Position numbers and translations under genes: made by a program
Notes under the pieces: model-generated
What the model was told of the DNA's origin: nothing
What the model saw: only the letters and a program-made list of their open reading frames with translations
Databases searched by the model: none
IMG/VR virus record: IMGVR_UViG_3300036715_003906
Location: 187,475-251,474 of that record
Length of the DNA: 64,000 nucleotides
Strand: one strand, 5' to 3'
Shown: piece by piece, positions 1 to 64,000 of the stretch
Layout: each line of letters begins with the position of its first letter
How positions within the stretch are numbered: position 1 is the first letter of the stretch

Positions 1-1281
1 GATGACCGCCCGGGCCGAGAACTTGTTGTGGGCGTCGTAAACCCAGGCCGACCCGTCATAGCCGAGGGTCCGATGAATCGTGGCCGCCGCGTGCCCCGTG
101 AGACCCGCCAGACGCTTCGCAGCGATGCCCGTCGGGGCCATGAGGCTCACCGGCACCCCGAGGCGCTTGAAGAGGGCACAGAGCGCCCGCACGAGGGTCG
201 TCTTGCCCGTCCCCGGGAGACCCGTGAGGACCAGGACCCGTCCCTCGATGAGCTTCCGCACCCCGTCCTGCTGGGCCTCGGAAAGCTGGAGCCGGTTCTG
301 CTGCTGGTACGATTCGAGGAACTCCTCGACGGACACGTCCGCCACGACCTTCTCGGCCTGAATGAACAGCGCCAGGATCCTGGCGCTGTCCCGCTCGAAA
401 CGCCAGTACCGGGGCAGGTAGATACCCGAGACCGGGTCGTGCTTCACGACCCCCGACGCCGTCATCTTGTCGAGCACCTGCTGGACGTCCTCGGCCAGGG
501 TCTCGCCGAAGGGGTCGATCGTCTCCGACAAGACCAGGTTCTCCAGGGCGAGGGGGATGGTCGGCCGCGGGAGGCACAGGTGCCCCTGCGTCGCGGCCTC
601 GTGAAGCGTGTGCAGGAGGGCACCCTCGAGCCGCCTCGGATCCCCGCGGTCCACGCCGAGCTGGAGGCCCAGGGTGTCGGCCTGGGCGAAGGGGAAGCCA
701 GGGACCGCCACAAGCCGGTAGGGGTTCTCCTTGACGACCGCCAGGGCCTCGGACCCGAAGACAGCATAGATCCCACGGATGACCTCGGGCCGTAGACGAA
801 GGTCGATGAGGTACGAAGCCAGATCCCTCTGGGCCCGCGCCTCTGCCCAGCCCCGGATCAAGCGCCGGAGGGTCTCGTCCTCGTTCGTCCCGGGCTCCGC
901 GAGGGCCAGAACCTCCTCGGGCCGCTCCGACAGGGCCACGAAGGGGTCCGTGAAGGCCATGGCCACCTTGTTCGCGACCGTATCGGAGATCACCCACGAC
1001 AGGCAGCGCTGGAGGAAGGACGAGGCCAGGGCCGTGCTGGGGGCATAGGGCTCCCACCCCTCGATCCGAAGCTGGACGCCGTACTTCGGGTGCGTGATCC
1101 AGGACCCCCTCAGGCCCACGCTCACCCCGGGCGGGAGCTGCCCGAGACCGTAGATGGCCCCGGCCGCCGTCGCGAAGGAAGGGCAAGCCCCGCCTTCGGA
1201 CCGGTGGACGTGGAGGCGGAGCACCACATAGGTGGGCTCGTGAAAGAAGACCCGTTCAACAATCCCTTCGATGTACGGCAC
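1..1281 (-). CDS. recD2: RecD2-like ATP-dependent helicase (partial, runs off the window start)
   Basis: Absent from the ORF track. Hand translation from GTG 1281 gives MPYIEGIVERVFFHEPTY...VLTGLPGTGKTT (Walker A)...APTGIAAKRL...ATIHRTLG, which are RecD/TraA motifs. Confidence 0.9.
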   Translation of the reverse strand, partial: MPYIEGIVERVFFHEPTYVVLRLHVHRSEGGACPSFATAAGAIYGLGQLPPGVSVGLRGSWITHPKYGVQLRIEGWEPYAPSTALASSFLQRCLSWVISDTVANKVAMAFTDPFVALSERPEEVLALAEPGTNEDETLRRLIRGWAEARAQRDLASYLIDLRLRPEVIRGIYAVFGSEALAVVKENPYRLVAVPGFPFAQADTLGLQLGVDRGDPRRLEGALLHTLHEAATQGHLCLPRPTIPLALENLVLSETIDPFGETLAEDVQQVLDKMTASGVVKHDPVSGIYLPRYWRFERDSARILALFIQAEKVVADVSVEEFLESYQQQNRLQLSEAQQDGVRKLIEGRVLVLTGLPGTGKTTLVRALCALFKRLGVPVSLMAPTGIAAKRLAGLTGHAAATIHRTLGYDGSAWVYDAHNKFSARAVI

Positions 1282-1322
1282 GCCAGAACCTACACCAGAA
1301 CCCCCCCGGGGTCGACGGCGGG

Positions 1323-3035
1323 CTACCCCTCACACGCCGAGCATTCGGCCTTGCTGCGGCTGGCGAGGTCGCCCCGGAGGACGCCCTCCGTCCGCAGGTA
1401 GTAGAGGGTCTTGAGACCCTCCTCCCAGGCCGCCAGGTGGACCTCGTGGATGTACTGGGGCGTCGAGTTGGACGCGAAGAACAGATTGACGCTCTGGGAC
1501 TGGTCGATCCACCGCTGGCGCTGCCCCGCCTGCTTCACGATGGCGTGCTGGTTAATCTCACGGGCCGTGAGGAAGATCTGCTTCTCGTCCGCCGACAGGA
1601 CGTCGAGGTGCTGGACCGACCCGGAGAACTCGTTGATCGACTTCCAGACGGCGGGCGTGTCCAGGTCCCGGGAGGCGAGGAGCCGCCGGAGCGTGTGGTT
1701 CTTGCGGATGAAGGTCCCCTTGGCGCTCTTGAGGCTGAAGATGTTAGCCGCCAGGGGCTCGATGCCCGCCGACTGCCCCCCGCTGATCGCGGAGTTGCTG
1801 ACCGTGGGGGCCACGGCGAGCAGGTGGGTGTGCCGTCGGCCGTGGCCCTGGCACCACGAGGGCTCCCCCAGCTCCCGGGCCATCACCGCGCTCTCCTCCT
1901 CGGCCTTCCTGCGGAGGGTACGGAAGATCTCGGCGTTCAGGGACATCGCCCCGAACGAGTCGAAGGGGAGCCCGCGCTCCTGGAGCAGCGAGTGCCAGCC
2001 GAGGACCCCGATCCCGAGGGCACGGCCGGCCAGGGCGCTCCGCCGGCTGGCCTCCAGGCCCGTGACGCCCTCGCTCTTGAGGATGTACTCGCTGAGCACG
2101 GCGTCGAGGAACCGGACCGTGGTCTCGACGAGCGTGCTGTCCTTCCACTCCTCCCACCTGACCAGGTTGAGCGAGGAGAGGCAGCACACGAAGGAGTGCT
2201 CCGTATCCGTGTAGAGCGTGATTTCCGTGCAGATGTTCGATGTCTTGATGACCATGCCCCGGTCCCGGTAAGCCGGCGGGTTCGACCGGTTGACCGCGTC
2301 CTCGAAGAACAGGTACGGCTCCCCCGTCTCGACCCGGGCCCGCAGGATCTCGGCCCACATCTTCCGCTTGTGGGCGTCCCCGGCGACGAGGCTCTGCATC
2401 CACTTGTCGGAGAGGGTGAACCCGTGATGCACGTTGAGGCACCGCCGGTTCAGGTCCCCGATGGGGCGCCGCATCTGGAGGAACTCCTCCGCGTCCGGGT
2501 GGGTGACGGGCAGGTAGAGCGCGCAAGCACCCCGCCGGGTCGTGCCCTGGCTGACCGACGACGTCGTGACGTCGTAGACCTTGCTCCAGGGGATGACGCC
2601 CTCGCTCGACCCGTTGCCCCGGATGGGGGCCCCCCGGTGCCGGACGTCCCCCATGTACACCCCGACGCCGGCCCCGTTCTTCGACAGGATCGCCAGCTCG
2701 TGGTTCTTCTGGAAGATCGAGTCGACCGAGTCATCGACGTGGATCGAGTTGCACGAGATGGGCAGGCCCCGATCGGTCCCCATGTTCGAGAGCACAGGGG
2801 AGGCCGGGCACAGCCAGTTCTTCCACATCGCGTCGAAGAAGCGGGCCTCCCACTGAGCCGCGGCGGTCCCGTAGTAGAGGGACGCAGCCCGGGCGACCCG
2901 AAGGTACATCCCCCGGGGGGTCTCGCCGGGGAGCATGTAGCCCCCCTGCAAGGTCGACAGCCCCTCGTCCCCCATCCAGAGGGGGGCCTCACCGGCGCGC
3001 TGGAGCGCCACGAGGTCCAGGTTCGGGTCAATCAT
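1323..3035 (-). CDS. nrdA: Ribonucleoside-diphosphate reductase alpha subunit (class Ia)
   Basis: Motifs PASPVLSN, SNICTEI, CCLSSLN, APTVS, LKTLYY and a C-terminal CxxC. The true start is MIDPN at 3035, overlapping the nrdB stop (ATGA). Confidence 0.95.
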   Translation of the reverse strand: MIDPNLDLVALQRAGEAPLWMGDEGLSTLQGGYMLPGETPRGMYLRVARAASLYYGTAAAQWEARFFDAMWKNWLCPASPVLSNMGTDRGLPISCNSIHVDDSVDSIFQKNHELAILSKNGAGVGVYMGDVRHRGAPIRGNGSSEGVIPWSKVYDVTTSSVSQGTTRRGACALYLPVTHPDAEEFLQMRRPIGDLNRRCLNVHHGFTLSDKWMQSLVAGDAHKRKMWAEILRARVETGEPYLFFEDAVNRSNPPAYRDRGMVIKTSNICTEITLYTDTEHSFVCCLSSLNLVRWEEWKDSTLVETTVRFLDAVLSEYILKSEGVTGLEASRRSALAGRALGIGVLGWHSLLQERGLPFDSFGAMSLNAEIFRTLRRKAEEESAVMARELGEPSWCQGHGRRHTHLLAVAPTVSNSAISGGQSAGIEPLAANIFSLKSAKGTFIRKNHTLRRLLASRDLDTPAVWKSINEFSGSVQHLDVLSADEKQIFLTAREINQHAIVKQAGQRQRWIDQSQSVNLFFASNSTPQYIHEVHLAAWEEGLKTLYYLRTEGVLRGDLASRSKAECSACEG

Positions 3036-4078
3036 TCGGCCGCCTCCGGCATACGCCACGACGCGGAAGCGGGGGCGGGGGTGAGGGTGGGGGTGTCCCA
3101 CACGTTCGTGAAGTCCATGACGCCCTTCGAGTAATCGGTGACGCGGGAGGCAAAGAAGTCCGCGTGGGTCACCCCCGCCGAGAGCACGTCGAACCACGCC
3201 ATGCGCGCCATGGCGCTCCCGTCGATGTCCAGCCAGAGCGGGGCGAGCCCGAGGTCGGCGAGCTTCGTGTTGGTCCGGTAGCGGATGAAGGTGCGGAGGT
3301 CCTCCTCGGTCAGACCCTGGGTCGAGCCGACCGAGTACGCCTGATGAATGAAGGCGTCCTCCAGCTCGACCGTGACCCGGGCCGCCTCCGCGATCTCCGC
3401 CCGCATCTCGTCGTCGAGCAGGCCGGGGTTCTCGGCCACCAGCGTGCGGAAGAGCCAGCACCCCGCCTCCGAGTGCAAGGACTCGTCCTTGATCGAGAAG
3501 GCGATGATCTGCCCGACCCCCTTCAGCTTGTTGAAGCGGGAGAAGTTCAGCAGGATCGCGAAGGACGAGAAGAGGTTGACCCCCTCGTTGAAGGCCGAGA
3601 AGACCGCCAGGGACCGGGCAATCTCCCGCAGCGTCGTCCCCTTGGTCGCGACGAGCCGGTCGATCTTCGCCTTGGCCGAGGGGTCCTCCAGGAAGGCGTC
3701 GAAGTCCTCCAGGCCGAGGGAGGTGTTGAGCAGGGCGTAGGAGACCGCGTGGACCGACTCCATGGACGCAAAAGCCGCCCCCATCATCTGCACCTCGGGC
3801 TTGCCGAACCACGCCGAGATCTTCTGGCTCCAGTATTCCTGGATGGAGACCTCCGATTGGACGAAGCCCTTGAGGATGTGCCCGATCAGGTTCTGCTCCC
3901 CGCTCGTCAGGAGCATCTTCCAGTCGTTGACGTCCGACGAGAGATTGATCTCCGAGGGGACCCAGTGCGACTGCTGCTGCTTCTGCCAGTAGGAGTACGC
4001 CTCGGGGTACTCGAAGGGGGCGTAGGTAGCCCGGGGACGGAGGAGAGACTTGGGGGCAGACTTCGGCGACGCTTCCAT
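3032..4078 (-). CDS. nrdB: Ribonucleotide reductase beta subunit
   Basis: Di-iron motifs ESVHAVSY, EGVNLFSSF and DESLH; C-terminal DFF..RVTDY. Confidence 0.95.
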   Translation of the reverse strand: MEASPKSAPKSLLRPRATYAPFEYPEAYSYWQKQQQSHWVPSEINLSSDVNDWKMLLTSGEQNLIGHILKGFVQSEVSIQEYWSQKISAWFGKPEVQMMGAAFASMESVHAVSYALLNTSLGLEDFDAFLEDPSAKAKIDRLVATKGTTLREIARSLAVFSAFNEGVNLFSSFAILLNFSRFNKLKGVGQIIAFSIKDESLHSEAGCWLFRTLVAENPGLLDDEMRAEIAEAARVTVELEDAFIHQAYSVGSTQGLTEEDLRTFIRYRTNTKLADLGLAPLWLDIDGSAMARMAWFDVLSAGVTHADFFASRVTDYSKGVMDFTNVWDTPTLTPAPASASWRMPEAAE

Positions 4079-4089
4079 GGATTTTTACC

Positions 4090-5055
4090 TCACCCTGCGA
4101 TTGCAAGAACGGTCAACTCAACCCGGGTCCGCTTGGACGTGACGGACCCCTTCACCTCGACATCGAGACGCCGGAGCCGCGCCATGTGGCCGACGAGACT
4201 CGCGGTGGTGTGCCGACGGACCATCGGAAGAAAGTGGGTCCGGCACCGCCACGGGTTCATCCCGACGGCCAGCGCGATCTCCTCCTCCGGGGCCCGGGCG
4301 TCGAGCATCTGACGAGCCACCAGGGCCTTCTCGATCGGCCGCATGAGACCGATGACGATCGGGACGTGGGCCTCGTCCCCCAGGGTCCGGTAGACCAGGG
4401 AGAGCTTGTCCATCGCCTTGACCGCCTGGCGACCGAGCGCGGCCTCCCCGACCTCGAAAGGGGAGGCCGGGAACACGGGGGCGACCACGCGGGTGAGGTC
4501 CGCCATCTCGACCTTCTTGCCCCCGGCGAGACGGACGAGCTTCCCCAGCTCGCTCGCGAGGACGTAGAGGTCATCCCCGATCAGGGAGAAGAGCCGGTCC
4601 GCCACACCATCCCCGAGGCTCGCCCCGAGGCGCACAGCCTCCGTGACCAGCCAACGGACAACCTCGTTGTTGTTGTCCCATGTCTTGAGCTTCCGGTGCT
4701 CCGTCACCTTGCCGTGCCGGCCCATCTTGGCCCACGCCTCGGGGAGCTTCGCCCCCCGTACGATGACCACGAGGACCTCGCCCGCCTTTGCCTCCGCACG
4801 CCCCTCGACGTAGGACGGAAGGACCTTGGCCACCTTGACCTCCTCCGCGTGATCCACGAGGATCAGGCGGCCCTGCCCCTCCAGCGAGACGCTCTGGCAG
4901 GCGTCCACGATCTCCGTCTCCGTGACCTTGTCCCCGTCGAGCGAAACCACGTCCCGACCCTTCCACGCCAAGATCCGCTGCCGGTCCTGGTCGAGCAAGT
5001 AGTCCTCCGCCCCATAGGCGAGCAAAAAGGGCACGTACCTCTGCGCCTTCGCCAT
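4090..5055 (-). CDS. holA: DNA polymerase III delta subunit-like clamp-loader protein
   Basis: LAYGAEDYL N-terminus, G.DLYVLASELGKL and LRRLDVEVKG; size fits; adjacent to holB. Confidence 0.75.
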   Translation of the reverse strand: MAKAQRYVPFLLAYGAEDYLLDQDRQRILAWKGRDVVSLDGDKVTETEIVDACQSVSLEGQGRLILVDHAEEVKVAKVLPSYVEGRAEAKAGEVLVVIVRGAKLPEAWAKMGRHGKVTEHRKLKTWDNNNEVVRWLVTEAVRLGASLGDGVADRLFSLIGDDLYVLASELGKLVRLAGGKKVEMADLTRVVAPVFPASPFEVGEAALGRQAVKAMDKLSLVYRTLGDEAHVPIVIGLMRPIEKALVARQMLDARAPEEEIALAVGMNPWRCRTHFLPMVRRHTTASLVGHMARLRRLDVEVKGSVTSKRTRVELTVLAIAG

Positions 5056-5058
5056 GGC

Positions 5059-6015
5059 TCAACCCCCGAGGAAGGCTTCGGCGAAGATCGACTTGAGATG
5101 AAAGGGAACCTGGATCTTGGTGGCCCGGCGATCGGCCGCCATCCCCCGCAACATCACCCGCAACGAGTCCCACCCACGCCTCGGCCCCTTGGGCCCCAGC
5201 TCGCGCAGGTCCCCCAGGCGGTCTTGGTTGAGGCAGCGGTCGGGGCAGGTGGGCAGCATGAGGAGGTCGTGAAGCAAGAGGTCGAGGAAGTGGCAACCGA
5301 GGTCGATGTCGCGCTCCAGGCTGTCCACCAGGGAAAAGGTGGCCTGTAGGTCTCGCCGGGAGGCGGCCTGGAGGAGCGACAGGATCTTGTCACGCAGGAC
5401 CAGCTTGCCTCCGCCCCAGAACTGGAGCGCCCGGCCAACCGACCCTTCGCTCAGACGACTGATGACAAGTGCTTTGTCGGTGTCGGGTTCGTGCTGCGAA
5501 AGCACCGATTGCACGAAGGCTAGCGGTAGGGGCAAAAAGAATACCTCCCCACACCTCGACCGGATCGTGGGGATCACGGCGTGAATGTCGTGGGCAAGGA
5601 GGAAAAAGCGGGCGAAGGGCGGGGGCTCTTCGAGGGTCTTGAGGAGGGCCCCCGCGGCGGCGGGGGTCAGGCGATCGACCCCCTCCAGGATGACCACCCT
5701 GAAGGCCCCCTGGGACGGGTAATCGAGGAGCGACGCGAGGACCTCACGGACGGCCTCGACCCCGATGTCCTTCTCCCCCGCCCGCACCTGCACCACGTCC
5801 GGGTGAACGTCCTGCCGGATCTGTTCGCAGTTCAGGCAGGCGCAAGCGTAGGTACGGTCCCCGGTGCAGAGGAGCGTGCGCGTCGTGAACACCGCCCCGG
5901 TCCTCCGTCCCGTACCCTCCGGACCATGCAGGATCAAGGGGCGCGTCAGCCGGCCACTCACCACCGCGGCGAGGTAACGTGCCGCCGTCTTCTGTCCGAC
6001 AATCCGATCGAGCAC
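5059..6015 (-). CDS. holB: DNA polymerase III delta' subunit
   Basis: IVGQ, GPEGTG, zinc cluster C..C..C, HPD, ALLKTLEEPP and TIRSRC. Start placed at GTG 6015. Confidence 0.9.
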   Translation of the reverse strand: MLDRIVGQKTAARYLAAVVSGRLTRPLILHGPEGTGRRTGAVFTTRTLLCTGDRTYACACLNCEQIRQDVHPDVVQVRAGEKDIGVEAVREVLASLLDYPSQGAFRVVILEGVDRLTPAAAGALLKTLEEPPPFARFFLLAHDIHAVIPTIRSRCGEVFFLPLPLAFVQSVLSQHEPDTDKALVISRLSEGSVGRALQFWGGGKLVLRDKILSLLQAASRRDLQATFSLVDSLERDIDLGCHFLDLLLHDLLMLPTCPDRCLNQDRLGDLRELGPKGPRRGWDSLRVMLRGMAADRRATKIQVPFHLKSIFAEAFLGG

Positions 6016-6190
6016 CAGGGGCCTCCGGTCGTTCCATGAGCTGTGGGCGACGGAGGGGGGGAACCGCTTGCAGGTGGAACACGGCCAGGAAGTTCTGACC
6101 GCATCCCTGACACACAAACCGGTGGGGTTCCTGACCACTCGCCGCGAGGAAGGAGCGGCAGGCTGTACACCGCATCATTCCCTCATCCAC
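5744..6190 (-). CDS. Small double-CxxC zinc-ribbon protein (3' end uncertain, overlaps holB)
   Basis: RCTAC...FVCQGCG; the frame stays open about 270 nt into holB. Confidence 0.4.
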   Translation of the reverse strand: MDEGMMRCTACRSFLAASGQEPHRFVCQGCGQNFLAVFHLQAVPPLRRPQLMERPEAPGARSDCRTEDGGTLPRRGGEWPADAPLDPAWSGGYGTEDRGGVHDAHAPLHRGPYLRLRLPELRTDPAGRSPGRGAGAGGGEGHRGRGRP

Positions 6191-7001
6191 GGAGACGCCC
6201 CTGCTGTCCGAGGAAGCCCTGGACCTCGCGGTAGGGGACCAGGTCCGGGAGCTTGTCCCCGAGGGCCTGCTGCGACGTCTCGGCAACCCAGGCGTCGATG
6301 CCCGCCTTCCCCCACGCCATGTAGTAGTACGAGGGGCCCGTGAAGTAGGACGCGATCCCGTCGGCGTACACCTTGGGGACCATGCCAAGGGTCCAGGCCG
6401 CCACGGCCAGGTTGACCGTGTAGCCCCGCTTCTCCCAGAAGGTTCGCCAGGGGGCCGGGAAGGGCGCAAGGGGGGCCAGGGCGAGCAGCAGGAGCAGGCC
6501 CTTGACCCAGCCGGTGAAGGCAAAGGCGAGCCCCACCCCGAGCGCGCCCCAGAGGATGTAGAGCAGGTAGGCGAGAGGGCTCCCCACGTAGACCGCCGCC
6601 AGGCCCCCCGTCACGGCACCCGCCACGAGGCAGGCCAGGGGCCAGGAGTCCAGGCGAGCCGCCGCCACGTAGGCGAGGAGACCGAAGGGCGCCAGGATCT
6701 GGGGGAAGAGGTACGACAGGCTGAACCAGAAGGGGTGAGCGGCGTGGTCGAGCAGGTGGACCCACTCGTGAGCGAGGACCGTGATGCTCCCCTTCGGGCT
6801 GCTCTCGTAGATCGCCCGGGAGGGGAAGTAGACCGTCGTCCCGAGCGTGGTCGTAAAACGCGTCATGAAGTCGCGATGGAAGGGCCGCACGAGGCCCCCG
6901 AGCACCCTCATCCACCCGACCTCGTCCTTGAAGGCGACCCGGAACGCCGGGACCGACGCCCGCACCCTGTCCTCGAACGCCCGCAGATCCGTTGTGTCCA
7001 T
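6183..7001 (-). CDS. Membrane protein with HExxH zincin-like motif
   Basis: LAHEWVH followed by several hydrophobic helices and a downstream WEKRGY glutamate. Confidence 0.6.
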   Translation of the reverse strand: MDTTDLRAFEDRVRASVPAFRVAFKDEVGWMRVLGGLVRPFHRDFMTRFTTTLGTTVYFPSRAIYESSPKGSITVLAHEWVHLLDHAAHPFWFSLSYLFPQILAPFGLLAYVAAARLDSWPLACLVAGAVTGGLAAVYVGSPLAYLLYILWGALGVGLAFAFTGWVKGLLLLLALAPLAPFPAPWRTFWEKRGYTVNLAVAAWTLGMVPKVYADGIASYFTGPSYYYMAWGKAGIDAWVAETSQQALGDKLPDLVPYREVQGFLGQQGRLRG

Positions 7002-7020
7002 CGGCGCCTCCCTCGGGGGG

Positions 7021-7239
7021 TTAGTAGACGAACTCACCGCCCAGGGCGATGCCCCAGGTGTGGTGGCAGGTGACGCACCGATAGAGGTGCTGGCCCGGCA
7101 GCGCCGTGGGGATCTTCAGCTCCTCGGCCACCACGCTCGTGCAACGAGAGTTCTTGCACCGGATGTTGACGGTCACGGGCTTTTCGGACTCGGCGGGGAC
7201 AGCCAGGCCGGGAAGCGTTCCTTTGGGGTCGACGGTCAT
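7021..7239 (-). CDS. Small zinc-finger protein
   Basis: CKNSRC...YRCVTCHHTW. Confidence 0.55.
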   Translation of the reverse strand: MTVDPKGTLPGLAVPAESEKPVTVNIRCKNSRCTSVVAEELKIPTALPGQHLYRCVTCHHTWGIALGGEFVY

Positions 7240-7257
7240 CTCGGGTCTCCTCTGGAT

Positions 7258-7647
7258 CTAGTAGGTGCTGGTCGGGTAGTCGTCCGGGAAGAGCCGGCAC
7301 AAGGTCCCGTACACGCGGTCGTACAGGCTGCCGCGCGCCGTGTCCAGAACCGCCACGTCCGCCGGGATGGACGACTCCCCCGCCTGGCCCGCCGGGAAGA
7401 GCTGAGGGGAGAAGGACCCGTCCGCCAGGTAGGGCTGGATCTTGGCCCAGTCCTCCCCGCGAACGTAGACGCCCACCTGACCGTCCTCCCGGTAGACGCG
7501 GACCCTATCCTGGTCCTCGATGACCAGCCGCCAGGACGTCGCCTGGTGGGTGATACGGGCGATGATCGCGTGGGCTACGGCCGGAAGGTCCGTTTGCCGT
7601 AGCCGCCCCACGCGGGTCCCTCGCCAGTAGCTCAGTCGCTCATCCAC
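7258..7647 (-). CDS. Hypothetical protein
   Basis: Fills the gap in a co-oriented gene run; protein-like composition. Confidence 0.55.
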   Translation of the reverse strand: MDERLSYWRGTRVGRLRQTDLPAVAHAIIARITHQATSWRLVIEDQDRVRVYREDGQVGVYVRGEDWAKIQPYLADGSFSPQLFPAGQAGESSIPADVAVLDTARGSLYDRVYGTLCRLFPDDYPTSTY

Positions 7648-7671
7648 ATCCCCGAAGGGGGGACAAATGAA

Positions 7672-9710
<2,039 letters not shown>

Positions 9711-9745
9711 CCCCGTCTCCTACGGGAAGAGGCCCGCGGGCGCCA

Positions 9746-10108
9746 TCACTTCCGCCGGGGAATCAGCACCTTGAGCTTGGCCTCCGCCTTCTCGGTCGTC
9801 ACCTGGCCACCCGACACGAGGGTCGTGTACCGGATCCGGACCTCACCCGCCCCGAGCGCCCGGGGCAGGGGCTGCTTCTGCTCGGCGAGCTTCACCGCCA
9901 GGACCAGGTGACGGGTCTCCTCGGCCAAGAGAGCCGGAACCCGCAAGGTCCAGGTCTTGTCCATCGGGTCCTTCTCGTGGTCGACGTCGCTCACCACCGC
10001 CGTGATGTGGTGCCCGGCGTGGGGCTCGACCTCGATGACGATGTCCGTCGCGCAGGAACGGTACGGGGACTCAAACCTCACGGTGTAGCCCCACACCCGG
10101 CGAGGCAT
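9746..10108 (-). CDS. Hypothetical beta-rich protein
   Basis: Start MPRRVWG at 10108 after a GGAGG Shine-Dalgarno. Confidence 0.55.
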   Translation of the reverse strand: MPRRVWGYTVRFESPYRSCATDIVIEVEPHAGHHITAVVSDVDHEKDPMDKTWTLRVPALLAEETRHLVLAVKLAEQKQPLPRALGAGEVRIRYTTLVSGGQVTTEKAEAKLKVLIPRRK

Positions 10109-10133
10109 AGCGGACCTCCGGCCAGGTGGCGAG

Positions 10134-10574
10134 TCAATCCCCGAGGAGGTGGTCGTAGACGGTCTTGGTCGAGACCGGGACGGGGGCCGGGGCCGGCTTC
10201 CGCTTCGGGGTCTTGACCCCTTTGCGCACGGGGGCCGGGGACGGCGCGGCTTCCGCGACACCGTCGTGGTTCTTGAGGAACCGGGGCACGCGGTCCCCCA
10301 CGCTCGTGATGACCAGGTAGTAGATCTGGATGGCCGCCTGGATGAGTGAGAGGGGCAGGTGGGCGTAGTCATCACGGGACGCCAGCTCGATGACGAACCC
10401 CCGGATGGGATGCACCAGGACATGGCCCCCCGCGGGGAGGAGTTCTTGAACAGGCCGCAGGACCCCCAGGAGGAGCGTGGCGGTGTTCGCATCCCGGGGG
10501 CGGCGCACCGCATCTTCCAGTTGCTGGACGCGGCGAGTGATCTCGAGTTGGGGGAGAGGCAGGGGGGGAGGCAT
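10134..10574 (-). CDS. Hypothetical protein ending KTVYDHLLGD
   Basis: ATG lies 9 nt after a CGGTGTA motif. Confidence 0.6.
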   Translation of the reverse strand: MPPPLPLPQLEITRRVQQLEDAVRRPRDANTATLLLGVLRPVQELLPAGGHVLVHPIRGFVIELASRDDYAHLPLSLIQAAIQIYYLVITSVGDRVPRFLKNHDGVAEAAPSPAPVRKGVKTPKRKPAPAPVPVSTKTVYDHLLGD

Positions 10575-10590
10575 CCCCCGGCTTACACCG

Positions 10591-10980
10591 TCAGGGGACC
10601 GCCAGGGAGGGCAGCACGCGGGTGGGGTCCGAGACACGGAAGGACCGGTGGCTCCCGTTGAATGCCATGGCCGGGGCGAGCCCCGCCTTCACGACCGTTC
10701 CTTGGAGAAGGCCGAAAAGGTTGCTGTGGGCAACCCGCGTGGCACAGTGGTCCTCGACCTTGACCCACTCCCCGGGGTTCTCCCAGGCCCGGCGCAGGTA
10801 GAGGTGCACCAGGGCCACGGTCTTGCCGATCCGGGGGCTGTTCGGGACCACGCTGTTGAGCGTCGGCGCCGAGGCCCCAGGGTCCCCCAGGAAGACCTGC
10901 TGCCACGGGCTCAGCTCCATGTGGGGCACATCGGGGAAAGCCGTCATCTCGACCCACAACGAGGGGAGGGGGGAGTCCAT
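10591..10980 (-). CDS. Hypothetical protein with PRxGKT P-loop-like segment
   Basis: LSPWQQ...SPRIGKT resembles a terminase/helicase N-terminal fragment. Confidence 0.4.
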   Translation of the reverse strand: MDSPLPSLWVEMTAFPDVPHMELSPWQQVFLGDPGASAPTLNSVVPNSPRIGKTVALVHLYLRRAWENPGEWVKVEDHCATRVAHSNLFGLLQGTVVKAGLAPAMAFNGSHRSFRVSDPTRVLPSLAVP

Positions 10981-11019
10981 CGGCGGAGAGTGCCCCGGGT
11001 CCCGCCGGGGCGCGACATC

Positions 11020-11547
11020 TCAGCCGTGGCCCATGGTGGGCGCGTGGGGCGAGAGGTAGGGTGTCCACTCGGGCGGGGTCTGGACGAGGCCGAGGATGGG
11101 GTGCCCGAGCGGGAGTCTTTCGGGCTTCTTCGGCTGCCGGAGCAGCTTCATCCCCGCTTCGGCCGGGGTCCTGCCGGCCTTGTGGTCGTTGCAGGGGTAG
11201 CAGGAGGTCACGATGTTGTCCCAGTTGGTCGTGCCCCCGGCCCGCCTGGGGATGACGTGGTCGTAGTTCAGGTCCTTCATGGCCTTCCGGTTGCCGCAAT
11301 ACTGGCACCGGAACTCGTCCCGGGTGAAGACGTTGATCCGCGAGAACTTCACCCCCTTCTTGAACAGGGTCGAACCGCGACGGAGCACGATGACCGCGGG
11401 CAGGGCCATGCTCATCGAGGGCGACGAGACCTGCTCATCGTAGTTCTCGATGGACATCGCCTTGTCGGTGACGACCAGGCAGATGGCCTCCTGCCAGGAG
11501 ACGATACGGTGCGGGGAGTAGCTGCTGTTCAGGACGAGGGTGTGCAT
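11020..11547 (-). CDS. HNH endonuclease (McrA-like)
   Basis: TLVLNSSY, RDEFRCQYCG, DHVIPR..GG..WDNIVTSCYPCN. Confidence 0.9.
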   Translation of the reverse strand: MHTLVLNSSYSPHRIVSWQEAICLVVTDKAMSIENYDEQVSSPSMSMALPAVIVLRRGSTLFKKGVKFSRINVFTRDEFRCQYCGNRKAMKDLNYDHVIPRRAGGTTNWDNIVTSCYPCNDHKAGRTPAEAGMKLLRQPKKPERLPLGHPILGLVQTPPEWTPYLSPHAPTMGHG

Positions 11548-11642
11548 GGAGGTCACCTGCTTCTCTTGCGTACCACGGGATGTCTTGACGGCCAGGGCAG
11601 CGGCACGCTGCCCATCTCGTCTTCTTATACACTGACCGAGGT

Positions 11643-12269
11643 ATGACATACCGATACGAGCGTACCGCTGCCTCCCCCGGCCCCGAGTTCAAGGAGATGA
11701 ACGCGGTCATGGGCCGGGCCAAGAAGGTCTACGCGGCCTACCTGACCCAGAAGACGGGCGTCCCCTGGGAGGTGAGCGGCTCCTACGGCTCGTTCAACAG
11801 CGTCAAGCACGTCTGGTACGGTCCGCAGATGAGCCTGTCCCTCGACATACACTCGATGGTCGGCCGGGTCCCGCCCGAGTTCAACTACCGCTTCAACCTC
11901 CACACGAACCGCGGCGACAAATGGTCCGAGGTGGTCGACGGCTTCACGGCCGAGGACCTGAAGAACCCCGCCTTCGTCATCCCGGCCAGCATCCTCAAGG
12001 ACATCCAGTATGCCCTCTCCGGATCGACCAGCCAGGAAATCGAGGCGGTCGTCCAGGAGACCCAGAACGCCATCGGGGCCGCCAACGCCAAGATCAGCAC
12101 GCTCCAGCAGGGCATCGCCGAACTGTCGAAGTGGAGCGAGGGCTCCCCCGGCCAGATTGCCGAGCGCATCCGCCGGGACCGCGGGGGCTTCATGAAAGCC
12201 TACGGCAAGGTGACCGAGCACCCGCGCGACATGGACCGGCTCCTCACCCTCGCCCTCGGCCGGGAATAA
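11643..12269 (+). CDS. Hypothetical protein
   Basis: GAGG Shine-Dalgarno, typical GC3-rich codons, C-terminal coiled coil. Confidence 0.7.
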   Translation: MTYRYERTAASPGPEFKEMNAVMGRAKKVYAAYLTQKTGVPWEVSGSYGSFNSVKHVWYGPQMSLSLDIHSMVGRVPPEFNYRFNLHTNRGDKWSEVVDGFTAEDLKNPAFVIPASILKDIQYALSGSTSQEIEAVVQETQNAIGAANAKISTLQQGIAELSKWSEGSPGQIAERIRRDRGGFMKAYGKVTEHPRDMDRLLTLALGRE

Positions 12270-12782
12270 CACCCCCACGACCGCCCGGCAGAAGCGGCGG
12301 ACGTCCTCGTCGGGGAAGCTGTTGCGAGCGTAGTTCATCATCACCGACACGACCCGGACGTTCCCCTCGACATAGCCCCGAGCCCCGTCAATCCGATCCA
12401 GGCTGGCAGACTCGGGGGAGAGCGCGCCGCACCACCCCCCGGTGGTCTCGGGCAAGCGCAGGGGCCAGCCCGTGAACGGGCACAGGCCCTTCTGCTGCCC
12501 CCAAAGCGCCTTGAGGTACTCCGGGGTCAGGTCCGTGGGGCCGCGACGGTGATCACGGTGACGGGCACGGGCCGTGTACCACCGGAAGGGACTCAAATCG
12601 TTCGAGCACGACCCCCGCAACAGGTTCCCCGGGTTGCCTTTCGGGGGCGTCTTCCGGTTCAAGGCGATCCGAGTACAGCGGAGACCTCCGTAAAAATCGG
12701 TACGGCCCGCCTTGACCCACCGCCTGTGCTCACTCGCACTCTTCTGGAAAGGTGTGCCGCAACAGGCACAAAAAAGCTCCAC
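12270..12782 (-). CDS. Phage homing-type endonuclease (SLDRID...GY..GNV family); no stop until 11625
   Basis: CACC zinc knuckle, CPFTG and SLDRIDGARGYVEGNVRVV..MMN. Lower GC; lies directly 3' of the tmRNA. The 3' end is set at the domain end. Confidence 0.7.
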
Positions 12783-12828
12783 GGTCGCTGTCCTACAACC
12801 GTGGAGCTGATAGGGAGATAAGCGTGGA

Positions 12829-13180
12829 GGTGGAAGCGCAGGGGATCGAACCCTGGTCCACAATGACCTACAGCACCCTTCATTCACGTACATAGTCCCT
12901 CTAACCCTCGGGACGGGGTGCCCAGGATTCGGCCTGGGCCCTAGCCGCTGCTTTTCTCACCCCCGGCTGCATCGGCGCCGGCCGGGGGCCATCCCTACTA
13001 AGTTCACACCCCTACCCGGCCGGGCAAGGAGGCCGGCCGGAGGGATGCTCGTCAGGCCGCGAGGGCGACGAGAGCCACGTTGTCGTTGGCGTGTGTGTTT
13101 TCCCAGCTTGGTTGAGGCGGGGCAGGGGCCGCCTGTACGCAGGATACGTTCGGTCACCGTGTCGAAGCCATTTCGCCCCC
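12829..13180 (-). ncRNA. ssrA: tmRNA, tag ANDNVALVALAA* at 13090-13052
   Basis: 5' GGGGGCGAAAUGGCUUCGAC; 3' T-arm CAGGG-UUCGAUC-CCCUG then CGCUUCC-A-CC with a G3.U wobble; about 350 nt; internal resume codon GCC. Confidence 0.95.
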
Positions 13181-13227
13181 ATACGATGACCCCGGGCTAC
13201 ACGCCCGAGGGCTTCCGATCCTGACAC

Positions 13228-13467
13228 CTACTCGCCGATGTCGTCGCGTTCCCGCCAGGCCGGGCCGTACATCATCTCCATGACCTCGTCCTCCTCCTCG
13301 CGGTAGCGCCGGAGGATCTCGGCGACGGGGCCGGCCTGGGGCCTCTCCCGCGGGGTCCGTGCCTCCTGAACGGCCTTGGGGGGCTTCTTGGGTTCGCGGT
13401 CCTTCGGCGGGGCCTTCGTCGTGCTCCCACGACGCATCGGGGCTGGCATGTACCCCCCTGGGGCCAC
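13228..13467 (-). CDS. Small hypothetical protein
   Basis: ORF track; charged C-terminus. Confidence 0.4.
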   Translation of the reverse strand: MAPGGYMPAPMRRGSTTKAPPKDREPKKPPKAVQEARTPRERPQAGPVAEILRRYREEEDEVMEMMYGPAWRERDDIGE

Positions 13468-13485
13468 AAGGAGACTACCCCCGGA

Positions 13486-13704
13486 TCAGACGAACCTGAT
13501 CCGGGCCAGCCTCGTCAGAGGGCCCGTCCACATCCGGGGCCACTCCCCGGGCTCCGCCTCCCTGGTGGCCTGCCCTGCCTGCCCCTGCTGGTGGAAGGTG
13601 GCGAGCAGCTTCTCGGCCACCACGTCCCCCACCTCGGGCGCCACCACGACCCACCTACCCCCCTGACCCGGACCGTTCGAGTGCCATCGCTCAACCCTCC
13701 CCAT
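13486..13704 (-). CDS. Small hypothetical protein
   Basis: ATG 10 nt after CGGTGTA. Confidence 0.5.
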   Translation of the reverse strand: MGRVERWHSNGPGQGGRWVVVAPEVGDVVAEKLLATFHQQGQAGQATREAEPGEWPRMWTGPLTRLARIRFV

Positions 13705-13732
13705 GGAAGGGGGGTACACCGGACGCGGATAG

Positions 13733-13801
13733 AACCCGGGGAGGGGGTCGAACCCTCGAAACTACGGTCAAAACGTAGCCTCCCCGCCGGGGGACCCGGG
13801 A
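13733..13801 (-). tRNA. tRNA-Gln(UUG), atypical (short D arm, U1.U72)
   Basis: Anticodon arm CUACG-UUUUGAC-CGUAG; T arm GAGGG-UUCGACC-CCCUC. Confidence 0.6.
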
Positions 13802-13802
13802 G

Positions 13803-13871
13803 TCGCTGTCGTGGGAAACGAACCCACCTGCGGCGGCTTATGAAACCGCGCCCCCGCCTCGGGTGACAGCG
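13803..13871 (-). tRNA. tRNA-Met/Ile2(CAU), short D arm
   Basis: Acceptor CGCUGUC/GACAGCG; anticodon loop UUCAUAA. Confidence 0.7.
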
Positions 13872-13945
13872 CAGAAGAAGAACCCTTCTATGGATGAAGG
13901 GGAACGAAGGTGCAAGCGGACAGAGCGTCCGAAAAAAGGAGCCCC

Positions 13946-15097
13946 ATGCCCTCGTGGAAGTTGTCGGATCTTGAGCTGGCCAGGACTCTCCTCGGACAGT
14001 ACTCCCGCAGCCGGATGCACATGGCACTGACGAAGCTGGGCCGGAAGCTGGAACGTGACGTCACCGAAGAGGACTTGAACAAGGGCCTCTTGAAGAAGGG
14101 GATGCCGGCTGCGGCGCTCCTGTGCCTCCCCGACCAGCTCCCGAGCGACATCGAGAAGCTCGTCAAGCTGACCCGCAAGACACCGCCGTCCTTCGAGGCC
14201 CTGTGCGATAAGCTGAACCTGTCCCCGAAGAAGGCCCGGGACCTCATCGAGAAGGCGCGGGCCCAGGGCGTCCAGATCCACGTCGAGAACAATCACGTCG
14301 GGATCAAGGGGTGGTACGAGGACAAGGTCCACACGCTGTCCCCCGCGCCGCTCGCCGGGGCCCGTAAGATGGTGGCCGTGATCTCCGACATCCACCTGGG
14401 GTCGAAGTATTGCCTCCGCAGCGCCCTCCGGGACTTCGTCGAGCACGCCTACGCGCAAGGGGTGCGGGAGGTCCTGTGCCCCGGAGACGTCCTCGACGGC
14501 ATGTACAAGCACGGCGTCTTCGAGGTCTCCCGAGTGGGCATCGCCGACCAGGCCGAGGACCTCCGGGAAGTGCTCCCCGAGCTGCCCGGCCTGACGTATC
14601 ACATGATCACGGGCAACCACGACTTCACCTTCACGGAAGCCTCGGGGGTCGACGTCGGGGCCTACCTGGTCAACCACTTCGTGCAGAAGGGCCGGAAGGA
14701 CCTCTTCTGCTACGGGGACCGGGGGGCCTTCCTCCGCATCCACGGGGCCGTCGTCCACCTCTGGCACCCGCGCTCCGGGACCTCCTACGCCCGGTCCTAC
14801 GCCCTCCAGAAGCACGTTGAGAAGTACACCTCGGCCGAGAAGCCCCACATCCTCCTCGCGGGCCACTGGCACATCTACTGCCACGTCTACGAGCGTGAGG
14901 TCCACGCCATCGCCTGCCCGACCTTCCAGGGGGGCGGGAGCGCCTTCTCGAAGAGCCTCGGGGGCGCCCCGGCCATCGGGGGCCTCATCCTGTCCTGGCA
15001 GATGACGAAGGCGGGCACGATACGCTCGTTCGGGATTCAGGTCCACTCCTACCCCGAGAGGGAGGTCGTCCAGACGGTCCGCAAGGGAGACGCCTGA
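13946..15097 (+). CDS. Calcineurin-like metallophosphoesterase with N-terminal HTH-like region
   Basis: SDIHLG, GDVLDG, GNHD and GHWH motifs; AAGGA Shine-Dalgarno. Confidence 0.85.
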   Translation: MPSWKLSDLELARTLLGQYSRSRMHMALTKLGRKLERDVTEEDLNKGLLKKGMPAAALLCLPDQLPSDIEKLVKLTRKTPPSFEALCDKLNLSPKKARDLIEKARAQGVQIHVENNHVGIKGWYEDKVHTLSPAPLAGARKMVAVISDIHLGSKYCLRSALRDFVEHAYAQGVREVLCPGDVLDGMYKHGVFEVSRVGIADQAEDLREVLPELPGLTYHMITGNHDFTFTEASGVDVGAYLVNHFVQKGRKDLFCYGDRGAFLRIHGAVVHLWHPRSGTSYARSYALQKHVEKYTSAEKPHILLAGHWHIYCHVYEREVHAIACPTFQGGGSAFSKSLGGAPAIGGLILSWQMTKAGTIRSFGIQVHSYPEREVVQTVRKGDA

Positions 15098-15711
15098 TGC
15101 CCCGCCGCGTCGTCAAGCTCCCCCTGCCCCCCGAGCCCGAACCCTTGACGGTCATCTGGGTCAAGGACTTCCACGAGGACGCGACCCACTCCTTTGCCCG
15201 TGACCTCGGCGCCATCCGCAACCAGCGCCAGGCCATCTGCCCCGTCATCATCGACAGCCCCGGCGGAGACCCCTACTCGCTCCGGGCCATGATGGATCTC
15301 CTCGACGCCTACGAGGGCACCGTGGCGACGGTGGCCATGGGCAAGGCCATGTCCTGCGGGGCCGCCCTCTTCACCTGCGGGGACCCGGGCTTCCGCTTCA
15401 TGGCCCCCTCGGCGACCCTCATGTTCCACGACATCCGCGACGACAGCCCGGGCGGCAAGGTCGAGGACCAGAAGGCTTCCTCGAAGGAGTCCCAGCGCCT
15501 CAACAACGCCCTCTGGCGGCGGATCGCCAAGAACATCGGGCAGCCCCCCTCCTATCTCCTCGACCTCGTCAAGCAGCGGAGCCGCGTGGACTGGTACATG
15601 AACGCCAGGGAGGCCGTGCGGCTCGGGATCGCGAGCCACGTCGGGCTCCCCATCTTCGAGGTCACGATCCGCGTCGACCCCTTCCTCGGCATCCAGGGCC
15701 GGGAGGGGTGA
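15097..15711 (+). CDS. clpP: ClpP-family protease
   Basis: IDSPGG, AMSCG (nucleophile Ser), LMFH and DWYMNAREA..LG. Confidence 0.8.
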   Translation: MPRRVVKLPLPPEPEPLTVIWVKDFHEDATHSFARDLGAIRNQRQAICPVIIDSPGGDPYSLRAMMDLLDAYEGTVATVAMGKAMSCGAALFTCGDPGFRFMAPSATLMFHDIRDDSPGGKVEDQKASSKESQRLNNALWRRIAKNIGQPPSYLLDLVKQRSRVDWYMNAREAVRLGIASHVGLPIFEVTIRVDPFLGIQGREG

Positions 15712-15738
15712 CAATCTGGCAGGAGAATCGTCTAAGGG

Positions 15739-15810
15739 TGTCACCGGCGGGACTCGAACCCACATGAACTACCTTCGGAGGGTAGCGCCCTTCCATTAGA
15801 CCACGGTGAC
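15739..15810 (-). tRNA. tRNA-Arg(CCG)
   Basis: Full cloverleaf; loop CUCCGAA. Confidence 0.9.
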
Positions 15811-15819
15811 AAGCGGACA

Positions 15820-15955
15820 GAAGACAACAGGAGCAAGAGGTGCCGGCCGCCCCCATGAACCCCGGTATCCGCCTCGACCATCAGGGCGTTGCACCCGGGG
15901 GTCTTGAGAGAGCGTTGGTGGGGATGTAAGGGAGGCCCTGCGTGTCATCCCCTCT
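15820..15955 (-). ncRNA. Divergent Y-RNA-like element (candidate)
   Basis: AGAGGG-GAUG ... GUUG-UCUUCU terminal helix; GCAGGG/CUCUUGC upper stem; UUACAUCC loop. Confidence 0.3.
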
Positions 15956-16023
15956 CGGGGAAAAGGATAGGGTGTCTTCTGTCCCGCCCCCCCCTCACCG
16001 AAGCGAGAGGGGGCGCCGTCCCG

Positions 16024-16534
16024 TCACGCCAGAAGCGCGGGGGACAAGTCGAGTTCGACCAGGACGGCGTTGGCCGTCGCGATCTGGGCCCGGAGGGCCC
16101 CGGCCACCTTGGCGGCCTTCTGAGCCAGCCTGACGGCCTCGGACGTGCTCACGGTGGGGACCGTCGTGACGACCCCTTCGGAGCGCTCCCTGGCGTCCAT
16201 GGGGCTCCCGTAGCGCTCGGCCTTGGGCGTCGCCACGGACCGCCACATCTTCTCGGCCCGGGCCAGACCCCCGAGCCTCTTGATCCCCTCGGCCAGCGTG
16301 AGGGTCTGCCCCTCGTGCTCGCAGGGTCACGGCGAGGTTGTAGCGCATCTGGGCCGTCTGGAGCTGGGCGATGGCAGCCTCGCCCTCCAGGAAGGCCGTG
16401 ACGACCTCCTGGGGCGTGTCCTTGGCCTCCCCCGGCCACTTCATGAGCGCCCCGTTGAAGGACCCCGCCGCCGTGTCCCGCCGCAGCTCGTGCTGCTTGA
16501 TCGCTTCCCTGAGCCCGTACCCGCTGATCTTCAT
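16024..16534 (-). CDS. Hypothetical coiled-coil protein, frameshifted near 16320
   Basis: MKISGYGLREAIK...RYNLAVT continues in another frame as ...TLAEGIKRLGGLARAEKMWRSV. Confidence 0.55.
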
Positions 16535-16571
16535 CGGATGTCTCCGTGAGACGCCGAGGAGTCCCCGCTAG

Positions 16572-16643
16572 CGCCCCCAGAAGGAATCGAACCCTCACAA
16601 GGTCGGGTAGAAACCGACCGCCCATCCGTTAGGCGATGGGGGC
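16572..16643 (-). tRNA. tRNA-Arg(UCU)
   Basis: Cloverleaf; loop UUUCUAC. Confidence 0.9.
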
Positions 16644-16646
16644 AGG

Positions 16647-16768
16647 GCAGCGACAAGGGGTAGGTGGACGGAGGTCGGTAGGACAGGGGTCGAACCTGTG
16701 ACGCCGGCTTATCAGGCCGGTGTGCCCCCCTCGGGCACCCATCGTGGAGTCCACCTGTCATTCGCTGC
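16647..16768 (-). ncRNA. Y-RNA-like element enclosing an intact tRNA-Ile
   Basis: GCAGCGA-AUG-AC-AGGUGGAC ... GUCCACCU-ACCC-CUUG-UCGCUGC. Confidence 0.7.
16675..16744 (-). tRNA. tRNA-Ile(GAU)-like, nested inside the Y-like stem
   Basis: CCGGC-CUGAUAA-GCCGG; T arm ACAGG-UUCGACC-CCUGU; weak acceptor stem. Confidence 0.65.
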
Positions 16769-16770
16769 GG

Positions 16771-16841
16771 AGTCGAGGGTGGGAATCGAACCCACGATGC
16801 GGCTTTTGCAGAGCCGTGCCTTACCGTTTGGCTACCTCGAC
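16771..16841 (-). tRNA. tRNA-Cys(GCA)
   Basis: Cloverleaf with U73. Confidence 0.92.
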
Positions 16842-16846
16842 ACGAG

Positions 16847-17375
16847 AGCGAGCACCGGGAGTCGAACCCCGCTATTTACGACCAAAAGTAGATGTCTGGG
16901 TATGGCAGTTGGGGCAGAGGAATCGCAGGTTTGTGGCCTCATTGTTATGCCGATCCCCGTCTCTGTGGTCCACCTGCAAAACCAAGGGCTTGCCTTGCCA
17001 CTCAGGACCTTGGCTGCACTCTGCGCACTGATGCAAAATCCCCGTTGCCAGCAAAGCCCTGCGAAGTTGATGAGGCTTGCAACGATAAGGCCCAGCGGAC
17101 TCAAAAACCTGAGCGGGAGCCTTCTGCTTCCCAGAGGGCTGTCCCGCTGCCCACCCCTTCCCCTCCGGGATGTGGGACCGATCGATGCCGGCGGAGAGGA
17201 TTCTAGTTTTGAGGTGCTCGTGCTGACTCCCGGAGAACGTCGTGACTCCGAGCTTCCTCAGCACTGCGCTGATCGAGGCACTTGATTTAACAGCCTCGGC
17301 AATGGCTTCGTCGGTGTACTTGACTGGCATCGTATGGTGCCCATAGCACATGCCTTACCGTTCGGCCATGCCCGC
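16847..17375 (-). pseudogene. tRNA (Gly- or Cys-like, U73) split by an HNH ORF
   Basis: The 5' half GCGGGCA-UG-GCCGAACGGUAAGGC (17375-17352) pairs with the 3' half GGG-UUCGACU-CCC-GG-UGCUCGC-U (16871-16847). Confidence 0.75.
16872..17330 (-). CDS. HNH homing endonuclease inside a tRNA gene
   Basis: CAEC...WQGKPLVLQVDHRDGDRHNNEATNLRFLCPNCH; lower GC than its flanks. Confidence 0.92.
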   Translation of the reverse strand: MPVKYTDEAIAEAVKSSASISAVLRKLGVTTFSGSQHEHLKTRILSAGIDRSHIPEGKGWAAGQPSGKQKAPAQVFESAGPYRCKPHQLRRALLATGILHQCAECSQGPEWQGKPLVLQVDHRDGDRHNNEATNLRFLCPNCHTQTSTFGRK

Positions 17376-17379
17376 ACAG

Positions 17380-17455
17380 CGCGGGGGGGACGAGTTGAAC
17401 GTCCGTACCCGAAGACCCGAAGGCCCGCGGTGCTCTACCCTTGAGCTACCCCCGC
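17380..17455 (-). ncRNA. tRNA-like RNA with the anticodon loop replaced by a cUUCGg hairpin
   Basis: Perfect acceptor, D and T arms; central arm CCG-CG-GGCC-UUCG-GGUC-UU-CGG. Confidence 0.75.
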
Positions 17456-17592
17456 TTGGGGTGGTTTGCCGTCTAGAGCGGCTTCGCAGGGGGGCGTGAA
17501 CCACCAACCCCGAGCGGCGCATGACCCGAGGGCCAGACCGCGTCCTGCTACGCCTCGACCCCCACGAGGTGGCCCCGGGGAATCGAGAACGG

Positions 17593-17663
17593 TGCGGCTA
17601 GGGGGAATCGAACCCCCACCTCTACCATGGCAAGGTAGCGCTCGACCTTCGAGCAACAGCCGC
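17593..17663 (-). tRNA. tRNA-Gly(GCC)
   Basis: Cloverleaf; loop UUGCCAU; A73. Confidence 0.88.
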
Positions 17664-17668
17664 GAGTA

Positions 17669-17733
17669 CCGACGACAAGGGGACGTCCCGGACGGGACAG
17701 GTATGAGGTGTAGTCCGGGACAGCATTTGTCGG
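17669..17733 (-). ncRNA. Minimal Y-RNA-like element
   Basis: CCGACA-AAUG-CU-GUCCCGGAC-[19 nt loop]-GUCCGGGAC-GUCCC-CUUG-UCGUCGG. Confidence 0.65.
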
Positions 17734-17735
17734 GG

Positions 17736-17806
17736 AGCGTCCAGAGGGAATCGAACCCTCGTGTTCTGGGTGGAAGCCAGATGCCTAGCCAGTCGGCCAC
17801 GGACGC
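17736..17806 (-). tRNA. tRNA-Gly(UCC)
   Basis: Cloverleaf with U73. Confidence 0.9.
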
Positions 17807-17811
17807 ATGAT

Positions 17812-17909
17812 CAGCAACAAGGAGTGAGCAGACGTTTTGCCCCGGCCCCTTGCGGGTCCGTCGGGGTCCGAGCCCCAGGGCGCCTTGGAGTCCACTCGGT
17901 CATTCACTG
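17812..17909 (-). ncRNA. Y-RNA-like element with a multi-hairpin cargo
   Basis: CAGUGA-AUG-ACC-GAGUGGAC-UCCA ... AAAAC-GUCUGCUC-ACUC-CUUG-UUGCUG. Confidence 0.7.
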
Positions 17910-17912
17910 TCG

Positions 17913-17983
17913 AGCTGCCCAGGGGAGTCGAACCCCTACCGGACTCCTTACAAGGGAGTTGCACTCCGCAGTGCTAGAGCAGC
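17913..17983 (-). tRNA. tRNA-Thr(UGU)
   Basis: Cloverleaf; loop CUUGUAA. Confidence 0.88.
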
Positions 17984-18109
17984 AAGTCGAGTCGCAGCAA
18001 GATCCCCATCGCGGTGGACGACGGCACCCCGCTCTCCCTGTCCGCGGCTGGCCGTGTCACAGCCCTTTGGACTCGGCGCAGGGGGCGCTGAGGCTCTTCT
18101 GGAACCCGG

Positions 18110-18181
18110 AGCTGGTGATGGGAATCGAACCCACCGTGTCTCCCCTACCAAGGGAGTGCCCCGCCGCGGAGCCTCACCAGC
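18110..18181 (-). tRNA. tRNA-Thr(GGU)
   Basis: Cloverleaf; loop UUGGUAG. Confidence 0.85.
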
Positions 18182-18210
18182 AGAAGGCCCCCGAGGTGGG
18201 GGCCGAAGAT

Positions 18211-19179
18211 TCAGATCGGGGAGGACTGAACGACCCAGAAGTCGCTCGCCTGCTTCGTGTCCCCAACGTAGTCGTAGGCCATCCAGAAGTAGCCCCCGAG
18301 GCCCCAGCTCGCGCCCCAGGAGTTGCGGACCAGGAAGGCGCCGGTCGAGAACGTACCGTTCGCCCGCTTGATCACCTTGGCGTCGTCGTAGCCCACCAGG
18401 CAGACCGCGTGCCCGCCCTGGAGCTGCTCACTCGGGTCGGGGTAGGGGAGGACCGCCTCCGTCGCCATGGTCTGCGACATGAAGTGGTCGTAGACCTGGA
18501 ACCCGAAGCCCACGAGGAAACCCGAGGCCAGCATCGACTTCATCGTCGAGAGGTCGCCGTCCGCGATCGAGTGGTAGCTCGTCACCTTGTGCGTCGCCGC
18601 CGCCGCCCAGATGGCCGCCGGTGGGTTCACCGCGAACTTCGTGATGTCGTAGGGGTAGGCCGCCTCGGCCGCGACCCCGTACTGGGCCCCGGCCTTGATC
18701 GCGTCCCGGATGGTCGCCCCGGAGTCCTCCTGGACGGTCCCCTCGATCTTCCTCGTCGCGTAATACTCGAAGAGGCGAGAGCACAGAACCGGAACCTTGG
18801 ACGGGGCCGGCGCAGGCGTGGGGGCAGGGGCCGCGGGCACCACCTTCGTGGCGAAGGAGAGGGACCCGTCGGAGGCCACCGCCACCCCCGATACCTGGAC
18901 CGTGGGCACGGCCGGAGCCGCCGCCCGAAGCCCGAGGCGCTTCAGCTCGTTGAACTCGACGATGCCCGCGAACATGTTGCCCGTGCAGCTCCCGAGGTCC
19001 CCCTGGTCCACCACCGGGCTGCACCCGGGGAGGTTGCTGAACGAGGGCGGGATCGCGAGGAGGATGCCCGGCATCTTGACCCGGAACGCTTCGTCCCGGA
19101 CGTCGACCGGCTGCTTGCGCCAGCCCCGCATGTGGACCCGGCGAACCGAGCCATCCTTGGCATGAACTTCCTTTAGCAT
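18211..19179 (-). CDS. Papain-like C1 cysteine protease
   Basis: DQGDLGSCTG, GGHAV and VRNSWG..WG..GY; Pro/Ala-rich insertion. Confidence 0.92.
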   Translation of the reverse strand: MLKEVHAKDGSVRRVHMRGWRKQPVDVRDEAFRVKMPGILLAIPPSFSNLPGCSPVVDQGDLGSCTGNMFAGIVEFNELKRLGLRAAAPAVPTVQVSGVAVASDGSLSFATKVVPAAPAPTPAPAPSKVPVLCSRLFEYYATRKIEGTVQEDSGATIRDAIKAGAQYGVAAEAAYPYDITKFAVNPPAAIWAAAATHKVTSYHSIADGDLSTMKSMLASGFLVGFGFQVYDHFMSQTMATEAVLPYPDPSEQLQGGHAVCLVGYDDAKVIKRANGTFSTGAFLVRNSWGASWGLGGYFWMAYDYVGDTKQASDFWVVQSSPI

Positions 19180-19219
19180 GAGTGACCTCGTACTCCCGGA
19201 CGCTCCATCGAAAGGTTCG

Positions 19220-19290
19220 TGGACCTGGGGGGAATCGAACCCCCATCATCGGCTTGCAAAGCCGTGATTCTCCCGTTGAACTACAGGCCC
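19220..19290 (-). tRNA. tRNA-Ala(UGC)
   Basis: G3.U70; loop UUUGCAA. Confidence 0.9.
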
Positions 19291-19417
19291 AGAGGGGGCC
19301 CAAGGCGACGTGCCAGGGGCCCGGATGATCACTAAGGCCGTTATGCGTGTCGTCGCGCCTGCCTTCAGGGACACGTTGGTGAACCGGGGTGAATGCTCAT
19401 GACCACCCTGTACACCG

Positions 19418-19489
19418 TGGACCGGCCGGGACTCGAACCCGGACATCTGCCGTGCGAAAGCAGCGTGCTCCCTTTGGCACTACCGGCCC
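19418..19489 (-). tRNA. tRNA-Ala(CGC)
   Basis: G3.U70; loop UUCGCAC. Confidence 0.9.
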
Positions 19490-19507
19490 TTGCTGACCCG
19501 TAAGCGG

Positions 19508-19578
19508 TGGAGCCGGCGGGGATCGAACCCGCCCGCGGCCGGGACAGGGTGCCCTTCTGCCGCCCACCATGAAGCCCC
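19508..19578 (-). ncRNA. Ala-acceptor tRNA-like RNA without D stem or anticodon (resembles a tmRNA tRNA-like domain)
   Basis: GGGGCU/GGCUCC-A-CC with G3.U; T arm GCGGG-UUCGAUC-CCCGC; internal GCGGC...GCCGC helix. Confidence 0.55.
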
Positions 19579-19582
19579 AGGC

Positions 19583-19640
19583 GGTCCCCGGTTTCGGAAT
19601 CGAACCGATTGCCATGGCGACCCTCCCTGGGCCGGGGACC
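19583..19640 (-). ncRNA. Miniature tRNA-like element
   Basis: 9-bp closing stem GGUCCCCGG/CCGGGGACC; T loop UUCGAUU; tiny D-like and anticodon-like hairpins. Confidence 0.4.
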
Positions 19641-19827
19641 TGGACTCACCCCTACCCGGCCGGGTGGGGGGCTCGCCTGTCGACGTCAGGGACTCGAACC
19701 CCTCGCGCCCCCGGGTAGAGAGCGCGCCTTCCTGGAAGTCGATGAGCCCGGGTTCTCGGCTGCCCCCCAGGGCCTGGGGCTCGAAGCGTCACCCCGCCCG
19801 TACCGGCGCGGGGGGCCGAAAGATTTG

Positions 19828-19872
19828 CAACGACAAAGGGAGTTTGAGTGTAGTCCGCGATCGGATTCACTG
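19828..19872 (-). ncRNA. Degenerate or minimal Y-RNA-like element
   Basis: CAGUGA-AUC ... GGACUACAC ... CUUUG-UCGUUG. Confidence 0.4.
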
Positions 19873-19876
19873 TCCG

Positions 19877-19948
19877 CGCTTCCGCCGGGAGTTGGACCCA
19901 GTACATCCGGTTTAGGAAACCAGCGCCCGCGGCCGGCGGGACGGAAGC
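19877..19948 (-). tRNA. tRNA-Arg(CCU), atypical T loop
   Basis: Loop UUCCUAA; T loop UCCAACU. Confidence 0.7.
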
Positions 19949-19949
19949 A

Positions 19950-20189
19950 TCAGGGCCCGAAGGCCCCGGGGAAGAGGATGCACAAGAGGCCCGAGAAGTA
20001 GAGCCCGAGCCCGAGGGCGACCCCCAGCATGATGACGTTGGTGGCCTGCTCGCTCTCGGCGACCTGGGACTCCCAGGCCGCACGCTCCTCGGGGGTGGCC
20101 CGCTCCCACCACGTCCGGTGGAGGCGCTGGTGCTTCGGGTCCGCCTCACGCTGCCTACGGGCCCTGCTCGACCACCCATCCATGACCAT
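19950..20189 (-). CDS. Small membrane protein
   Basis: C-terminal hydrophobic helix; fills the gap between two tRNAs. Confidence 0.5.
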   Translation of the reverse strand: MVMDGWSSRARRQREADPKHQRLHRTWWERATPEERAAWESQVAESEQATNVIMLGVALGLGLYFSGLLCILFPGAFGP

Positions 20190-20201
20190 GAGCCCTTTCA
20201 G

Positions 20202-20285
20202 CGGAAGCAGGAGGAGTCGGACCTCTCCCCCGGAGGGGTCAATCGGGTAGCGACCGACGGGCCCGCCACCGGGCCTTCAGCTTCC
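20202..20285 (-). tRNA. tRNA-Ser(GCU), atypical (C33, UCCG T loop)
   Basis: Long variable arm, G73, loop UCGCUAC. Confidence 0.65.
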
Positions 20286-20293
20286 AAGCGTCG

Positions 20294-20376
20294 CGGAGCG
20301 CGGAGGAGTCGAACCCCTGTCACAAGGGACCCCCGGTTTTCGAGACCGGTGTCCCGCCGCCGGGACGTCACGCTCC
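20294..20376 (-). tRNA. tRNA-Ser(CGA)
   Basis: Long variable arm; loop CUCGAAA. Confidence 0.85.
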
Positions 20377-20545
20377 AGATTCCCGTCGATTGAAGGTGCG
20401 AATCCGGTGGCAGTTGGCACACACCAGCGCACGCTTCGCGATCTCCGCGAGAAGGGTCTCCCGCGACTTGGCCTGGCCCAGCATCCAGGACACGTTGCCC
20501 ACCTTGTCACCGTGACAAGGGTCGAAACTACCTGCTTCGCAGGCA
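20368..20545 (-). pseudogene. HNH endonuclease C-terminal remnant
   Basis: FD..GDKVGNVSWM...LLAEIAK..LVCANCHRIRT; no N-terminus or start codon. Confidence 0.65.
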
Positions 20546-20565
20546 GTAAGCAAGTTTCGTAGTCG

Positions 20566-20638
20566 CGCTGTAGGTGGGAATCGAACCCACACAAACTGGT
20601 TTCGTAGACCAGTGCCCTGTCCGTTAGGCGACCACAGC
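20566..20638 (-). tRNA. tRNA-Arg(ACG)
   Basis: Cloverleaf; loop CUACGAA. Confidence 0.92.
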
Positions 20639-20729
20639 AAAACGTCGGGGCTCTTGCAGACCACGAGAGGAGGCTCGGCCCCCTTTGGGCCTCTCTTCCC
20701 TCCGGGTGCCTTCCGCAAGTGTACCCCCG

Positions 20730-20801
20730 TCAGGGTGGCCGGGATCGAACCGGCCGCATCCTGCATCCAAAGCAGGCGCCCCTCCCTGGGGCTTCACCCT
20801 G
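20730..20801 (-). tRNA. tRNA-Pro(UGG)
   Basis: C1-G72, A73; loop UUUGGAU. Confidence 0.9.
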
Positions 20802-21099
20802 GTTGTCGAACCAGATCGATCCGGCCCTGGGGCGTCGCCACCCCCTGCCGCACCTCCGCCACCTCCTCCGCCGTCCACCCCGGACGGCGGACCCGCAGCG
20901 AGGCGGGTGTTCACCGCCACGATGCCGATCCGGGGGACCTCGTTGCCGACCCTGGACCCGATCGGACGGGCCAAGGGGTTGTCCGCGGGGAAGGGCTGCT
21001 CCTTGCGAAGCAGCGCCTGCTCCCGGACGGTCTGGAGGAGCTGGAAGATGCAGGTGTACTGGGCCATCGTGACCCAGGTGTAGCATGACGATTTTTCTG

Positions 21100-21170
21100 T
21101 GTGACGCCTGGGGGTCGAACCCAGCTCCACTGATTCACAGACAGTCCCCGTCCCGGACGGGTAGCGCCAC
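21100..21170 (-). tRNA. tRNA-His(GUG), lacking encoded G-1/C73
   Basis: Loop CUGUGAA; A73. Confidence 0.75.
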
Positions 21171-21173
21171 AGA

Positions 21174-21307
21174 GGCAACGACAAAGAGTGCCGAGACGTT
21201 TTCGTGTGCTGCCCTTACACCACCCCGGGACACTGGACCCGGGGCCTGGACTCGAACCAGGTCCACGACCTTCGATTGGTGTAATCCCAGCGAGGTCATT
21301 CGTTGCC
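21174..21307 (-). ncRNA. yrlA: YrlA-type Y RNA (permuted tRNA-like domain)
   Basis: GGCAACGA-AUG ... T arm CCUGG-UUCGAGU-CCAGG, loop-closed acceptor CCCCGGG/CCCGGGG, D arm GUGU-AAGGGCA-GCAC ... CUUUG-UCGUUGCC. Confidence 0.85.
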
Positions 21308-21308
21308 G

Positions 21309-21380
21309 TCAGCCTGGCGAGAATCGAACTCGCTGCCTCTTCGTCCCCAACGAAGCGCGCTACCGATGCGCTACAGGCTG
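21309..21380 (-). tRNA. tRNA-Pro(GGG)
   Basis: Cloverleaf; loop UUGGGGA. Confidence 0.9.
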
Positions 21381-21401
21381 TAGGACCCCTTGCGGGGCCT
21401 G

Positions 21402-21486
21402 CGGAAGAGGGAGGACTCGAACCCCCGTCCCTTGCGGGACTCATCTCGTTTCCAACGAGCGCCCCGGCCTCCGGGGTTCCTCTTCC
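21402..21486 (-). tRNA. tRNA-Ser(GGA)
   Basis: Long variable arm, G73. Confidence 0.85.
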
Positions 21487-21543
21487 ATTGTTGGTGGGAC
21501 CGGCGCAAGGCCGACCTCGTTCCCCGGACAAACCGGCACCCTG

Positions 21544-21617
21544 TGCTCACGGTGGGAGTCGAACCCACAAATCCCCGGGTTTGAGTCGGGTGCCTATGCC
21601 GGTTCGGCTACGAGAGC
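21544..21617 (-). tRNA. tRNA-Leu(CAA) without long variable arm
   Basis: Leu-type D arm, loop CUCAAAC, 5-nt variable loop. Confidence 0.75.
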
Positions 21618-21618
21618 A

Positions 21619-21706
21619 TGGTGCAGTCGGGGGGACTCGAACCCCCATGGCCACAAGGGCCGCCAGTCTCTCAAACTGGTGCGTCTACCGTCTTCGCCAC
21701 GACTGC
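21619..21706 (-). tRNA. tRNA-Leu(GAG)
   Basis: Type II cloverleaf with encoded CCA. Confidence 0.93.
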
Positions 21707-21763
21707 ATGAAGACCGACCGGACGTGAAGGGTGCGTCTGCCAAGTCCTCCCCACCTCCGGTCG

Positions 21764-21850
21764 TGGTGCGAACGGGGGGCCTCGAACCCCCACGCCCTCA
21801 AGGAGCGCCACGTTCTGAGCGTGGTGCGTCTACCGTTCCGCCACGTTCGC
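21764..21850 (-). tRNA. tRNA-Leu(CAG)
   Basis: Type II cloverleaf with encoded CCA. Confidence 0.93.
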
Positions 21851-21913
21851 ATTCGGTCCTTGAAGGTTCTGCCCAGGGCCGTGAGGCAAACAGGGGCAGG
21901 CCCAAGGGCCCGG

Positions 21914-21986
21914 TCGGATCGGAGGGGATCGAACCCTCCCGCACCTGTCTGTCAAACAGGGGGCCCCACCAGGGACCGGCGATCCG
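21914..21986 (-). tRNA. tRNA-Val(GAC), long D stem
   Basis: Loop UUGACAG; D arm GGUCCC-UGGU-GGGGCC. Confidence 0.8.
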
Positions 21987-22134
21987 TTGAGTGCTTCGAG
22001 CAGGCCCTCGGGGCTTAGAGGCCCTTGGCCACGCCAGGGGAGCGACCCCCAGCCCGACACCCATCCTCCCGGCCCATCAGAGGTTCATGACGCCTCCCGA
22101 GCTAGGTCTACGAGCGCCGTACCCTCACGCACAG

Positions 22135-22216
22135 TCGGGGTAGCAGGAATCGAACCTGCTGTTGGCTTTCGCCTCTTGGTCCCGAACCAAGCGCCATCCC
22201 AATAGGCGATACCCCG
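22135..22216 (-). tRNA. tRNA-Pro(CGG) with an extra variable hairpin
   Basis: Loop UUCGGGA; variable region A-GGC-GAAA-GCC-AACA. Confidence 0.8.
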
Positions 22217-22356
22217 ATGATGCCTCCCCGTGGGCCAGGTGCGGGAGGCGGCCACCGTCAACGGCACCCTCGCGGGTGTAGCCCCTCGTACCAGGTCTAG
22301 TCCCCCAGCTCGTTGCGGCGGGGGTCCCTGGCCGAGATTGTCCCCTGCGGGACCCG

Positions 22357-22427
22357 TCGGACTCGTGGGGATCGAACCCACCTGACCTGCGTGTGGGGCA
22401 GGCGCCCTCCCAGAAGGCGAGAGTCCG
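22357..22427 (-). tRNA. tRNA-Val(CAC), C33
   Basis: Loop CCCACAC. Confidence 0.75.
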
Positions 22428-22428
22428 G

Positions 22429-22508
22429 TGTAGCGAGTGGGGATCGAACCCACCCCGGCAAAGCCAGCGGTTTTACAGACCACCTGTGCCACCAGGCACC
22501 TTCGCTAC
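22429..22508 (-). tRNA. tRNA-Tyr(GUA)
   Basis: Loop CUGUAAA; variable hairpin; A73. Confidence 0.85.
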
Positions 22509-22540
22509 GTAGCGCCGACCCCCTCGCGGAGATCGACTCG

Positions 22541-22612
22541 TGGTACGGGTGGGAGTCGAACCCACCCGATCCGTGTATCAGACGGAGCCCCCCAACCAGG
22601 GAGAACAGTACC
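22541..22612 (-). tRNA. tRNA-Ile(GAU)
   Basis: Loop CUGAUAC. Confidence 0.8.
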
Positions 22613-22620
22613 GTGTTGCG

Positions 22621-22782
22621 ACGACAAGGGGCGTAGAAGATCGATAGGGATAAGCCCGACCCTCTCCAGGGTTGGAACACGGCAGGGCGGAGCCCCGCCA
22701 TCCGCCCCCGACCCGAAGGGCAGGTCGCGGGCAGGTGGCGCGGGGTCTACTACCATTACCATCCTGCACTCCGTGCATTCGT
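22621..22782 (-). ncRNA. Long Y-RNA-like element with an unrecognised cargo domain
   Basis: ACGA-AUG ... CUUG-UCGU ends; internal GACC..UUCG..GGUC and GC-rich hairpins. Confidence 0.5.
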
Positions 22783-22856
22783 GGGGCCCCTGGGAATCGA
22801 ACCCAGACCTTCCCGTCTTCAGCGGGACGCTTACGTACCAAGTCAGCTTGGACCCC
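22782..22856 (-). tRNA. tRNA-Phe(GAA)
   Basis: Loop CUGAAGA. Confidence 0.88.
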
Positions 22857-22859
22857 GAA

Positions 22860-22924
22860 CAGACCGACAACCCTGTCGCAAGTGGGCTTTTGGTTGGATG
22901 TACACCAGCGACGCATTCAGCCTG
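22860..22924 (-). ncRNA. Minimal Y-RNA-like element
   Basis: CAGGCUGA-AUG-C-GUCGC ... UACAUCCAACCAAAA ... GCGAC-AGGG-UUG-UCGGUCUG. Confidence 0.65.
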
Positions 22925-22997
22925 GCGCTCCCAGGGGGTATCGATCCCCCTTCCCTACGCTGAGAACGTAGTATCCTAGCCACTAGACGATGGGAGC
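22923..22997 (-). tRNA. tRNA-Glu(CUC)
   Basis: Loop UUCUCAG; encoded CCA; T loop AUCGAUA. Confidence 0.88.
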
Positions 22998-23006
22998 ATG
23001 AAGAAA

Positions 23007-23136
23007 ACGGCGACAAGGAAGCTGCCGAGACTTTTTTGGCGTCCTACCCTTAGACGATCCCCAGCTTGCGCCGGAGAGGAGGAATCGAACCCCCATTTCC
23101 ACATGGGCAATGGAGTCCCTGCAAGGCATTCACCGC
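23007..23136 (-). ncRNA. yrlA: YrlA-type Y RNA (permuted tRNA-like domain)
   Basis: GCGGUGA-AUG ... T arm GGGGG-UUCGAUU-CCUCC, acceptor closed by a GCAA tetraloop, D arm GUCU-AAGGGU-AGGAC ... CUUG-UCGCCGU. Confidence 0.85.
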
Positions 23137-23208
23137 TGGCACCCCGTGTGGGAATCGAACCCGACCCCGGATTTCAATCCAGTGCTCTACCGATTGAGCT
23201 ACCCCGGC
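23137..23208 (-). pseudogene. Chimeric tRNA-Phe-like pseudogene
   Basis: Canonical D arm, 6-nt loop UUGAAA, 3-bp T stem; the acceptor strands do not pair. Confidence 0.6.
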
Positions 23209-23266
23209 GTCGCCACACTGCATCGCGTTCACCCCCGCGCAGGGGAAGGGCCTGTGGCAAGCCCCT

Positions 23267-23342
23267 TGGAGCTGGTCGTGGGAGTCGAACCCACCTGATC
23301 CGCGTTACGAGTGCGGTGCCCTCCCACGAGGACGAGACCAGC
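23267..23342 (-). tRNA. tRNA-Thr(CGU)
   Basis: Loop CUCGUAA; encoded CCA. Confidence 0.9.
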
Positions 23343-23645
23343 AGAAGCGACAGGGGGTCGTACTCCCCCCCGTCCAAGACACCCGTGATCCAAACGGGCA
23401 CCTCTTTCTCCCCGCCACCGCCCCCTTACAAGGGCGTCCGGGGTCAAGAGCACGGTCAGGGCGTCGAACCCCCAGTGTTCCCCAGGGGGCTGGAACCCCC
23501 CGGCACCTTGCGCCTCGCCTCGGGGCCCTACGACGACCGGGATCCCAGTCCCTGCCGCCAGTACCCTCCGTCGCCGCCACTGCACATAGTGGACCGAGGG
23601 CGAACCCCCAGCCCTAGCTCCGGCCCTCACGGTCCGGAACCGTCG

Positions 23646-23717
23646 CGACTCGCCTGGGAATCGAACCCAGCCTTCACCGGTTAACAGCCTGCCGCCCCAC
23701 CTTGAGGCCAACGAGTC
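23646..23717 (-). tRNA. tRNA-Asn(GUU)
   Basis: Loop CUGUUAA; G73. Confidence 0.8.
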
Positions 23718-23771
23718 AAACCCCGGGATCTTCACTCCGTTTTCAGGAGTGAGAGGACGACCCGGGTACAG

Positions 23772-23845
23772 GTTCCAAGGGCAGGAATCGAACCTGCCTG
23801 TGCTGCGCATGAAAACTAGCACACCCCGCCTCGGGGTCCCTGGAA
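23772..23845 (-). ncRNA. tRNA-like element with a distorted anticodon arm
   Basis: UUCCAGGG/CCUUGGAA stem, short D arm, intact T arm, 13-nt central loop. Confidence 0.5.
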
Positions 23846-24046
23846 TGGCCCGGCCGATTGCCTCACGGCAGCGTCCGGGCTGTCTTTTCTTAGACGATCA
23901 GGAGAGGTCCACTCTACGACGCAGGCCCGACCGCTGGAGCCCCCGGGAGGGGTCGGTCACGCTTCGGCTGCTACACCCCTCACAGGGTCCGCTTCGTTTC
24001 TCTCATCCTGCCAGATTGTCAAGGATCAGGCCCCTTGCGGGACCAG

Positions 24047-24114
24047 CACCGGTGGAAGGACTCGAACCCTCGTGACGACGGTCAGAGCGTCGCTGCCCGC
24101 CTTGGGGCACCGGA
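24047..24114 (-). tRNA. tRNA-Gln(CUG), short D arm, U1.U72
   Basis: Loop CUCUGAC; G73. Confidence 0.75.
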
Positions 24115-24122
24115 ATACGGAG

Positions 24123-24193
24123 TGGAACCAGAGGGGATCGAACCCTCTCCTGACCGTTAAGAGCGGCCTGCTCTACCCTCGAGCTAGGGTTCC
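24123..24193 (-). tRNA. tRNA-Lys(CUU)
   Basis: Loop CUCUUAA. Confidence 0.9.
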
Positions 24194-24456
24194 GTTTTCT
24201 TGCTACCCTGTTGCTACCGATGCTCTCCCTTACGCGCCGTCCTCTGCTTCCCTGACGGCCTGGTTCTGCTGCTCCGTGACAAACCCATGCCCGGGCTGCG
24301 GATACGCGCGGGTGAGGGTGGCCAAGGACATGGATGTTGCAATGACACCGCTGATCTGGGCCTGCAACACCTTTCGACAGGGGACGTTCATTTCGGTAGG
24401 GGGGTGTAGGGCGCGGCCTGGAGGGTACAAAAGGTCTTTGTCGGGGGAGCAAGGAG

Positions 24457-25059
24457 GTGGACCCCACGCACATGACCTTCCTCCGTCAAGCCTCCCTGGC
24501 CCGGCCGACCCGAACCTTCACCAGCCAGGTCTTCGGGGGGCCGTGGGACGCCTTCGTCGAGCGCTGGGCCCCGGTGGTCCATGCCTTCGTCGGGGGTGCC
24601 CTCGGGCCCTACGGGACGGAGCCCGGGGAGATCATCCTCCCCCTTGCGGACGTCGACCACGCCTCGGGGGCCACGGCCTCCTTTCAGCCGGGGACGGGCC
24701 AGGTCCGCCTCTCGACCGTCACCGCGGGCCTCCCGGGGATGACCCTGGAGAAGCTCACCCACGAGATGATCCACGGCTCGCTCTCCCAGTTCCCGGAAGG
24801 GGACCCCTTCTACGAGGAGGGCTTCGTCGACTTCTCGACCTGGCTCCTCGCTCACGCGCCCGTCTGGGGGGAGCACCGGCAGGCGATGATCGACGCGGCG
24901 GCCTACAACATCGGCCAGCGGCGGGACCGGGCCATGAAGGGGGTCTCCGACTACGACCGGAAGCGCTGGGCCGGCGGGACCTACGCCATGCTCGCCCACG
25001 GCCCCTGGCTCATCTCCCGCCTCAAGATGAAGAAGGCCGAGCTGGACTTCACCTGGTAA
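24457..25059 (+). CDS. HExxH zinc-metallopeptidase-like protein
   Basis: LTHEMIH...YEEGFVD; AGGAG Shine-Dalgarno. Confidence 0.65.
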   Translation: MDPTHMTFLRQASLARPTRTFTSQVFGGPWDAFVERWAPVVHAFVGGALGPYGTEPGEIILPLADVDHASGATASFQPGTGQVRLSTVTAGLPGMTLEKLTHEMIHGSLSQFPEGDPFYEEGFVDFSTWLLAHAPVWGEHRQAMIDAAAYNIGQRRDRAMKGVSDYDRKRWAGGTYAMLAHGPWLISRLKMKKAELDFTW

Positions 25060-25311
25060 CTTGGCCGCGGCCTTGGCCTCCTTGCGGATCGCCTTGCCGT
25101 GCGTGCCGATGAAGGCCGCCCGGGCTTCCTCGCTCAGCCACTCGCAGCGCTCGTCCTCCGCCGTCTGCTCGACGACCGACCCGACCGCTGCCCGACCGAC
25201 CTCCTCGACCACGACGGTGCCCTTGGGGGACACGGTGCCGTTGATCGTGTACTCGACGGCGCCGACGTGGAAGGAGAGGGCGAAGGTCTTGTTGTTGAGG
25301 TAGCTGGCCAT
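25060..25311 (-). CDS. Small early protein (3' end uncertain; frame open to 24388)
   Basis: ATG 4 nt after the TTGATT-N17-TAGTAG motif. Confidence 0.55.
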
Positions 25312-25603
25312 GACACTACTACGCAGTGCCCCCCCGGGAATCAAAAGCTGGGTCGTGTACATTTTGCAAAATGCCGACGGGCTCCTCTACACGGGGATCA
25401 CGAACGACCTCCCGCGCCGGGTCGGGCGACACAATCGGGGCCAGGGGGCCCGGTACACGAAGGGCCGCGGGCCCTGGTCCGTGGCTTACACGGAGCCCGC
25501 CGAGGGGCACGGGGCGGCGCTCCGACGGGAGCGGGCGATCAAGAAGCTCAGCCGGGCCCAGAAGCGGAGGATGATCACTTCTCCTGGGGGAGCGACGCCA
25601 TGA
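25310..25603 (+). CDS. GIY-YIG nuclease (YhbQ/UPF0213-like); start uncertain
   Basis: VYIL...LYTGITNDL.RR..HN.G.GARYT.GR.PW...A..RE..IK. Confidence 0.85.
   Translation: MTLLRSAPPGIKSWVVYILQNADGLLYTGITNDLPRRVGRHNRGQGARYTKGRGPWSVAYTEPAEGHGAALRRERAIKKLSRAQKRRMITSPGGATP
25316..25344 (-). promoter_or_regulatory. Class A (early-type) promoter TTGATT-N17-TAGTAG
   Basis: One of 13 near-identical copies. Confidence 0.8.
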
Positions 25604-28070
25604 GGTCGAAGCCCTCCCGCTGGGCCGCTTCCTCGCGGGCGACCCGGAGGGCGTAGGCCACGCGGGAGGAGGCGATCTGGTGGTAGACGGGGTCACGCTC
25701 GATCCCGACGAAGGAGAAGCCCTCCTCCGTTGCCGCGACCAGGGTGGATCCCGAGCCCGAGAAGGGGTCGAGAACCGTGCCCCCGGGGGGCGTGATGAGC
25801 CGGCAGAAGTACCGCATGAGCTTCACGGGCTTCGTGGTGGGGTGGTGGTTCTTGCTCTTGCTCCCCTGCGTCTCCTCCCACTCGGGCTCGGGGCAGGTGC
25901 AGTGCGGCTGCCCGAACTTGACGTGGCCGCAGAGCTGACACCGACGGTTGCTCTGGGTCGAGACCGTCTGCTCCACCAGCGTGTGCTGGGCCCTCGCCTC
26001 GACGTCCTCCTCGAACCCCTGGTTGCGCTCCCGGGTCGTGATCTTGCCGCAGTAGAAGAAGGGGACGTCCACCTCGGGCTCGAAGGTCTGGAAAAAGCGG
26101 GAGGCGCCGCCCCCATCACCGTAATCGACACCTGCGTACCCGGGAACGCCGGGGAAGTCCCCCTTGAAGCTACGCTGGGGCTGCGTGCGAGCCAGGGCCC
26201 GCGGACCCCCACTGCTCTTTTCCACACCGCTCTGCTCGTCGAGGGCGCGGACGGGGCACCCCTCCTCGCACTCGTAGACGTCCACCTGCTCGTACGGCTT
26301 CCGCTCGGACGTGTAGGGCTTCCCCTCCCCGCCGTAGTCGTACCGGAGCTTCCCCTCGTACCGGTTCATGAGGGGCACGGGCGCCACCCGCTCCCCGACC
26401 TTCCGGCACGTCGGGCTGTGGGATAGGACCAGGTGCGCCGGCCAGCGACCCGACGTGGACGTAGGCTGCGCCTGTGCGGGATTCTCGGACCCCTCGCGGT
26501 AAGGGGACCAGAGCTTGCCCGACCCGCCGACCGGGGGCTCCGTCGTGCTGACCCGGCAGGCGTCGATGTGGAGGGCGCCCGTGCCGTGCTCCTTGACGTT
26601 CGCCGCCACGGTCCCCCGGAGCGGCTTTCGGATGAGCCACCAGTCCTCGACCGCCGGCTTGAGGGATGTCCCCCACCCCTCCCACTCCCCGGCCCGCTCG
26701 GGCGCCTTCCCCTTCGTGAGCGCCTTCGCCACGTTCAGGGACTTGGGAAAGCCGCTGTTCCCCGTGATGAAAACCTTGCCCTTGCGACGGGCCACGAAGG
26801 CCCCCTTGGGGACGCGGAGGCACCAGACGTCCCCGGCATAGAACTCGGGCGGAGAACGGAGGTTGAAGGTCGACAGCGTGGTGTCAGCGTGCCGCGTGAC
26901 CCCCACGTAACCCCCCTCGCGCGCCGCCCGGGCTGTGTTGTGCCCGCGCCACCCCACCAGGGAGAGGAGCGTCGTGAACCACTCCCGATCCTCGGGGGAC
27001 TTCTGCTCCAGGGACATGCTGCCGCCCCCCCGCTTCAGCGAGGGCTTCGACGTGGTGCCATCTCCCCGGACCGCGGCCCGGAGGAAGGCACGTTTCTCCC
27101 CGAGGGTCATGCCCCAGAGCAGCTCATAGGTCGGGTGCTTGTCCGGGAGATCCCGACGAATACGCTCCGCCATGTCTCCCGTGAAGGACCAGGTGATCAT
27201 CTGGTAAGGACGCGGCCCTTCGTGCCGGGACTCGTAGGTCCGATCGTAGGCGTACCGGCTGTGCTTGCCCCCCGCGTCCCCAAGGAGTGCGTCAATCTCG
27301 GCCACCTTGTCCGGGTTGACCGAGGACTGGTAGATGCGAACGCCGCGCCCCTTGCGGTCGTACCCACCCTCCGTCCAGACCCACCCGAGCAGAGAAGCGT
27401 ACTCCTCACCTCCGATCCCAGGGCCCTCGTGAAGCCCCGCGAGCGGGAGGCGTTTCGGGGACGAACGGGATACCTCGGAGACCTCTGCCACGCGGTACGC
27501 GCTCCACCGCTTCCAGAGGGAGGTCCTGTGCCAGACCCGATGGTTGGGCGTCAGGAGCTGATCGGTGTCGGCGTTGCGCAGGACCACGAGATCACCCTCC
27601 CAGGGCGCGCGGAAGGTCTCCTCGACAGCCGCGAGAGTGATCGCTTCGGTCCCGGGGTCCCACTGGGCCACCCTGTCCCCCACTCGCACATCCAAACCCT
27701 TGATCCACCCCGCAGGGGTCAGCACCTCGACGTCATCCGTCAGGCACCCGAAGACGTGGCCGATCCGGTCGCGGATCTCGAAGCCCGCGTTCTCCAGGGC
27801 GAGAGCCGTCCAGTGCGAGGTCCGAGGCAGGGCCCAGAACAGGCCATGGGCGCCGGGCTTCAGGATGCGGAAGCACTCCCGGGCGACCTCCTCGAGGAAG
27901 GCCACGAACCCCTCCCGGGCCGAGCAAGAACTGTCCCCGAAGGAGTCCCACTCCTGACCCATGAAGGAGATACCGGCTGGCTATGGGGGATCCGTGACGA
28001 TGGAGTCCACCGAACCCGTCGGGAGGCGACGCAGAACGTCGAGGCAATCCCCAAGGATAACCTTGTTCAT
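25575..28070 (-). CDS. N4/N6 amino-DNA methyltransferase with an intein and an in-frame TAG at codon 30
   Basis: MNKVILGDCL...VTDPP*PAGISFMG; HPTTKP; VLDPFSGSGST (beta-class motif order). Confidence 0.85.
26757..27746 (-). mobile_element. Intein (330 aa) with a LAGLIDADG-type endonuclease
   Basis: Starts CLTDDVEVLTPAGW, block B TPNHR, LLGWVWTEG and FLRAAVRGDG, ends VWCLRVP...ITGN/S. Removing it restores HVFG-SGFPKS. Confidence 0.92.
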
Positions 28071-28117
28071 GTAGGCTTCGATTTGAACGTCGCTCATAGC
28101 TGCGGTATAAACCTGGT

Positions 28118-28831
28118 GTGGAAAGAAGTTGCGATGCGTGCGGGGCCACCTACGTGGCGCACCCCTACCTTATACACCAAGGCCAGGGGTTGACGTGCGG
28201 TCGATCGTGCCCCGCCCGCACGAAAACACGGCTTGTGTGCGGCGTCTGCGCCACCCCATTCACCCGGAGTCCTTCCCAGCAAAAGTCTCAACACGGTCAC
28301 GTCTTCTGTTCCAGGGCGTGCCACTACAAGGGGCGGAGCCTGGGACTGGTCAAGAGGGTGGTCAAGGCGCCCTATAGCTACACCGCGGAGTCCAAGGCGA
28401 GGCTTGTCGCGGCCTCCTCGCGGCCAAAGGGGCAGCGTGTCTTTCATCCCCTCGTCTGCACCCACTGCCAGCAACCTTTTGACGACCCCAACGACGGGCG
28501 GAAACGAAAGAGCGGGCTGCCCTTCTGCTCCCTCTCGTGCTGCAATCTCTACCGCCGAGGGGAGAACAATCCCTCCTGGCGTGGTGGGCACCCCGACTCC
28601 TACGGTCCCACCTGGAGAGCGATCCGCCGGGATGTACGAAAGCGCGACAAGCGTACCTGTCGCAGGTGCCAGAAGGACATGAGCAAGGGGCGGGCTCCCG
28701 ACGTTCACCACATCAAAGCCATCGGGTCTTTCGCGACCACGGAAGAGGCTAACCACCTGGGGAACCTCGTGTGTCTCTGCCACTCCTGCCACATGTACGT
28801 CGAGTGGCACGGGATGGACTTCACGCCCTAA
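28118..28831 (+). CDS. HNH endonuclease with N-terminal zinc-finger repeats
   Basis: FCSRAC and FCSLSC repeats, GENNPSWRGG, VHHIK...NLVCLCHSCH. Confidence 0.88.
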   Translation: MERSCDACGATYVAHPYLIHQGQGLTCGRSCPARTKTRLVCGVCATPFTRSPSQQKSQHGHVFCSRACHYKGRSLGLVKRVVKAPYSYTAESKARLVAASSRPKGQRVFHPLVCTHCQQPFDDPNDGRKRKSGLPFCSLSCCNLYRRGENNPSWRGGHPDSYGPTWRAIRRDVRKRDKRTCRRCQKDMSKGRAPDVHHIKAIGSFATTEEANHLGNLVCLCHSCHMYVEWHGMDFTP

Positions 28832-29087
28832 CGTACCTTTCAAACGACCCTCGTTGATGACCCCGCTCCCTGGCACCTGGGTACGGACTACGACCGGAAA
28901 AGGTGGGCCGGAGGAGTTCACGCCATGTACGCCTATGGCCCCTTCCTTAGTACCCGGTTGCGTAACAAGAAACGAGAGGACCTCTCCCCGGGGGAGCGTG
29001 TCACGAAGGGCAGGGGGCGGAGAAGGGGAACGGGTCATGGGCGGGAGGATACACCACGGCGGGCGTCCTTGTGTCGCAGACGGGGGC

Positions 29088-29315
29088 ATGGACGACGCAC
29101 GCAGGCCGACGGAGACGGAGGTGATGAGCCTCCTGGAGCAGATGATCGTGGCGGTCGAGGAGGCCCAGAATGTCATCCAGGACGACAGCCGCATCACGGG
29201 CCCGAAGGACCGGGCTGAGATCCAGGACCAGATGCGCCACGTCCGGGCCCTCTCCCTCGACGTCGACCGCCTGGTCGCCGAACGGGCCCCGGGGTGGGGA
29301 CGTACAGGCCCCTGA
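29088..29315 (+). CDS. Small helical hypothetical protein
   Basis: ATG after GGGGG; amphipathic helices. Confidence 0.5.
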   Translation: MDDARRPTETEVMSLLEQMIVAVEEAQNVIQDDSRITGPKDRAEIQDQMRHVRALSLDVDRLVAERAPGWGRTGP

Positions 29316-29336
29316 CGGGCGGTGTAGGGGCGGGAC

Positions 29337-29826
29337 ATGCCCCCCATCTCCCCCGAAGCCGAACGTCTCGTCCGGGCCCTCCACACCCCCCTCTGGACGT
29401 GGGACCCCTGCCCCTTCGCGGACGAGGTAGGCGAGGTCTTCGATACCTACTTCCGCCACCTCCACTTCCGGGGGCACGGCGTCACCTTCGCCGGGTCGCG
29501 GCACTTCATCGCCGACATCTACCTCCACCTCCCCTCGGGGCCGCGGAAGTTCGCCCACGTCTACAGCCCCCACTCGGGGGGGGCTCGTGATCTTCGGACC
29601 CCACTGGGCGTACCTGCACGGGACCTTCCTCCCCTGGATCACGAAGGCCGTCGCGGACAGGGACCGGGAAGAGAAGGAGAAGCGGGACCTGACCATGCGC
29701 GAGCAGGGGGCCGCCCTGAAGGACGAGCTGGAAGCATGGGCCGTGCCCCGCGGGATGAGGAAGCCCCCGCCCGCGCCCCCGGAGACCCTGACCGATACCT
29801 GGTCGGACCTCCGCGGGGTCGGATGA
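29337..29826 (+). CDS. Hypothetical protein (frameshift at the G run near 29580), paralog of 29639-30340
   Basis: CGGTGTA-N10-ATG; shares FRxxHFxxHG and GPHWAYxxxxFLP with its neighbour. Confidence 0.6.
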
Positions 29827-30340
29827 GAGGCGACGGTAACCGAGGGCGCAGGTCCTCCCAGCACTCCTCGATCGGAGGTTCAGGCTCGGGGCTATCGGGC
29901 GCGGGGAAGGGCCCCCGGGCCTGAGCCCAGGACAGGAGAGCCTTCTCCCGGGCCCGCTTCGCCGCCTTCACCGCCCGAGCGCGATCGGACGCCCGCTCGG
30001 CCTGCTCGGCCCGGCGGAGGTCGAGGAGGAGGGGGAGGAAGACGGTCTCGATGTAGGCCCAGTGTGGGCCGTCGGTCCACGTCCCATCCCCGCGGTTCGT
30101 CCACTCGTGGTTGCACACCTCCTGCGGCTCCCCCTCGGGGGGGACGAGCCAGACGCGCCAGACGCCGTCGTCCTTGTGCTCGCCGTGCCCGTCGACCTCG
30201 AAGATCAGGCCGTGGTCGGTGAAGTGGACCCGGCGAAATGTGCCCCCTCCGGGATAGCACTCGCCGGGGGTGTTTGGGGGAAAGGCGACGACCGGGTAGA
30301 GACGCCTCAGCAGGGCGAGGATGTGCTTCGGGATGGACAC
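29639..30340 (-). CDS. Hypothetical protein
   Basis: AAGGAG Shine-Dalgarno; motifs shared with the convergent paralog. Confidence 0.6.
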   Translation of the reverse strand: MSIPKHILALLRRLYPVVAFPPNTPGECYPGGGTFRRVHFTDHGLIFEVDGHGEHKDDGVWRVWLVPPEGEPQEVCNHEWTNRGDGTWTDGPHWAYIETVFLPLLLDLRRAEQAERASDRARAVKAAKRAREKALLSWAQARGPFPAPDSPEPEPPIEECWEDLRPRLPSPLIRPRGGPTRYRSGSPGARAGASSSRGARPMLPARPSGRPPARAWSGPASPSLPGPCPRRPS

Positions 30341-30469
30341 GGGGGCGCTCCTTGGATGAGGGGAACGCCTCCGGCGAGCTAGCTCCCTTTCGGGGACGTG
30401 TCCCCCGACAGAGCGGGGGCCTCAAGCCTGCAAGGCCCCGGGACCCTAGCACGGGCCCGCGGGGGAAGG

Positions 30470-31330
30470 CTACTGGGCCAGGGCGGGCCCGTCGCCGAGA
30501 TCCTCTGCCAGCTCCCGGAGCAGCGGGGCGACCTTCTTCCGCAGCCAGTTGAGCCAGTTGACGTAGCCGTTGCGCGTCTGACCCTCGGGGTAGCCCGGCA
30601 GGGTGCGGAGGACCTCCTGGATGCCCTGGCCGGGGTTGGAGCTGTCGAGGAGCTGGTCGAAGAACTCCGGCATCGACGGGTGGATGCGGGCCAGGGCCGG
30701 CTTGACCTTCCGTTCCCACGTCGCGGGGCTAAAGAGCCGCTCGACCAGCCGGTAGTCGCCCGGGTCGTCGTACCAGTAGGGGTTGCGATCGAAGGTCTTG
30801 TCGACGAGGGCCATGTTCTTGCTCTCGTCCGCCTCCTCCCCGTCCGCGCCCTCGCTCGGGGCATCGATCTTCTGGTTGCGCCGGTTGCGCTGGAGGGTGT
30901 CCGCCATCCACCCGACCTGCGTCACGAAGAAGGACAGGGCCGACTTCAGGGGCGTCGCCTTGATCTTCGTCCCGCCCTCCATGACCTTCAGCAAGGCGTC
31001 CTGCACCACGTCCTCGGCGTCCTGGGGGTTGCCCGTCTTCTTGAGCGCCACCTGGTAGGCCAGGAGCGCCTCCCGCTTCAGGTAGCCGTGCGGCAGGCTG
31101 GCCGGGTTGGGCCTCTCCGGGTTCCACCGCGGCCCCGGCTCGGGCATCCCCGTGACGCCGGCCATGAGGAAGAAGGTCCCGAGCTGCCGTCCCCAGGCGT
31201 CAGCCACAGCGGCGTCCGCCAGGCGAAGGAAGACGGTGGCGAGACGATACCCCCACGGCAGGGCGGAGCCGAGCCGGGAGGTGAGGCGAGAGGCTCGCCC
31301 CGCGAGCGCTGCTTGACGAGGGTCCATCAC
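30470..31330 (-). CDS. Sigma-70/ECF-like sigma factor
   Basis: Region-2 signature AYQVALKKTGNPQDAEDVVQDALLKV. Confidence 0.6.
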   Translation of the reverse strand: MMDPRQAALAGRASRLTSRLGSALPWGYRLATVFLRLADAAVADAWGRQLGTFFLMAGVTGMPEPGPRWNPERPNPASLPHGYLKREALLAYQVALKKTGNPQDAEDVVQDALLKVMEGGTKIKATPLKSALSFFVTQVGWMADTLQRNRRNQKIDAPSEGADGEEADESKNMALVDKTFDRNPYWYDDPGDYRLVERLFSPATWERKVKPALARIHPSMPEFFDQLLDSSNPGQGIQEVLRTLPGYPEGQTRNGYVNWLNWLRKKVAPLLRELAEDLGDGPALAQ

Positions 31331-31353
31331 CCTCCCCCCTGGCCATAAAGACT

Positions 31354-32205
31354 CTACCCGCGGAGCGTGACCCGGAGGCGACCCGAGACCTTCACGTCGA
31401 GCTTCTCCAGGGCCTCCATCCCCGTGTACCCCTGGCCCACGAGGTCGAGGAAGCTCTCCCCCTTGGCCGTCTGCGCCGTGCCCGCCCGCGTCGTGATCCT
31501 CTTGAGGTCCACCCGCGCCTCGATGTCGTCCTCCCCCCAGTGAACCCTCTCCAGATTGTACTCCACCTCGCCCCCCTCCGACCGCTGTCGAAGCTCGGGG
31601 AACCGGTCCGCCACCCGCTCCTTATGACGCCGCGAGGACGTCCTACAGTAGTTCGCCCAGTGATTGTGGATCGCGGTCTTCAAGTAGCCCCGCCACTGCG
31701 CCGCCGAGATCGCCGGACCCGGGCCGAAGGCCGGGGTGAAGTGAAGGCGCCGAAACCCCTTCTCCTCCGCCAGCCGCTCCACGTCGAGGGTGAGATACCG
31801 CGTCCCCCTCCCCGCGTAGCCCTCATGGCCCCCCTTGAGCTTCCCCTCCCCGTCCACCGGCTCCGGGGCCCACTTCGCCTTCCAGGGCTTCTCCATCCCT
31901 GCCTTCTTCACCCCGAAGCGGAAGGCGTACTGCCGAGACCGCCACTGAGCGAACTTGATCCCCAGACGCTGACACGCCTCCTCCGCCGTCATCGTGAGCG
32001 GAGCCCGTGAGGCCACCATCCTCTGAAACTTCCCGAGGACGTCCGACTCGATGATCTTCAGGCTGATGTGCTGGAACACATCCTCATACGTCCCCGCACC
32101 CCCCTGATTGATCCGAAGGATCGTGCTGCGGATGAAGGCCGCCTCCGTCCGAAACAGATCCTCGTAGGATGACGGAATGTGCTGAGCACTCATGCTGCCT
32201 TTCAT
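31354..32205 (-). CDS. Divergent sigma-factor-like protein
   Basis: YEDLF..(EDVFQHISLKI)...WRGYLKTAIHNHWANYCR: region 2 split by an insertion; preceded by a class A promoter. Confidence 0.45.
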   Translation of the reverse strand: MKGSMSAQHIPSSYEDLFRTEAAFIRSTILRINQGGAGTYEDVFQHISLKIIESDVLGKFQRMVASRAPLTMTAEEACQRLGIKFAQWRSRQYAFRFGVKKAGMEKPWKAKWAPEPVDGEGKLKGGHEGYAGRGTRYLTLDVERLAEEKGFRRLHFTPAFGPGPAISAAQWRGYLKTAIHNHWANYCRTSSRRHKERVADRFPELRQRSEGGEVEYNLERVHWGEDDIEARVDLKRITTRAGTAQTAKGESFLDLVGQGYTGMEALEKLDVKVSGRLRVTLRG

Positions 32206-32210
32206 GCCCT

Positions 32211-32239
32211 CTACTACGCCCGAGGACCCCGGGAATCAA
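32211..32239 (-). promoter_or_regulatory. Class A promoter
   Basis: TTGATT-N17-TAGTAG, ATG 5 nt downstream. Confidence 0.8.
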
Positions 32240-32389
32240 AGAGCGATCCGAAGATTTCGGACCGCCTCGCCCCCTTCTACCCCCACCACCTTTGGTGTCA
32301 ACTGGGTAGCAACAAATACGGAGGTCCTAAGAGGTACGCTCCCGTCCCCTTCACGCGCAAGGAGACCTTCCCTTCCCTCCCCAGAGGAA

Positions 32390-32624
32390 GGGAGCCCCTC
32401 CCTGATCCCTCCCAAGGGAGCCCAGAGGAAGGGAGGGAAGGTCTCCCTTCCTCTGGGGCGGAGGGGGTCCCCTCCTCTCCCCGGAGGAAGAGGGGCTGTG
32501 TACCATCCCCCCCCCCTGATCCTCCCCGGGCCCCTCTCTGACGAGGAGGATCGATCCGGGGAGCCATGGGGGGCCTACAGGGGAGCCCCTCCCTGATCCC
32601 TCCCAAGGGAGCCCAGAGGAAGGG
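32390..32624. repeat. Two 44-bp direct repeats (32390-32433, 32581-32624) with nested inverted repeats
   Basis: GGGAGCCCCTCCCTGATCCCTCCCAAGGGAGCCCAGAGGAAGGG, two copies. Confidence 0.85.
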
Positions 32625-32679
32625 GGAGCCCTTCGTCACACTACGGTCGCGATCGGTTTTTTTCTAGTTCGGCCTCATG

Positions 32680-33015
32680 GGGTCCTTCTCTTCCTTGGGT
32701 GGGAGCCGTGGGGGGAGTGGGAGCTTCGCTCTCTCTTCCTCTGGTCTCTCTTGCCGTGGTGGGGTTGGTGGGGTTGGTGGGGTTGGTGGTCTCTCTTGGT
32801 TCTCTTGGGGTGTTGGTCTTTATCCTTGGGGTGTTGGTGTTGGTTCCTTCTCTCGGGGGGAGATGGGTGGTGGTTGTGGTTTCGGGGTTTGGGTTGGGAG
32901 TGGGTTCCAGGTTCGGATCACCTGATCAAGAAGAGAGAGAGAGAGAGCCAGAGAGGCTCTCTCCTAGTTCTTCTTGATCCAGATCAGATCGACGAGATGG
33001 CTCGATCGGATCACG
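32680..33015. other. Low-complexity G/T-skewed tract, (GGTGGGGTT)3, (GA)n and GATC cluster; candidate replication origin
   Basis: A-poor top strand followed by dense GATC; no credible ORF. Confidence 0.45.
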
Positions 33016-33377
33016 GAGTGACCAACAGCATTAGGAAGAGGTGAGAGGAGGCCAAAGCTCTCCCCCTTCCCCCGACTCCCCCTGAACCACGATCGCGACA
33101 TCCGCGTCGTGAAGGGAGCACGGCATGAGAGGCATCCTCCGAGAAGATCTCGAAAGGGGTCCGCCTCTCCCTGGACGATCGATTTTTCGCCCTCACCAAT
33201 GCGTCGGATGGAACGCAGAGAGGGACTGCCCCCCACCGGGAAGGTGGGGGTAGGGAACCTACTAACCTTTGCGCCTGGACCGGGCACAGTGAGCGGGAAT
33301 ACCCCACCTGGGGCAAGGGGCAAGAAGAAAGAGACCCCCCCTGCCTCAAATCTTTCACTCATGGCCTCGGGGGGGCT

Positions 33378-33689
33378 GTGGAACGAACGACGATCCTCAC
33401 GGTGGCGGAGGTGGCGGAAGCCACGGTAAAAATGACCCTCCCTGCTCCTCTGCGGGTGGGGGATCGGCTCACCCTTCGCTTCCGGTTGCGGCGGCAGCAC
33501 CAGGGGAGAACGGAGGCGCTGGACATCCTCGGGGTCTACCGGGTGGTGTCCTCGGCCGTGGGGACCCAGCACCACGCGGTGGAGGTTGAGTCCACGGGGC
33601 TCGTTCCTCGCTGGAAGGCCGTGAAGAAGGAACGCCCCTTCCAGCGCATCCTCGGCCCCACTCACCTCAAGGGAACGGTGGGCGGATGA
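33378..33689 (+). CDS. Hypothetical protein
   Basis: ORF track; 4-nt overlap with the next gene. Confidence 0.45.
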   Translation: MERTTILTVAEVAEATVKMTLPAPLRVGDRLTLRFRLRRQHQGRTEALDILGVYRVVSSAVGTQHHAVEVESTGLVPRWKAVKKERPFQRILGPTHLKGTVGG

Positions 33690-34174
33690 GCCCCCTGCTC
33701 CCCACCGAAGAACACCTCGCCACCCTGCCTCGGGCGATCTGGATGCAGGACGGGGTGAACCTCGTGATCTACCGCGGCTCCCCCGAGGACATCGTCCGGG
33801 GCCTCCTCCGCCAGAAGGGCGTCCCCGCCCGGGGCCGGCTCCGCCCCGCCCTCGGCGTCCTCAGCGCCCTCCTCGCCCGGGAACGAGGCATCCTCATCGA
33901 CATGGCCGATCCGGTCCCCGAGGGAGCCGCCCCCGCCCTCTTCGTTCATGCCCTCCTGGTCACCCGCATGGCCCGCCCCCTCGGGGACGCCTTACCCGGA
34001 GCCTGGGAGGCCCCTTCCTGGGCCTTTGGACCCTTCCCCCTTACCCAGGAAGGGGTCGGGGCCTCCGGGGCCTTCCTGGGCCACTCCTCCTCGAGGAAGG
34101 CCCGGAGGTCCTCGAGGATGGCGTCGGCGGCCAGGTCAAGCCGGGCGAAGGGAAAGAGGCGCCGGGCACGGTAG
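33686..34174 (+). CDS. Hypothetical protein
   Basis: The first ~100 aa are protein-like. Confidence 0.45.
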   Translation: MSPLLPTEEHLATLPRAIWMQDGVNLVIYRGSPEDIVRGLLRQKGVPARGRLRPALGVLSALLARERGILIDMADPVPEGAAPALFVHALLVTRMARPLGDALPGAWEAPSWAFGPFPLTQEGVGASGAFLGHSSSRKARRSSRMASAARSSRAKGKRRRAR

Positions 34175-34431
34175 ACCTCGTCGGAGAAGTCCGCGACGGT
34201 GGGCGGGTTCAGCCCGACCCGCCCCTGGACCCAGCGGTCGAAGAAGAGGGCGTCACTCCGCCGGTCCTCCCCGAAGACCAGGATGAGGCCCTTGCCGTGA
34301 ATCCCGTCGCGGCGGACCCGGAGGCCCACGGCGCGCTCGCGTCCGTTGTAGAAGGGGAAGGTGTCGATCTCGATGTCGTAGCGCGGCTCGTCGTCAAGCC
34401 AGGGGGCCCTGGAGGCCAAAGGATGCGTTAC
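33946..34431 (-). CDS. Hypothetical protein (start uncertain)
   Basis: TFPFYNGRER...LVFGEDRRSDALFFD; GC3-rich codons. Confidence 0.5.
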   Translation of the reverse strand, partial: VTHPLASRAPWLDDEPRYDIEIDTFPFYNGRERAVGLRVRRDGIHGKGLILVFGEDRRSDALFFDRWVQGRVGLNPPTVADFSDEVYRARRLFPFARLDLAADAILEDLRAFLEEEWPRKAPEAPTPSWVRGKGPKAQEGASQAPGKASPRGRAMRVTRRA

Positions 34432-34453
34432 CCCGGCGGTGTAGGCCGGGGAC

Positions 34454-34639
34454 ATGCAAAACCACGATCGGGTCTGGGGTGCGCTCGGGGCGGTCTGCGG
34501 GTTCCCGGCGCTCACGACGCCGTTCCTGCTCAGGGCGGGCCGCCCGCACCTGCCCCTCTGGACGGTCCTCGGGGGCCTCGTGGGCGTCTTCGCTTGCCAG
34601 GCGTACGGGAAGCGGGCGGACGCCCGGGTCCGGGGCTAA
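34454..34639 (+). CDS. Small two-helix membrane protein
   Basis: CGGTGTA-N10-ATG; hydrophobic. Confidence 0.55.
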   Translation: MQNHDRVWGALGAVCGFPALTTPFLLRAGRPHLPLWTVLGGLVGVFACQAYGKRADARVRG

Positions 34640-35218
34640 GAGCAGGCCGCGGGCCTGGCTGATCTTGGTGGCGATGCGCTGGGCGGAGCCACGGCCGGCC
34701 GTGGTCTTCACCTGGAAGAGCCCGCGGACCTCGCAGCGGTCCTGGCCCGCCACGGGGCAGGAGAGGTCGACGCGGATGAGGTGCCCTTCGTTTGCCCCCT
34801 TGGCGGCCGTCTCGGTCGCCAAGGGGCTCGGGCACCAGGTCCGTGCCGCGGACGCCCCACCCCACCCCGGAGCCCTCGATGGGCATCCGGCGGACCCGCT
34901 TCTGGAGGTCCGCCACGACGTTCGTCACCCTCCGCTGGCCGACCTTGTGGAGCTGGCCCGTGGTGTCGCCCGTCACGGGGTCGACATCGTAGCGCCCGTC
35001 GGTCCGCTCGCTATCGCCCTTGACATCGTGGTCTCGCCCGCCCGGTGCCGTGGAAGGTCTGGTACGTCACGATCCGGGCGTTGGCCCGGCGGGGCTTGCC
35101 CTGGGCATCGGTGCCGAGGACCCCGGTCTTGGAGATCAACGTCCCCGGGGAGGACTCGGTCCAGGTGAGAGGAGTGTTCGTCCTGTCCCCCCGCTACACC
35201 ACGGTGTACAGGTCGGCC

Positions 35219-35824
35219 ATGAGCCACCCCTCCGCCGACTCCCCCACCCCCGCCCAGCTCGACACCGCCTTCCTCCATCTCTGGACCACCCGCGAGATCC
35301 GTAGCTTCGCCCCGCACCCCATCCTCGATGCCCTCGTGGCCGCGAACCGGGCCGTGGTCGAGGTAGCACCCCCCGCCCTCCGTCCGACCGGTACGACCGA
35401 GCGGACGTGGGTCTACCGGCCTCACCCCTCGGCGGATGTCATGATCGTCCCCTTCCCTGACCCGACGCCCCCGGCCTCCCCGACCCCCGAGGTCGCCGAG
35501 GTCCCCTTCGACGTGTACACGCAGGTCGACCACCGGGTCGGGGTCATCCTCTCGGCCGCCGCCATCCCGAAGAAGAAGAAGCTCCTCGACCTCTCGATCG
35601 ACCTCGGGGAAGCCACCCCCCGCCGGATCATCTCCGGCCTCGCCCTGGCCCGCAAGCCCGAGGAGCTGATCGGTCTCCGCGTCCTGGTCGTCACGAACCT
35701 CCCGCCCCGGGACTTCGGCGGGGGCCTCATCTCGCGCGGGATGATCCTCGCGGCCTCCTACGGGGACGACCTCGCCCTCGTCACCGTCGACCGGCCGGCC
35801 CGGGCCGGCACCCGGGCCACCTGA
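35219..35824 (+). CDS. tRNA-binding OB-fold protein (Trbp111/CsaA/MetRS C-terminal-like)
   Basis: VD.RVG.I..A......KLL.L.IDLGE..RRIISG...PEELIG..V.VVTNL.PR...G..S.GMILAA. Confidence 0.85.
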   Translation: MSHPSADSPTPAQLDTAFLHLWTTREIRSFAPHPILDALVAANRAVVEVAPPALRPTGTTERTWVYRPHPSADVMIVPFPDPTPPASPTPEVAEVPFDVYTQVDHRVGVILSAAAIPKKKKLLDLSIDLGEATPRRIISGLALARKPEELIGLRVLVVTNLPPRDFGGGLISRGMILAASYGDDLALVTVDRPARAGTRAT

Positions 35825-36414
35825 TGGCCTCCCCCGCCCCGAAGAAGGCCCCCGACGACATGGCGGCCCTCTGCCTCTCCTGGGCCCTTCGGACGGGCCC
35901 TCTGGCGTCGTCCGGGGCCCAGGCTCTCACCCTGGCGGATACGGACGCGGGCCCGGCCCTGGTGGCGCAGGTCCTCGGGCGCCTCGGGTCCAGCGTGCTC
36001 TCGCTTCTCCTCGACACGGACGCCCCCTTCCCGGAGGCCCTGATCAAGCAGCAGCCCGGGCACGCGGCCTACGTCGAGATCCGGGCGTCCTCCCGGTCCC
36101 GGCTGGCCCGCCGGCTCGGGTGGCGCGGTGGGGACGCCTACCGCGTCTCGGGGGAGTCCCTCGGGTTCCACCTGGCCTTGCACGTCAGGGTCCCCTACGC
36201 GGACGCCCTCTGGCTCTGGGGGGCGGCGCTCTTCTCGGGCACGCCCCCCTCGCTTCACCCCCACCTCACGGTCTCCCGCGCCCCCCTGGGCTACGTGACC
36301 CTTCGCCTCCACCTCCACCCCCGGAGATCCCCTGATGCCCCCCCTGTCCACCGCGCTCCTGCTCACCGACCTTCCCCCCGGCTGCGAGGACCTCACCCTC
36401 CTGCTCTCCTGTGA
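35824..36414 (+). CDS. Hypothetical protein
   Basis: ORF track; translationally coupled start. Confidence 0.5.
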   Translation: MASPAPKKAPDDMAALCLSWALRTGPLASSGAQALTLADTDAGPALVAQVLGRLGSSVLSLLLDTDAPFPEALIKQQPGHAAYVEIRASSRSRLARRLGWRGGDAYRVSGESLGFHLALHVRVPYADALWLWGAALFSGTPPSLHPHLTVSRAPLGYVTLRLHLHPRRSPDAPPVHRAPAHRPSPRLRGPHPPALL

Positions 36415-36697
36415 GGGCGGGATGCGCGTCGCCCTGGACCTCTTGATCGCCCGGCCCGCGCCCCCCACGGCGGCCGAGGTGCGGATGCTGGTCGACCACT
36501 GGTACTCGATGCCGGGGCACGGGGCGGGGGGCATCCTCCATGTCGCCCTCGACGACGGCAACCTCGACGACGGCAACCTCCGCTGGCTCCGGGACGAGGC
36601 GACGGCCGCGGGCAACGTCCTCGGGCACCTGCTCGCCACCGTGCTTCTCCGGGTCCCCGAACCGGAGCGAAAGCGCTGCCTGTGGGGTGAGGACTAG
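36335..36697 (+). CDS. Hypothetical protein (AGG.LHVALDDGN motif)
   Basis: ORF track; conserved-looking motif. Confidence 0.55.
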   Translation: MPPLSTALLLTDLPPGCEDLTLLLSCEGGMRVALDLLIARPAPPTAAEVRMLVDHWYSMPGHGAGGILHVALDDGNLDDGNLRWLRDEATAAGNVLGHLLATVLLRVPEPERKRCLWGED

Positions 36698-37023
36698 CCC
36701 TCGAAGGGCTGGTCGTGGAGCGCCCCGGCCAGCACGAGCAGGTGGGTCACCCACCGCTGAACCTCGACCAGATGGTCGCCCCCGACGTCGCTCAGCGTGA
36801 TGCCCACGGTCGCCTTGACCATCCCCTCCCGCACCTCCAGCCGGAGCCACAGGCACTGGTCCTCGTCCGGCTCGGGGTTCGGGGCGCCGACCACCGGGGG
36901 GCGGAAGGAGACGCGGGTCGCCTGGTATGCCCCCCTGAGCCCCTGGAGGTAGCGGAGGGGCGTGTGCAGGAAGGGGCAGAGGGCGGAGGCTTCGATGACC
37001 GTGGTGATGTCGGAGAGGAGCAT
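36694..37023 (-). CDS. Hypothetical protein
   Basis: CGGTGTA-N10-ATG at 37023. Confidence 0.55.
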   Translation of the reverse strand: MLLSDITTVIEASALCPFLHTPLRYLQGLRGAYQATRVSFRPPVVGAPNPEPDEDQCLWLRLEVREGMVKATVGITLSDVGGDHLVEVQRWVTHLLVLAGALHDQPFEG

Positions 37024-37040
37024 GGCCTCCCCGTACACCG

Positions 37041-37868
37041 CTAGAAACAGGAGTCCGAGCAGGGGCGCTCGCCCAGCTCGGCCGCGTTCAGCACCGGGAG
37101 AGACCGGCCCTTCTTCGCGACGTACTCCGTGATGCTCCCGGGGCGGTTCTTCGTCGAGGAGCGCCAGAGGCCCTCGACGTTCGTGAGGCCCGGCTTGGCC
37201 AGGCGCTCCATCTCGACGATGCGGGCGACCAGGTGATCCGGCAGGGCGTCGATCTCGTGAGGCTTCGACGCCGGGCAGAAGAAGCAGGCCGACTTGGCCG
37301 GGACCGGCAGGCCCGCGGCGGCAATCTGCCGGATGCACTCCTCCCGGTCCCAGCCCCACTCCCGCAGGGGATACCAGTAGCGGTACTCCTTGTCGTCGGT
37401 CATCCGCCAGGCCCGGCGCCCGTCCGCCTTGCCGCTGTCGTAGCCGATCGCCTTCGTCACCTTCTCGCCCCGGGCCCAGGCTTCCTGAGCAGGGGCCCAC
37501 GCCTTCACCCTCTTGTCCTGCGGGGCCCGCTTCCACTTGAGCGAGCACGACTTGCGGCCAAAGGCGAGGGACGGGAGGGTCTTGTTGGAGATGCAGTTGC
37601 CCTCCAGGGTGCTGTACGGCGCGTTCTTGAACCGCTTGGGCACGTAGCGGACCACCTCGACCGCAGGGAAGCCCACGCTCCTCAGCCATGCCTGGATCAC
37701 GGGCAGGTAGGCGTAGGTCTCGGGCTTCTCGCTGCCCGTGTCGGCCGTCAGGATGAGATCGGGGCGAATGCCCCGTTGCCAGAGGCCCACGAGCATGGCG
37801 GTCGAATCGACCCCCAGGCCATAGGCGATCACGAGAGGGGCCACGGGGGGTGCGGAGGGGGTATCCAT
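37041..37868 (-). CDS. PAPS-reductase-like adenine-nucleotide alpha-hydrolase
   Basis: PP-loop YGLGVDS, DTGSEKPETY, SCSLKWK, YPL and KSACFFCP. Confidence 0.8.
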   Translation of the reverse strand: MDTPSAPPVAPLVIAYGLGVDSTAMLVGLWQRGIRPDLILTADTGSEKPETYAYLPVIQAWLRSVGFPAVEVVRYVPKRFKNAPYSTLEGNCISNKTLPSLAFGRKSCSLKWKRAPQDKRVKAWAPAQEAWARGEKVTKAIGYDSGKADGRRAWRMTDDKEYRYWYPLREWGWDREECIRQIAAAGLPVPAKSACFFCPASKPHEIDALPDHLVARIVEMERLAKPGLTNVEGLWRSSTKNRPGSITEYVAKKGRSLPVLNAAELGERPCSDSCF

Positions 37869-37923
37869 GCGGGTCTCCAGGGGGATAAATGCTTCGGGCC
37901 GCTCATCGCGGCCCGGGGGTGAA

Positions 37924-38691
37924 TCAGCAAGCGATCTCTTCGAGGTAGGTGTCGAGGAGATCCAGCTCGCGTTCGAGGGGGTTGTGCAACGGGGCCATCT
38001 GCCAGTCGAGGTGCTCGCGCTCCCCGATATCGCAGGGGTTTTCGAGGTCGGGTGACGTGGCGAGGATGTCCGCTTCCATCACCTCACGGACTTCAGCGAG
38101 GCGGCCCGCGAAGGGGGCGGGAGCGACGAGGGAGGTCTTCATGCCGCTACTACGCAGACCCCCCTCGGGCCCGATCGCGCGGATCGAGCACTTGCTCCCT
38201 TCCCGGCCCGTCACACGCCATTTCCGGCCCCCCGCCGGGTAGCGCGCCCCGCCCCCGGTGACGATGGTCTGGTTCGTCTCGACGACCTTCCCGACCATGT
38301 CCTTGGCCCTCTTGAGCTTGCGGTAGCGCTCCCGGCCCGCCCGGGTCGAGACCCGCTTCGGAGGCGCCGGGGGTGGGCCCTCGTGACGGGGCTGGAGCCA
38401 CCCTTCGACGAACGCCTCCGCGGGCAGGAGCAGGGTGGCCCAGGTGGCGTACTTCTCCCGGGTACGGAGGTCGACAAGGAAGGGCTTGTCATCGCCCTTC
38501 TGGTAGGCACTCACGTTGAGGATCTCGCCCCTGAGCTGGCCGACCTCGGCCTGGCACCGGGCAGCCTCCCGGGCGATGACGGCGTCGTGGTCGGGCTCCC
38601 GCCGGAGCATGTGTAGGCGGGCCTCGTGGACGCGCCAGGAGGACTTGTGGAGCCCCGTCACCTCGACGTGGTTCGAGCCCACCTTGGTCAC
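37924..38691 (-). CDS. Hypothetical protein, probably a fusion of two genes
   Basis: Internal half class A promoter and in-frame ATG at 38142. Confidence 0.5.
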   Translation of the reverse strand: MTKVGSNHVEVTGLHKSSWRVHEARLHMLRREPDHDAVIAREAARCQAEVGQLRGEILNVSAYQKGDDKPFLVDLRTREKYATWATLLLPAEAFVEGWLQPRHEGPPPAPPKRVSTRAGRERYRKLKRAKDMVGKVVETNQTIVTGGGARYPAGGRKWRVTGREGSKCSIRAIGPEGGLRSSGMKTSLVAPAPFAGRLAEVREVMEADILATSPDLENPCDIGEREHLDWQMAPLHNPLERELDLLDTYLEEIAC

Positions 38692-38802
38692 GCAGACCAG
38701 GCTCTCCCCCTCCTTACGGGTACCCGTACCACTCTCCGATGTCGGGGGGCGCGTCCCCCTCCAGGACCTCCGCGCTCCCGACCGGGACGATCTCCGTGTC
38801 GC

Positions 38803-39219
38803 TCATGGAAGGACCCCCTGGGCCCGGAGCTTCGCCACGCCCGCCGGGGTGGTCATGGCGTGATGGTTGACCGTGGTGACGTAACCGAGGTCCCGCAGGG
38901 TATGCACGATCCCGTAGGCGGACCTGGGCCCGTTGCTCTTGTCGTCGTAGCGGTAGGCGTAGCCCTGGGGGCTGGCCGCTTTCGTCAGGATGTCGAGGTC
39001 CTTGCCCTTGAGGGGCATGGAGCGGCCGTAGGCTCGCCGGGCCGCCCGCAACTTCTCCGATGCCTTCCGTAACGGGTCCTCCAGCGCCCTCTTCTGAGCA
39101 TTGGCTTTCTCGAGGACATCCTCGATCTCCTCGCGAGCTATCTCGTGGGCTTCCGTCTCCGCTTTGGCTGCGGCAACGGCCGCAGCCAGGCGCACTTCTT
39201 CGTCGGTCTTCTTGGCCAT
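38803..39219 (-). CDS. Early protein (coiled coil plus wHTH-like)
   Basis: Class A promoter 39236-39266; AGGAG Shine-Dalgarno. Confidence 0.65.
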   Translation of the reverse strand: MAKKTDEEVRLAAAVAAAKAETEAHEIAREEIEDVLEKANAQKRALEDPLRKASEKLRAARRAYGRSMPLKGKDLDILTKAASPQGYAYRYDDKSNGPRSAYGIVHTLRDLGYVTTVNHHAMTTPAGVAKLRAQGVLP

Positions 39220-39262
39220 GGTGGGTCTCCTGCCCCTCCTACGCGGGGGGGGGTCGTGGGAA

Positions 39263-39751
39263 TCAAAACGGAAGGATCTGCCCGTGCTCGGCGGTGGACG
39301 TCACGAGCCCGGCGGCCTTGAGCCCGTCCATGAGCCGCTCGGCCTCCTCGTCCGGGCCGGGGGCGTCGAGGTCCCAGAGGTTCAGGACGTCCCAGAGGTC
39401 CCGATCGGCCCCGATGAGAAAGACGATGGTCTGGATGGTGCAGGGCCGGAAGGTGCGCCAGGAGAGGACCCGGGCCTCGGGCTTCGTCAGGGCCGACTCG
39501 GGCCCGAGAAGGGCCTCTTCGACCTTCGCCTCCGCCCGGTGCATGACCTTCCCTCGCTCGATGTCCGGGCAGGCGCTCCGGCGGACATCCCGGCGAATCT
39601 CTCCGCTCAGGGTACGCGATCCTCCGTACCCTGAGCGGTCGCAGACGTCGTACAAGGTCCCGAGTTCGATGTCCGGGCACAGGGACCGGATCTCGCGGAC
39701 GTATTCGTGGATGGCGCGCAGGCCGGCGAGGTCGTCGGGGGAGAGGCTCAT
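39263..39751 (-). CDS. Hypothetical protein
   Basis: ORF track; co-oriented gene run. Confidence 0.55.
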   Translation of the reverse strand: MSLSPDDLAGLRAIHEYVREIRSLCPDIELGTLYDVCDRSGYGGSRTLSGEIRRDVRRSACPDIERGKVMHRAEAKVEEALLGPESALTKPEARVLSWRTFRPCTIQTIVFLIGADRDLWDVLNLWDLDAPGPDEEAERLMDGLKAAGLVTSTAEHGQILPF

Positions 39752-39767
39752 GCCCCCCGCAACACCA

Positions 39768-40073
39768 TCAGTTCAGCGCGGACTGGAGGGCGAGCTTCTT
39801 GAGGGCGCGGACGAGCCGGGCCCCGACGCCCACGCTCTCCGTGACCCGCCCCTCGGCCCCGGCCATCTCGGTCTCGATCTTCACGCGGAAGCAGGGGACC
39901 AGGGCCGAGAGACCTCCGGTGAGGGTGAGGACCCAGGTGACGCCCGGCCAGGGTGTGAGGGTGATGTCCGCGGTCTCCCCGCGCCCCACGGGCGCAAGGA
40001 GGGGCCCGAGGTCGGTCTGGTGGTAGGGGCCGAGGTGCTCGGAGAGGGCGAGGGTGAGCTGTTCTAGCCTCAT
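39768..40073 (-). CDS. Hypothetical protein
   Basis: ORF track. Confidence 0.5.
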   Translation of the reverse strand: MRLEQLTLALSEHLGPYHQTDLGPLLAPVGRGETADITLTPWPGVTWVLTLTGGLSALVPCFRVKIETEMAGAEGRVTESVGVGARLVRALKKLALQSALN

Positions 40074-40101
40074 GCCTCACCAGACGCCGAACGGAGGACT
40101 C

Positions 40102-40440
40102 TCACGTCGGGTAGACGAGACGGAGGTCCCGGGCGAGGAGGAAGCGAGCCACGAGGCCGAGGTCACCCTGCCGGCCGCCGCGGAGCTGGCGGTAGTGGCC
40201 GAGGGCCGTCCGGGCATCCTCGTTGCCCTTGCCGTTCCACGGGTCCTCGTCGACCCTCTCCTGGAGCTGGCGGAGGACCGACTCGCCGTCCACGAGGACG
40301 ACCTCGCCCCGCTTCCTCGGCCCGATCCGGGCCGAACCGGTGAAGGCGATCGGGGGCTGTTGACGCCACACCCTGAGGACGGGCCAGGAGGAGACGGGGG
40401 AGGAGGGGGTGCGGACCTTGGCGATGGTCGAGGGGGTCAT
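40102..40440 (-). CDS. Small early protein
   Basis: ATG 4 nt after the class A promoter 40445-40473. Confidence 0.6.
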   Translation of the reverse strand: MTPSTIAKVRTPSSPVSSWPVLRVWRQQPPIAFTGSARIGPRKRGEVVLVDGESVLRQLQERVDEDPWNGKGNEDARTALGHYRQLRGGRQGDLGLVARFLLARDLRLVYPT

Positions 40441-40483
40441 GAGCCTCCTACGCAGCGCCCTCCCCGGAATCAAAACCGAATCG

Positions 40484-41119
40484 TCACCCGTCAAGCCAGC
40501 CCTTCACGTCCGCGTCGAGCATGGGGGTCCCCCGGCCCCGCAGGGTCATCATGAAGCGGTCCCCCTCGGGCACCGTGGCCCAGATCTCCCGCGCCTTCTC
40601 GACGTTCCCCAGGGCGACCAGCTCGGTCAAGAGACCCGCCTTGTGCTTGAGGGCGACGCGCTCCCGCTCGGGCATCGTGACCGCAAGCCGGCGCCGGGTC
40701 TTGCCGGGGGTCAGGGGGCCGGGTTGGGTGATGTTCTGCTTCGTGAACCGGACCTTGGGCATGGCGGAGTCGTCGGGCGTCACGATCACGCTGACCGCGA
40801 ACTTGCCGGGGTCCTGGGCCTTGGCCCAGATGACATGGAGGGTGCCCGGGGGGGCCAGGGGGATGCAGGCGTTGATCGCTTGCTGGACGACCCCCGCGGC
40901 CCCCACGAGAGCCGGCCGGACCTGACGCATCTTGGGGTCCCGGCGAGTGAACTCCGGAGCACCCCCGAGCCGGGCCGACCACGCCACCTCGGCATCGAAG
41001 AGACCCAGGCTTTTGACCTTCTTCGATGGGACTGAGCCAGGGGTGAACCGCACCACGCGGCCCTTCGTGTCGGTGTTTGCCTCCGGATCGAGACCCGGGA
41101 TGGTTTGTGCGATTTTCAT
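40484..41119 (-). CDS. Hypothetical protein
   Basis: CGGTGTA-N10-ATG. Confidence 0.65.
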   Translation of the reverse strand: MKIAQTIPGLDPEANTDTKGRVVRFTPGSVPSKKVKSLGLFDAEVAWSARLGGAPEFTRRDPKMRQVRPALVGAAGVVQQAINACIPLAPPGTLHVIWAKAQDPGKFAVSVIVTPDDSAMPKVRFTKQNITQPGPLTPGKTRRRLAVTMPERERVALKHKAGLLTELVALGNVEKAREIWATVPEGDRFMMTLRGRGTPMLDADVKGWLDG

Positions 41120-41272
41120 GCACTCTCTTTACACCGGACCGAGTGCTGTCCCTGCTAGTCGAGCCCAGGAGGGGCCCCCCCTCGTAGTACGTAGGCCCCG
41201 AGGGCCAGCCCTCTTGTGCGCACTGCCCCCAGGGGCAATGCCTTAGGATCGGGGGGCCCCTTCCGGGCTCGA

Positions 41273-42238
41273 CTAGAAGCTCACCATCCTCGTGCCCACC
41301 GATACGGTGAGCTGCCGGCACCCTTCGACGTCCGGGACAAGGAAGCGGGGGAACCCGTCCGCCAGCGTCTTGAAGTTCGGCCACACCCGGGGGCGCACGT
41401 ACACGACCTCGCTGAGCGGTCCCGTGACCCAGCGGCCGTCCACGAAGATGATGTACCGGAAGGCGAACACCCCCAGGTAGGGCCCGGAGTTCGTGCTCAC
41501 GCGCCCGCTGGTCGTCACGCGCTTTTTGCTGCCGATGTAATAGCGCAGGGTGGTCAGCCTCTCCCCGCGCACGTCCTGGATCGTCACGTAGTCGAACCAG
41601 GGCGCGAAGACGTCGGCCACGCTCAGGGTGAAGTGCCCGCCGAAGGGGAGCCGGTCAAACGGCCCGTCGGGCACCACCGACCACTCCGTGGGCCGCGGGA
41701 CGTCCCCGACGCGCGGACCCCCGGACCCACCCCCGCCCCCGCGCGTACCCCCCAGGCCCTCGCCCCCGAAGGAGGCCCAGGGCGTCGGGTGGTAGAACCC
41801 CCGGGGCATCTTCACGTACCCGTCCTTCGGGGTCTTGCTCCGGTGGGTGGGACGGTAGCGCAGCATCTCCACCCGGGTACGGAGCGTGTCGTCCAGGCGG
41901 TACTTCTCCGGTAGCCCTTCGATCGCCACCTCGACCTGGCCGAAGCACAGCAGCTCCTGGTTCGACCGAGTCTTGCCCGGGGTCTCCGTCGTTACCTTGG
42001 CCCTCACGCGGGGCTGAGGAAGCAGCCAGGACGGCGCCGACACCAGGCGCCCCTCGGCCTGGGTCATCCGCCCGTCGAGGTCCGTCACGGCCCCTTGCAG
42101 GGCCGTCACCTGGGGCTCCAGGGCCGTCACCCGATCGCCCAGCGCCCCGACCTCCGTGGCGATCGGGGTCACCTCCCCGCCCAGGTCGTCGACCTTCTGG
42201 AAGAGCGTCCCGAACCCGTCCTTCTGGAAGTCGCTCAT
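41273..42238 (-). CDS. Hypothetical virion-type protein with N-terminal heptad coiled coil
   Basis: VGALGDRVTALEPQVTALQGAVTDLDGRMT. Confidence 0.6.
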   Translation of the reverse strand: MSDFQKDGFGTLFQKVDDLGGEVTPIATEVGALGDRVTALEPQVTALQGAVTDLDGRMTQAEGRLVSAPSWLLPQPRVRAKVTTETPGKTRSNQELLCFGQVEVAIEGLPEKYRLDDTLRTRVEMLRYRPTHRSKTPKDGYVKMPRGFYHPTPWASFGGEGLGGTRGGGGGSGGPRVGDVPRPTEWSVVPDGPFDRLPFGGHFTLSVADVFAPWFDYVTIQDVRGERLTTLRYYIGSKKRVTTSGRVSTNSGPYLGVFAFRYIIFVDGRWVTGPLSEVVYVRPRVWPNFKTLADGFPRFLVPDVEGCRQLTVSVGTRMVSF

Positions 42239-42678
42239 CCGACCCTCACCAGGAAGCGCTGGGTCGCCGGGGTCGTATTCACCAGCGTCAGCGTGGTAAA
42301 CGTATCATTCTGCGACATATCGTAGGTCCCCTGTGCGTCAACCCAGACCCCGTTGCCGCGCTTGAGCACCACCACGGTCGGGGGGTAGTGCAGGTCGTGC
42401 TGGATCGTGAGCGTGTTGCCCGGGCCAGGGAAGGCCGCGAGGTCCGCGAGGTCGTGGAGCTGGACGACCCCCGCGTCACAGAACTTGCGCAAATCCCCGC
42501 GTCGGACGCTGCGCAGGACCTCCGTCGTGTCGGGCAGGTACACGAAGGCTCCCGGGCCGATGTACACGTCCTCCCCACGCCGGCCTTCCGTCTGTGCTTG
42601 CGCGACAGTACGCAGGTCCTTCAGGTAGACCCTCGCCGGTGAAAGATTGGTGACCCGCATACAAGGCTGAGGGTCCAC
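42235..42678 (-). CDS. Hypothetical protein (possible virion protein)
   Basis: TIQHDLHYPPTVVV beta-sandwich-like motif. Confidence 0.55.
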   Translation of the reverse strand: MDPQPCMRVTNLSPARVYLKDLRTVAQAQTEGRRGEDVYIGPGAFVYLPDTTEVLRSVRRGDLRKFCDAGVVQLHDLADLAAFPGPGNTLTIQHDLHYPPTVVVLKRGNGVWVDAQGTYDMSQNDTFTTLTLVNTTPATQRFLVRVG

Positions 42679-43064
42679 AAGTAGATCACAGGAATGCCAC
42701 GGTCATGTGGCATCCCGTCACAGGGGATCGTCGACCAGGGGCCTCCAGCAGAGGGGGCGCAGGGTCCGCTCGAACCGCAGGAGGAGGTCGGCGTACTCCT
42801 CGGTCTCCTGCCTCTCCAGGATGAGCGACGGAAGCTCCCCCGCGAAGCTGCCCCTCCCTCACCAGCAGGGTGACCTTGAGCACGGCCTGCCCCCGGATCT
42901 CCAGCTCGAAGGACAGGTCCGCCTCCCGGAACTCCCGGAGCCCGATCGCCAGGATTTTCTGACACCCCGGGGGGACGAAGGCCCCGAGCGGGGAGTCCGG
43001 GGCCTTCGCGGCGAGGAGGGCAGAGAGGGGGACGGGTTCCATGCCCTCTCTCTACCCCGGGACG

Positions 43065-43901
43065 TCACATGCACCAGCCGCCAATCTTGCCCGAAGGCTG
43101 CTCCCCGGCCTCGACGGCCTGCTTGATCGTGTAGATCGGCAGGCTCTTTTTGAAGGTGTGCCCGATCTCCGCCTCGACCTCGACGTACTGGTCGAGCAGG
43201 GCCCGGTTGTGGTGCCCAGCCAGCAGCAGGGCGTCCCGGCTGGCCAGGACGCAGAAGCAGCAGGACAGCCGGGGCATCCCGAGGTCGTAGGCCCGGTGGT
43301 AGGGGACGCCGCTCGCCTTGATACAGGCCCACACCTGGGTCGTGGTCCAGCGGAAGATCGGGAACAGGGTGTCGACGCGGCGGCGGCCGTTGGAGGCCAT
43401 GGCGTCCTCCTGGAAGGGCACCTTCTGCGCCCGGGCGGGGCTCTCGTCGGCCCGGATGCCCATGCAGTTGAGGATGCGCGCCTGGTAGCCCTTGCCCCGC
43501 TGGGCTCGGACCTCGTCGGCAAGCTGGGTCAGGACCTTGTGGACCTGTCCGCGCTTGTGGTCCGACGTGCAGTAGCGGGCCTCCGACGAGGGCCACATCT
43601 TCCGCTGGCGGACGTGGTCGAGGAGGTCCCCCTGGGGCCGGCTCACTTTGACGAAGCGGAGGCCGTAGTGCTTCGCTTGCTCCTCGGCGAGTTCCGCGGT
43701 CCCGGCCCACTCCACCCGGCCGAGGTCGCAGTGAACCACGACCAGGCGGCTCTCGATCCCGAGGCGGCGGCAGACCTCGACCATCAGGGTCAGCAGGGCC
43801 TGCGAATCCTTGCCGGCCGAGCTGTTCACCACGATCTTGTCGTAGGACCGCAGGTCGCGGGGCAGGATGATCGGGGAGGCAAGGAGGTTGAGCTGGACCA
43901 T
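43065..43901 (-). CDS. PAPS-reductase family protein
   Basis: NSSAGKDS, RYCTSDHK, GIRADES..R, FPI..W and RLSCCFC; class A promoter 43906-43934. Confidence 0.88.
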   Translation of the reverse strand: MVQLNLLASPIILPRDLRSYDKIVVNSSAGKDSQALLTLMVEVCRRLGIESRLVVVHCDLGRVEWAGTAELAEEQAKHYGLRFVKVSRPQGDLLDHVRQRKMWPSSEARYCTSDHKRGQVHKVLTQLADEVRAQRGKGYQARILNCMGIRADESPARAQKVPFQEDAMASNGRRRVDTLFPIFRWTTTQVWACIKASGVPYHRAYDLGMPRLSCCFCVLASRDALLLAGHHNRALLDQYVEVEAEIGHTFKKSLPIYTIKQAVEAGEQPSGKIGGWCM

Positions 43902-43941
43902 GGGGCTACTACGCGCGCCCCCGGCCCGAATCAAAACTGGC

Positions 43942-44409
43942 TCAGGTCGATTCTTCCGGGAGGGGGGTCATGGTCCAGAGGGGCTCGACGACCAGGCACC
44001 CCTCGACGACCCGGACCCGGTCCATCAGCTCCAGGGGGTCCGCGATCGGCCAGGGGTCCGCCATCGTGACCTGGTGGGTGCTGAGCCAGATGACTGCCCC
44101 CAGGTTCGCCGCCCGGACCCGCTTCTCCACTTCGTCCGTGGGGAGGGCCGGGTCGAAGATGGCGAGGACGATGCAGCTCGCCAGCAGCGCCCCCTCGACC
44201 CGGTAGACCCGGGCGACCCAGCCCGCCCGCGAGGCGTCCTTCTCGTCCACCAGGTAGAAGCCCTGCTCCGTCATGTCGGCGCTCTCCTCGCCCGCGGGCC
44301 AGGGTAGCCGCGGGACCGCCATGGGCGGCTCCTCCAGCGTCATCAGGACGCCCTCGACCCTCTCCACCTCGATCGGGACACCCTGCGAGCCTGTGTAGGG
44401 TCGTTTCAT
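43942..44409 (-). CDS. Hypothetical protein
   Basis: CGGTGTA-N10-ATG at 44409. Confidence 0.55.
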   Translation of the reverse strand: MKRPYTGSQGVPIEVERVEGVLMTLEEPPMAVPRLPWPAGEESADMTEQGFYLVDEKDASRAGWVARVYRVEGALLASCIVLAIFDPALPTDEVEKRVRAANLGAVIWLSTHQVTMADPWPIADPLELMDRVRVVEGCLVVEPLWTMTPLPEEST

Positions 44410-44865
44410 GGGCGGGACGTACACCGTTCGGCGATCGAGAGCGGGCCCTCCCAGTACGCGATCTGCTTGGTCATGCCCCGCAGGGGGCACCCGATCGGGT
44501 GATCCCCCGCGACGGAAAGCGAAGGGTCCTGGATTCCGCAGTGCAGGCAGGCCCGGTAGGGGTTGGTCCCCGGAGGGCGCCATCGCGCCTCCTCGATCCG
44601 CCTCCGGGGGCGGTAGATTCTTCGCTGAATCCTCTCGTCCCGGGGAATGTGGTTCGAGCGCATGGGGCTACCCGGCGCACAGGGCCCGGCTGCGCCGGCG
44701 GTCAGCCCGGCGGGTGACCTTCTTGGCCCACCGGCGGTTCTGGGGGGTGGGGCTCGTGAAGGGCTCGAAGAAGTCGTGCCCGCGGAAGGAGCGGCACGCC
44801 TGGCAGGCCCGGAGGGCCTGGTTCAGTGCTTTCATGGGAGGGTTCCTGGTAGGGGGGTAGGGGGA

Positions 44866-45120
44866 TCAGAAGCTGGCCAGGAAAGCGGCCCACTCGGGGG
44901 GCGTGTCGTGGACCTCGGCCTGGCGGACCGCGTCGAGCGCCACCTCGATGTCCCAGAAGCGGGCCGAGAGTTGCCCCCGGAGGCGCCAGGCCAGCGGGCC
45001 GGTGGCGCCTCGGAGGACTTCCTCCATATCCTGGGTCTGGGCCTGCTCCGTCTGGAGCTGGGCGAGGGGGGCGAAGAAGAAGAGGCGGTCGAGGAGGGGG
45101 GTGGAGGCGTCAGCGTGCAT
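44866..45120 (-). CDS. Small early protein
   Basis: ATG 4 nt after the class A promoter 45125-45153. Confidence 0.6.
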   Translation of the reverse strand: MHADASTPLLDRLFFFAPLAQLQTEQAQTQDMEEVLRGATGPLAWRLRGQLSARFWDIEVALDAVRQAEVHDTPPEWAAFLASF

Positions 45121-45127
45121 GGGGGTA

Positions 45128-45853
45128 CTACGCGGGGGCACCCTGCGAATCAAACGAGGGACCGCACGATTCTTCCACCCGGGCTCCCGGGGTGCGCCAG
45201 ACGAGGCCGTCGGGAACGCAGGCGTCGATCAGCTCCTGGCGCCACCGGAGGGCATAATCGAGGCAGTTGTTGCAGTGTTTGTGCCCCCGGGGGCGGCGAG
45301 GCCCGGGCAGTTCGTGACCGGGGAGCGGGGGGTGGTGGGTTGCCGACTCGGACCAGGCGAGGGAGTCCGAGGAGGCCATGACGTCGTAGGCGGCGCGGAC
45401 CCCGTCCTTCTTGAACCCGAAGCCGTGGACCTTGAGCCCGTGGACGTCGTGAAGGTTCCGCATCAGCAGCTCGGCGGTGAACATCGCCTGCCGGCGGCAG
45501 ACCGACCCGACGCCGACCAGGGGGAGCTTCGCGAGGTGGACGCCGGCCTTCTCGTACATCTCGATGGGGTCGTAGTAGTCCGGCCGGGCCCACCCCTGGA
45601 GCGTCGGGACCCATGGGACCTCGGGGGCGCGGCTCAGCAGCTCGACGTAGCTGAGGACCGATCGGACCTGGTGCTCCTTCACGGACATACCGGTCCGCTC
45701 CAGCATGATCGGCTCACACATCCAATCCTGAGTCGCGGCCCATCGCAGGTTGCCGATGTCCCTCATGTACCGGCGGACGCGGTCCGCGTAGTCCTGGGGC
45801 GGCATGGTCCAGCGGCCGAAGAGCCCCAGCTCCGTGAAGCCGCACCGGCTCAT
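45128..45853 (-). pseudogene. Queuine-tRNA-ribosyltransferase/DpdA-like (TGT-fold) protein, N-terminally truncated
   Basis: GFTEL..FGRW, QDWMCEP, PTLQGW, VGVGSVCRRQ, HGFG.K and SSDSLAWS; the upstream LDSG motif is missing. Confidence 0.7.
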
Positions 45854-46076
45854 CGACGACTCTCTCTTGACCCAGGCGGCCTACCTGGCTGCCGACAGAG
45901 AGTGCGCCCAGGGGGGCGACTACGAGACGGTCACAGGGGCCGCGGAGCGGGCCGCCGAGCGCCAGGCGGACCTCTGGGCCGTCTACCTCGAGGACGTCTC
46001 CCGGGGCGCGGTGTAGAGTGCGGGCATGACCCCTTCCCCGGTGACCGCCATGTGACCCCCAAAGGAGGGGGCTCTC

Positions 46077-46283
46077 ATGGCCCAGGTTGTTACGAAAAGC
46101 GCCCGGATGGGCGTTCGGTACGGGTCCGGTCGTGCCCGTCACATGACCGCCCTCAAGCGCTTCGCCCACCGGGCCGAGCGGCGCGAGCGGCGGACCTGGG
46201 TGCGGCTGGTGACGGAGGGCCGGGAGGACCTCTTGTCGGTCTGCCCCGAGCGGGTCCGGGTGACGAGCTGGGAGACCCGCTAG
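46077..46283 (+). CDS. Small basic protein
   Basis: AAGGAGG Shine-Dalgarno. Confidence 0.55.
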   Translation: MAQVVTKSARMGVRYGSGRARHMTALKRFAHRAERRERRTWVRLVTEGREDLLSVCPERVRVTSWETR

Positions 46284-46303
46284 AGAAAATCGATCGGGGG
46301 CTT

Positions 46304-46332
46304 TTGATCCCGAGGGGGGCGCTGCGTAGTAG
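46304..46332 (+). promoter_or_regulatory. Class A promoter
   Basis: TTGATC-N17-TAGTAG, ATG at 46337. Confidence 0.8.
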
Positions 46333-46336
46333 CTCC

Positions 46337-46519
46337 ATGGCCCGCAAGACCTTCCCCCTCGTCTCCCCCGACCTCTTCCTCTCCGACGACATCGCGACCC
46401 ACCTCAAGTGGCCCCTCGCGGACGTCCACAGCCTCTCCCGCGCCTCGCTCCGGGAGCTGGTCACGGACCCGGCGCTCAAGGCCCGGATCACCGCCTGCAT
46501 GGCCTTCCTCTGCCGCTGA
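46337..46519 (+). CDS. Small early protein
   Basis: Leaderless ATG after the promoter. Confidence 0.6.
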   Translation: MARKTFPLVSPDLFLSDDIATHLKWPLADVHSLSRASLRELVTDPALKARITACMAFLCR

Positions 46520-46540
46520 GGAAATCGACGCCCCGGGGTT

Positions 46541-46569
46541 TTGATTCCCCCGGCCCCGCCGCGTAGTAG
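46541..46569 (+). promoter_or_regulatory. Class A promoter
   Basis: TTGATT-N17-TAGTAG. Confidence 0.8.
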
Positions 46570-46726
46570 CGCCACCCCCTCTTCCCGAAGGACCCACGAT
46601 CATGCTCCCTCTTCTCTCGACCCCCTGTTCCAAGACCACCACCCTCGCCCGCAAGGCCATGGACGCCCTCATCGGGCAAACCTTCACCGTCTGCGTCAAG
46701 ATGCTGAAGACGAAGGTCGCCGCGTC

Positions 46727-47065
46727 GTGAAGGTCGAGGTCCAGAGCATCATGCTCGCCCCGATCTTGCCCGAGGACCCCGGCCCCCGGGCGACCGTGGC
46801 CACCTGGGCCGAAGCCGACGCCTTGCTGGCCACGGCCCCCGTCAAGGTGGCGATCGAGTACCGGGTCCGGTGGCCGGGGGACGAGCACTTCCCCCGGGGG
46901 TACGGCGCGTCCGGTTCCCTGTACTACCGGACCGAGGAGAGAGAGCCTCTCCTGGCCACCGTACGGCGCCATCGGGAGGAGCTTCTCCCGGCTGGGGGTG
47001 ACGCGGCCCAGGCCGCGAAAGTGATCCTCGACCTCTGCCTCGGGGGGCACGAGTGGCCAGCCTGA
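46727..47065 (+). CDS. Hypothetical protein
   Basis: GTG start overlapping the upstream stop. Confidence 0.5.
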   Translation: MKVEVQSIMLAPILPEDPGPRATVATWAEADALLATAPVKVAIEYRVRWPGDEHFPRGYGASGSLYYRTEEREPLLATVRRHREELLPAGGDAAQAAKVILDLCLGGHEWPA

Positions 47066-47247
47066 AGGTGACCGTCACCCTCGACGCCGGGGAATGGTCG
47101 ACCCTCGTCGCGGCCCTGGAGTCGTACATCGGGCTCCTCGAAAGCTCGGATGAGGAGTGGGAAGAGGACCTCATCCCGGCCCGGAGTCTCCTGCCCAAGA
47201 TCGAGGCGGCCAAGGAGAAAGCGCAGAAACGCACCCCCCGCGTTTGA
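47053..47247 (+). CDS. Small acidic protein
   Basis: ORF track. Confidence 0.55.
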   Translation: MASLKVTVTLDAGEWSTLVAALESYIGLLESSDEEWEEDLIPARSLLPKIEAAKEKAQKRTPRV

Positions 47248-47272
47248 TTCCAGGGAGGGGGCTGCGTAGTAG
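47244..47272 (+). promoter_or_regulatory. Class A promoter
   Basis: TTGATT-N17-TAGTAG, ATG at 47277. Confidence 0.8.
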
Positions 47273-47276
47273 TCCC

Positions 47277-47567
47277 ATGAGCACCCCGAACGCTTCCCCC
47301 GACTTCGTCTCTCTGGCCGCCCGCATCGACGCCTGCATCGCCCGAAGCTCGCTCCTCTGCCTCCCCCCCGCTGCCCCCGAAGGTTGGGTTACCGAGGACG
47401 GCAGCGGGGGGGAGGCACACTTCTCCTTCACCCGCAAGGGCGGCTGGGTCGTCCGGGTCTACCTCGAAACGAAGGACGACGAGCGCTCGGGGTTCTTCAC
47501 CGGGAAGGGCGCGACCCCCGAGGAGGCGACCGAGGATCTGGTCGAGGAAATCCGCGCCGCCTACTGA
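47277..47567 (+). CDS. Small early protein
   Basis: Leaderless ATG after the promoter. Confidence 0.6.
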   Translation: MSTPNASPDFVSLAARIDACIARSSLLCLPPAAPEGWVTEDGSGGEAHFSFTRKGGWVVRVYLETKDDERSGFFTGKGATPEEATEDLVEEIRAAY

Positions 47568-47578
47568 AAGCCACCCCC

Positions 47579-47773
47579 ATGACCCTCGTCGCCGTCTGCA
47601 AGAAAACCGGTGAACACCTACGCCCCGCGACCCCCGAGGAGCGGGCCACCTACCTGGAGAGGAATGCCCACAGGCGGGCCCCCTGCTTCTACGACCGCGT
47701 GATCCTGGAGGACGTCACCATCATGGAAGACAACGGCCCCGGGGGCTGGATCGGGCATTTCGTCTTCGGTTGA
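47579..47773 (+). CDS. Small hypothetical protein
   Basis: HLRPATPEE motif. Confidence 0.5.
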   Translation: MTLVAVCKKTGEHLRPATPEERATYLERNAHRRAPCFYDRVILEDVTIMEDNGPGGWIGHFVFG

Positions 47774-47793
47774 AGAAAAGAGCGGGGGGGTTT

Positions 47794-47822
47794 TTGATTC
47801 CTGGGGGGCCCCTGCGTAGTAG
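47794..47822 (+). promoter_or_regulatory. Class A promoter
   Basis: TTGATT-N17-TAGTAG, ATG at 47827. Confidence 0.8.
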
Positions 47823-47826
47823 TCCC

Positions 47827-48036
47827 ATGACCACCGAGACAACCCCAGCCAGCATCCTCGCCACCCTCACGACGGTGAGGAGCGGCACCCACACTCACTT
47901 CGCGGCCGGGGGATACTTTATTTGCCCGACCCACCAGAAGCACAACAAGACGCCGGTGCCCGCCGGCACGGCCGTCACCTGCACACGGTGCCAGAAGCGG
48001 CACGCCCAGCTCACGGAGCGGGCCAAGGTCGCCTGA
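47827..48036 (+). CDS. Small early zinc-finger-like protein
   Basis: H...C...VTCTRC. Confidence 0.6.
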   Translation: MTTETTPASILATLTTVRSGTHTHFAAGGYFICPTHQKHNKTPVPAGTAVTCTRCQKRHAQLTERAKVA

Positions 48037-48280
48037 CCCCCCCGGCGACGTGAGAAAAGATCGGGACCTACGCGAGCCGCGGGGGCTTCGGTCCCCGGGG
48101 CCAGTTCGTCTCCCGGTACTACGCCCGGACCCTGCGCGATGGCTCCGGGGGCCTGTGCCTGTACGGCTCCGCCGACCCGACGTGGTCCCTGCCCTCGTCG
48201 GCCATGGCCGAGGTGCGGTCCCTTCTGCGCACCCTCTGATCTCCCGCTCCGGGGCCTGTCGGAAATCGACACGGCCCCTT

Positions 48281-48309
48281 TTGATTCCGGGGAGGGCGCC
48301 GCGTAGTAG
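48281..48309 (+). promoter_or_regulatory. Class A promoter
   Basis: TTGATT-N17-TAGTAG, ATG at 48314. Confidence 0.8.
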
Positions 48310-48313
48310 CTTC

Positions 48314-48580
48314 ATGAAGACCTCGAAGCTCCCCACCGCCGCTCAGTTCGTTTTCCTCAAGATCGTGGCCTCCCGCGGAACGGAGCGCCGCTCCCGCCGG
48401 ATGATCGACGGCGTCACCTGGGGGACCCAGGCCGCGGCCGAGAAGGCCGGTTGGGTCACCACCCGCCCGGGCGCCATCGTGACCTGGGAGCAGTGGTACA
48501 TGATCACGGACGCCGGCAAGGCGGCCATCGACGCATACCGCGCCGCCCGCCCCGTCCAGACCCCGGCGGTGACGGCATGA
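48314..48580 (+). CDS. Small early winged-helix-like protein
   Basis: PTAAQ..FL...EKAGWV...YMITDAGKAA. Confidence 0.6.
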   Translation: MKTSKLPTAAQFVFLKIVASRGTERRSRRMIDGVTWGTQAAAEKAGWVTTRPGAIVTWEQWYMITDAGKAAIDAYRAARPVQTPAVTA

Positions 48581-49017
48581 GCCCCGCGGCCCCGGAGCCT
48601 ACGCTCCATGCCCTCGTCACCCGCGTCGAGGTGCTCATGTCCTCAGTCGACCGAAGCCCAGCCCGTATCCGGGAAGAGGGGATGGCCCTCGGCAGGCGGA
48701 TCTTCCGCCATCGCCGCGAGGGGGACATGGGCCCCGTCAGCGTCGAGATGCGCCTCATGGTGAACTTCGCCCGGGAGTGCCTCACTCACATGAATGACAC
48801 CTGGGAGATCCGCGCCCTGCTCGCCTGCCCCCTCGTCATGGACCTCTTCCTGTTCGTCACCCGGGACACCCCCGGGCTCGACGGCCGGGCCGAGCTTCTC
48901 CAGTACCGGGAGGAGACCCTGGCCCAGTTCTTCGCCTACCGGGGCCCCCTGGGCGTCCTGGCAGAGACGGACGCCTGGCGGGACCGCGTGACCCCCTGCC
49001 CGCCCCCGGCGGTGTAG
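48577..49017 (+). CDS. Hypothetical protein
   Basis: ATGA-coupled start. Confidence 0.55.
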   Translation: MSPAAPEPTLHALVTRVEVLMSSVDRSPARIREEGMALGRRIFRHRREGDMGPVSVEMRLMVNFARECLTHMNDTWEIRALLACPLVMDLFLFVTRDTPGLDGRAELLQYREETLAQFFAYRGPLGVLAETDAWRDRVTPCPPPAV

Positions 49018-49080
49018 GAGCGGGGTCATGAAGCCCACCGTCGTCGACCTCCGCCGCTACGAGCCCCTCCTCACCATCGG

Positions 49081-49605
49081 GTGAGGCACGGGGGTGGCGT
49101 GCCCGGCCCGGACAAGGTCTGGCGCCCCACCTGCTTCCTGGTGTCGACCCGGGTCCCGACGGGGCCCAGGGAGTGGTCTCTCACCTTCGACATGCCCTGT
49201 CCTGTGAAGCCCCCCGCCAAGAGCCCCAGGAAGACCCCGCCGAAGCCCGCCCCGGCCCCCCTCAAGCCGAAGGACTCCTTCGGTGTCCAGGCGGGGCGGG
49301 CCATCGAGGAAGCCCTGGCCGGCATGGACTGGGTCTGCGCTCAGTCCCCCGACGAACGCCAGGAGCTGTACGTCGCCCTGGGCACGAAGCGGAAGTCGAT
49401 CACCCTCGACGTCTCCCCAAAGGGCGGGGCACCCCACGCCCCGGCCCCCGTGGCCAAGGTCATCCTCTACCTGAGCGCCAGTTCGATGTTCGCGACGATG
49501 ACCATGAAGGCCGGGGAGCGGAACCCCGTGACGGCGGCGGATGCCCTCGGGTTCTTCCACGACGTCCTCGCCCTGGTCGACCTCCTCGACACGATCGACT
49601 GCTGA
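49081..49605 (+). CDS. Hypothetical protein (start uncertain)
   Basis: ORF track; CGGTGTA motif at 49010. Confidence 0.45.
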   Translation: MRHGGGVPGPDKVWRPTCFLVSTRVPTGPREWSLTFDMPCPVKPPAKSPRKTPPKPAPAPLKPKDSFGVQAGRAIEEALAGMDWVCAQSPDERQELYVALGTKRKSITLDVSPKGGAPHAPAPVAKVILYLSASSMFATMTMKAGERNPVTAADALGFFHDVLALVDLLDTIDC

Positions 49606-49859
49606 GGGTTTTGTCATGGCTGCCCTCCCTCTTGTTCATCGCGAAAAGCGACCCACTCGCTTCCTCGGCCGTCTCTTCCCCGGCCGGCTGGTCCATGCCT
49701 TCACGGTCCGGTGCGAGATGCCAGGCACGGACCGCGTCATGGAAGCCCGCTACTTCGTCTACGAGCGGCGGACCGACGTCGAGGTCCGCACGAACGACCC
49801 CTCTCCACCCCCGCGACCATCCGCGGCTTCCTCGTCGTCAACGAAATGCGCTTCTGACC

Positions 49860-50159
49860 ATGAAAACCTACGTCGAGACCTTCCTGCACTTCGTCGCCCT
49901 CTACGCCCCTCTCTTCCTCGACCACAAGGCCGCCATGGCCGAGTACCCCAGCTACGGCCAGTCACGCGAACGGAGCCTCGTGTCCCGCCGCCCCCCGGTG
50001 CCGAAGACGGGCCTGTCGGCTGTCATGGCCGCCCGGGACTACCTCGACCGCTGCGGTGGGGAGGCCCTGGCCATGGACCCGGAGCCCGCGGCCCGGCTCT
50101 ACCTGGCTTCGTACTTCGACGTCACCTTGCCGGCTCCGGAGCCCGCCGCGGAAATGTGA
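49860..50159 (+). CDS. Hypothetical protein
   Basis: MKTYVETFLH start. Confidence 0.5.
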   Translation: MKTYVETFLHFVALYAPLFLDHKAAMAEYPSYGQSRERSLVSRRPPVPKTGLSAVMAARDYLDRCGGEALAMDPEPAARLYLASYFDVTLPAPEPAAEM

Positions 50160-50169
50160 GGTCCTGCTT

Positions 50170-50198
50170 TTGATTCCCGAGGGGGGTCTGCGTAGTAG
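50170..50198 (+). promoter_or_regulatory. Class A promoter
   Basis: TTGATT-N17-TAGTAG, ATG at 50203. Confidence 0.8.
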
Positions 50199-50202
50199 TC
50201 CC

Positions 50203-50517
50203 ATGACCACCTCGACCAAGACCCCCGCCCTCAAGACCCTCCGCCCCGCCCGTGACTTCGTGAACACCCTCGCGGGGTTCGCGGAGTTCAAGTTCACCGG
50301 CTCGCTCGCCAATAACCGCCTCGAAAAGAAGATCTCGGCCTTCTTCGCCGAGATGGAGCGCCGCGCCCCCGGGTCCTTCACGAAGGCCCCCCAGGCCCTC
50401 TGGGTCTACTGCGCCTACGAGGACAAGGACTGCTACACGGTCCGGGTGGTCCTGCGGTCAAGCCGGGCGTTCTCGGAGGCGTACACCGCCTTCGACCGCG
50501 AGACCCGCGGCTTCTGA
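50203..50517 (+). CDS. Small early protein
   Basis: Leaderless ATG after the promoter. Confidence 0.65.
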   Translation: MTTSTKTPALKTLRPARDFVNTLAGFAEFKFTGSLANNRLEKKISAFFAEMERRAPGSFTKAPQALWVYCAYEDKDCYTVRVVLRSSRAFSEAYTAFDRETRGF

Positions 50518-50521
50518 GGGC

Positions 50522-50962
50522 TCAACCCAGCCGGGCCTCAAGCCCGGCTGCGATCAGTTTCAACTCGTCGGGGGTGGCGTTGTGCTTGATCCCGTTGGCC
50601 CGATGGCTGATGACCCAGACGTTGCCCTTGACGTAGCCCAGCTCGGGCCGAAGGCGGTCCAGCGAGGGACTCTCCGGGGTCGGCCCCTTCTTCCCCTTAC
50701 AGAGCCCCGAGACGAGCGGGATGCCCAGAAGGGGACATACCTCCGGGATCACGATGTCGGCCAGCTCGATGTCGAAGGGCAGCCCCTGCTTCTTGGCCCG
50801 TTCGCGAGCGGAGGCGAGCATCCGAAGCTCGGGCGTGACCTTCGTCCGCAGGTACTCCAGGGATCGCTGCCGCGCCGCGGCGACCCACTCGGGGTCGGCC
50901 CGCTTGCGCTGGTAGTAGTCTCGTGTGTACTCTATTTGCCGGGCTTTGTCCTTGAAGGCCAT
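50522..50962 (-). CDS. Phage homing-type endonuclease
   Basis: CPLLG...SPSLDRLRPELGYVKGNVWVISHRANGIK. Confidence 0.85.
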   Translation of the reverse strand: MAFKDKARQIEYTRDYYQRKRADPEWVAAARQRSLEYLRTKVTPELRMLASARERAKKQGLPFDIELADIVIPEVCPLLGIPLVSGLCKGKKGPTPESPSLDRLRPELGYVKGNVWVISHRANGIKHNATPDELKLIAAGLEARLG

Positions 50963-50993
50963 GCCCGACGAGTATCACACAAGACCAATATAA

Positions 50994-51596
50994 TCAATCC
51001 ATGGCACAGTAATCGTGATGGTCGATCCCCTCGCGGCCGAGGGCCTGGAGGATGTCGTTGTAGGTCATGGACTGGATGGCCCGGGCGTTGTCCTTGACCC
51101 AGCGGTAGAACTGCCCGACCGACTTCTTGCCCCGGGCGATGCAGGTCGGGGCGTTGTTCTCGTCGTTGATGTCCTCGATGCTGTACTGGTCGTAGCCGGC
51201 GATCACGGTGACGTGGGCGCCGCGGACGATCAGCTCCTTGAAGGCACCCGGCTTGACGTCGACCCCCCGGAGCCAGCTCTCCCGGCCCTGCCAGCCGGTT
51301 TCGAGGGCCTCCTTGAACGCCTGCTGCATCCGGCCGAAGTCGGCGCCCCGCTTGCCGAGCATCATGAACTCGTCGGAGGTGCTCTCGATCGTCGTGCCGC
51401 CCGACAGGTAGAAGGTCATGCACTTCTTCCCCCGCTTGCCGGCGTTTTCGAGCTGCGTGATCTCGATGGCGTCCGCGTACCGGTGGACCCTCCACTTCTC
51501 GTTCTCGAAGGTCTCGCCGCGGCCCATGGCCACGATGTTGTGCCCAGCTTGCCGATCCAGCGTTCGCTCGATCAGACGGTCCCGAAGCTCGCTCAT
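50994..51596 (-). CDS. Hypothetical protein
   Basis: Coupled start; strongly GC3-biased. Confidence 0.65.
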   Translation of the reverse strand: MSELRDRLIERTLDRQAGHNIVAMGRGETFENEKWRVHRYADAIEITQLENAGKRGKKCMTFYLSGGTTIESTSDEFMMLGKRGADFGRMQQAFKEALETGWQGRESWLRGVDVKPGAFKELIVRGAHVTVIAGYDQYSIEDINDENNAPTCIARGKKSVGQFYRWVKDNARAIQSMTYNDILQALGREGIDHHDYCAMD

Positions 51597-52393
51597 CACA
51601 CGCCTTTCTGCCCGGCCATGGTGTAGCCGAGCGGAGGGACCCAGAGGTCCCAGGTTTCTTTCCACGTCAGGTAGTCGGGCGAGAACCAGGCAAAGCCCCT
51701 CTCACCCCAGCTTGTGCCCCACGAGTTCTTGACCAGGAAACGGTCCCCGACGCAGCCCACGATCATCATCGCGTGCCCGCCGTCCATCGGCCCCACGGGC
51801 CGCGGCAAGGTCCCGCCCCGGTAGCTATCGAAGGACGTCGCGAGCATCGTCCCGAAGACCACCGGCTGCTTCCGCCGTAGCGCCGCCCGGATGTCATCGA
51901 GGCGGGCGTCCCCCTCGCTGTCGATCCGGTAGGCCCCGTGAATCCGCCGCCCCCGGGCCTTGCGCTGGGCGAGGAGCGAGGGAGAGACGAAGACCTGGGC
52001 CTCGTCGTAGGGCCAGTCGGTCTCCTCGCAGATCCCGAAGCGGCTGATCGCGTCGAAGCACGAACGGAGGTAGGTCCCGCCGTCCGTCCCGAGGCTCCCG
52101 TCGAGGGTCCGGGCCATCCCGTAGACGAAGAGCCGGCTGAGCTGCGGCACGGGCCGGGGCTCCCGCCCCTCCTGGGCCGCCTGGGCCTCCTCGGCGATGG
52201 CCGTCACGACCTCGATCGAGTCCGCGGTGGCGTTGCCGGCGCAGGCCCCGAGGTGGAGCTGGTCCGAGGGGGTGCAGTAGGCCCGGAGATCTACGTCCCC
52301 CGTCAGCAGGGCCGGCGTGGCCGCCTTGAGGGCCCCGAACCGCCGATCGGCGTCCCAACCCCCCGGGTCGCGCTGGTAGTAGACCTTGTCCAT
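51596..52393 (-). CDS. Papain-like C1 cysteine protease
   Basis: DQLHLGAC, LSRLFVY, GGHAM and VKNSWG.SWGE.G. Confidence 0.9.
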   Translation of the reverse strand: MDKVYYQRDPGGWDADRRFGALKAATPALLTGDVDLRAYCTPSDQLHLGACAGNATADSIEVVTAIAEEAQAAQEGREPRPVPQLSRLFVYGMARTLDGSLGTDGGTYLRSCFDAISRFGICEETDWPYDEAQVFVSPSLLAQRKARGRRIHGAYRIDSEGDARLDDIRAALRRKQPVVFGTMLATSFDSYRGGTLPRPVGPMDGGHAMMIVGCVGDRFLVKNSWGTSWGERGFAWFSPDYLTWKETWDLWVPPLGYTMAGQKGV

Positions 52394-52444
52394 CGCTCCC
52401 CCAGCCCGACAGGAACTTTATCACTTATGGCCCGCGGGGAAGCG

Positions 52445-52759
52445 ATGCGACTCCTCCTTGTCCTCGCGGTCCTCTGCCTGGGATGCGTCCCGTCCAGGGA
52501 GGCCCCCTCCCCGAACCCCCCGGTCCCGCCCGACACGGAGATGTGTCCAGCGATGTGCGTCCACCTCCGGGAGATGCACTGCGAGGAGGGCCAGCCCTTC
52601 TACGACAGCGACCAGCCCGGGCCCCTCGACGTCCCGAACACGACGTGCGAGGTCTTCTGCCAGACCCAGCAGAAGAATGGCGTCTTCGTCAACCCCCGGT
52701 GCGTGATCCTGGCCCCGGCCTGCGGGGAGATCGAAGCCTGGCGCAAGAAGGTGTGCTGA
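52445..52759 (+). CDS. Cys-rich lipoprotein
   Basis: MRLLLVLAVLCLG-C lipobox and multiple paired cysteines. Confidence 0.7.
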   Translation: MRLLLVLAVLCLGCVPSREAPSPNPPVPPDTEMCPAMCVHLREMHCEEGQPFYDSDQPGPLDVPNTTCEVFCQTQQKNGVFVNPRCVILAPACGEIEAWRKKVC

Positions 52760-52760
52760 G

Positions 52761-54470
52761 ATGGCCGTCCGTCCCCTCTGCCAGGTCAAGGACGGCGGCG
52801 GCTCCTTCGTCGCCACCACGGACGGGGTGAGCGTCACCGCGGGCCAGACCCTCACAATCCGCCTCGCCGACGTGACCGACGTGGTCGCCTGGTTCCTGGT
52901 CCTGACCGGGACCGACGAGACCACGTTCCCCCCGGCCCTTGCCAGCGTCAACCCGTCCACGAACCAGGTCTCCTCCCCCGGCGCCCAGGTCACCTTCACC
53001 TTGCCGGGTGGGGCCGGCCGCGCCCTGATCTTCGAGTCCACCGTGACGGGCCCCGGAGGCCCCCAGGTGACGACCTTCGCGCTCTACGTACCCACGACCC
53101 ACGGCTACCGGGTCGGGGCCACGGGGGAGCAACGGGAGGGCAGCACGTCCTATGGGTGGGTCACGAAGCTGAACCCTCTGATCCGCCAGGGGGCCCCCGT
53201 CGTCCGCTACGACGACACCATGGCCTCCCCCACCCTCGGGGCCTCCACGGTACAGGGTGCCCTCGACGCCCTCAAGGCCCTCACCGGCGGCTTCACGGCC
53301 GGGGGCGACCTCTCGGGCTCCTCGTCGAGCCAGACCGTCATCGGTCTCCGCGGCGTACCGCTCGACTCGACGCCTCCCACCGACGGCCAGGTCATCACGT
53401 ACAGCAGCAGCCTGGGGCGATGGGTCTACGGGGCCGTCCCCTCGGGCAGCTTCACGGCGGGTGGGGATCTCTCCGGGTCAACCACCAGCCAGACGGTCAA
53501 CAAGATCAAGAACCTGGCGATCATCGGGTTCCCCTCGAACGGGCAGGTCCTCACCTACTCGAACACGGGACCGAACCTCTACTGGTCAACCGTGTCGGGC
53601 GGAGGCGGGGGGGTCTTCCCCGCGATCTTCGGTACGGGGGCGGACGGTTCCGCGACCGTGTCCGGGACCGTCACCTACACCCGCGACATGCACTTCACGG
53701 ACCTGACCGTCCATGTCGGTGGCAAGATCGTCGTGGCCGGGTTCCGTATCTACGTCCAGAACACGCTCACGATCGATGCGGGGGGCATCCTCACGGCGGA
53801 CGGCGCCGACGGCGTTGGCCGGACCGGCGGCGGCACCGCGGGCGGCGGTGGCGACTCGACCATGATTCTGGGCGGAGGGGCCGAGGGGGGCGCGGGTGGC
53901 ACCGCGGGTCAAGGGGATCAGGGCCAGACCTTCCGCTCTGCCAAATGGGGCGGTGATGGCGGAGCAGGGGGTCAAGGCTACCGCGACCTATGGCCGGGGG
54001 GGGCGCCCTCCCCTGACGTGGGGCTGCCTGTGGGGAACCCTCCCGATCTGGAGGGACTTCTCGGGGGCTTCTGGCGTACCCGTACAGGCGCCGGTCTCCA
54101 GTTTTACCCCTGGGACGGGGGCGGTGCAGGGGGTGGTGGGGGTGGGGGTGCAGCCGGGGACGGAGGCAAGGGTGGCGGGGGTGGGGGTGTGATCGCCCTC
54201 ATCGCCAAGAACCTCGTCAACAACGGGGTCATCTCGGCCAACGGCGGCAACGGCGCGGACGCGGACCCCGCCTGGGCAGGTGGCGGCGGGGGCGGCGGGG
54301 GCGGGGGCGTCGTCACCCTCTTCGTCAAGACCTACACGGGCCTCATCGCCCGGGCCTTTGGCGGAGCGGGCGGGCTCAAAGGAAACGGGAGCCCCGAGGG
54401 AGGCTCCTCGGGCAACGTGAACGGGAGCCCCGGGAGCGACGGGAAGGTCTACGTCTTCGAGGCGAGCTGA
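52761..54470 (+). CDS. Gly-rich tail-fibre-like virion protein
   Basis: Two FTAGGDLSGS..SQTV...P..GQV.TY repeats and a GGGGG-rich C-terminal domain. Confidence 0.75.
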   Translation: MAVRPLCQVKDGGGSFVATTDGVSVTAGQTLTIRLADVTDVVAWFLVLTGTDETTFPPALASVNPSTNQVSSPGAQVTFTLPGGAGRALIFESTVTGPGGPQVTTFALYVPTTHGYRVGATGEQREGSTSYGWVTKLNPLIRQGAPVVRYDDTMASPTLGASTVQGALDALKALTGGFTAGGDLSGSSSSQTVIGLRGVPLDSTPPTDGQVITYSSSLGRWVYGAVPSGSFTAGGDLSGSTTSQTVNKIKNLAIIGFPSNGQVLTYSNTGPNLYWSTVSGGGGGVFPAIFGTGADGSATVSGTVTYTRDMHFTDLTVHVGGKIVVAGFRIYVQNTLTIDAGGILTADGADGVGRTGGGTAGGGGDSTMILGGGAEGGAGGTAGQGDQGQTFRSAKWGGDGGAGGQGYRDLWPGGAPSPDVGLPVGNPPDLEGLLGGFWRTRTGAGLQFYPWDGGGAGGGGGGGAAGDGGKGGGGGGVIALIAKNLVNNGVISANGGNGADADPAWAGGGGGGGGGGVVTLFVKTYTGLIARAFGGAGGLKGNGSPEGGSSGNVNGSPGSDGKVYVFEAS

Positions 54471-54489
54471 AGGTACGGACGTCGCGCCC

Positions 54490-54950
54490 TCACCTCGCCC
54501 CGAGCTTGTGGAGGCACGCCACGAAGCCCGGGTTCCCGATCGACCGCCGCTGCCTCCGCCGCTGGACCCTCCGTACCGCGTCTGCCCCCGAGCACCCGGT
54601 ACGGAGGTGGAGGGCCAGGGCCGACACCAGGCCCGAGCGGTTCCGGCCTTGCCCACAGGTCACGAGGACCCGATGCCCTCCCCCCCCCCCCGTTTCTGCT
54701 ACCCGCCTGGCGGCGCCGAGCGCCAGGGCCAGCTCCTCCCGGGTAGGGAGGCGCTCGTAGCTGTCGTCGTTGGGGGCGTGGATGACCTGTAGCCCGGGGA
54801 ACCTCTCGGCCGGCGGCGGGTACTCGGCCGCGCAAAGGACAAGCACCCGGAAGCCCACGGCATGAAGCCCGGGGCCGGGGTCGGGCCGGCCCAGCCTCCC
54901 TGGTGGAGCGTGTGGTAGAGCAGCGTCGCGTCGATGGCTGCCAGGGTAAA
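54490..54950 (-). CDS. Dual-specificity/tyrosine phosphatase-like protein (frameshift near 54860)
   Basis: VLVTCGQGRNRSG (CX5R motif). Confidence 0.7.
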
Positions 54951-55138
54951 GCGCCCTGGGGGACGGCCCCTCTCGGGTTCGTCCTACGGACCGGCCGCAG
55001 GGCCATGGTCTTCGGGGGCGTTCGGTCGGGGGCGGAGACCGCTCGGTAGAGCGTGTCGCTGAGGTCCGCCAGCTCCCGAGACGTCTGCTCCAGGGCTGCG
55101 TGGGCGGCTTGCTCTTCAGGGGTCATTGCTTCCTTGCC

Positions 55139-55690
55139 TCACTTGCGGGGGTCTTTGGAGTCGATGTACCCCAGCGCGGCCATGACGCCCCGCAAAAGGC
55201 TGTTCGACTCGGCCATTTGACGCTGGAGCTTGTTCAGCTCGTCCGCTCGGGCACGGGAGTCCCGCTCGTACTCCTCGCGGGAGACGAGGTCCGAGTTGTC
55301 CTGGATGGCCGCCTCGATCTTGGCCTGGCGATTACGGACCGCCCCCAGGGACTCATTCATGCGTTCTTCAATGGCCAGTAGTTCCCCGAGGCCCGTCACC
55401 GACGTCGGCCGGCCACGGGCAATACGGAGCATCCAGGGCGGCGGGTCCTCGGCCCAGCCATCGAGCATGGTCCGTGTTGCCCGGACCTGCTCTCGGATCT
55501 GGTAGACCGTCAAGAAGAGGCCCGTCCGCGGCGCACCGGTCCGCATGTCCTCGTCCTCCCCGACCTTGTCCTCCAGCGCCTTGATCTTGCCCTTGATATC
55601 CCGCCAGCCGCCGAGCATGGTGGTGGCCGCGGCCCCACTCCCCGTCAGGAGGGCGGTGACGATGTTCTCCGTCAACGACTTCGCGTCCAT
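55139..55690 (-). CDS. Membrane-anchored coiled-coil protein
   Basis: GGAGG upstream; N-terminal hydrophobic stretch. Confidence 0.6.
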   Translation of the reverse strand: MDAKSLTENIVTALLTGSGAAATTMLGGWRDIKGKIKALEDKVGEDEDMRTGAPRTGLFLTVYQIREQVRATRTMLDGWAEDPPPWMLRIARGRPTSVTGLGELLAIEERMNESLGAVRNRQAKIEAAIQDNSDLVSREEYERDSRARADELNKLQRQMAESNSLLRGVMAALGYIDSKDPRK

Positions 55691-55887
55691 GTTCTCCGTG
55701 GCCTCCCCCTTGACGTCCATGCAGAAGGAAAAACGGAGCCGCCACACGGACACACTCCTCCGTGGCAAAGAGCCCCCGCACCGGGTAAATAAGGCCCCGG
55801 AAACGCCGAAGGCCCCCGAGGCTTGGGGAGCCAGGGGGGCCTTCGGGAAGGGGTGGGGCCAGCGGGAAGGGGTGGGGCCAGCGGGAC

Positions 55888-56097
55888 TAGTTGATCATGT
55901 AGACCTTGCGCGCCTTCCTCCCCGAGGGACGACAAGAGGTGCAACGTCCGGGTGGCCCCTCGAAAGGGGCCGGGCCGCGGAGTCAGACTTTCTCGTCTTT
56001 GGGGCGATAGAATCGCAGGGGTTGGATGATCGTGTAGACCTAGCGGGCATCCACCGGGGACGCATTCCCGGGCAGCAAGGTGATTGCTGAGTCAGCT
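55888..56097. ncRNA. Two tandem structured RNA candidates with shared ends, 3' of the Ro60 gene
   Basis: TGATCRTGTAGACCT.GCG ... GAGTCAG twice (55892-55986, 56027-56095), each with internal hairpins. Confidence 0.45.
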
Positions 56098-56129
56098 CTC
56101 CCCGACGTACCAGAGGCCGCCGGTCTGAC

Positions 56130-57866
56130 TCAGAGCAGGTCGCCGACCGCGTTTTCGATCATGGCGGTCCAGGACGTCTCCATCCCGGCCTGGAAGGTCG
56201 CCGCCACCTCGAAGACCGTGTCGCTGAACCCCCCCATGTTCAGGATGTCGTCCCGGCTCGGGGCCTGGGTCGTCGTGTTCGGCGACAAGTCCATGCAGAT
56301 GAGCTTGGCCTTGGGGTTGCGCACCTTGACCTTGTCCCACTCGCTCATGGTCGTCGTCTTGCCCCCCGACCGGCTCGCGAAGTAGCTGGCATAGGCCGCG
56401 GCCCGCGCCGAGTCCACCCACGACTCGTTGTCCGAGACGTACCAGACGAGATCCGGCGTGAAGCCCATGCTGTTGATCGTCGCCATCGGGGCCGAGCAGT
56501 TCGTCCCCCCGCCCGGGACCTCCTTGAGCTTCTGGGCGTTCGTCATGATCGAGTCCCGCGGGTTGAACGTGTACCCGACCCGGCTGACCTCGGCGAAGGG
56601 CAGGACCATCGCCTCCGGGTTCTTCCGCAGGATGGACGCCGCCACGAGGGCCGCCACGTCCAGGCACGAAACCTTGGTCGTGTGCGTCTCGACCTTGCCC
56701 GTCTTCGGGTTCACCCGCGTCCCCGTCACCGGCGACGACATGGAGCCCGACACGTCCGGGAAGACCGCGACCTTCCCGTTGATCACCGGGATGTTGTCCG
56801 TCGAGATCTCGACCGCGTCCTGGAGGGCGTTACGGATCGCCTGGGGCACGTCCGTCGCGTTCAGGTACGTGACCAGGAGCTGGTACGGCATGACCCGCGC
56901 CTTCTTGATCAGCTCCTTGTCCCCGAGCTTGTCCGCGATCTTCCGCACCGCCGCGTCGCTCTTGAAGACGCCCTTCTTCTGAAACACGTTCAAGTGCTGC
57001 CGGATCTGCTGCCAGGAGGACCCGTTGGTCGCCAGCTCGATCCACTGGTCCGGCGTGAGCGCCAGGCCCTCCAGCATCTCGAAGGGGGCCTTCGGGAGCG
57101 GCTTGCCCTCCGGGCTTGCCCGGAACGCCTCGTACTGCTGCACGACTTCGGGGCACACGTCGAGAACCGAGATCTCGCGGCCCCCGAACTTCGCCTTCTC
57201 CTTGCCGAGCAGGTAGCCGTAGAGCGCCGCCGCCTGGGCCGTCTGCGGCGACGGGTGCGCCAGCGACAGGATATCCCCGAGCGACGGGTCATTGCCCACG
57301 GACGCGAAGAACAGCCCCTCCGCCGTCCGGGACGCCATCCACGACGCCACCAGCCGCCTCGGGGCCGACCCGAGCGACGTTCGACCCGCCTGCCCGGACC
57401 GGACCACCTGCACGAAGTTCCGCACCATCTTCCCGTTGTCGCAGACCTGGGGGAAGGCCGCCGTCAGTAGCCGCGACAGCTTCGTGACCTCGGCGTTGTG
57501 CGCCCGGGCCTCGGCCTTCTTGCCCGCCTTGTGCGCCGCCTCCTCGGCCTTCGCCTCCCGCGCCAGCTCCCCGGCCAGGTGCCCGAGCAAGTAGGCCGGC
57601 ATGTCCTTCATGAACCCCCGCGTGCGGCTGTAAACTGCCACCTGGGCCACGAACTCCGGCGGGACCTCGTTCACCAGCTTCTTCACCTGGTCGAGCTGCG
57701 CCTGCGCGCTCGCGTAGTAGGTGTGGTTGAAGCAGCCCGTGGCAGCGATCTGCGCCAGGGCCTCCTTCGAGGAGAGCGCGTATGCCTTTCCCCCCGCCTG
57801 GTTCGTCACCCGTCCCGTGCTCACGCCCGCGCCCTTGTTCGCCCCGAACAACGTCTTCGATGCCAT
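56130..57866 (-). CDS. rsr: Ro60/TROVE-domain RNA-binding protein
   Basis: NQAGG.AY, LAQ..TGC...YY, MKDMP, MVRNFVQ..RSG, L.LAHP, ARVMPYQLL, vWA MIDAS DVSGSM, GGTNCS.P, SDNESW and GGFSD.VF. Confidence 0.93.
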   Translation of the reverse strand: MASKTLFGANKGAGVSTGRVTNQAGGKAYALSSKEALAQIAATGCFNHTYYASAQAQLDQVKKLVNEVPPEFVAQVAVYSRTRGFMKDMPAYLLGHLAGELAREAKAEEAAHKAGKKAEARAHNAEVTKLSRLLTAAFPQVCDNGKMVRNFVQVVRSGQAGRTSLGSAPRRLVASWMASRTAEGLFFASVGNDPSLGDILSLAHPSPQTAQAAALYGYLLGKEKAKFGGREISVLDVCPEVVQQYEAFRASPEGKPLPKAPFEMLEGLALTPDQWIELATNGSSWQQIRQHLNVFQKKGVFKSDAAVRKIADKLGDKELIKKARVMPYQLLVTYLNATDVPQAIRNALQDAVEISTDNIPVINGKVAVFPDVSGSMSSPVTGTRVNPKTGKVETHTTKVSCLDVAALVAASILRKNPEAMVLPFAEVSRVGYTFNPRDSIMTNAQKLKEVPGGGTNCSAPMATINSMGFTPDLVWYVSDNESWVDSARAAAYASYFASRSGGKTTTMSEWDKVKVRNPKAKLICMDLSPNTTTQAPSRDDILNMGGFSDTVFEVAATFQAGMETSWTAMIENAVGDLL

Positions 57867-57954
57867 CGGGATGCACCCCTTTTCATGCAGCCCCTCGGGG
57901 CCGCTAACTCCACCGCAAATCCACGGTGGAGGTCCCCCTGACTGTACACCGGGC

Positions 57955-58614
57955 CTAACTCTGACAGTCCTCGTTCAAATGGTCGTAGGCCGTCCGCTCC
58001 GGCCCGGGCTCCCGCAGAACCCCCGTCAAAGGAGCCAGGTTCATCTCGCCCGTGAGGAACTCGCGGTTCTCCTCCGGGTCCCGCATCGGCCCCCGCGCCG
58101 GCTCGAAGAAGCTGGCAAGATCCGGGTCGCGCTCGTAGAAGGGCACGGCTCCGGGGGGGGGTAGCTCCTGCACCTGGAACATCTGCCGGGCGAGCGACGT
58201 CCGGTCCACGAGGTCCCTCATCCGGGGCAAGGCCAGGTTCGCCCCGAGCGGGCTCCTACGGAGGGTCTCTCGCATCGTCCGCGCCACCTGCCCCGTGACC
58301 TCTTCCGCTTGCCCCGAAGGACCTTGCAAGATCTCCCGTCCCGCCCTGAGCCTCGCGAGGGCCCGCGGTATGCTCTCCGTAGGGGTCCGCCCGAGAGGAT
58401 CGACCTCGCCGGGTGTCTCCTCCCACGGCATCCGGTCGAGCACCGTGTCCCCGAGCGGCGCCTCGTCGTCCACGAACGTGACGCGAAGAGCCTGCCCCGA
58501 CAGGGTGACGTCAGCGACTTCCGGATGCCCCGTCAGGTACGCTCGCATCCGTACCAGGTTGTGCTCGTGCAGCGGGTCGGAGTGGGGGAACGTGAGGAGC
58601 CGCGGGCGTGGCAT
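57955..58614 (-). CDS. Hypothetical protein ending RTAYDHLNEDCQS
   Basis: ORF track; internal segment resembles large-phage capsid protein N-termini. Confidence 0.6.
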   Translation of the reverse strand: MPRPRLLTFPHSDPLHEHNLVRMRAYLTGHPEVADVTLSGQALRVTFVDDEAPLGDTVLDRMPWEETPGEVDPLGRTPTESIPRALARLRAGREILQGPSGQAEEVTGQVARTMRETLRRSPLGANLALPRMRDLVDRTSLARQMFQVQELPPPGAVPFYERDPDLASFFEPARGPMRDPEENREFLTGEMNLAPLTGVLREPGPERTAYDHLNEDCQS

Positions 58615-58658
58615 GAACCCAACCCTACGCGCCTTTCCGAAATCGACAAGCAACCCTT

Positions 58659-58687
58659 TTGATTCCCGTCACCCCGCTGCGTAGTAG
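58659..58687 (+). promoter_or_regulatory. Class A promoter
   Basis: TTGATT-N17-TAGTAG. Confidence 0.8.
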
Positions 58688-58734
58688 CCCCTCGGCGTGT
58701 CATCCACCCCCGACGGTACCGAACGGAGAGAGCC

Positions 58735-60240
58735 ATGATCGAGATCGAGAACATCAAGCGCGAGATTGCGAAGAACGAAGCCGAGAGCCGTCAGATCGGC
58801 CGGCAGATCCAGGCCCTGCGGGAGCAGGGTCCCCAGACGGGGCCGGAGCGGAGTGACCTCCGTCTCGCCCGCCGTGCCCTCGGGTACGAGACCCGGGGCT
58901 GGCTCCAGGCCCTGGCGCTCTGCCGGGGGCGGGGCCGCTGGCTCGGGGAGAAGGCGCAGTCCTACCCCTGCTACGAGAGCCTCCACCGGAAGCTCGTCCA
59001 GGCCGGTTCGTCCCGGACCGAGGACGAGGCCCGGTTCTGGGCCGAGGGGGACCCCACGTCGGCCGCCGCCGCTCTCACCGCCTGGGTCTCGGGCTTGCCC
59101 GAGAAGGAGCGAAACGAGGCGATCAAGGGGGCGGACGCCCAGGTCCGCGCCGCCTACCATGAGGCCCGGCAGAAGGCGATGTTCGCCGAGGACAAGATCG
59201 ACCGGTCGAAGGCCGTGGTCCACAAGAGCCCCTCGGGGCGCTACGACCTCATCGTGACCCCCGTGTCCACCCGGCCAGGCTGCGGGTCCTACGCGCTCGG
59301 GGAGGTGTTCAAGGGGCCCTGCCTCCTCGCCCGGGTCGAGCGCAACGACTCCTCCTTCCCCTTCCTCTTCATCGAGGGGCACCCCGACGGGCACGACTAC
59401 CTGATCTGCGGGGAGGACTACCAGGGGCAGACCGTGATCCAGCTCGACACGGGCGAGCGGCGGGACCACCTGCCCCCCGAGGCCAAGAAGGGCTGGGGCT
59501 TCTGCTGGTCGGGCATCACCTTCGCGAAGGAGACCAAGGTCCTGGTCGTGGACGGCTGCGTCTGGGCCTGCCCCTACGAGTATCGGCTCTATGACTTCTC
59601 CCGGCCCATGAACGGCTGGCGGGACATCACGGGCGACGTGATGATCGACGCCGACGGCCGCCCCCCGACCTTCGAGCCCGACGGGACGGTCAAGGTCTAC
59701 CAGAGCGGGGAGGCCGTCGAGGACGATCAGGGGAACAAGACCCCCGGCCCCGTGGTCGCGACCACGACGTTCCGGAACGAGCGCGGTCGCCTGGTCCAGC
59801 AGGACGCCTGGGTCTCCGAGGAGGAGCAGGCGCGGCGGGAAGCCTCCGCCCTGGCCCGCAAGAAGCACGACGAGTGGTACGAGTCCTTCAAGGCCACGGA
59901 CCCCCTCTACCTCCGGCTCGTGGCGGGCCTCACGGAGCCCTTCAAGCCGTCGAAGTACAATGGCCTCGGGGTCACCTACAAGGGGTGGTGCCCCGACTGG
60001 GACGTCGAGGAGCGCCGGTGGTGCAAGGACGTCCACGAGACCCGCGCCCTCCGCATCGCCATCGAGTGGGGCATCGTGGCGGCCCCGATCAAGCTCGCCC
60101 TCTCCAACCTCACCGCGGGGGGCACGGAGGTCTTCTGGTTCGAGCACTCCCTCGCGGGCATGGACCTGGCCCTCGCCCGGGCCCGTCAGGCCCTCCCCCC
60201 CGTCCATGAGACGTCCGAACCGGTCGAGGACGCGCCGTGA
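58735..60240 (+). CDS. Large early hypothetical protein
   Basis: GGAG Shine-Dalgarno; 501 aa; GEDYQGQTVI.L..G and GCVWACPYE motifs. Confidence 0.75.
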   Translation: MIEIENIKREIAKNEAESRQIGRQIQALREQGPQTGPERSDLRLARRALGYETRGWLQALALCRGRGRWLGEKAQSYPCYESLHRKLVQAGSSRTEDEARFWAEGDPTSAAAALTAWVSGLPEKERNEAIKGADAQVRAAYHEARQKAMFAEDKIDRSKAVVHKSPSGRYDLIVTPVSTRPGCGSYALGEVFKGPCLLARVERNDSSFPFLFIEGHPDGHDYLICGEDYQGQTVIQLDTGERRDHLPPEAKKGWGFCWSGITFAKETKVLVVDGCVWACPYEYRLYDFSRPMNGWRDITGDVMIDADGRPPTFEPDGTVKVYQSGEAVEDDQGNKTPGPVVATTTFRNERGRLVQQDAWVSEEEQARREASALARKKHDEWYESFKATDPLYLRLVAGLTEPFKPSKYNGLGVTYKGWCPDWDVEERRWCKDVHETRALRIAIEWGIVAAPIKLALSNLTAGGTEVFWFEHSLAGMDLALARARQALPPVHETSEPVEDAP

Positions 60241-60596
60241 CCCAGCGCCTCTACCTGGTCACCCGCCAGGACCTGCCCCCCGGCCCGCAGGCCGTCCAGG
60301 CCGCCCACGCCATGCGCGAGTTCGCCGCGCACCCTCCGTACCTCGACCGGTCCTGGTACAAGGAGAGCAACACCCTGGCTTTCCTCGCGGTTGCCGACGA
60401 AGCCGCCCTTGGTGTACTCCTCGCCCAGGCCCAGACGAAAGGCATCGCCTCCTCCCCCTTCCGTGAACCGGACCGGGGGAACGAGCTGACCGCCCTCTGC
60501 CTGGGCCCGGCCGCACGGAAGCTCTGCTCCCGGCTGCCCCTGGCCCTCCGGCCGGGTCCCGTGCCCCTAGCTCAAGTGGTAGAGCAGCGACCTTAA
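60237..60596 (+). CDS. Peptidyl-tRNA hydrolase, Pth2-like
   Basis: LYLVTRQDL.PG.QAVQAAHA...L.V.DE..L...F.EPD....TA...GP. Confidence 0.8.
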   Translation: MTQRLYLVTRQDLPPGPQAVQAAHAMREFAAHPPYLDRSWYKESNTLAFLAVADEAALGVLLAQAQTKGIASSPFREPDRGNELTALCLGPAARKLCSRLPLALRPGPVPLAQVVEQRP

Positions 60597-60636
60597 AGCT
60601 CGACGGTTGGGGGTTCAAATCCCCCTGGGCACGCCA
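60561..60636 (+). tRNA. Atypical tRNA with UAA anticodon (Leu-reading, type I body)
   Basis: Canonical D and T arms, encoded CCA, weak anticodon stem; overlaps the 3' end of the Pth ORF. Confidence 0.7.
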
Positions 60637-60869
60637 CCTTTCAGGATCGAGACCCAGCGGGGATGCAGGCAAAAGGCCACGCCCCCGTGCTCGTCCGCCC
60701 CCAGGATGATCTTGCCCTCCCGCTCGATGGTCACGGGCGTCCAGAAGAGATGCTCGTCCGTGTAGAGGTTCGTGTTCGAGAAGTACCGGGCGCGGAAGGT
60801 GTCGAGCCCCATGTCGTGCCGCCGGCGGAGTGCTTCGCCCACGAACATCACCAGCACCTGATCGGTCAA
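60615..60869 (-). CDS. Small hypothetical protein
   Basis: TGGTGTA-N10-TTG. Confidence 0.5.
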   Translation of the reverse strand: MTDQVLVMFVGEALRRRHDMGLDTFRARYFSNTNLYTDEHLFWTPVTIEREGKIILGADEHGGVAFCLHPRWVSILKGGVPRGI

Positions 60870-60910
60870 GAGGCGGGCTTACACCATGCCCGGGCGGTGT
60901 AGACGGGGGC

Positions 60911-61951
60911 ATGAGCACCTCCTTCCCCGTCTCCCTGGTCGCCCCGCGCAACCCGCCCCAGCTCTCCACCCGCGACCTCCTCCATGCCGTCGCCGTGGGG
61001 CCCGGCCGCGTCGAAGCCTGCGGGTTCAACGCCGAACCCGTGGACCTCACCGGCTACCAGCCGGAGTACGGCGACGCGATCCCCCATGTCCACGGCCTCA
61101 TCCTGGCCGTCCACACGGCCTACGCCGACCACTTGCCCCTCACCCTCGCCCCCGACGACATCTGGCTCCCGATCGCCCAGGGCTTCGCCCTCCACTCGAA
61201 GCTCCACCCCGAGACCACCAGGGGGCACTTTGCCTCGGGCCCCGCCCAGGAGGTCCTGTCGGTCGAGTTCCCCTTCACGAAGGGCGACCCCAACGCCCCC
61301 TGGCCCCAGGCCATCGCGGAACTCACCTCCAAGATCGGCGAGAAGATCGGCCCGAACAAGCTCCGCGCCCTCGGCGGGGACTTCTCGACCACGGGGGTGG
61401 TGGAACGGGTCTGCCAGCGCGCCGCCCTCATGGACGCCCTCAGCTCCTTCTACCAGTACCGGGGGTACACGCTCTGCGGCATCCCCGAGATCACCCTGCT
61501 CGGGACGCCCGAGGACTGGGAGGCACTGCACCAGCGGGCCGCGGGCCTCGAAGCCCTCGGGGCGCCGAAGGGCTGGATGAGGGCCCTCCTGCCCGTCACC
61601 GCCGCCTTCATGCGCGCGGCCCAGGGTGAGGCTGACCTCGACTTCTTCCGCAGCTTCTACAAGCTCGACAACGAGTCCGGCGGGCCCAACGTGTCCGGCT
61701 CGATCAATGGGCTCTTCCCCTACGTACGGAGCTACCCGACGGACGAGATCGACCTGCCGAACCACTTTCGCCGGTCGAACCACGTCGGCTCCTACCCGAG
61801 CGGCATGTCCCGCGTGCCGATCACCTGGGACTACCTCGGGCAGCGCTTCGCGAGGGCCCTCTACGCCGGCATGACCGGGGTCGCCTTCGAGGACGGGGCC
61901 GTGCGCCCCACCTCGGGCTGGCTCGTGGTCGACGAGACTCCGGGAGCCTGA
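60911..61951 (+). CDS. DUF4419-like protein
   Basis: AYADHLPLTLAPDDIWL.I.QG, FSTT and CGIPEITLLGTPEDW; CGGTGTA-N9-ATG. Confidence 0.8.
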   Translation: MSTSFPVSLVAPRNPPQLSTRDLLHAVAVGPGRVEACGFNAEPVDLTGYQPEYGDAIPHVHGLILAVHTAYADHLPLTLAPDDIWLPIAQGFALHSKLHPETTRGHFASGPAQEVLSVEFPFTKGDPNAPWPQAIAELTSKIGEKIGPNKLRALGGDFSTTGVVERVCQRAALMDALSSFYQYRGYTLCGIPEITLLGTPEDWEALHQRAAGLEALGAPKGWMRALLPVTAAFMRAAQGEADLDFFRSFYKLDNESGGPNVSGSINGLFPYVRSYPTDEIDLPNHFRRSNHVGSYPSGMSRVPITWDYLGQRFARALYAGMTGVAFEDGAVRPTSGWLVVDETPGA

Positions 61952-61953
61952 CC

Positions 61954-62163
61954 GTGGGCCGCCAGCGGGATGGATACTTCCGGGCCATCATGGCCCGGGC
62001 CGTCGCCCAGGGGTGGCGCATCGAGCGGACGACCCAGCGCCACTGGCGCTTCTGTCCCCCCGATCGCTCCCGCCCCATGGTGGTCACGGGCGACACCAGC
62101 GGCGATCAGCGGAGCGTGCTGCACTTCGTCAGCCAGCTCCGCAAGTCCGGCTTCCGGGACTAA
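61954..62163 (+). CDS. HicA-like mRNA interferase
   Basis: QGWRIERT..HWRF..PD...VV...DQRS...SQLRKSG. Confidence 0.6.
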   Translation: MGRQRDGYFRAIMARAVAQGWRIERTTQRHWRFCPPDRSRPMVVTGDTSGDQRSVLHFVSQLRKSGFRD

Positions 62164-62741
62164 ACGACCCCTCGGGTAGTCCCCCCTGCGGGTCTCCGTC
62201 ACCCACGGACGGCACCCGCACTCCTTGCGGGGGCTACTACCTCGTCTGCCCCCGCAAGGAGTGCGGGTCCCCCTCCCCGTCCGTGCGGTGGGACACGAGG
62301 TCCACCGGAGCGTAGGACAGCTCGTAGCAGCACCCGACGCAGACGTGCTTGCTGAGCTGGACCGGGCCCTCGCTGGTCACCATGACGGCCATCACGCTAC
62401 CCCCACGGTCTTCTGGCCGAACAGCGCGTCCCACCCCGACCGGTAGGCCGGCGTGTTCACCTTGGCCGGCCCCTTCGCCGTGGCCGCCCCCCCCCCCCGG
62501 CCTCGGGCCTCCCCTGGGCCCCCTCGTAGCTGTCCGTCACCTTGAAGTGACCCGGCTGCGCCCCCGGTTCGAGGGCGAGGACCGACCCCGTCCCGATGGA
62601 CTCCCCCTTGGCCAGAGGGTGCAAGGTCCCCCTCTGGATAGGCGCTTCCCACCCCCCACCTCCGGCCCCAGGAGTACCGTGTCGCCCCGCTCGCATGGTT
62701 TCTTCTCGTCGCTCATGGTGTCCCCCTACACCGTGGTTTAC

Positions 62742-63095
62742 ATGCTCGACGCCGAAGGGCACCCGGAGATGATCGAGACCCCCGAGGAGATCCAGCGGGC
62801 CGTCCTGGGCCTCAAGGACAGGGAGAGTCGCGTGGTCCTCCGCACCCCCGCCGAAGGGGGCGAGGTCCAGACCCTCCTCCTCGTCATCCCCGAGGGATGG
62901 AGCCCCTCCGGCCTCCCCTTGCTCTTCCTCACCGAAGTCGTGGGCCGCCCCGACATCGCCGAGGGCTGGCGGGCAGGACCCGCCAGCCGCCACCAGGCCC
63001 TGGCCTACCACCAGGGGGTCGCCTTCATGCTCCGCGGCACCCCCGACCCCAACGGCCGCACGGCCTACGACCTCGTCGGAGACCTCGATGCCTGA
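62742..63095 (+). CDS. Hypothetical protein ending RTAYDLVGDLDA
   Basis: ATG at 62742; GC3-rich codons. Confidence 0.55.
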   Translation: MLDAEGHPEMIETPEEIQRAVLGLKDRESRVVLRTPAEGGEVQTLLLVIPEGWSPSGLPLLFLTEVVGRPDIAEGWRAGPASRHQALAYHQGVAFMLRGTPDPNGRTAYDLVGDLDA

Positions 63096-64000
63096 ACATG
63101 ACCCCCAGGTCGGCGACCGGTGGGGGCTGAACGTCGTCACCTCCCGCACGGCCATCCACGTCTGGGTCACCGACATCCACAGCTACGGCTTCCGCGCCCC
63201 CTACGCCCCGAACCGGGTCGCTGACAGCGGGGGGAGCTACCGGGGCACCCTCCCGGCCCTCCATGGCCCTGCGCCGCTTGCGCTCGCCCTTGCCAGCTCA
63301 CCTTCCGGTTCGAGGGCCACCGCATCCCCTCCTGCCTCCGCCACCTGCCCATCGGCTTCCGCGTCGAGGACGGCTCCGCCCCGATCCAGTTCACCGGCCG
63401 GCCCCCCGTTTACCTCCCGCCCCCCGACGCCGGTTGCCCCCGCTGCCCCCAGACCCCGGTCCGACGCTACGTGGCCAACGGACCCCCCTCGTCGCCCGAG
63501 CCCTCCTGGCCCGTGTCATGCCCCGGCTGCCAGCTCCTCGGCGTCCTCTTCTACCCCCCCGCCCTGCACCCGGAGGACGTCCGCGCCCTCACCCGCGCTC
63601 AGGACGTGCTCCGTGCCATCCTCCCGGGCTTCCCCAACCTGGCGGTCCACCACGTCACCCTCTACCCCGATCTCACCGGGGAGAGCCCTCTGGACGTCGC
63701 CCTGCTGGCCGCTGAGCCCAGACACCCTCCCCGCACCGGCCCCCCACGCACCCTCCAACGCACGACCCTCCCCCTCGCCCCGCCTCCCCCACCCCTCACG
63801 CCCGGGGCCCCCGCCTACTACACGCGGGAGGGCACCCTCACCACCGACCCGGCCCGCGGCGTCCAGGTCTGCCCCATCCTCGAGGTCCTCCCCCCCCCGG
63901 CCGCGTCATCCTCCTCGAAGCCGGGCTCCGGGCCATGCGCGTCCTCGATGAGCGACACGAACCCCCACCCGCCCTGCCCCCCCATCCCCTCCCCCTCCGA

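What the first reader, a model, noticed from the sequence alone, without database searches (positions are those of the whole stretch)
15820..23136. A family of at least 8 modular Y-RNA-like RNAs with swappable cargo, in a phage that encodes its own Ro60
Seen: the spacers between tRNAs repeatedly fold into one architecture on the minus strand. A terminal helix has a 5' strand ending RY(G/A)A-AU(G/C) and a 3' strand beginning (Y/G)UUG-UYG. Above it are an internal loop and an upper stem that usually ends GGA(C/U)-U(A/C)CA, with an A-run before the returning strand in several copies. Copies are at 16647-16768, 17669-17733, 17812-17909, 19828-19872, 21174-21307, 22621-22782, 22860-22924 and 23007-23136, with weaker ones at 15820-15955 and 21710-21860. 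The terminal stems differ in sequence yet stay paired (GCAGCGA/UCGCUGC, GGCAACGA/UCGUUGCC, CAGGCUGA/UCGGUCUG, GCGGUGA/UCGCCGU, CAGUGA/UUGCUG), which is covariation. The cargo differs: permuted tRNA (2 copies), intact tRNA (1-2), short C/A-rich single-stranded loops (3) and unknown multi-hairpin domains (2-3). Established: bacterial Y RNAs join their ends into a Ro60-binding helix with a CGAA-N-G-type motif and tether Ro60 to effectors; the YrlA class carries a permuted tRNA-like domain. A full Ro60/TROVE gene lies at 56130-57866. Inference: one phage Ro60 uses a panel of RNA adaptors or decoys, cut out of the tRNA polycistron, to engage different host proteins such as anticodon nucleases, PNPase or RNA-sensing defences. 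I know of no described system with this many diverse Y RNAs.
Basis: partly seen in the sequence, partly recalled or inferred. Interest (0 to 1): 0.92.

Follow-up and report, generated by a model that had tools for sequence, protein, structure and literature searches.

The report
Phage tRNA array carries Y RNAs
Six spacers in this jumbo phage's tRNA gene array encode small RNAs with the conserved Ro60-binding stem of bacterial Y RNAs; the phage has its own Ro60 gene, and I found similar multi-copy Y RNA sets in many related phages and bacteria, so the kind is known but its scale and its place among tRNAs have not, as far as I could find, been described.

Summary
Six elements on the minus strand share one module: 16647-16768, 17669-17733, 17811-17910, 21175-21306, 22861-22923 and 23007-23136. 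The module is a terminal stem, then AUG, an upper stem ending GGAC-UMCA, an A-run, the returning strand, then CUUG and the stem's 3' strand. This matches the Ro60-binding stem of the Rfam YrlA consensus. A covariance model built only from RNAs next to Ro60 genes in other phages ranks these six as the top six hits in the whole window (28.5-14.3 bits; next best 10.3). Copy 19827-19873 looks like a truncated remnant. Copies 22621-22782, 15820-15955 and 21710-21860 are not supported. Each of the six lies 0-9 nt from a tRNA on both sides, so tRNA processing should release them. ORF 56130-57866 is a Ro60 homologue.

The cargo forms a reduction series of tRNA-like domains, not unrelated inserts. The panel is not unique. 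Related Ro60 loci hold up to 14 such modules in phages and about 6-9 in bacteria. All listed hits lie on the Ro60 strand and covariation is strong. Ro60 binding and any adaptor or decoy function remain untested.

The parts
16647..16768 (-). Y RNA copy A. Terminal stem GCAGCGA/UCGCUGC, AUG...CUUG loop, upper stem ending GGAC-UCCA. The cargo is a complete, unpermuted tRNA-like cloverleaf (anticodon loop CUGAUAA, atypical D arm).
   Evidence: R2 22.0 bits, E 5e-4 over the whole window. Descriptor 7/7 pairs. ARAGORN tRNA-Ile 16673-16744 and Rfam tRNA 34.3 bits. The MFE fold keeps both stems. It lies between tRNA-Cys (ends 16769) and tRNA-Arg (starts 16643).
17669..17733 (-). Y RNA copy B, short YrlB-like hairpin. 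Stem CCGACAA/UCGUCGG, upper stem GUCCCGGAC/GUCCGGGAC, pyrimidine/A-rich loop beginning UACA.
   Evidence: R2 28.4 bits, E 7e-6. MFE z-score -3.5. It lies between tRNA-Gly(UCC) (ends 17734) and tRNA-Gly(GCC) (starts 17663).
17811..17910 (-). Y RNA copy C, about 100 nt. Stem CAGUGA/UUGCUG, GGAC-UCCA, A-run. The cargo is a T-arm-like hairpin with a degenerate loop plus a GCAA-tetraloop hairpin, with no D arm.
   Evidence: R2 14.3 bits (E 0.023 in 14 kb, 0.1 in the whole window), the weakest of the six. It aligns with a conserved ~104-nt class from bacterial Ro60 loci. It lies between tRNA-Thr (ends 17912) and tRNA-Gly (starts 17806).
21175..21306 (-). Y RNA copy E, YrlA type. Stem GGCAACGA/UCGUUGCC. 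Permuted tRNA-like domain in the order T arm, closed acceptor-like hairpin, D arm.
   Evidence: Rfam YrlA RF02553 full-length alignment, 29.7 bits, below the gathering score of 69. R2 26.7 bits. It lies between tRNA-Pro (ends 21308) and tRNA-His (starts 21170).
22861..22923 (-). Y RNA copy G, short YrlB-like hairpin. Stem CAGGCUGA/UCGGUCUG, loop UACAUCCAACCAAAAGC.
   Evidence: R2 28.5 bits, E 6e-6, the best hit in the window. It lies between tRNA-Glu (ends about 22923-22926) and tRNA-Thr (Rfam 22782-22856).
23007..23136 (-). Y RNA copy H, YrlA type. Stem GCGGUGA/UCGCCGU. Permuted tRNA-like domain with an extra variable-arm hairpin. Its D arm is identical to that of the Mx1 phage YrlA-like RNA.
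   Evidence: Rfam YrlA full-length alignment, 18.9 bits. R2 25.3 bits. The MFE shows T, acceptor-like and D hairpins. It lies between a tRNA (ends 23137) and tRNA-Glu (starts 22997).
19827..19873 (-). Probable degenerate or truncated copy D. It keeps GUGAAUC, GGACUACA and CUUUGUCG and a 6/7 terminal stem, but has no returning strand for the upper stem.
   Evidence: Descriptor hit. R2 only 5.2 bits, with a different alignment. The fold is no better than shuffles. Uncertain.
56130..57866 (-). Ro60 (TROVE/Rsr) homologue, 578 aa, on the same strand as the Y RNAs and 33-40 kb upstream of them in the direction of transcription.
   Evidence: Pfam vWA_Ro60 1.9e-13. Matches D. radiodurans Rsr 2nvo at 5.7e-14 over residues 19-501, a TROVE protein entry (9l5y/9kop, the accessions PMC12135203 gives for Thermus phage phiLo Ro60), and human RO60. 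The MIDAS-type D-x-S-x-S at 371-375 is invariant among three phage homologues. 38.6% identity to the Myxococcus phage Mx1 TROVE protein.
12828..24193 (-). Array of 32 tRNA genes plus a tmRNA, with a few ORFs (HNH endonuclease, papain-like protease). This is the presumed precursor transcript or transcripts from which the Y RNAs are cut.
   Evidence: ARAGORN and Rfam. Pfam for the ORFs.
12775..12808 (-). Strong intrinsic-terminator-like hairpin (14 bp plus a U-run) directly after the tmRNA. It is the likely end of the array's transcription unit.
   Evidence: This is a consensus match only.
55885..56070 (-). Possible diverged or decayed Y-like element or elements directly downstream of the Ro60 stop codon (GGGAAUGC, two copies of GGUCUACAYGAUCA, CUCUUGUCG). 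This is where the closest relative L013 has three clear modules.
   Evidence: R2 8.8 bits, E 4.4, not significant. Sequence and partial alignment to the first L013 module. L013 modules. Unresolved.

Best explanation
The six elements are phage-encoded Y RNAs, the non-coding partners of Ro60. The minus-strand tRNA/tmRNA array is transcribed as one or a few long precursors. RNase P cutting at the 5' end of the downstream tRNA, and 3' processing of the upstream tRNA, free each spacer. The spacer's two ends then pair into the conserved stem (stem-GA|AUG ... CUUG|UCG-stem, then an upper stem ending GGAC-UMCA). The phage Ro60 (56130-57866) binds that stem. The distal part of each RNA is the effector-binding module. 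It is a tRNA-like domain in different states of reduction: full cloverleaf (A), permuted YrlA type (E, H), T-arm plus hairpin (C), or a short pyrimidine/A-rich loop (B, G). By analogy with Ro60-Y RNA-PNPase complexes, these modules tether or gate Ro60 towards host or phage RNA-handling proteins during infection.

Shown here: the shared module, its identity with the YrlA stem, covariation, strand and locus association with Ro60 in relatives, and exact tRNA flanking. Inferred: transcription, processing, Ro60 binding and effector tethering.
For: (1) The Rfam YrlA consensus has the same stem, CGAAUG, upper stem ending CUAc, and CUUGUCG. Copies E and H align to it over its full length, including T arm, acceptor-like hairpin and D arm. 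(2) Model R2 was built only from 24 RNAs next to Ro60 genes of other IMG/VR phages. It ranks the six copies as the top six hits in 64 kb on both strands, all on the minus strand. (3) In 1.04 Mb of other loci, all 112 non-window hits lie on the Ro60 strand. There are none in the seven loci that lack a complete Ro60 gene: L007-L012, and L001, which holds the 565-nt 3' end of the Mx1 TROVE CDS and 49 kb downstream of it. (4) Across 112 distinct sequences 96% of cells are paired against 62% in shuffles. The covariation score is 0.86 against 0.22 (0 of 500 shuffles reach it) and at most 0.105 for slid partners. All 15 pairs show compensatory changes. (5) In relatives L026, L032, L059 and L042 the Ro60 gene sits inside a large tRNA array, and in L026 the modules lie exactly between tRNAs. 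(6) All six window copies start 0-2 nt after a tRNA 3' end and stop 3-9 nt before the next tRNA. (7) The tRNA arrays of three other phages (50 tRNAs) have no hit in their spacers with filters off. (8) Precedents in the literature. [quoted passage not shown] Y RNAs are built from a Ro60-binding module and an effector-binding module (bioRxiv 10.1101/312249). Thermus phage phiLo Ro60 binds two phage Y-like RNAs and forms a complex with host PNPase (PMC12135203).
Against: There are no expression, processing or binding data. In this phage the RNAs lie 33-40 kb from Ro60, not within the 4 kb used to define YrlA candidates. Only A and E carry the exact CGAA; C, G and H have UGAA and B has CAAA, although these variants covary with the opposite strand across the family. 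E and H score far below the Rfam YrlA gathering threshold. Copy C is only marginally significant. R2's E-values come from a shortened calibration, and alignment A5 is fitted to the model. Whether the control phages lack Ro60 was not verified over their whole genomes.
Confidence: 0.72

Rival explanations
1. They are genuine Ro60-binding Y RNAs, but the panel is redundant. Paralogues arose by duplication within the array, and the different cargoes are neutral stages of decay of one tRNA-like domain. They provide dosage or act only as gatekeepers of the Ro60 cavity, and do not address different partners.
For: The cargoes form a reduction series, not unrelated domains. Degenerate copies exist at 19827-19873 and possibly 55885-56070. 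Copy number varies widely between related loci, from 1 to 14.
Against: Three size and architecture classes recur in distant phages and bacteria: about 65 nt, about 104 nt without a D arm, and about 130-145 nt of YrlA type. The D arm of H is identical to that of the Mx1 RNA. This argues for selection on the cargo. In the bacteria studied, tRNA-like and hairpin Y RNAs coexist (PMC4201824).
Confidence: 0.2
2. The modules act in cis on the tRNA precursor. Ro60 bound at the interleaved stems surveys or chaperones the long tRNA array transcript, or recruits an exonuclease to trim or discard misprocessed precursor. They do not act as free adaptor RNAs.
For: In many relatives Ro60 sits inside tRNA arrays with modules exactly between tRNAs. 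From general knowledge, Ro60 binds misfolded non-coding RNA precursors. Copy A encloses a whole cloverleaf within the Ro60-type stem.
Against: Many related loci have tandem modules with no tRNAs nearby, for example L025, L029 and the bacterial chromosome locus L090. tRNA arrays of other phages manage without the modules.
Confidence: 0.1
3. They are generic tRNA-spacer processing stems or insulators with no link to Ro60.
For: They sit exactly between tRNAs, and stems in spacers could aid RNase P or RNase Z processing.
Against: The conserved unpaired and paired nucleotides are those of the YrlA Ro60-binding stem. A model trained on Ro60-adjacent RNAs finds them. They are absent from three other phage tRNA arrays. 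All listed hits in phage and bacterial Ro60 loci are on the Ro60 strand, and many have no tRNAs nearby.
Confidence: 0.04
4. They are copies of a small mobile repeat (MITE-like) with terminal inverted repeats that inserted into the array.
For: There are several copies in one region, and HNH homing endonuclease genes lie in the same array.
Against: The terminal stems differ in sequence between copies but stay complementary, which is compensatory change and not a shared inverted repeat. No DNA-level repeat similarity between copies beyond the short motifs is evident in the sequences; the repeat finder was not run. The elements are strand-specific with respect to Ro60.
Confidence: 0.02

Closest known systems
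YrlA (Rfam RF02553), the tRNA-like bacterial and phage Y RNA (Chen et al. 2014, PMC4201824; Wang et al. 2018, bioRxiv 10.1101/312249)
   Same: The Ro60-binding stem has the same consensus (stem-CGA|AUG, upper stem followed by CUAC/UACA, CUUG|UCG-stem). Copies E and H also have the circularly permuted tRNA-like domain: T arm, closed acceptor-like hairpin, D arm.
   Different: E and H score 29.7 and 18.9 bits against a gathering score of 69. They lie 33-40 kb from Ro60, not within 4 kb. They are interleaved in a tRNA array. Four further copies share only the stem.
YrlB / Yrn2-type Y RNAs (S. Typhimurium, M. smegmatis, D. radiodurans; PMC4201824)
   Same: A second Y RNA class: a long hairpin with the Ro60 motif and a small pyrimidine-rich loop. 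Yrn2 is co-transcribed with a tRNA and Yrn1. Copies B and G fit this description.
   Different: No sequence homology could be tested because no Rfam model exists. Here there are two such copies plus intermediates such as the D-armless copy C.
Thermus phage phiLo Ro60 with Yrl1 and Yrl2 (PMC12135203), and mycobacteriophage, CcrColossus and phage G YrlA RNAs (PMC4201824)
   Same: A phage-encoded Ro60 with phage-encoded Y-like RNAs carrying a CGAA-type motif. phiLo Ro60 binds them and assembles with host PNPase.
   Different: Those phages are described with one or two Y RNAs immediately beside Ro60. Here there are six, distant from Ro60 and punctuated by tRNAs. The window's Ro60 matches the PDB TROVE entries that PMC12135203 deposited for phiLo Ro60 only over its first ~100 residues (E 5.8e-7).
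Metazoan Y RNA families (four human Y RNAs; nematode stem-bulge RNAs). From general knowledge, not tested here.
   Same: Several paralogous Y RNAs per genome share one Ro60-binding stem and differ in the loop or effector module.
   Different: They are eukaryotic Pol III genes, are not tRNA-like, and are not processed out of tRNA arrays.
Small stable RNAs in the phage T4 tRNA gene cluster. From general knowledge, not tested here.
   Same: Non-tRNA small RNAs encoded within a phage tRNA cluster and matured from the same precursors.
   Different: No Ro60 gene and no Y-type stem are known for them.

Membership tests
Bacterial/phage Y RNA (Ro60-binding ncRNA) | The 5' and 3' ends pair into a stem that carries the conserved Ro60 motif (GNCGAAN0-1G / CGAA on the 5' strand, CUUG-type 3' strand). 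| tested here: met
   All six copies have stem-(C/U)(G/A)A|AUG ... (C/U/G)UUG|U(C/U)G-stem. Exact CGAA occurs in A and E; UGAA in C, G and H; CAAA in B. The variants covary with the 3' strand across the family.
Bacterial/phage Y RNA (Ro60-binding ncRNA) | The secondary structure is conserved through compensatory changes. | tested here: met
   96% paired against 62% in shuffles. Covariation 0.86 against 0.22 (0 of 500 shuffles reach it). Slid controls at most 0.105. All 15 pairs show double changes, over 112 distinct sequences. Caveat: the alignment is fitted to the model.
Bacterial/phage Y RNA (Ro60-binding ncRNA) | Encoded next to the Ro60 gene (within about 4 kb) on the same strand. | tested here: not met
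   In the window the strand is the same but the distance is 33-40 kb. No significant module lies within 6-10 kb of Ro60 (L002; window). The feature is met in relatives: all 112 hits in other phage loci are on the Ro60 strand and mostly within a few kb.
Bacterial/phage Y RNA (Ro60-binding ncRNA) | Physically bound and stabilised by Ro60. | not testable with these tools
   This needs immunoprecipitation or gel shift.
YrlA (Rfam RF02553) | Reaches the curated gathering score of 69 bits. | tested here: not met
   E scores 29.7 bits and H 18.9 bits. The other copies give no hit.
YrlA (Rfam RF02553) | Circularly permuted tRNA-like domain: T arm, closed acceptor-like hairpin, then D arm, between the strands of the anticodon-like stem. 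| tested here: met
   Met for E and H only, by full-length model alignment and MFE hairpins. A is unpermuted, C lacks a D arm, and B and G have no such domain.
YrlA (Rfam RF02553) | Substrate of tRNA-modifying or tRNA-processing enzymes (TruB, DusA, RNase P). | not testable with these tools
   Biochemical.
Ro60 / Rsr (TROVE) protein | Homology across the HEAT-repeat ring and the C-terminal vWA domain. | tested here: met
   phmmer against Rsr 2nvo gives E 5.7e-14 over residues 19-501 of 578. Pfam vWA_Ro60 gives 1.9e-13 over residues 393-558.
Ro60 / Rsr (TROVE) protein | Pfam TROVE domain hit. | tested here: inconclusive
   No TROVE model was reported at E <= 0.001; only vWA_Ro60 was found. The N-terminal ring region does match the Rsr and phiLo TROVE structures.
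Ro60 / Rsr (TROVE) protein | MIDAS motif D-x-S-x-S in the vWA domain. | tested here: met
   D371, S373 and S375 are invariant in the alignment of three phage homologues.
tRNA (for the cargo of copy A) | Cloverleaf that reaches the Rfam tRNA gathering score and is called by ARAGORN. | tested here: met
   Rfam RF00005 gives 34.3 bits against a threshold of 29. ARAGORN calls tRNA-Ile(GAU) at 16673-16744. By eye, the D arm is atypical (6-bp stem, short loop) and the acceptor stem has one mismatch. Whether it functions as a tRNA is unknown.

The most novel reading that the evidence does not exclude
Ro60 genes in a large clade of jumbo phages, and in many bacteria, are part of a tRNA-linked system. 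In it, arrays of 5-14 Y RNA paralogues are matured by the tRNA-processing machinery, and their tRNA-like modules are graded from full cloverleaf to bare loop. Each class directs the single Ro60 ring to a different partner, such as PNPase, tRNA-modifying or repair enzymes, or tRNA-targeting defence nucleases. The phage would thereby protect or police its own tRNA supply during infection.
Probability: 0.2. Interest if true: 0.8.

Novelty: new variant of a known kind. Interest (0 to 1): 0.6.

Why it matters
The role of Ro60-Y RNA particles in bacteria and phages is still unclear. Published work describes one or two Y RNAs beside each Ro60 gene. This locus shows that a phage can carry a whole set of Y RNAs embedded in its tRNA array, where the tRNA-processing enzymes would release them. 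The comparative scan run here shows that such sets are common: up to 14 modules in related phages and about 6-9 in related bacterial loci. That ties Ro60 biology to tRNA arrays, which are currently discussed as counter-measures against tRNA-targeting defences. It also yields discrete, recurring classes of effector module whose partners can be sought. Myxococcus phage Mx1, a cultured relative, has two unannotated modules in its tRNA array, one overlapped by an annotated 'hypothetical protein'. Mx1 therefore offers a laboratory system for testing these ideas.

Tried and rejected
Megablast of the array against GenBank phages found no match. Sensitive blastn found only tRNA genes and no Y RNA homologues in cultured phages.

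MAFFT could not align the short copies correctly at their 3' ends. I therefore seeded a single-sequence covariance model (R1) from L003:9906-9967. R1 was too specific and found only copy B weakly in the window. It was useful only for collecting a structural alignment of other phages' RNAs, from which R2 was built.

Loci found through the papain-like ORF inside the array (L007-L012) are not syntenic for the array and carry no modules.

Pfam scans of 30 window ORFs, including the neighbours of Ro60, found no RNA ligase, RtcB, PNPase or other RNA-repair gene. The hits were chaperonin, HNH, DNA methylase, sigma factor, PAPS reductase-like, ClpP, a phosphoesterase and DUF4419.

A kink-turn or box C/D reading of GAAUG/CUUG was considered and dropped, because there are no tandem sheared G-A pairs. 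A vertebrate-type register, with CGA pairing to UUG, does not extend into a helix, whereas the register stem|AUG...CUUG|stem does.

Copies 22621-22782, 15820-15955 and 21710-21860 were examined and rejected as members.

The supplementary tables of Chen et al. 2014, which would give the maximum number of YrlA RNAs per genome, are not held. Two review papers could not be read.

Full report
What the window is. The window comes from a 251-kb IMG/VR viral contig, IMGVR_UViG_3300036715_003906. Nothing in GenBank phages is similar at the DNA level. Between 12.8 and 24.2 kb the minus strand carries 32 ARAGORN tRNA calls and a tmRNA. A few ORFs interrupt the array, including an HNH endonuclease and a papain-like protease. 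A strong terminator-like hairpin closes it just after the tmRNA. ORF 56130-57866, also on the minus strand, is a Ro60/Rsr homologue. It hits Pfam vWA_Ro60 at 1.9e-13. It matches D. radiodurans Rsr (2nvo) at 5.7e-14 over residues 19-501, a TROVE protein entry (9l5y/9kop, the accessions PMC12135203 gives for Thermus phage phiLo Ro60), and human RO60. It has a D-x-S-x-S MIDAS motif. Its closest cultured relative is the TROVE protein of Myxococcus phage Mx1, at 38.6% identity.

Checking the observation. I wrote a descriptor for RAAU[GC] ... UUGUYG with the seven flanking nucleotides on each side paired at 6 or more positions. Two AUC-type hits elsewhere on the plus strand look like chance. Dinucleotide shuffles give a mean of 0.38 hits (maximum 2) for the whole strand and 0.065 for the array segment. 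The GGAC-U(A/C)CA motif and the A-run before the returning strand are also present.

What the shared module is. With a permissive threshold, Rfam's YrlA model (RF02553) aligns over its full length to 21172-21306 (29.7 bits) and 23004-23136 (18.9 bits). Both scores are below the gathering score of 69. The printed consensus is informative. YrlA begins with a stem ending CGA, then AUGC, then an upper stem followed by CUAc. It ends with the returning strand, then CUUG and UCG plus the stem. The two aligned copies also have the T arm, closed acceptor-like hairpin and D arm in the permuted order typical of YrlA.

An independent test with relatives. A scan of IMG/VR with the Ro60 protein, and then with a three-sequence alignment, returned 52 viral loci at 36-53% identity. 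In L003, two small hairpins with the same CGAAUGC ... GGACUACAU ... CUUGUCG architecture lie directly upstream of Ro60. MAFFT could not align such RNAs, so I seeded a single-sequence covariance model from one of them. I used it only to collect a structure-aware alignment of 24 RNAs from 12 other phage loci, all on the Ro60 strand. From that alignment I built model R2, which contains no sequence from the window. Over the entire window, both strands, filters off, the six best R2 hits are: 22859-22925 (28.5 bits), 17667-17735 (28.4), 21173-21308 (26.7), 23005-23138 (25.3), 16645-16770 (22.0) and 17809-17912 (14.3). The next hit scores 10.3 bits. R2's E-values rest on a shortened calibration and are rough, but the gap in bit score is clear for five copies and modest for the sixth.

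The remaining proposed copies fail. Copy 19828-19872 scores 5.2 bits. It keeps the three short motifs but has no returning strand for the upper stem, and it sits beside what looks like a decayed tRNA, so I read it as a remnant. The region 21710-21860 scores 4.6 bits, from a leader-trailer stem around tRNA-Leu only. Copies 22621-22782 and 15820-15955 give nothing convincing.

Family-wide support. Over 1.04 Mb (the window plus 51 other loci) R2 finds 115 hits at E <= 0.05. All 112 outside the window are on the Ro60 strand. None fall in the seven loci that lack a complete Ro60 gene: L007-L012, and L001, which covers the last 565 nt of the Mx1 TROVE CDS and the 49 kb downstream of it. On the resulting alignment 96% of cells are paired, against 62% after shuffling. 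The covariation score is 0.86 against 0.22 (0 of 500 shuffles reach it). Sliding the partners gives at most 0.105. All 15 pairs show compensatory changes. The caveat is that the alignment is fitted to the model. None has a hit in a tRNA spacer. The single 16-bit hit is antisense and inside a CDS. I did not verify over their whole genomes that these phages lack Ro60. Neither organism name is among the ten named groups of Ro60 tblastn hits, though one further group is unnamed.

Processing. Each of the six copies begins 0-2 nt after the 3' end of a tRNA and ends 3-9 nt before the 5' end of the next. RNase P on the downstream tRNA and 3' maturation of the upstream tRNA would therefore release an RNA whose ends form the Ro60-type stem. 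The same interleaving occurs in relatives. In L026, L032, L059 and L042 the Ro60 gene lies inside arrays of 32-43 ARAGORN tRNA/tmRNA calls, and in L026 the modules sit exactly between tRNAs. There is a published precedent: D. radiodurans Yrn2 is made from a precursor with tRNA-Asp and Yrn1 (PMC4201824). Transcription and cleavage themselves are inferred, not shown.

Cargo. Across 118 phage-locus modules, 61 are at most 95 nt and 57 are longer; 40 of the longer ones contain a T-loop-like motif. In the window the six copies divide as follows.
- E and H are YrlA type.
- B and G are short hairpins with pyrimidine/A-rich loops. This matches the description of YrlB and Yrn2 (PMC4201824).
- C aligns with a recurrent ~104-nt class that has a T arm and one further hairpin but no D arm. 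C's own T loop is degenerate.
- A encloses an unpermuted cloverleaf that ARAGORN and Rfam call tRNA-Ile. This arrangement occurs in only one other of the 118 modules.

I therefore read the cargo as one tRNA-derived effector module in several states of reduction, not as unrelated swappable inserts. The two-module design itself, Ro60-binding plus effector-binding, is established (bioRxiv 10.1101/312249).

How unusual is it? Related phage loci hold 14 (L032), 11 (L023), 8 (L026), 7 (L025) and 6 (L029) modules. A scan of GTDB species genomes found more than 500 relatives of this Ro60, in Pyrinomonadaceae, Verrucomicrobiota, Planctomycetota, Myxococcota, Neisseria and others. R2 finds 343 modules in the best 80 loci, and every hit listed is on the Ro60 strand. 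My descriptor gives 253 hits on that strand against 2 on the other. It finds up to 8 modules per locus, and 22 of the 80 loci have 5 or more. Some of these loci are tandem arrays on chromosome-scale contigs with no tRNAs nearby, such as L090. Twenty-three loci have 5-32 tRNAs around Ro60 and may be prophages or binned phage contigs.

What sets the window apart is that all clear copies are 33-40 kb from Ro60. The stretch just downstream of Ro60 holds three clear modules in the closest relative L013. In the window that stretch contains only a non-significant, diverged look-alike.

Literature. Chen et al. 2014 reported 355 YrlA candidates in 276 genomes, within 4 kb of Ro60, and discarded hits overlapping tandem tRNAs. 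They note at least two Y RNAs in each species studied. The phiLo study describes two. I found no paper describing large Y RNA panels or their interleaving in phage tRNA arrays. The search covers open-access text only, and the 2014 supplementary tables are not held.

Function. Binding by the phage Ro60 is the natural inference from the module's identity and its genomic association with Ro60. Tethering to PNPase or other RNA enzymes is by analogy with published Ro60-Y RNA-PNPase complexes, including a phage one (PMC12135203). Nothing in the window points to a particular partner. Pfam scans of 30 ORFs found no RNA-repair or exonuclease genes. The alternatives are redundant paralogues, cis-acting surveillance of the tRNA precursor, generic processing stems and mobile repeats. 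They are weighed in the rival explanations. The last two are effectively excluded by the Ro60 association, the strand specificity and the compensatory changes.

Verdict. Six copies, not eight or more, form a real and statistically solid set of Y RNAs in a phage that encodes Ro60. They are members of a known kind, the YrlA-like and YrlB-like Y RNAs, in an arrangement that has not been described clearly: a multi-member panel punctuated by tRNAs and remote from Ro60. The wider pattern uncovered here, with large Y RNA arrays around Ro60 genes in many phages and bacteria and often inside tRNA arrays, is the more interesting result. It is directly testable in Myxococcus phage Mx1, whose two modules (record 45167-45296 and 45519-45626) are unannotated, one of them overlapped by a 'hypothetical protein' CDS.

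Noticed in passing
L061 1168-1297 and 1520-1627 (Myxococcus phage Mx1, OR576727.2 positions 45167-45296 and 45519-45626): This cultured phage has two clear Y modules (39.8 and 40.5 bits) inside its tRNA array, about 11.6 kb upstream of its TROVE gene. Neither is annotated, and the second overlaps a 40-aa 'hypothetical protein' CDS. The D arm of the first is identical to that of window copy H.
   Followed up: partly
L064-L143 (GTDB genomes), e.g. L090 9621-10528, L136, L104, L096: Bacterial Ro60 loci of Pyrinomonadaceae, Verrucomicrobiota, Planctomycetota, Myxococcota and Neisseria carry tandem arrays of about 3-9 Y modules on the Ro60 strand (343 hits in 80 loci). Twenty-three loci also have 5-32 tRNAs around Ro60 and may be prophages or phage contigs binned into MAGs.
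   Followed up: partly
alignment A7; window 17811-17910: A recurrent ~104-nt Y RNA class has a canonical T arm plus one hairpin and no D arm. It is conserved across many bacterial loci, and window copy C fits it with a degenerate T loop. I have not seen this class named.
   Followed up: partly
window 55885-56070 (-): Directly after the Ro60 stop codon there are Y-like fragments: GGGAAUGC, two copies of GGUCUACAYGAUCA and CUCUUGUCG. Relative L013 has three modules at this position. The R2 score is only 8.8 bits, so this may be a decayed or diverged Y RNA.
   Followed up: partly
window 17379-17455 and 23137-23210 (-): ARAGORN reports two tRNAs with non-standard anticodon loops: an 8-nt loop ('tcgg') and a 6-nt loop (UUGAAA, otherwise Phe-like with an encoded CCA). 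Similar odd-loop calls occur in relatives L004, L026 and L059.
   Followed up: no
window 19505-19588, 20203-20285, 21914-21987, 23773-23845 (-): Sub-threshold tRNA-like or tRNA-Sec-like Rfam hits lie in array spacers that ARAGORN does not call. They may be degenerate tRNAs or further tRNA mimics without the Y stem.
   Followed up: no
window 21709-21861 (-): tRNA-Leu(CAG) is enclosed by a leader-trailer stem GGACCGA/UCGGUCU, with CGAAU immediately before the tRNA's first base. There is no CUUG and no upper stem. The score is not significant (4.6 bits), but the arrangement recalls copy A.
   Followed up: partly
window 12775-12808 (-): A strong terminator-like hairpin (14 bp plus a U-run) lies directly after the tmRNA gene. 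No sigma-70-like promoter was found anywhere in 12.5-25.5 kb. The window also encodes a sigma-70 region-2 protein at 30470-31330.
   Followed up: no
window 16872-17351, 11020-11649 and 18211-19179 (-): HNH endonuclease ORFs lie within and beside the tRNA array, and a papain-family cysteine protease ORF is embedded in it. Homologues of the protease in other large viral contigs are not linked to Y modules.
   Followed up: partly
L003 about 7650-8260 and 9300-9640 (+): By eye, the ORFs just upstream of the Ro60-adjacent Y RNAs in this relative look like an RNA ligase (KxDG motif, EKLDGSN) and a Pth2-like peptidyl-tRNA hydrolase. Mx1 also has a peptidyl-tRNA hydrolase just downstream of its Ro60 gene. 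I did not check this with a profile search.
   Followed up: no
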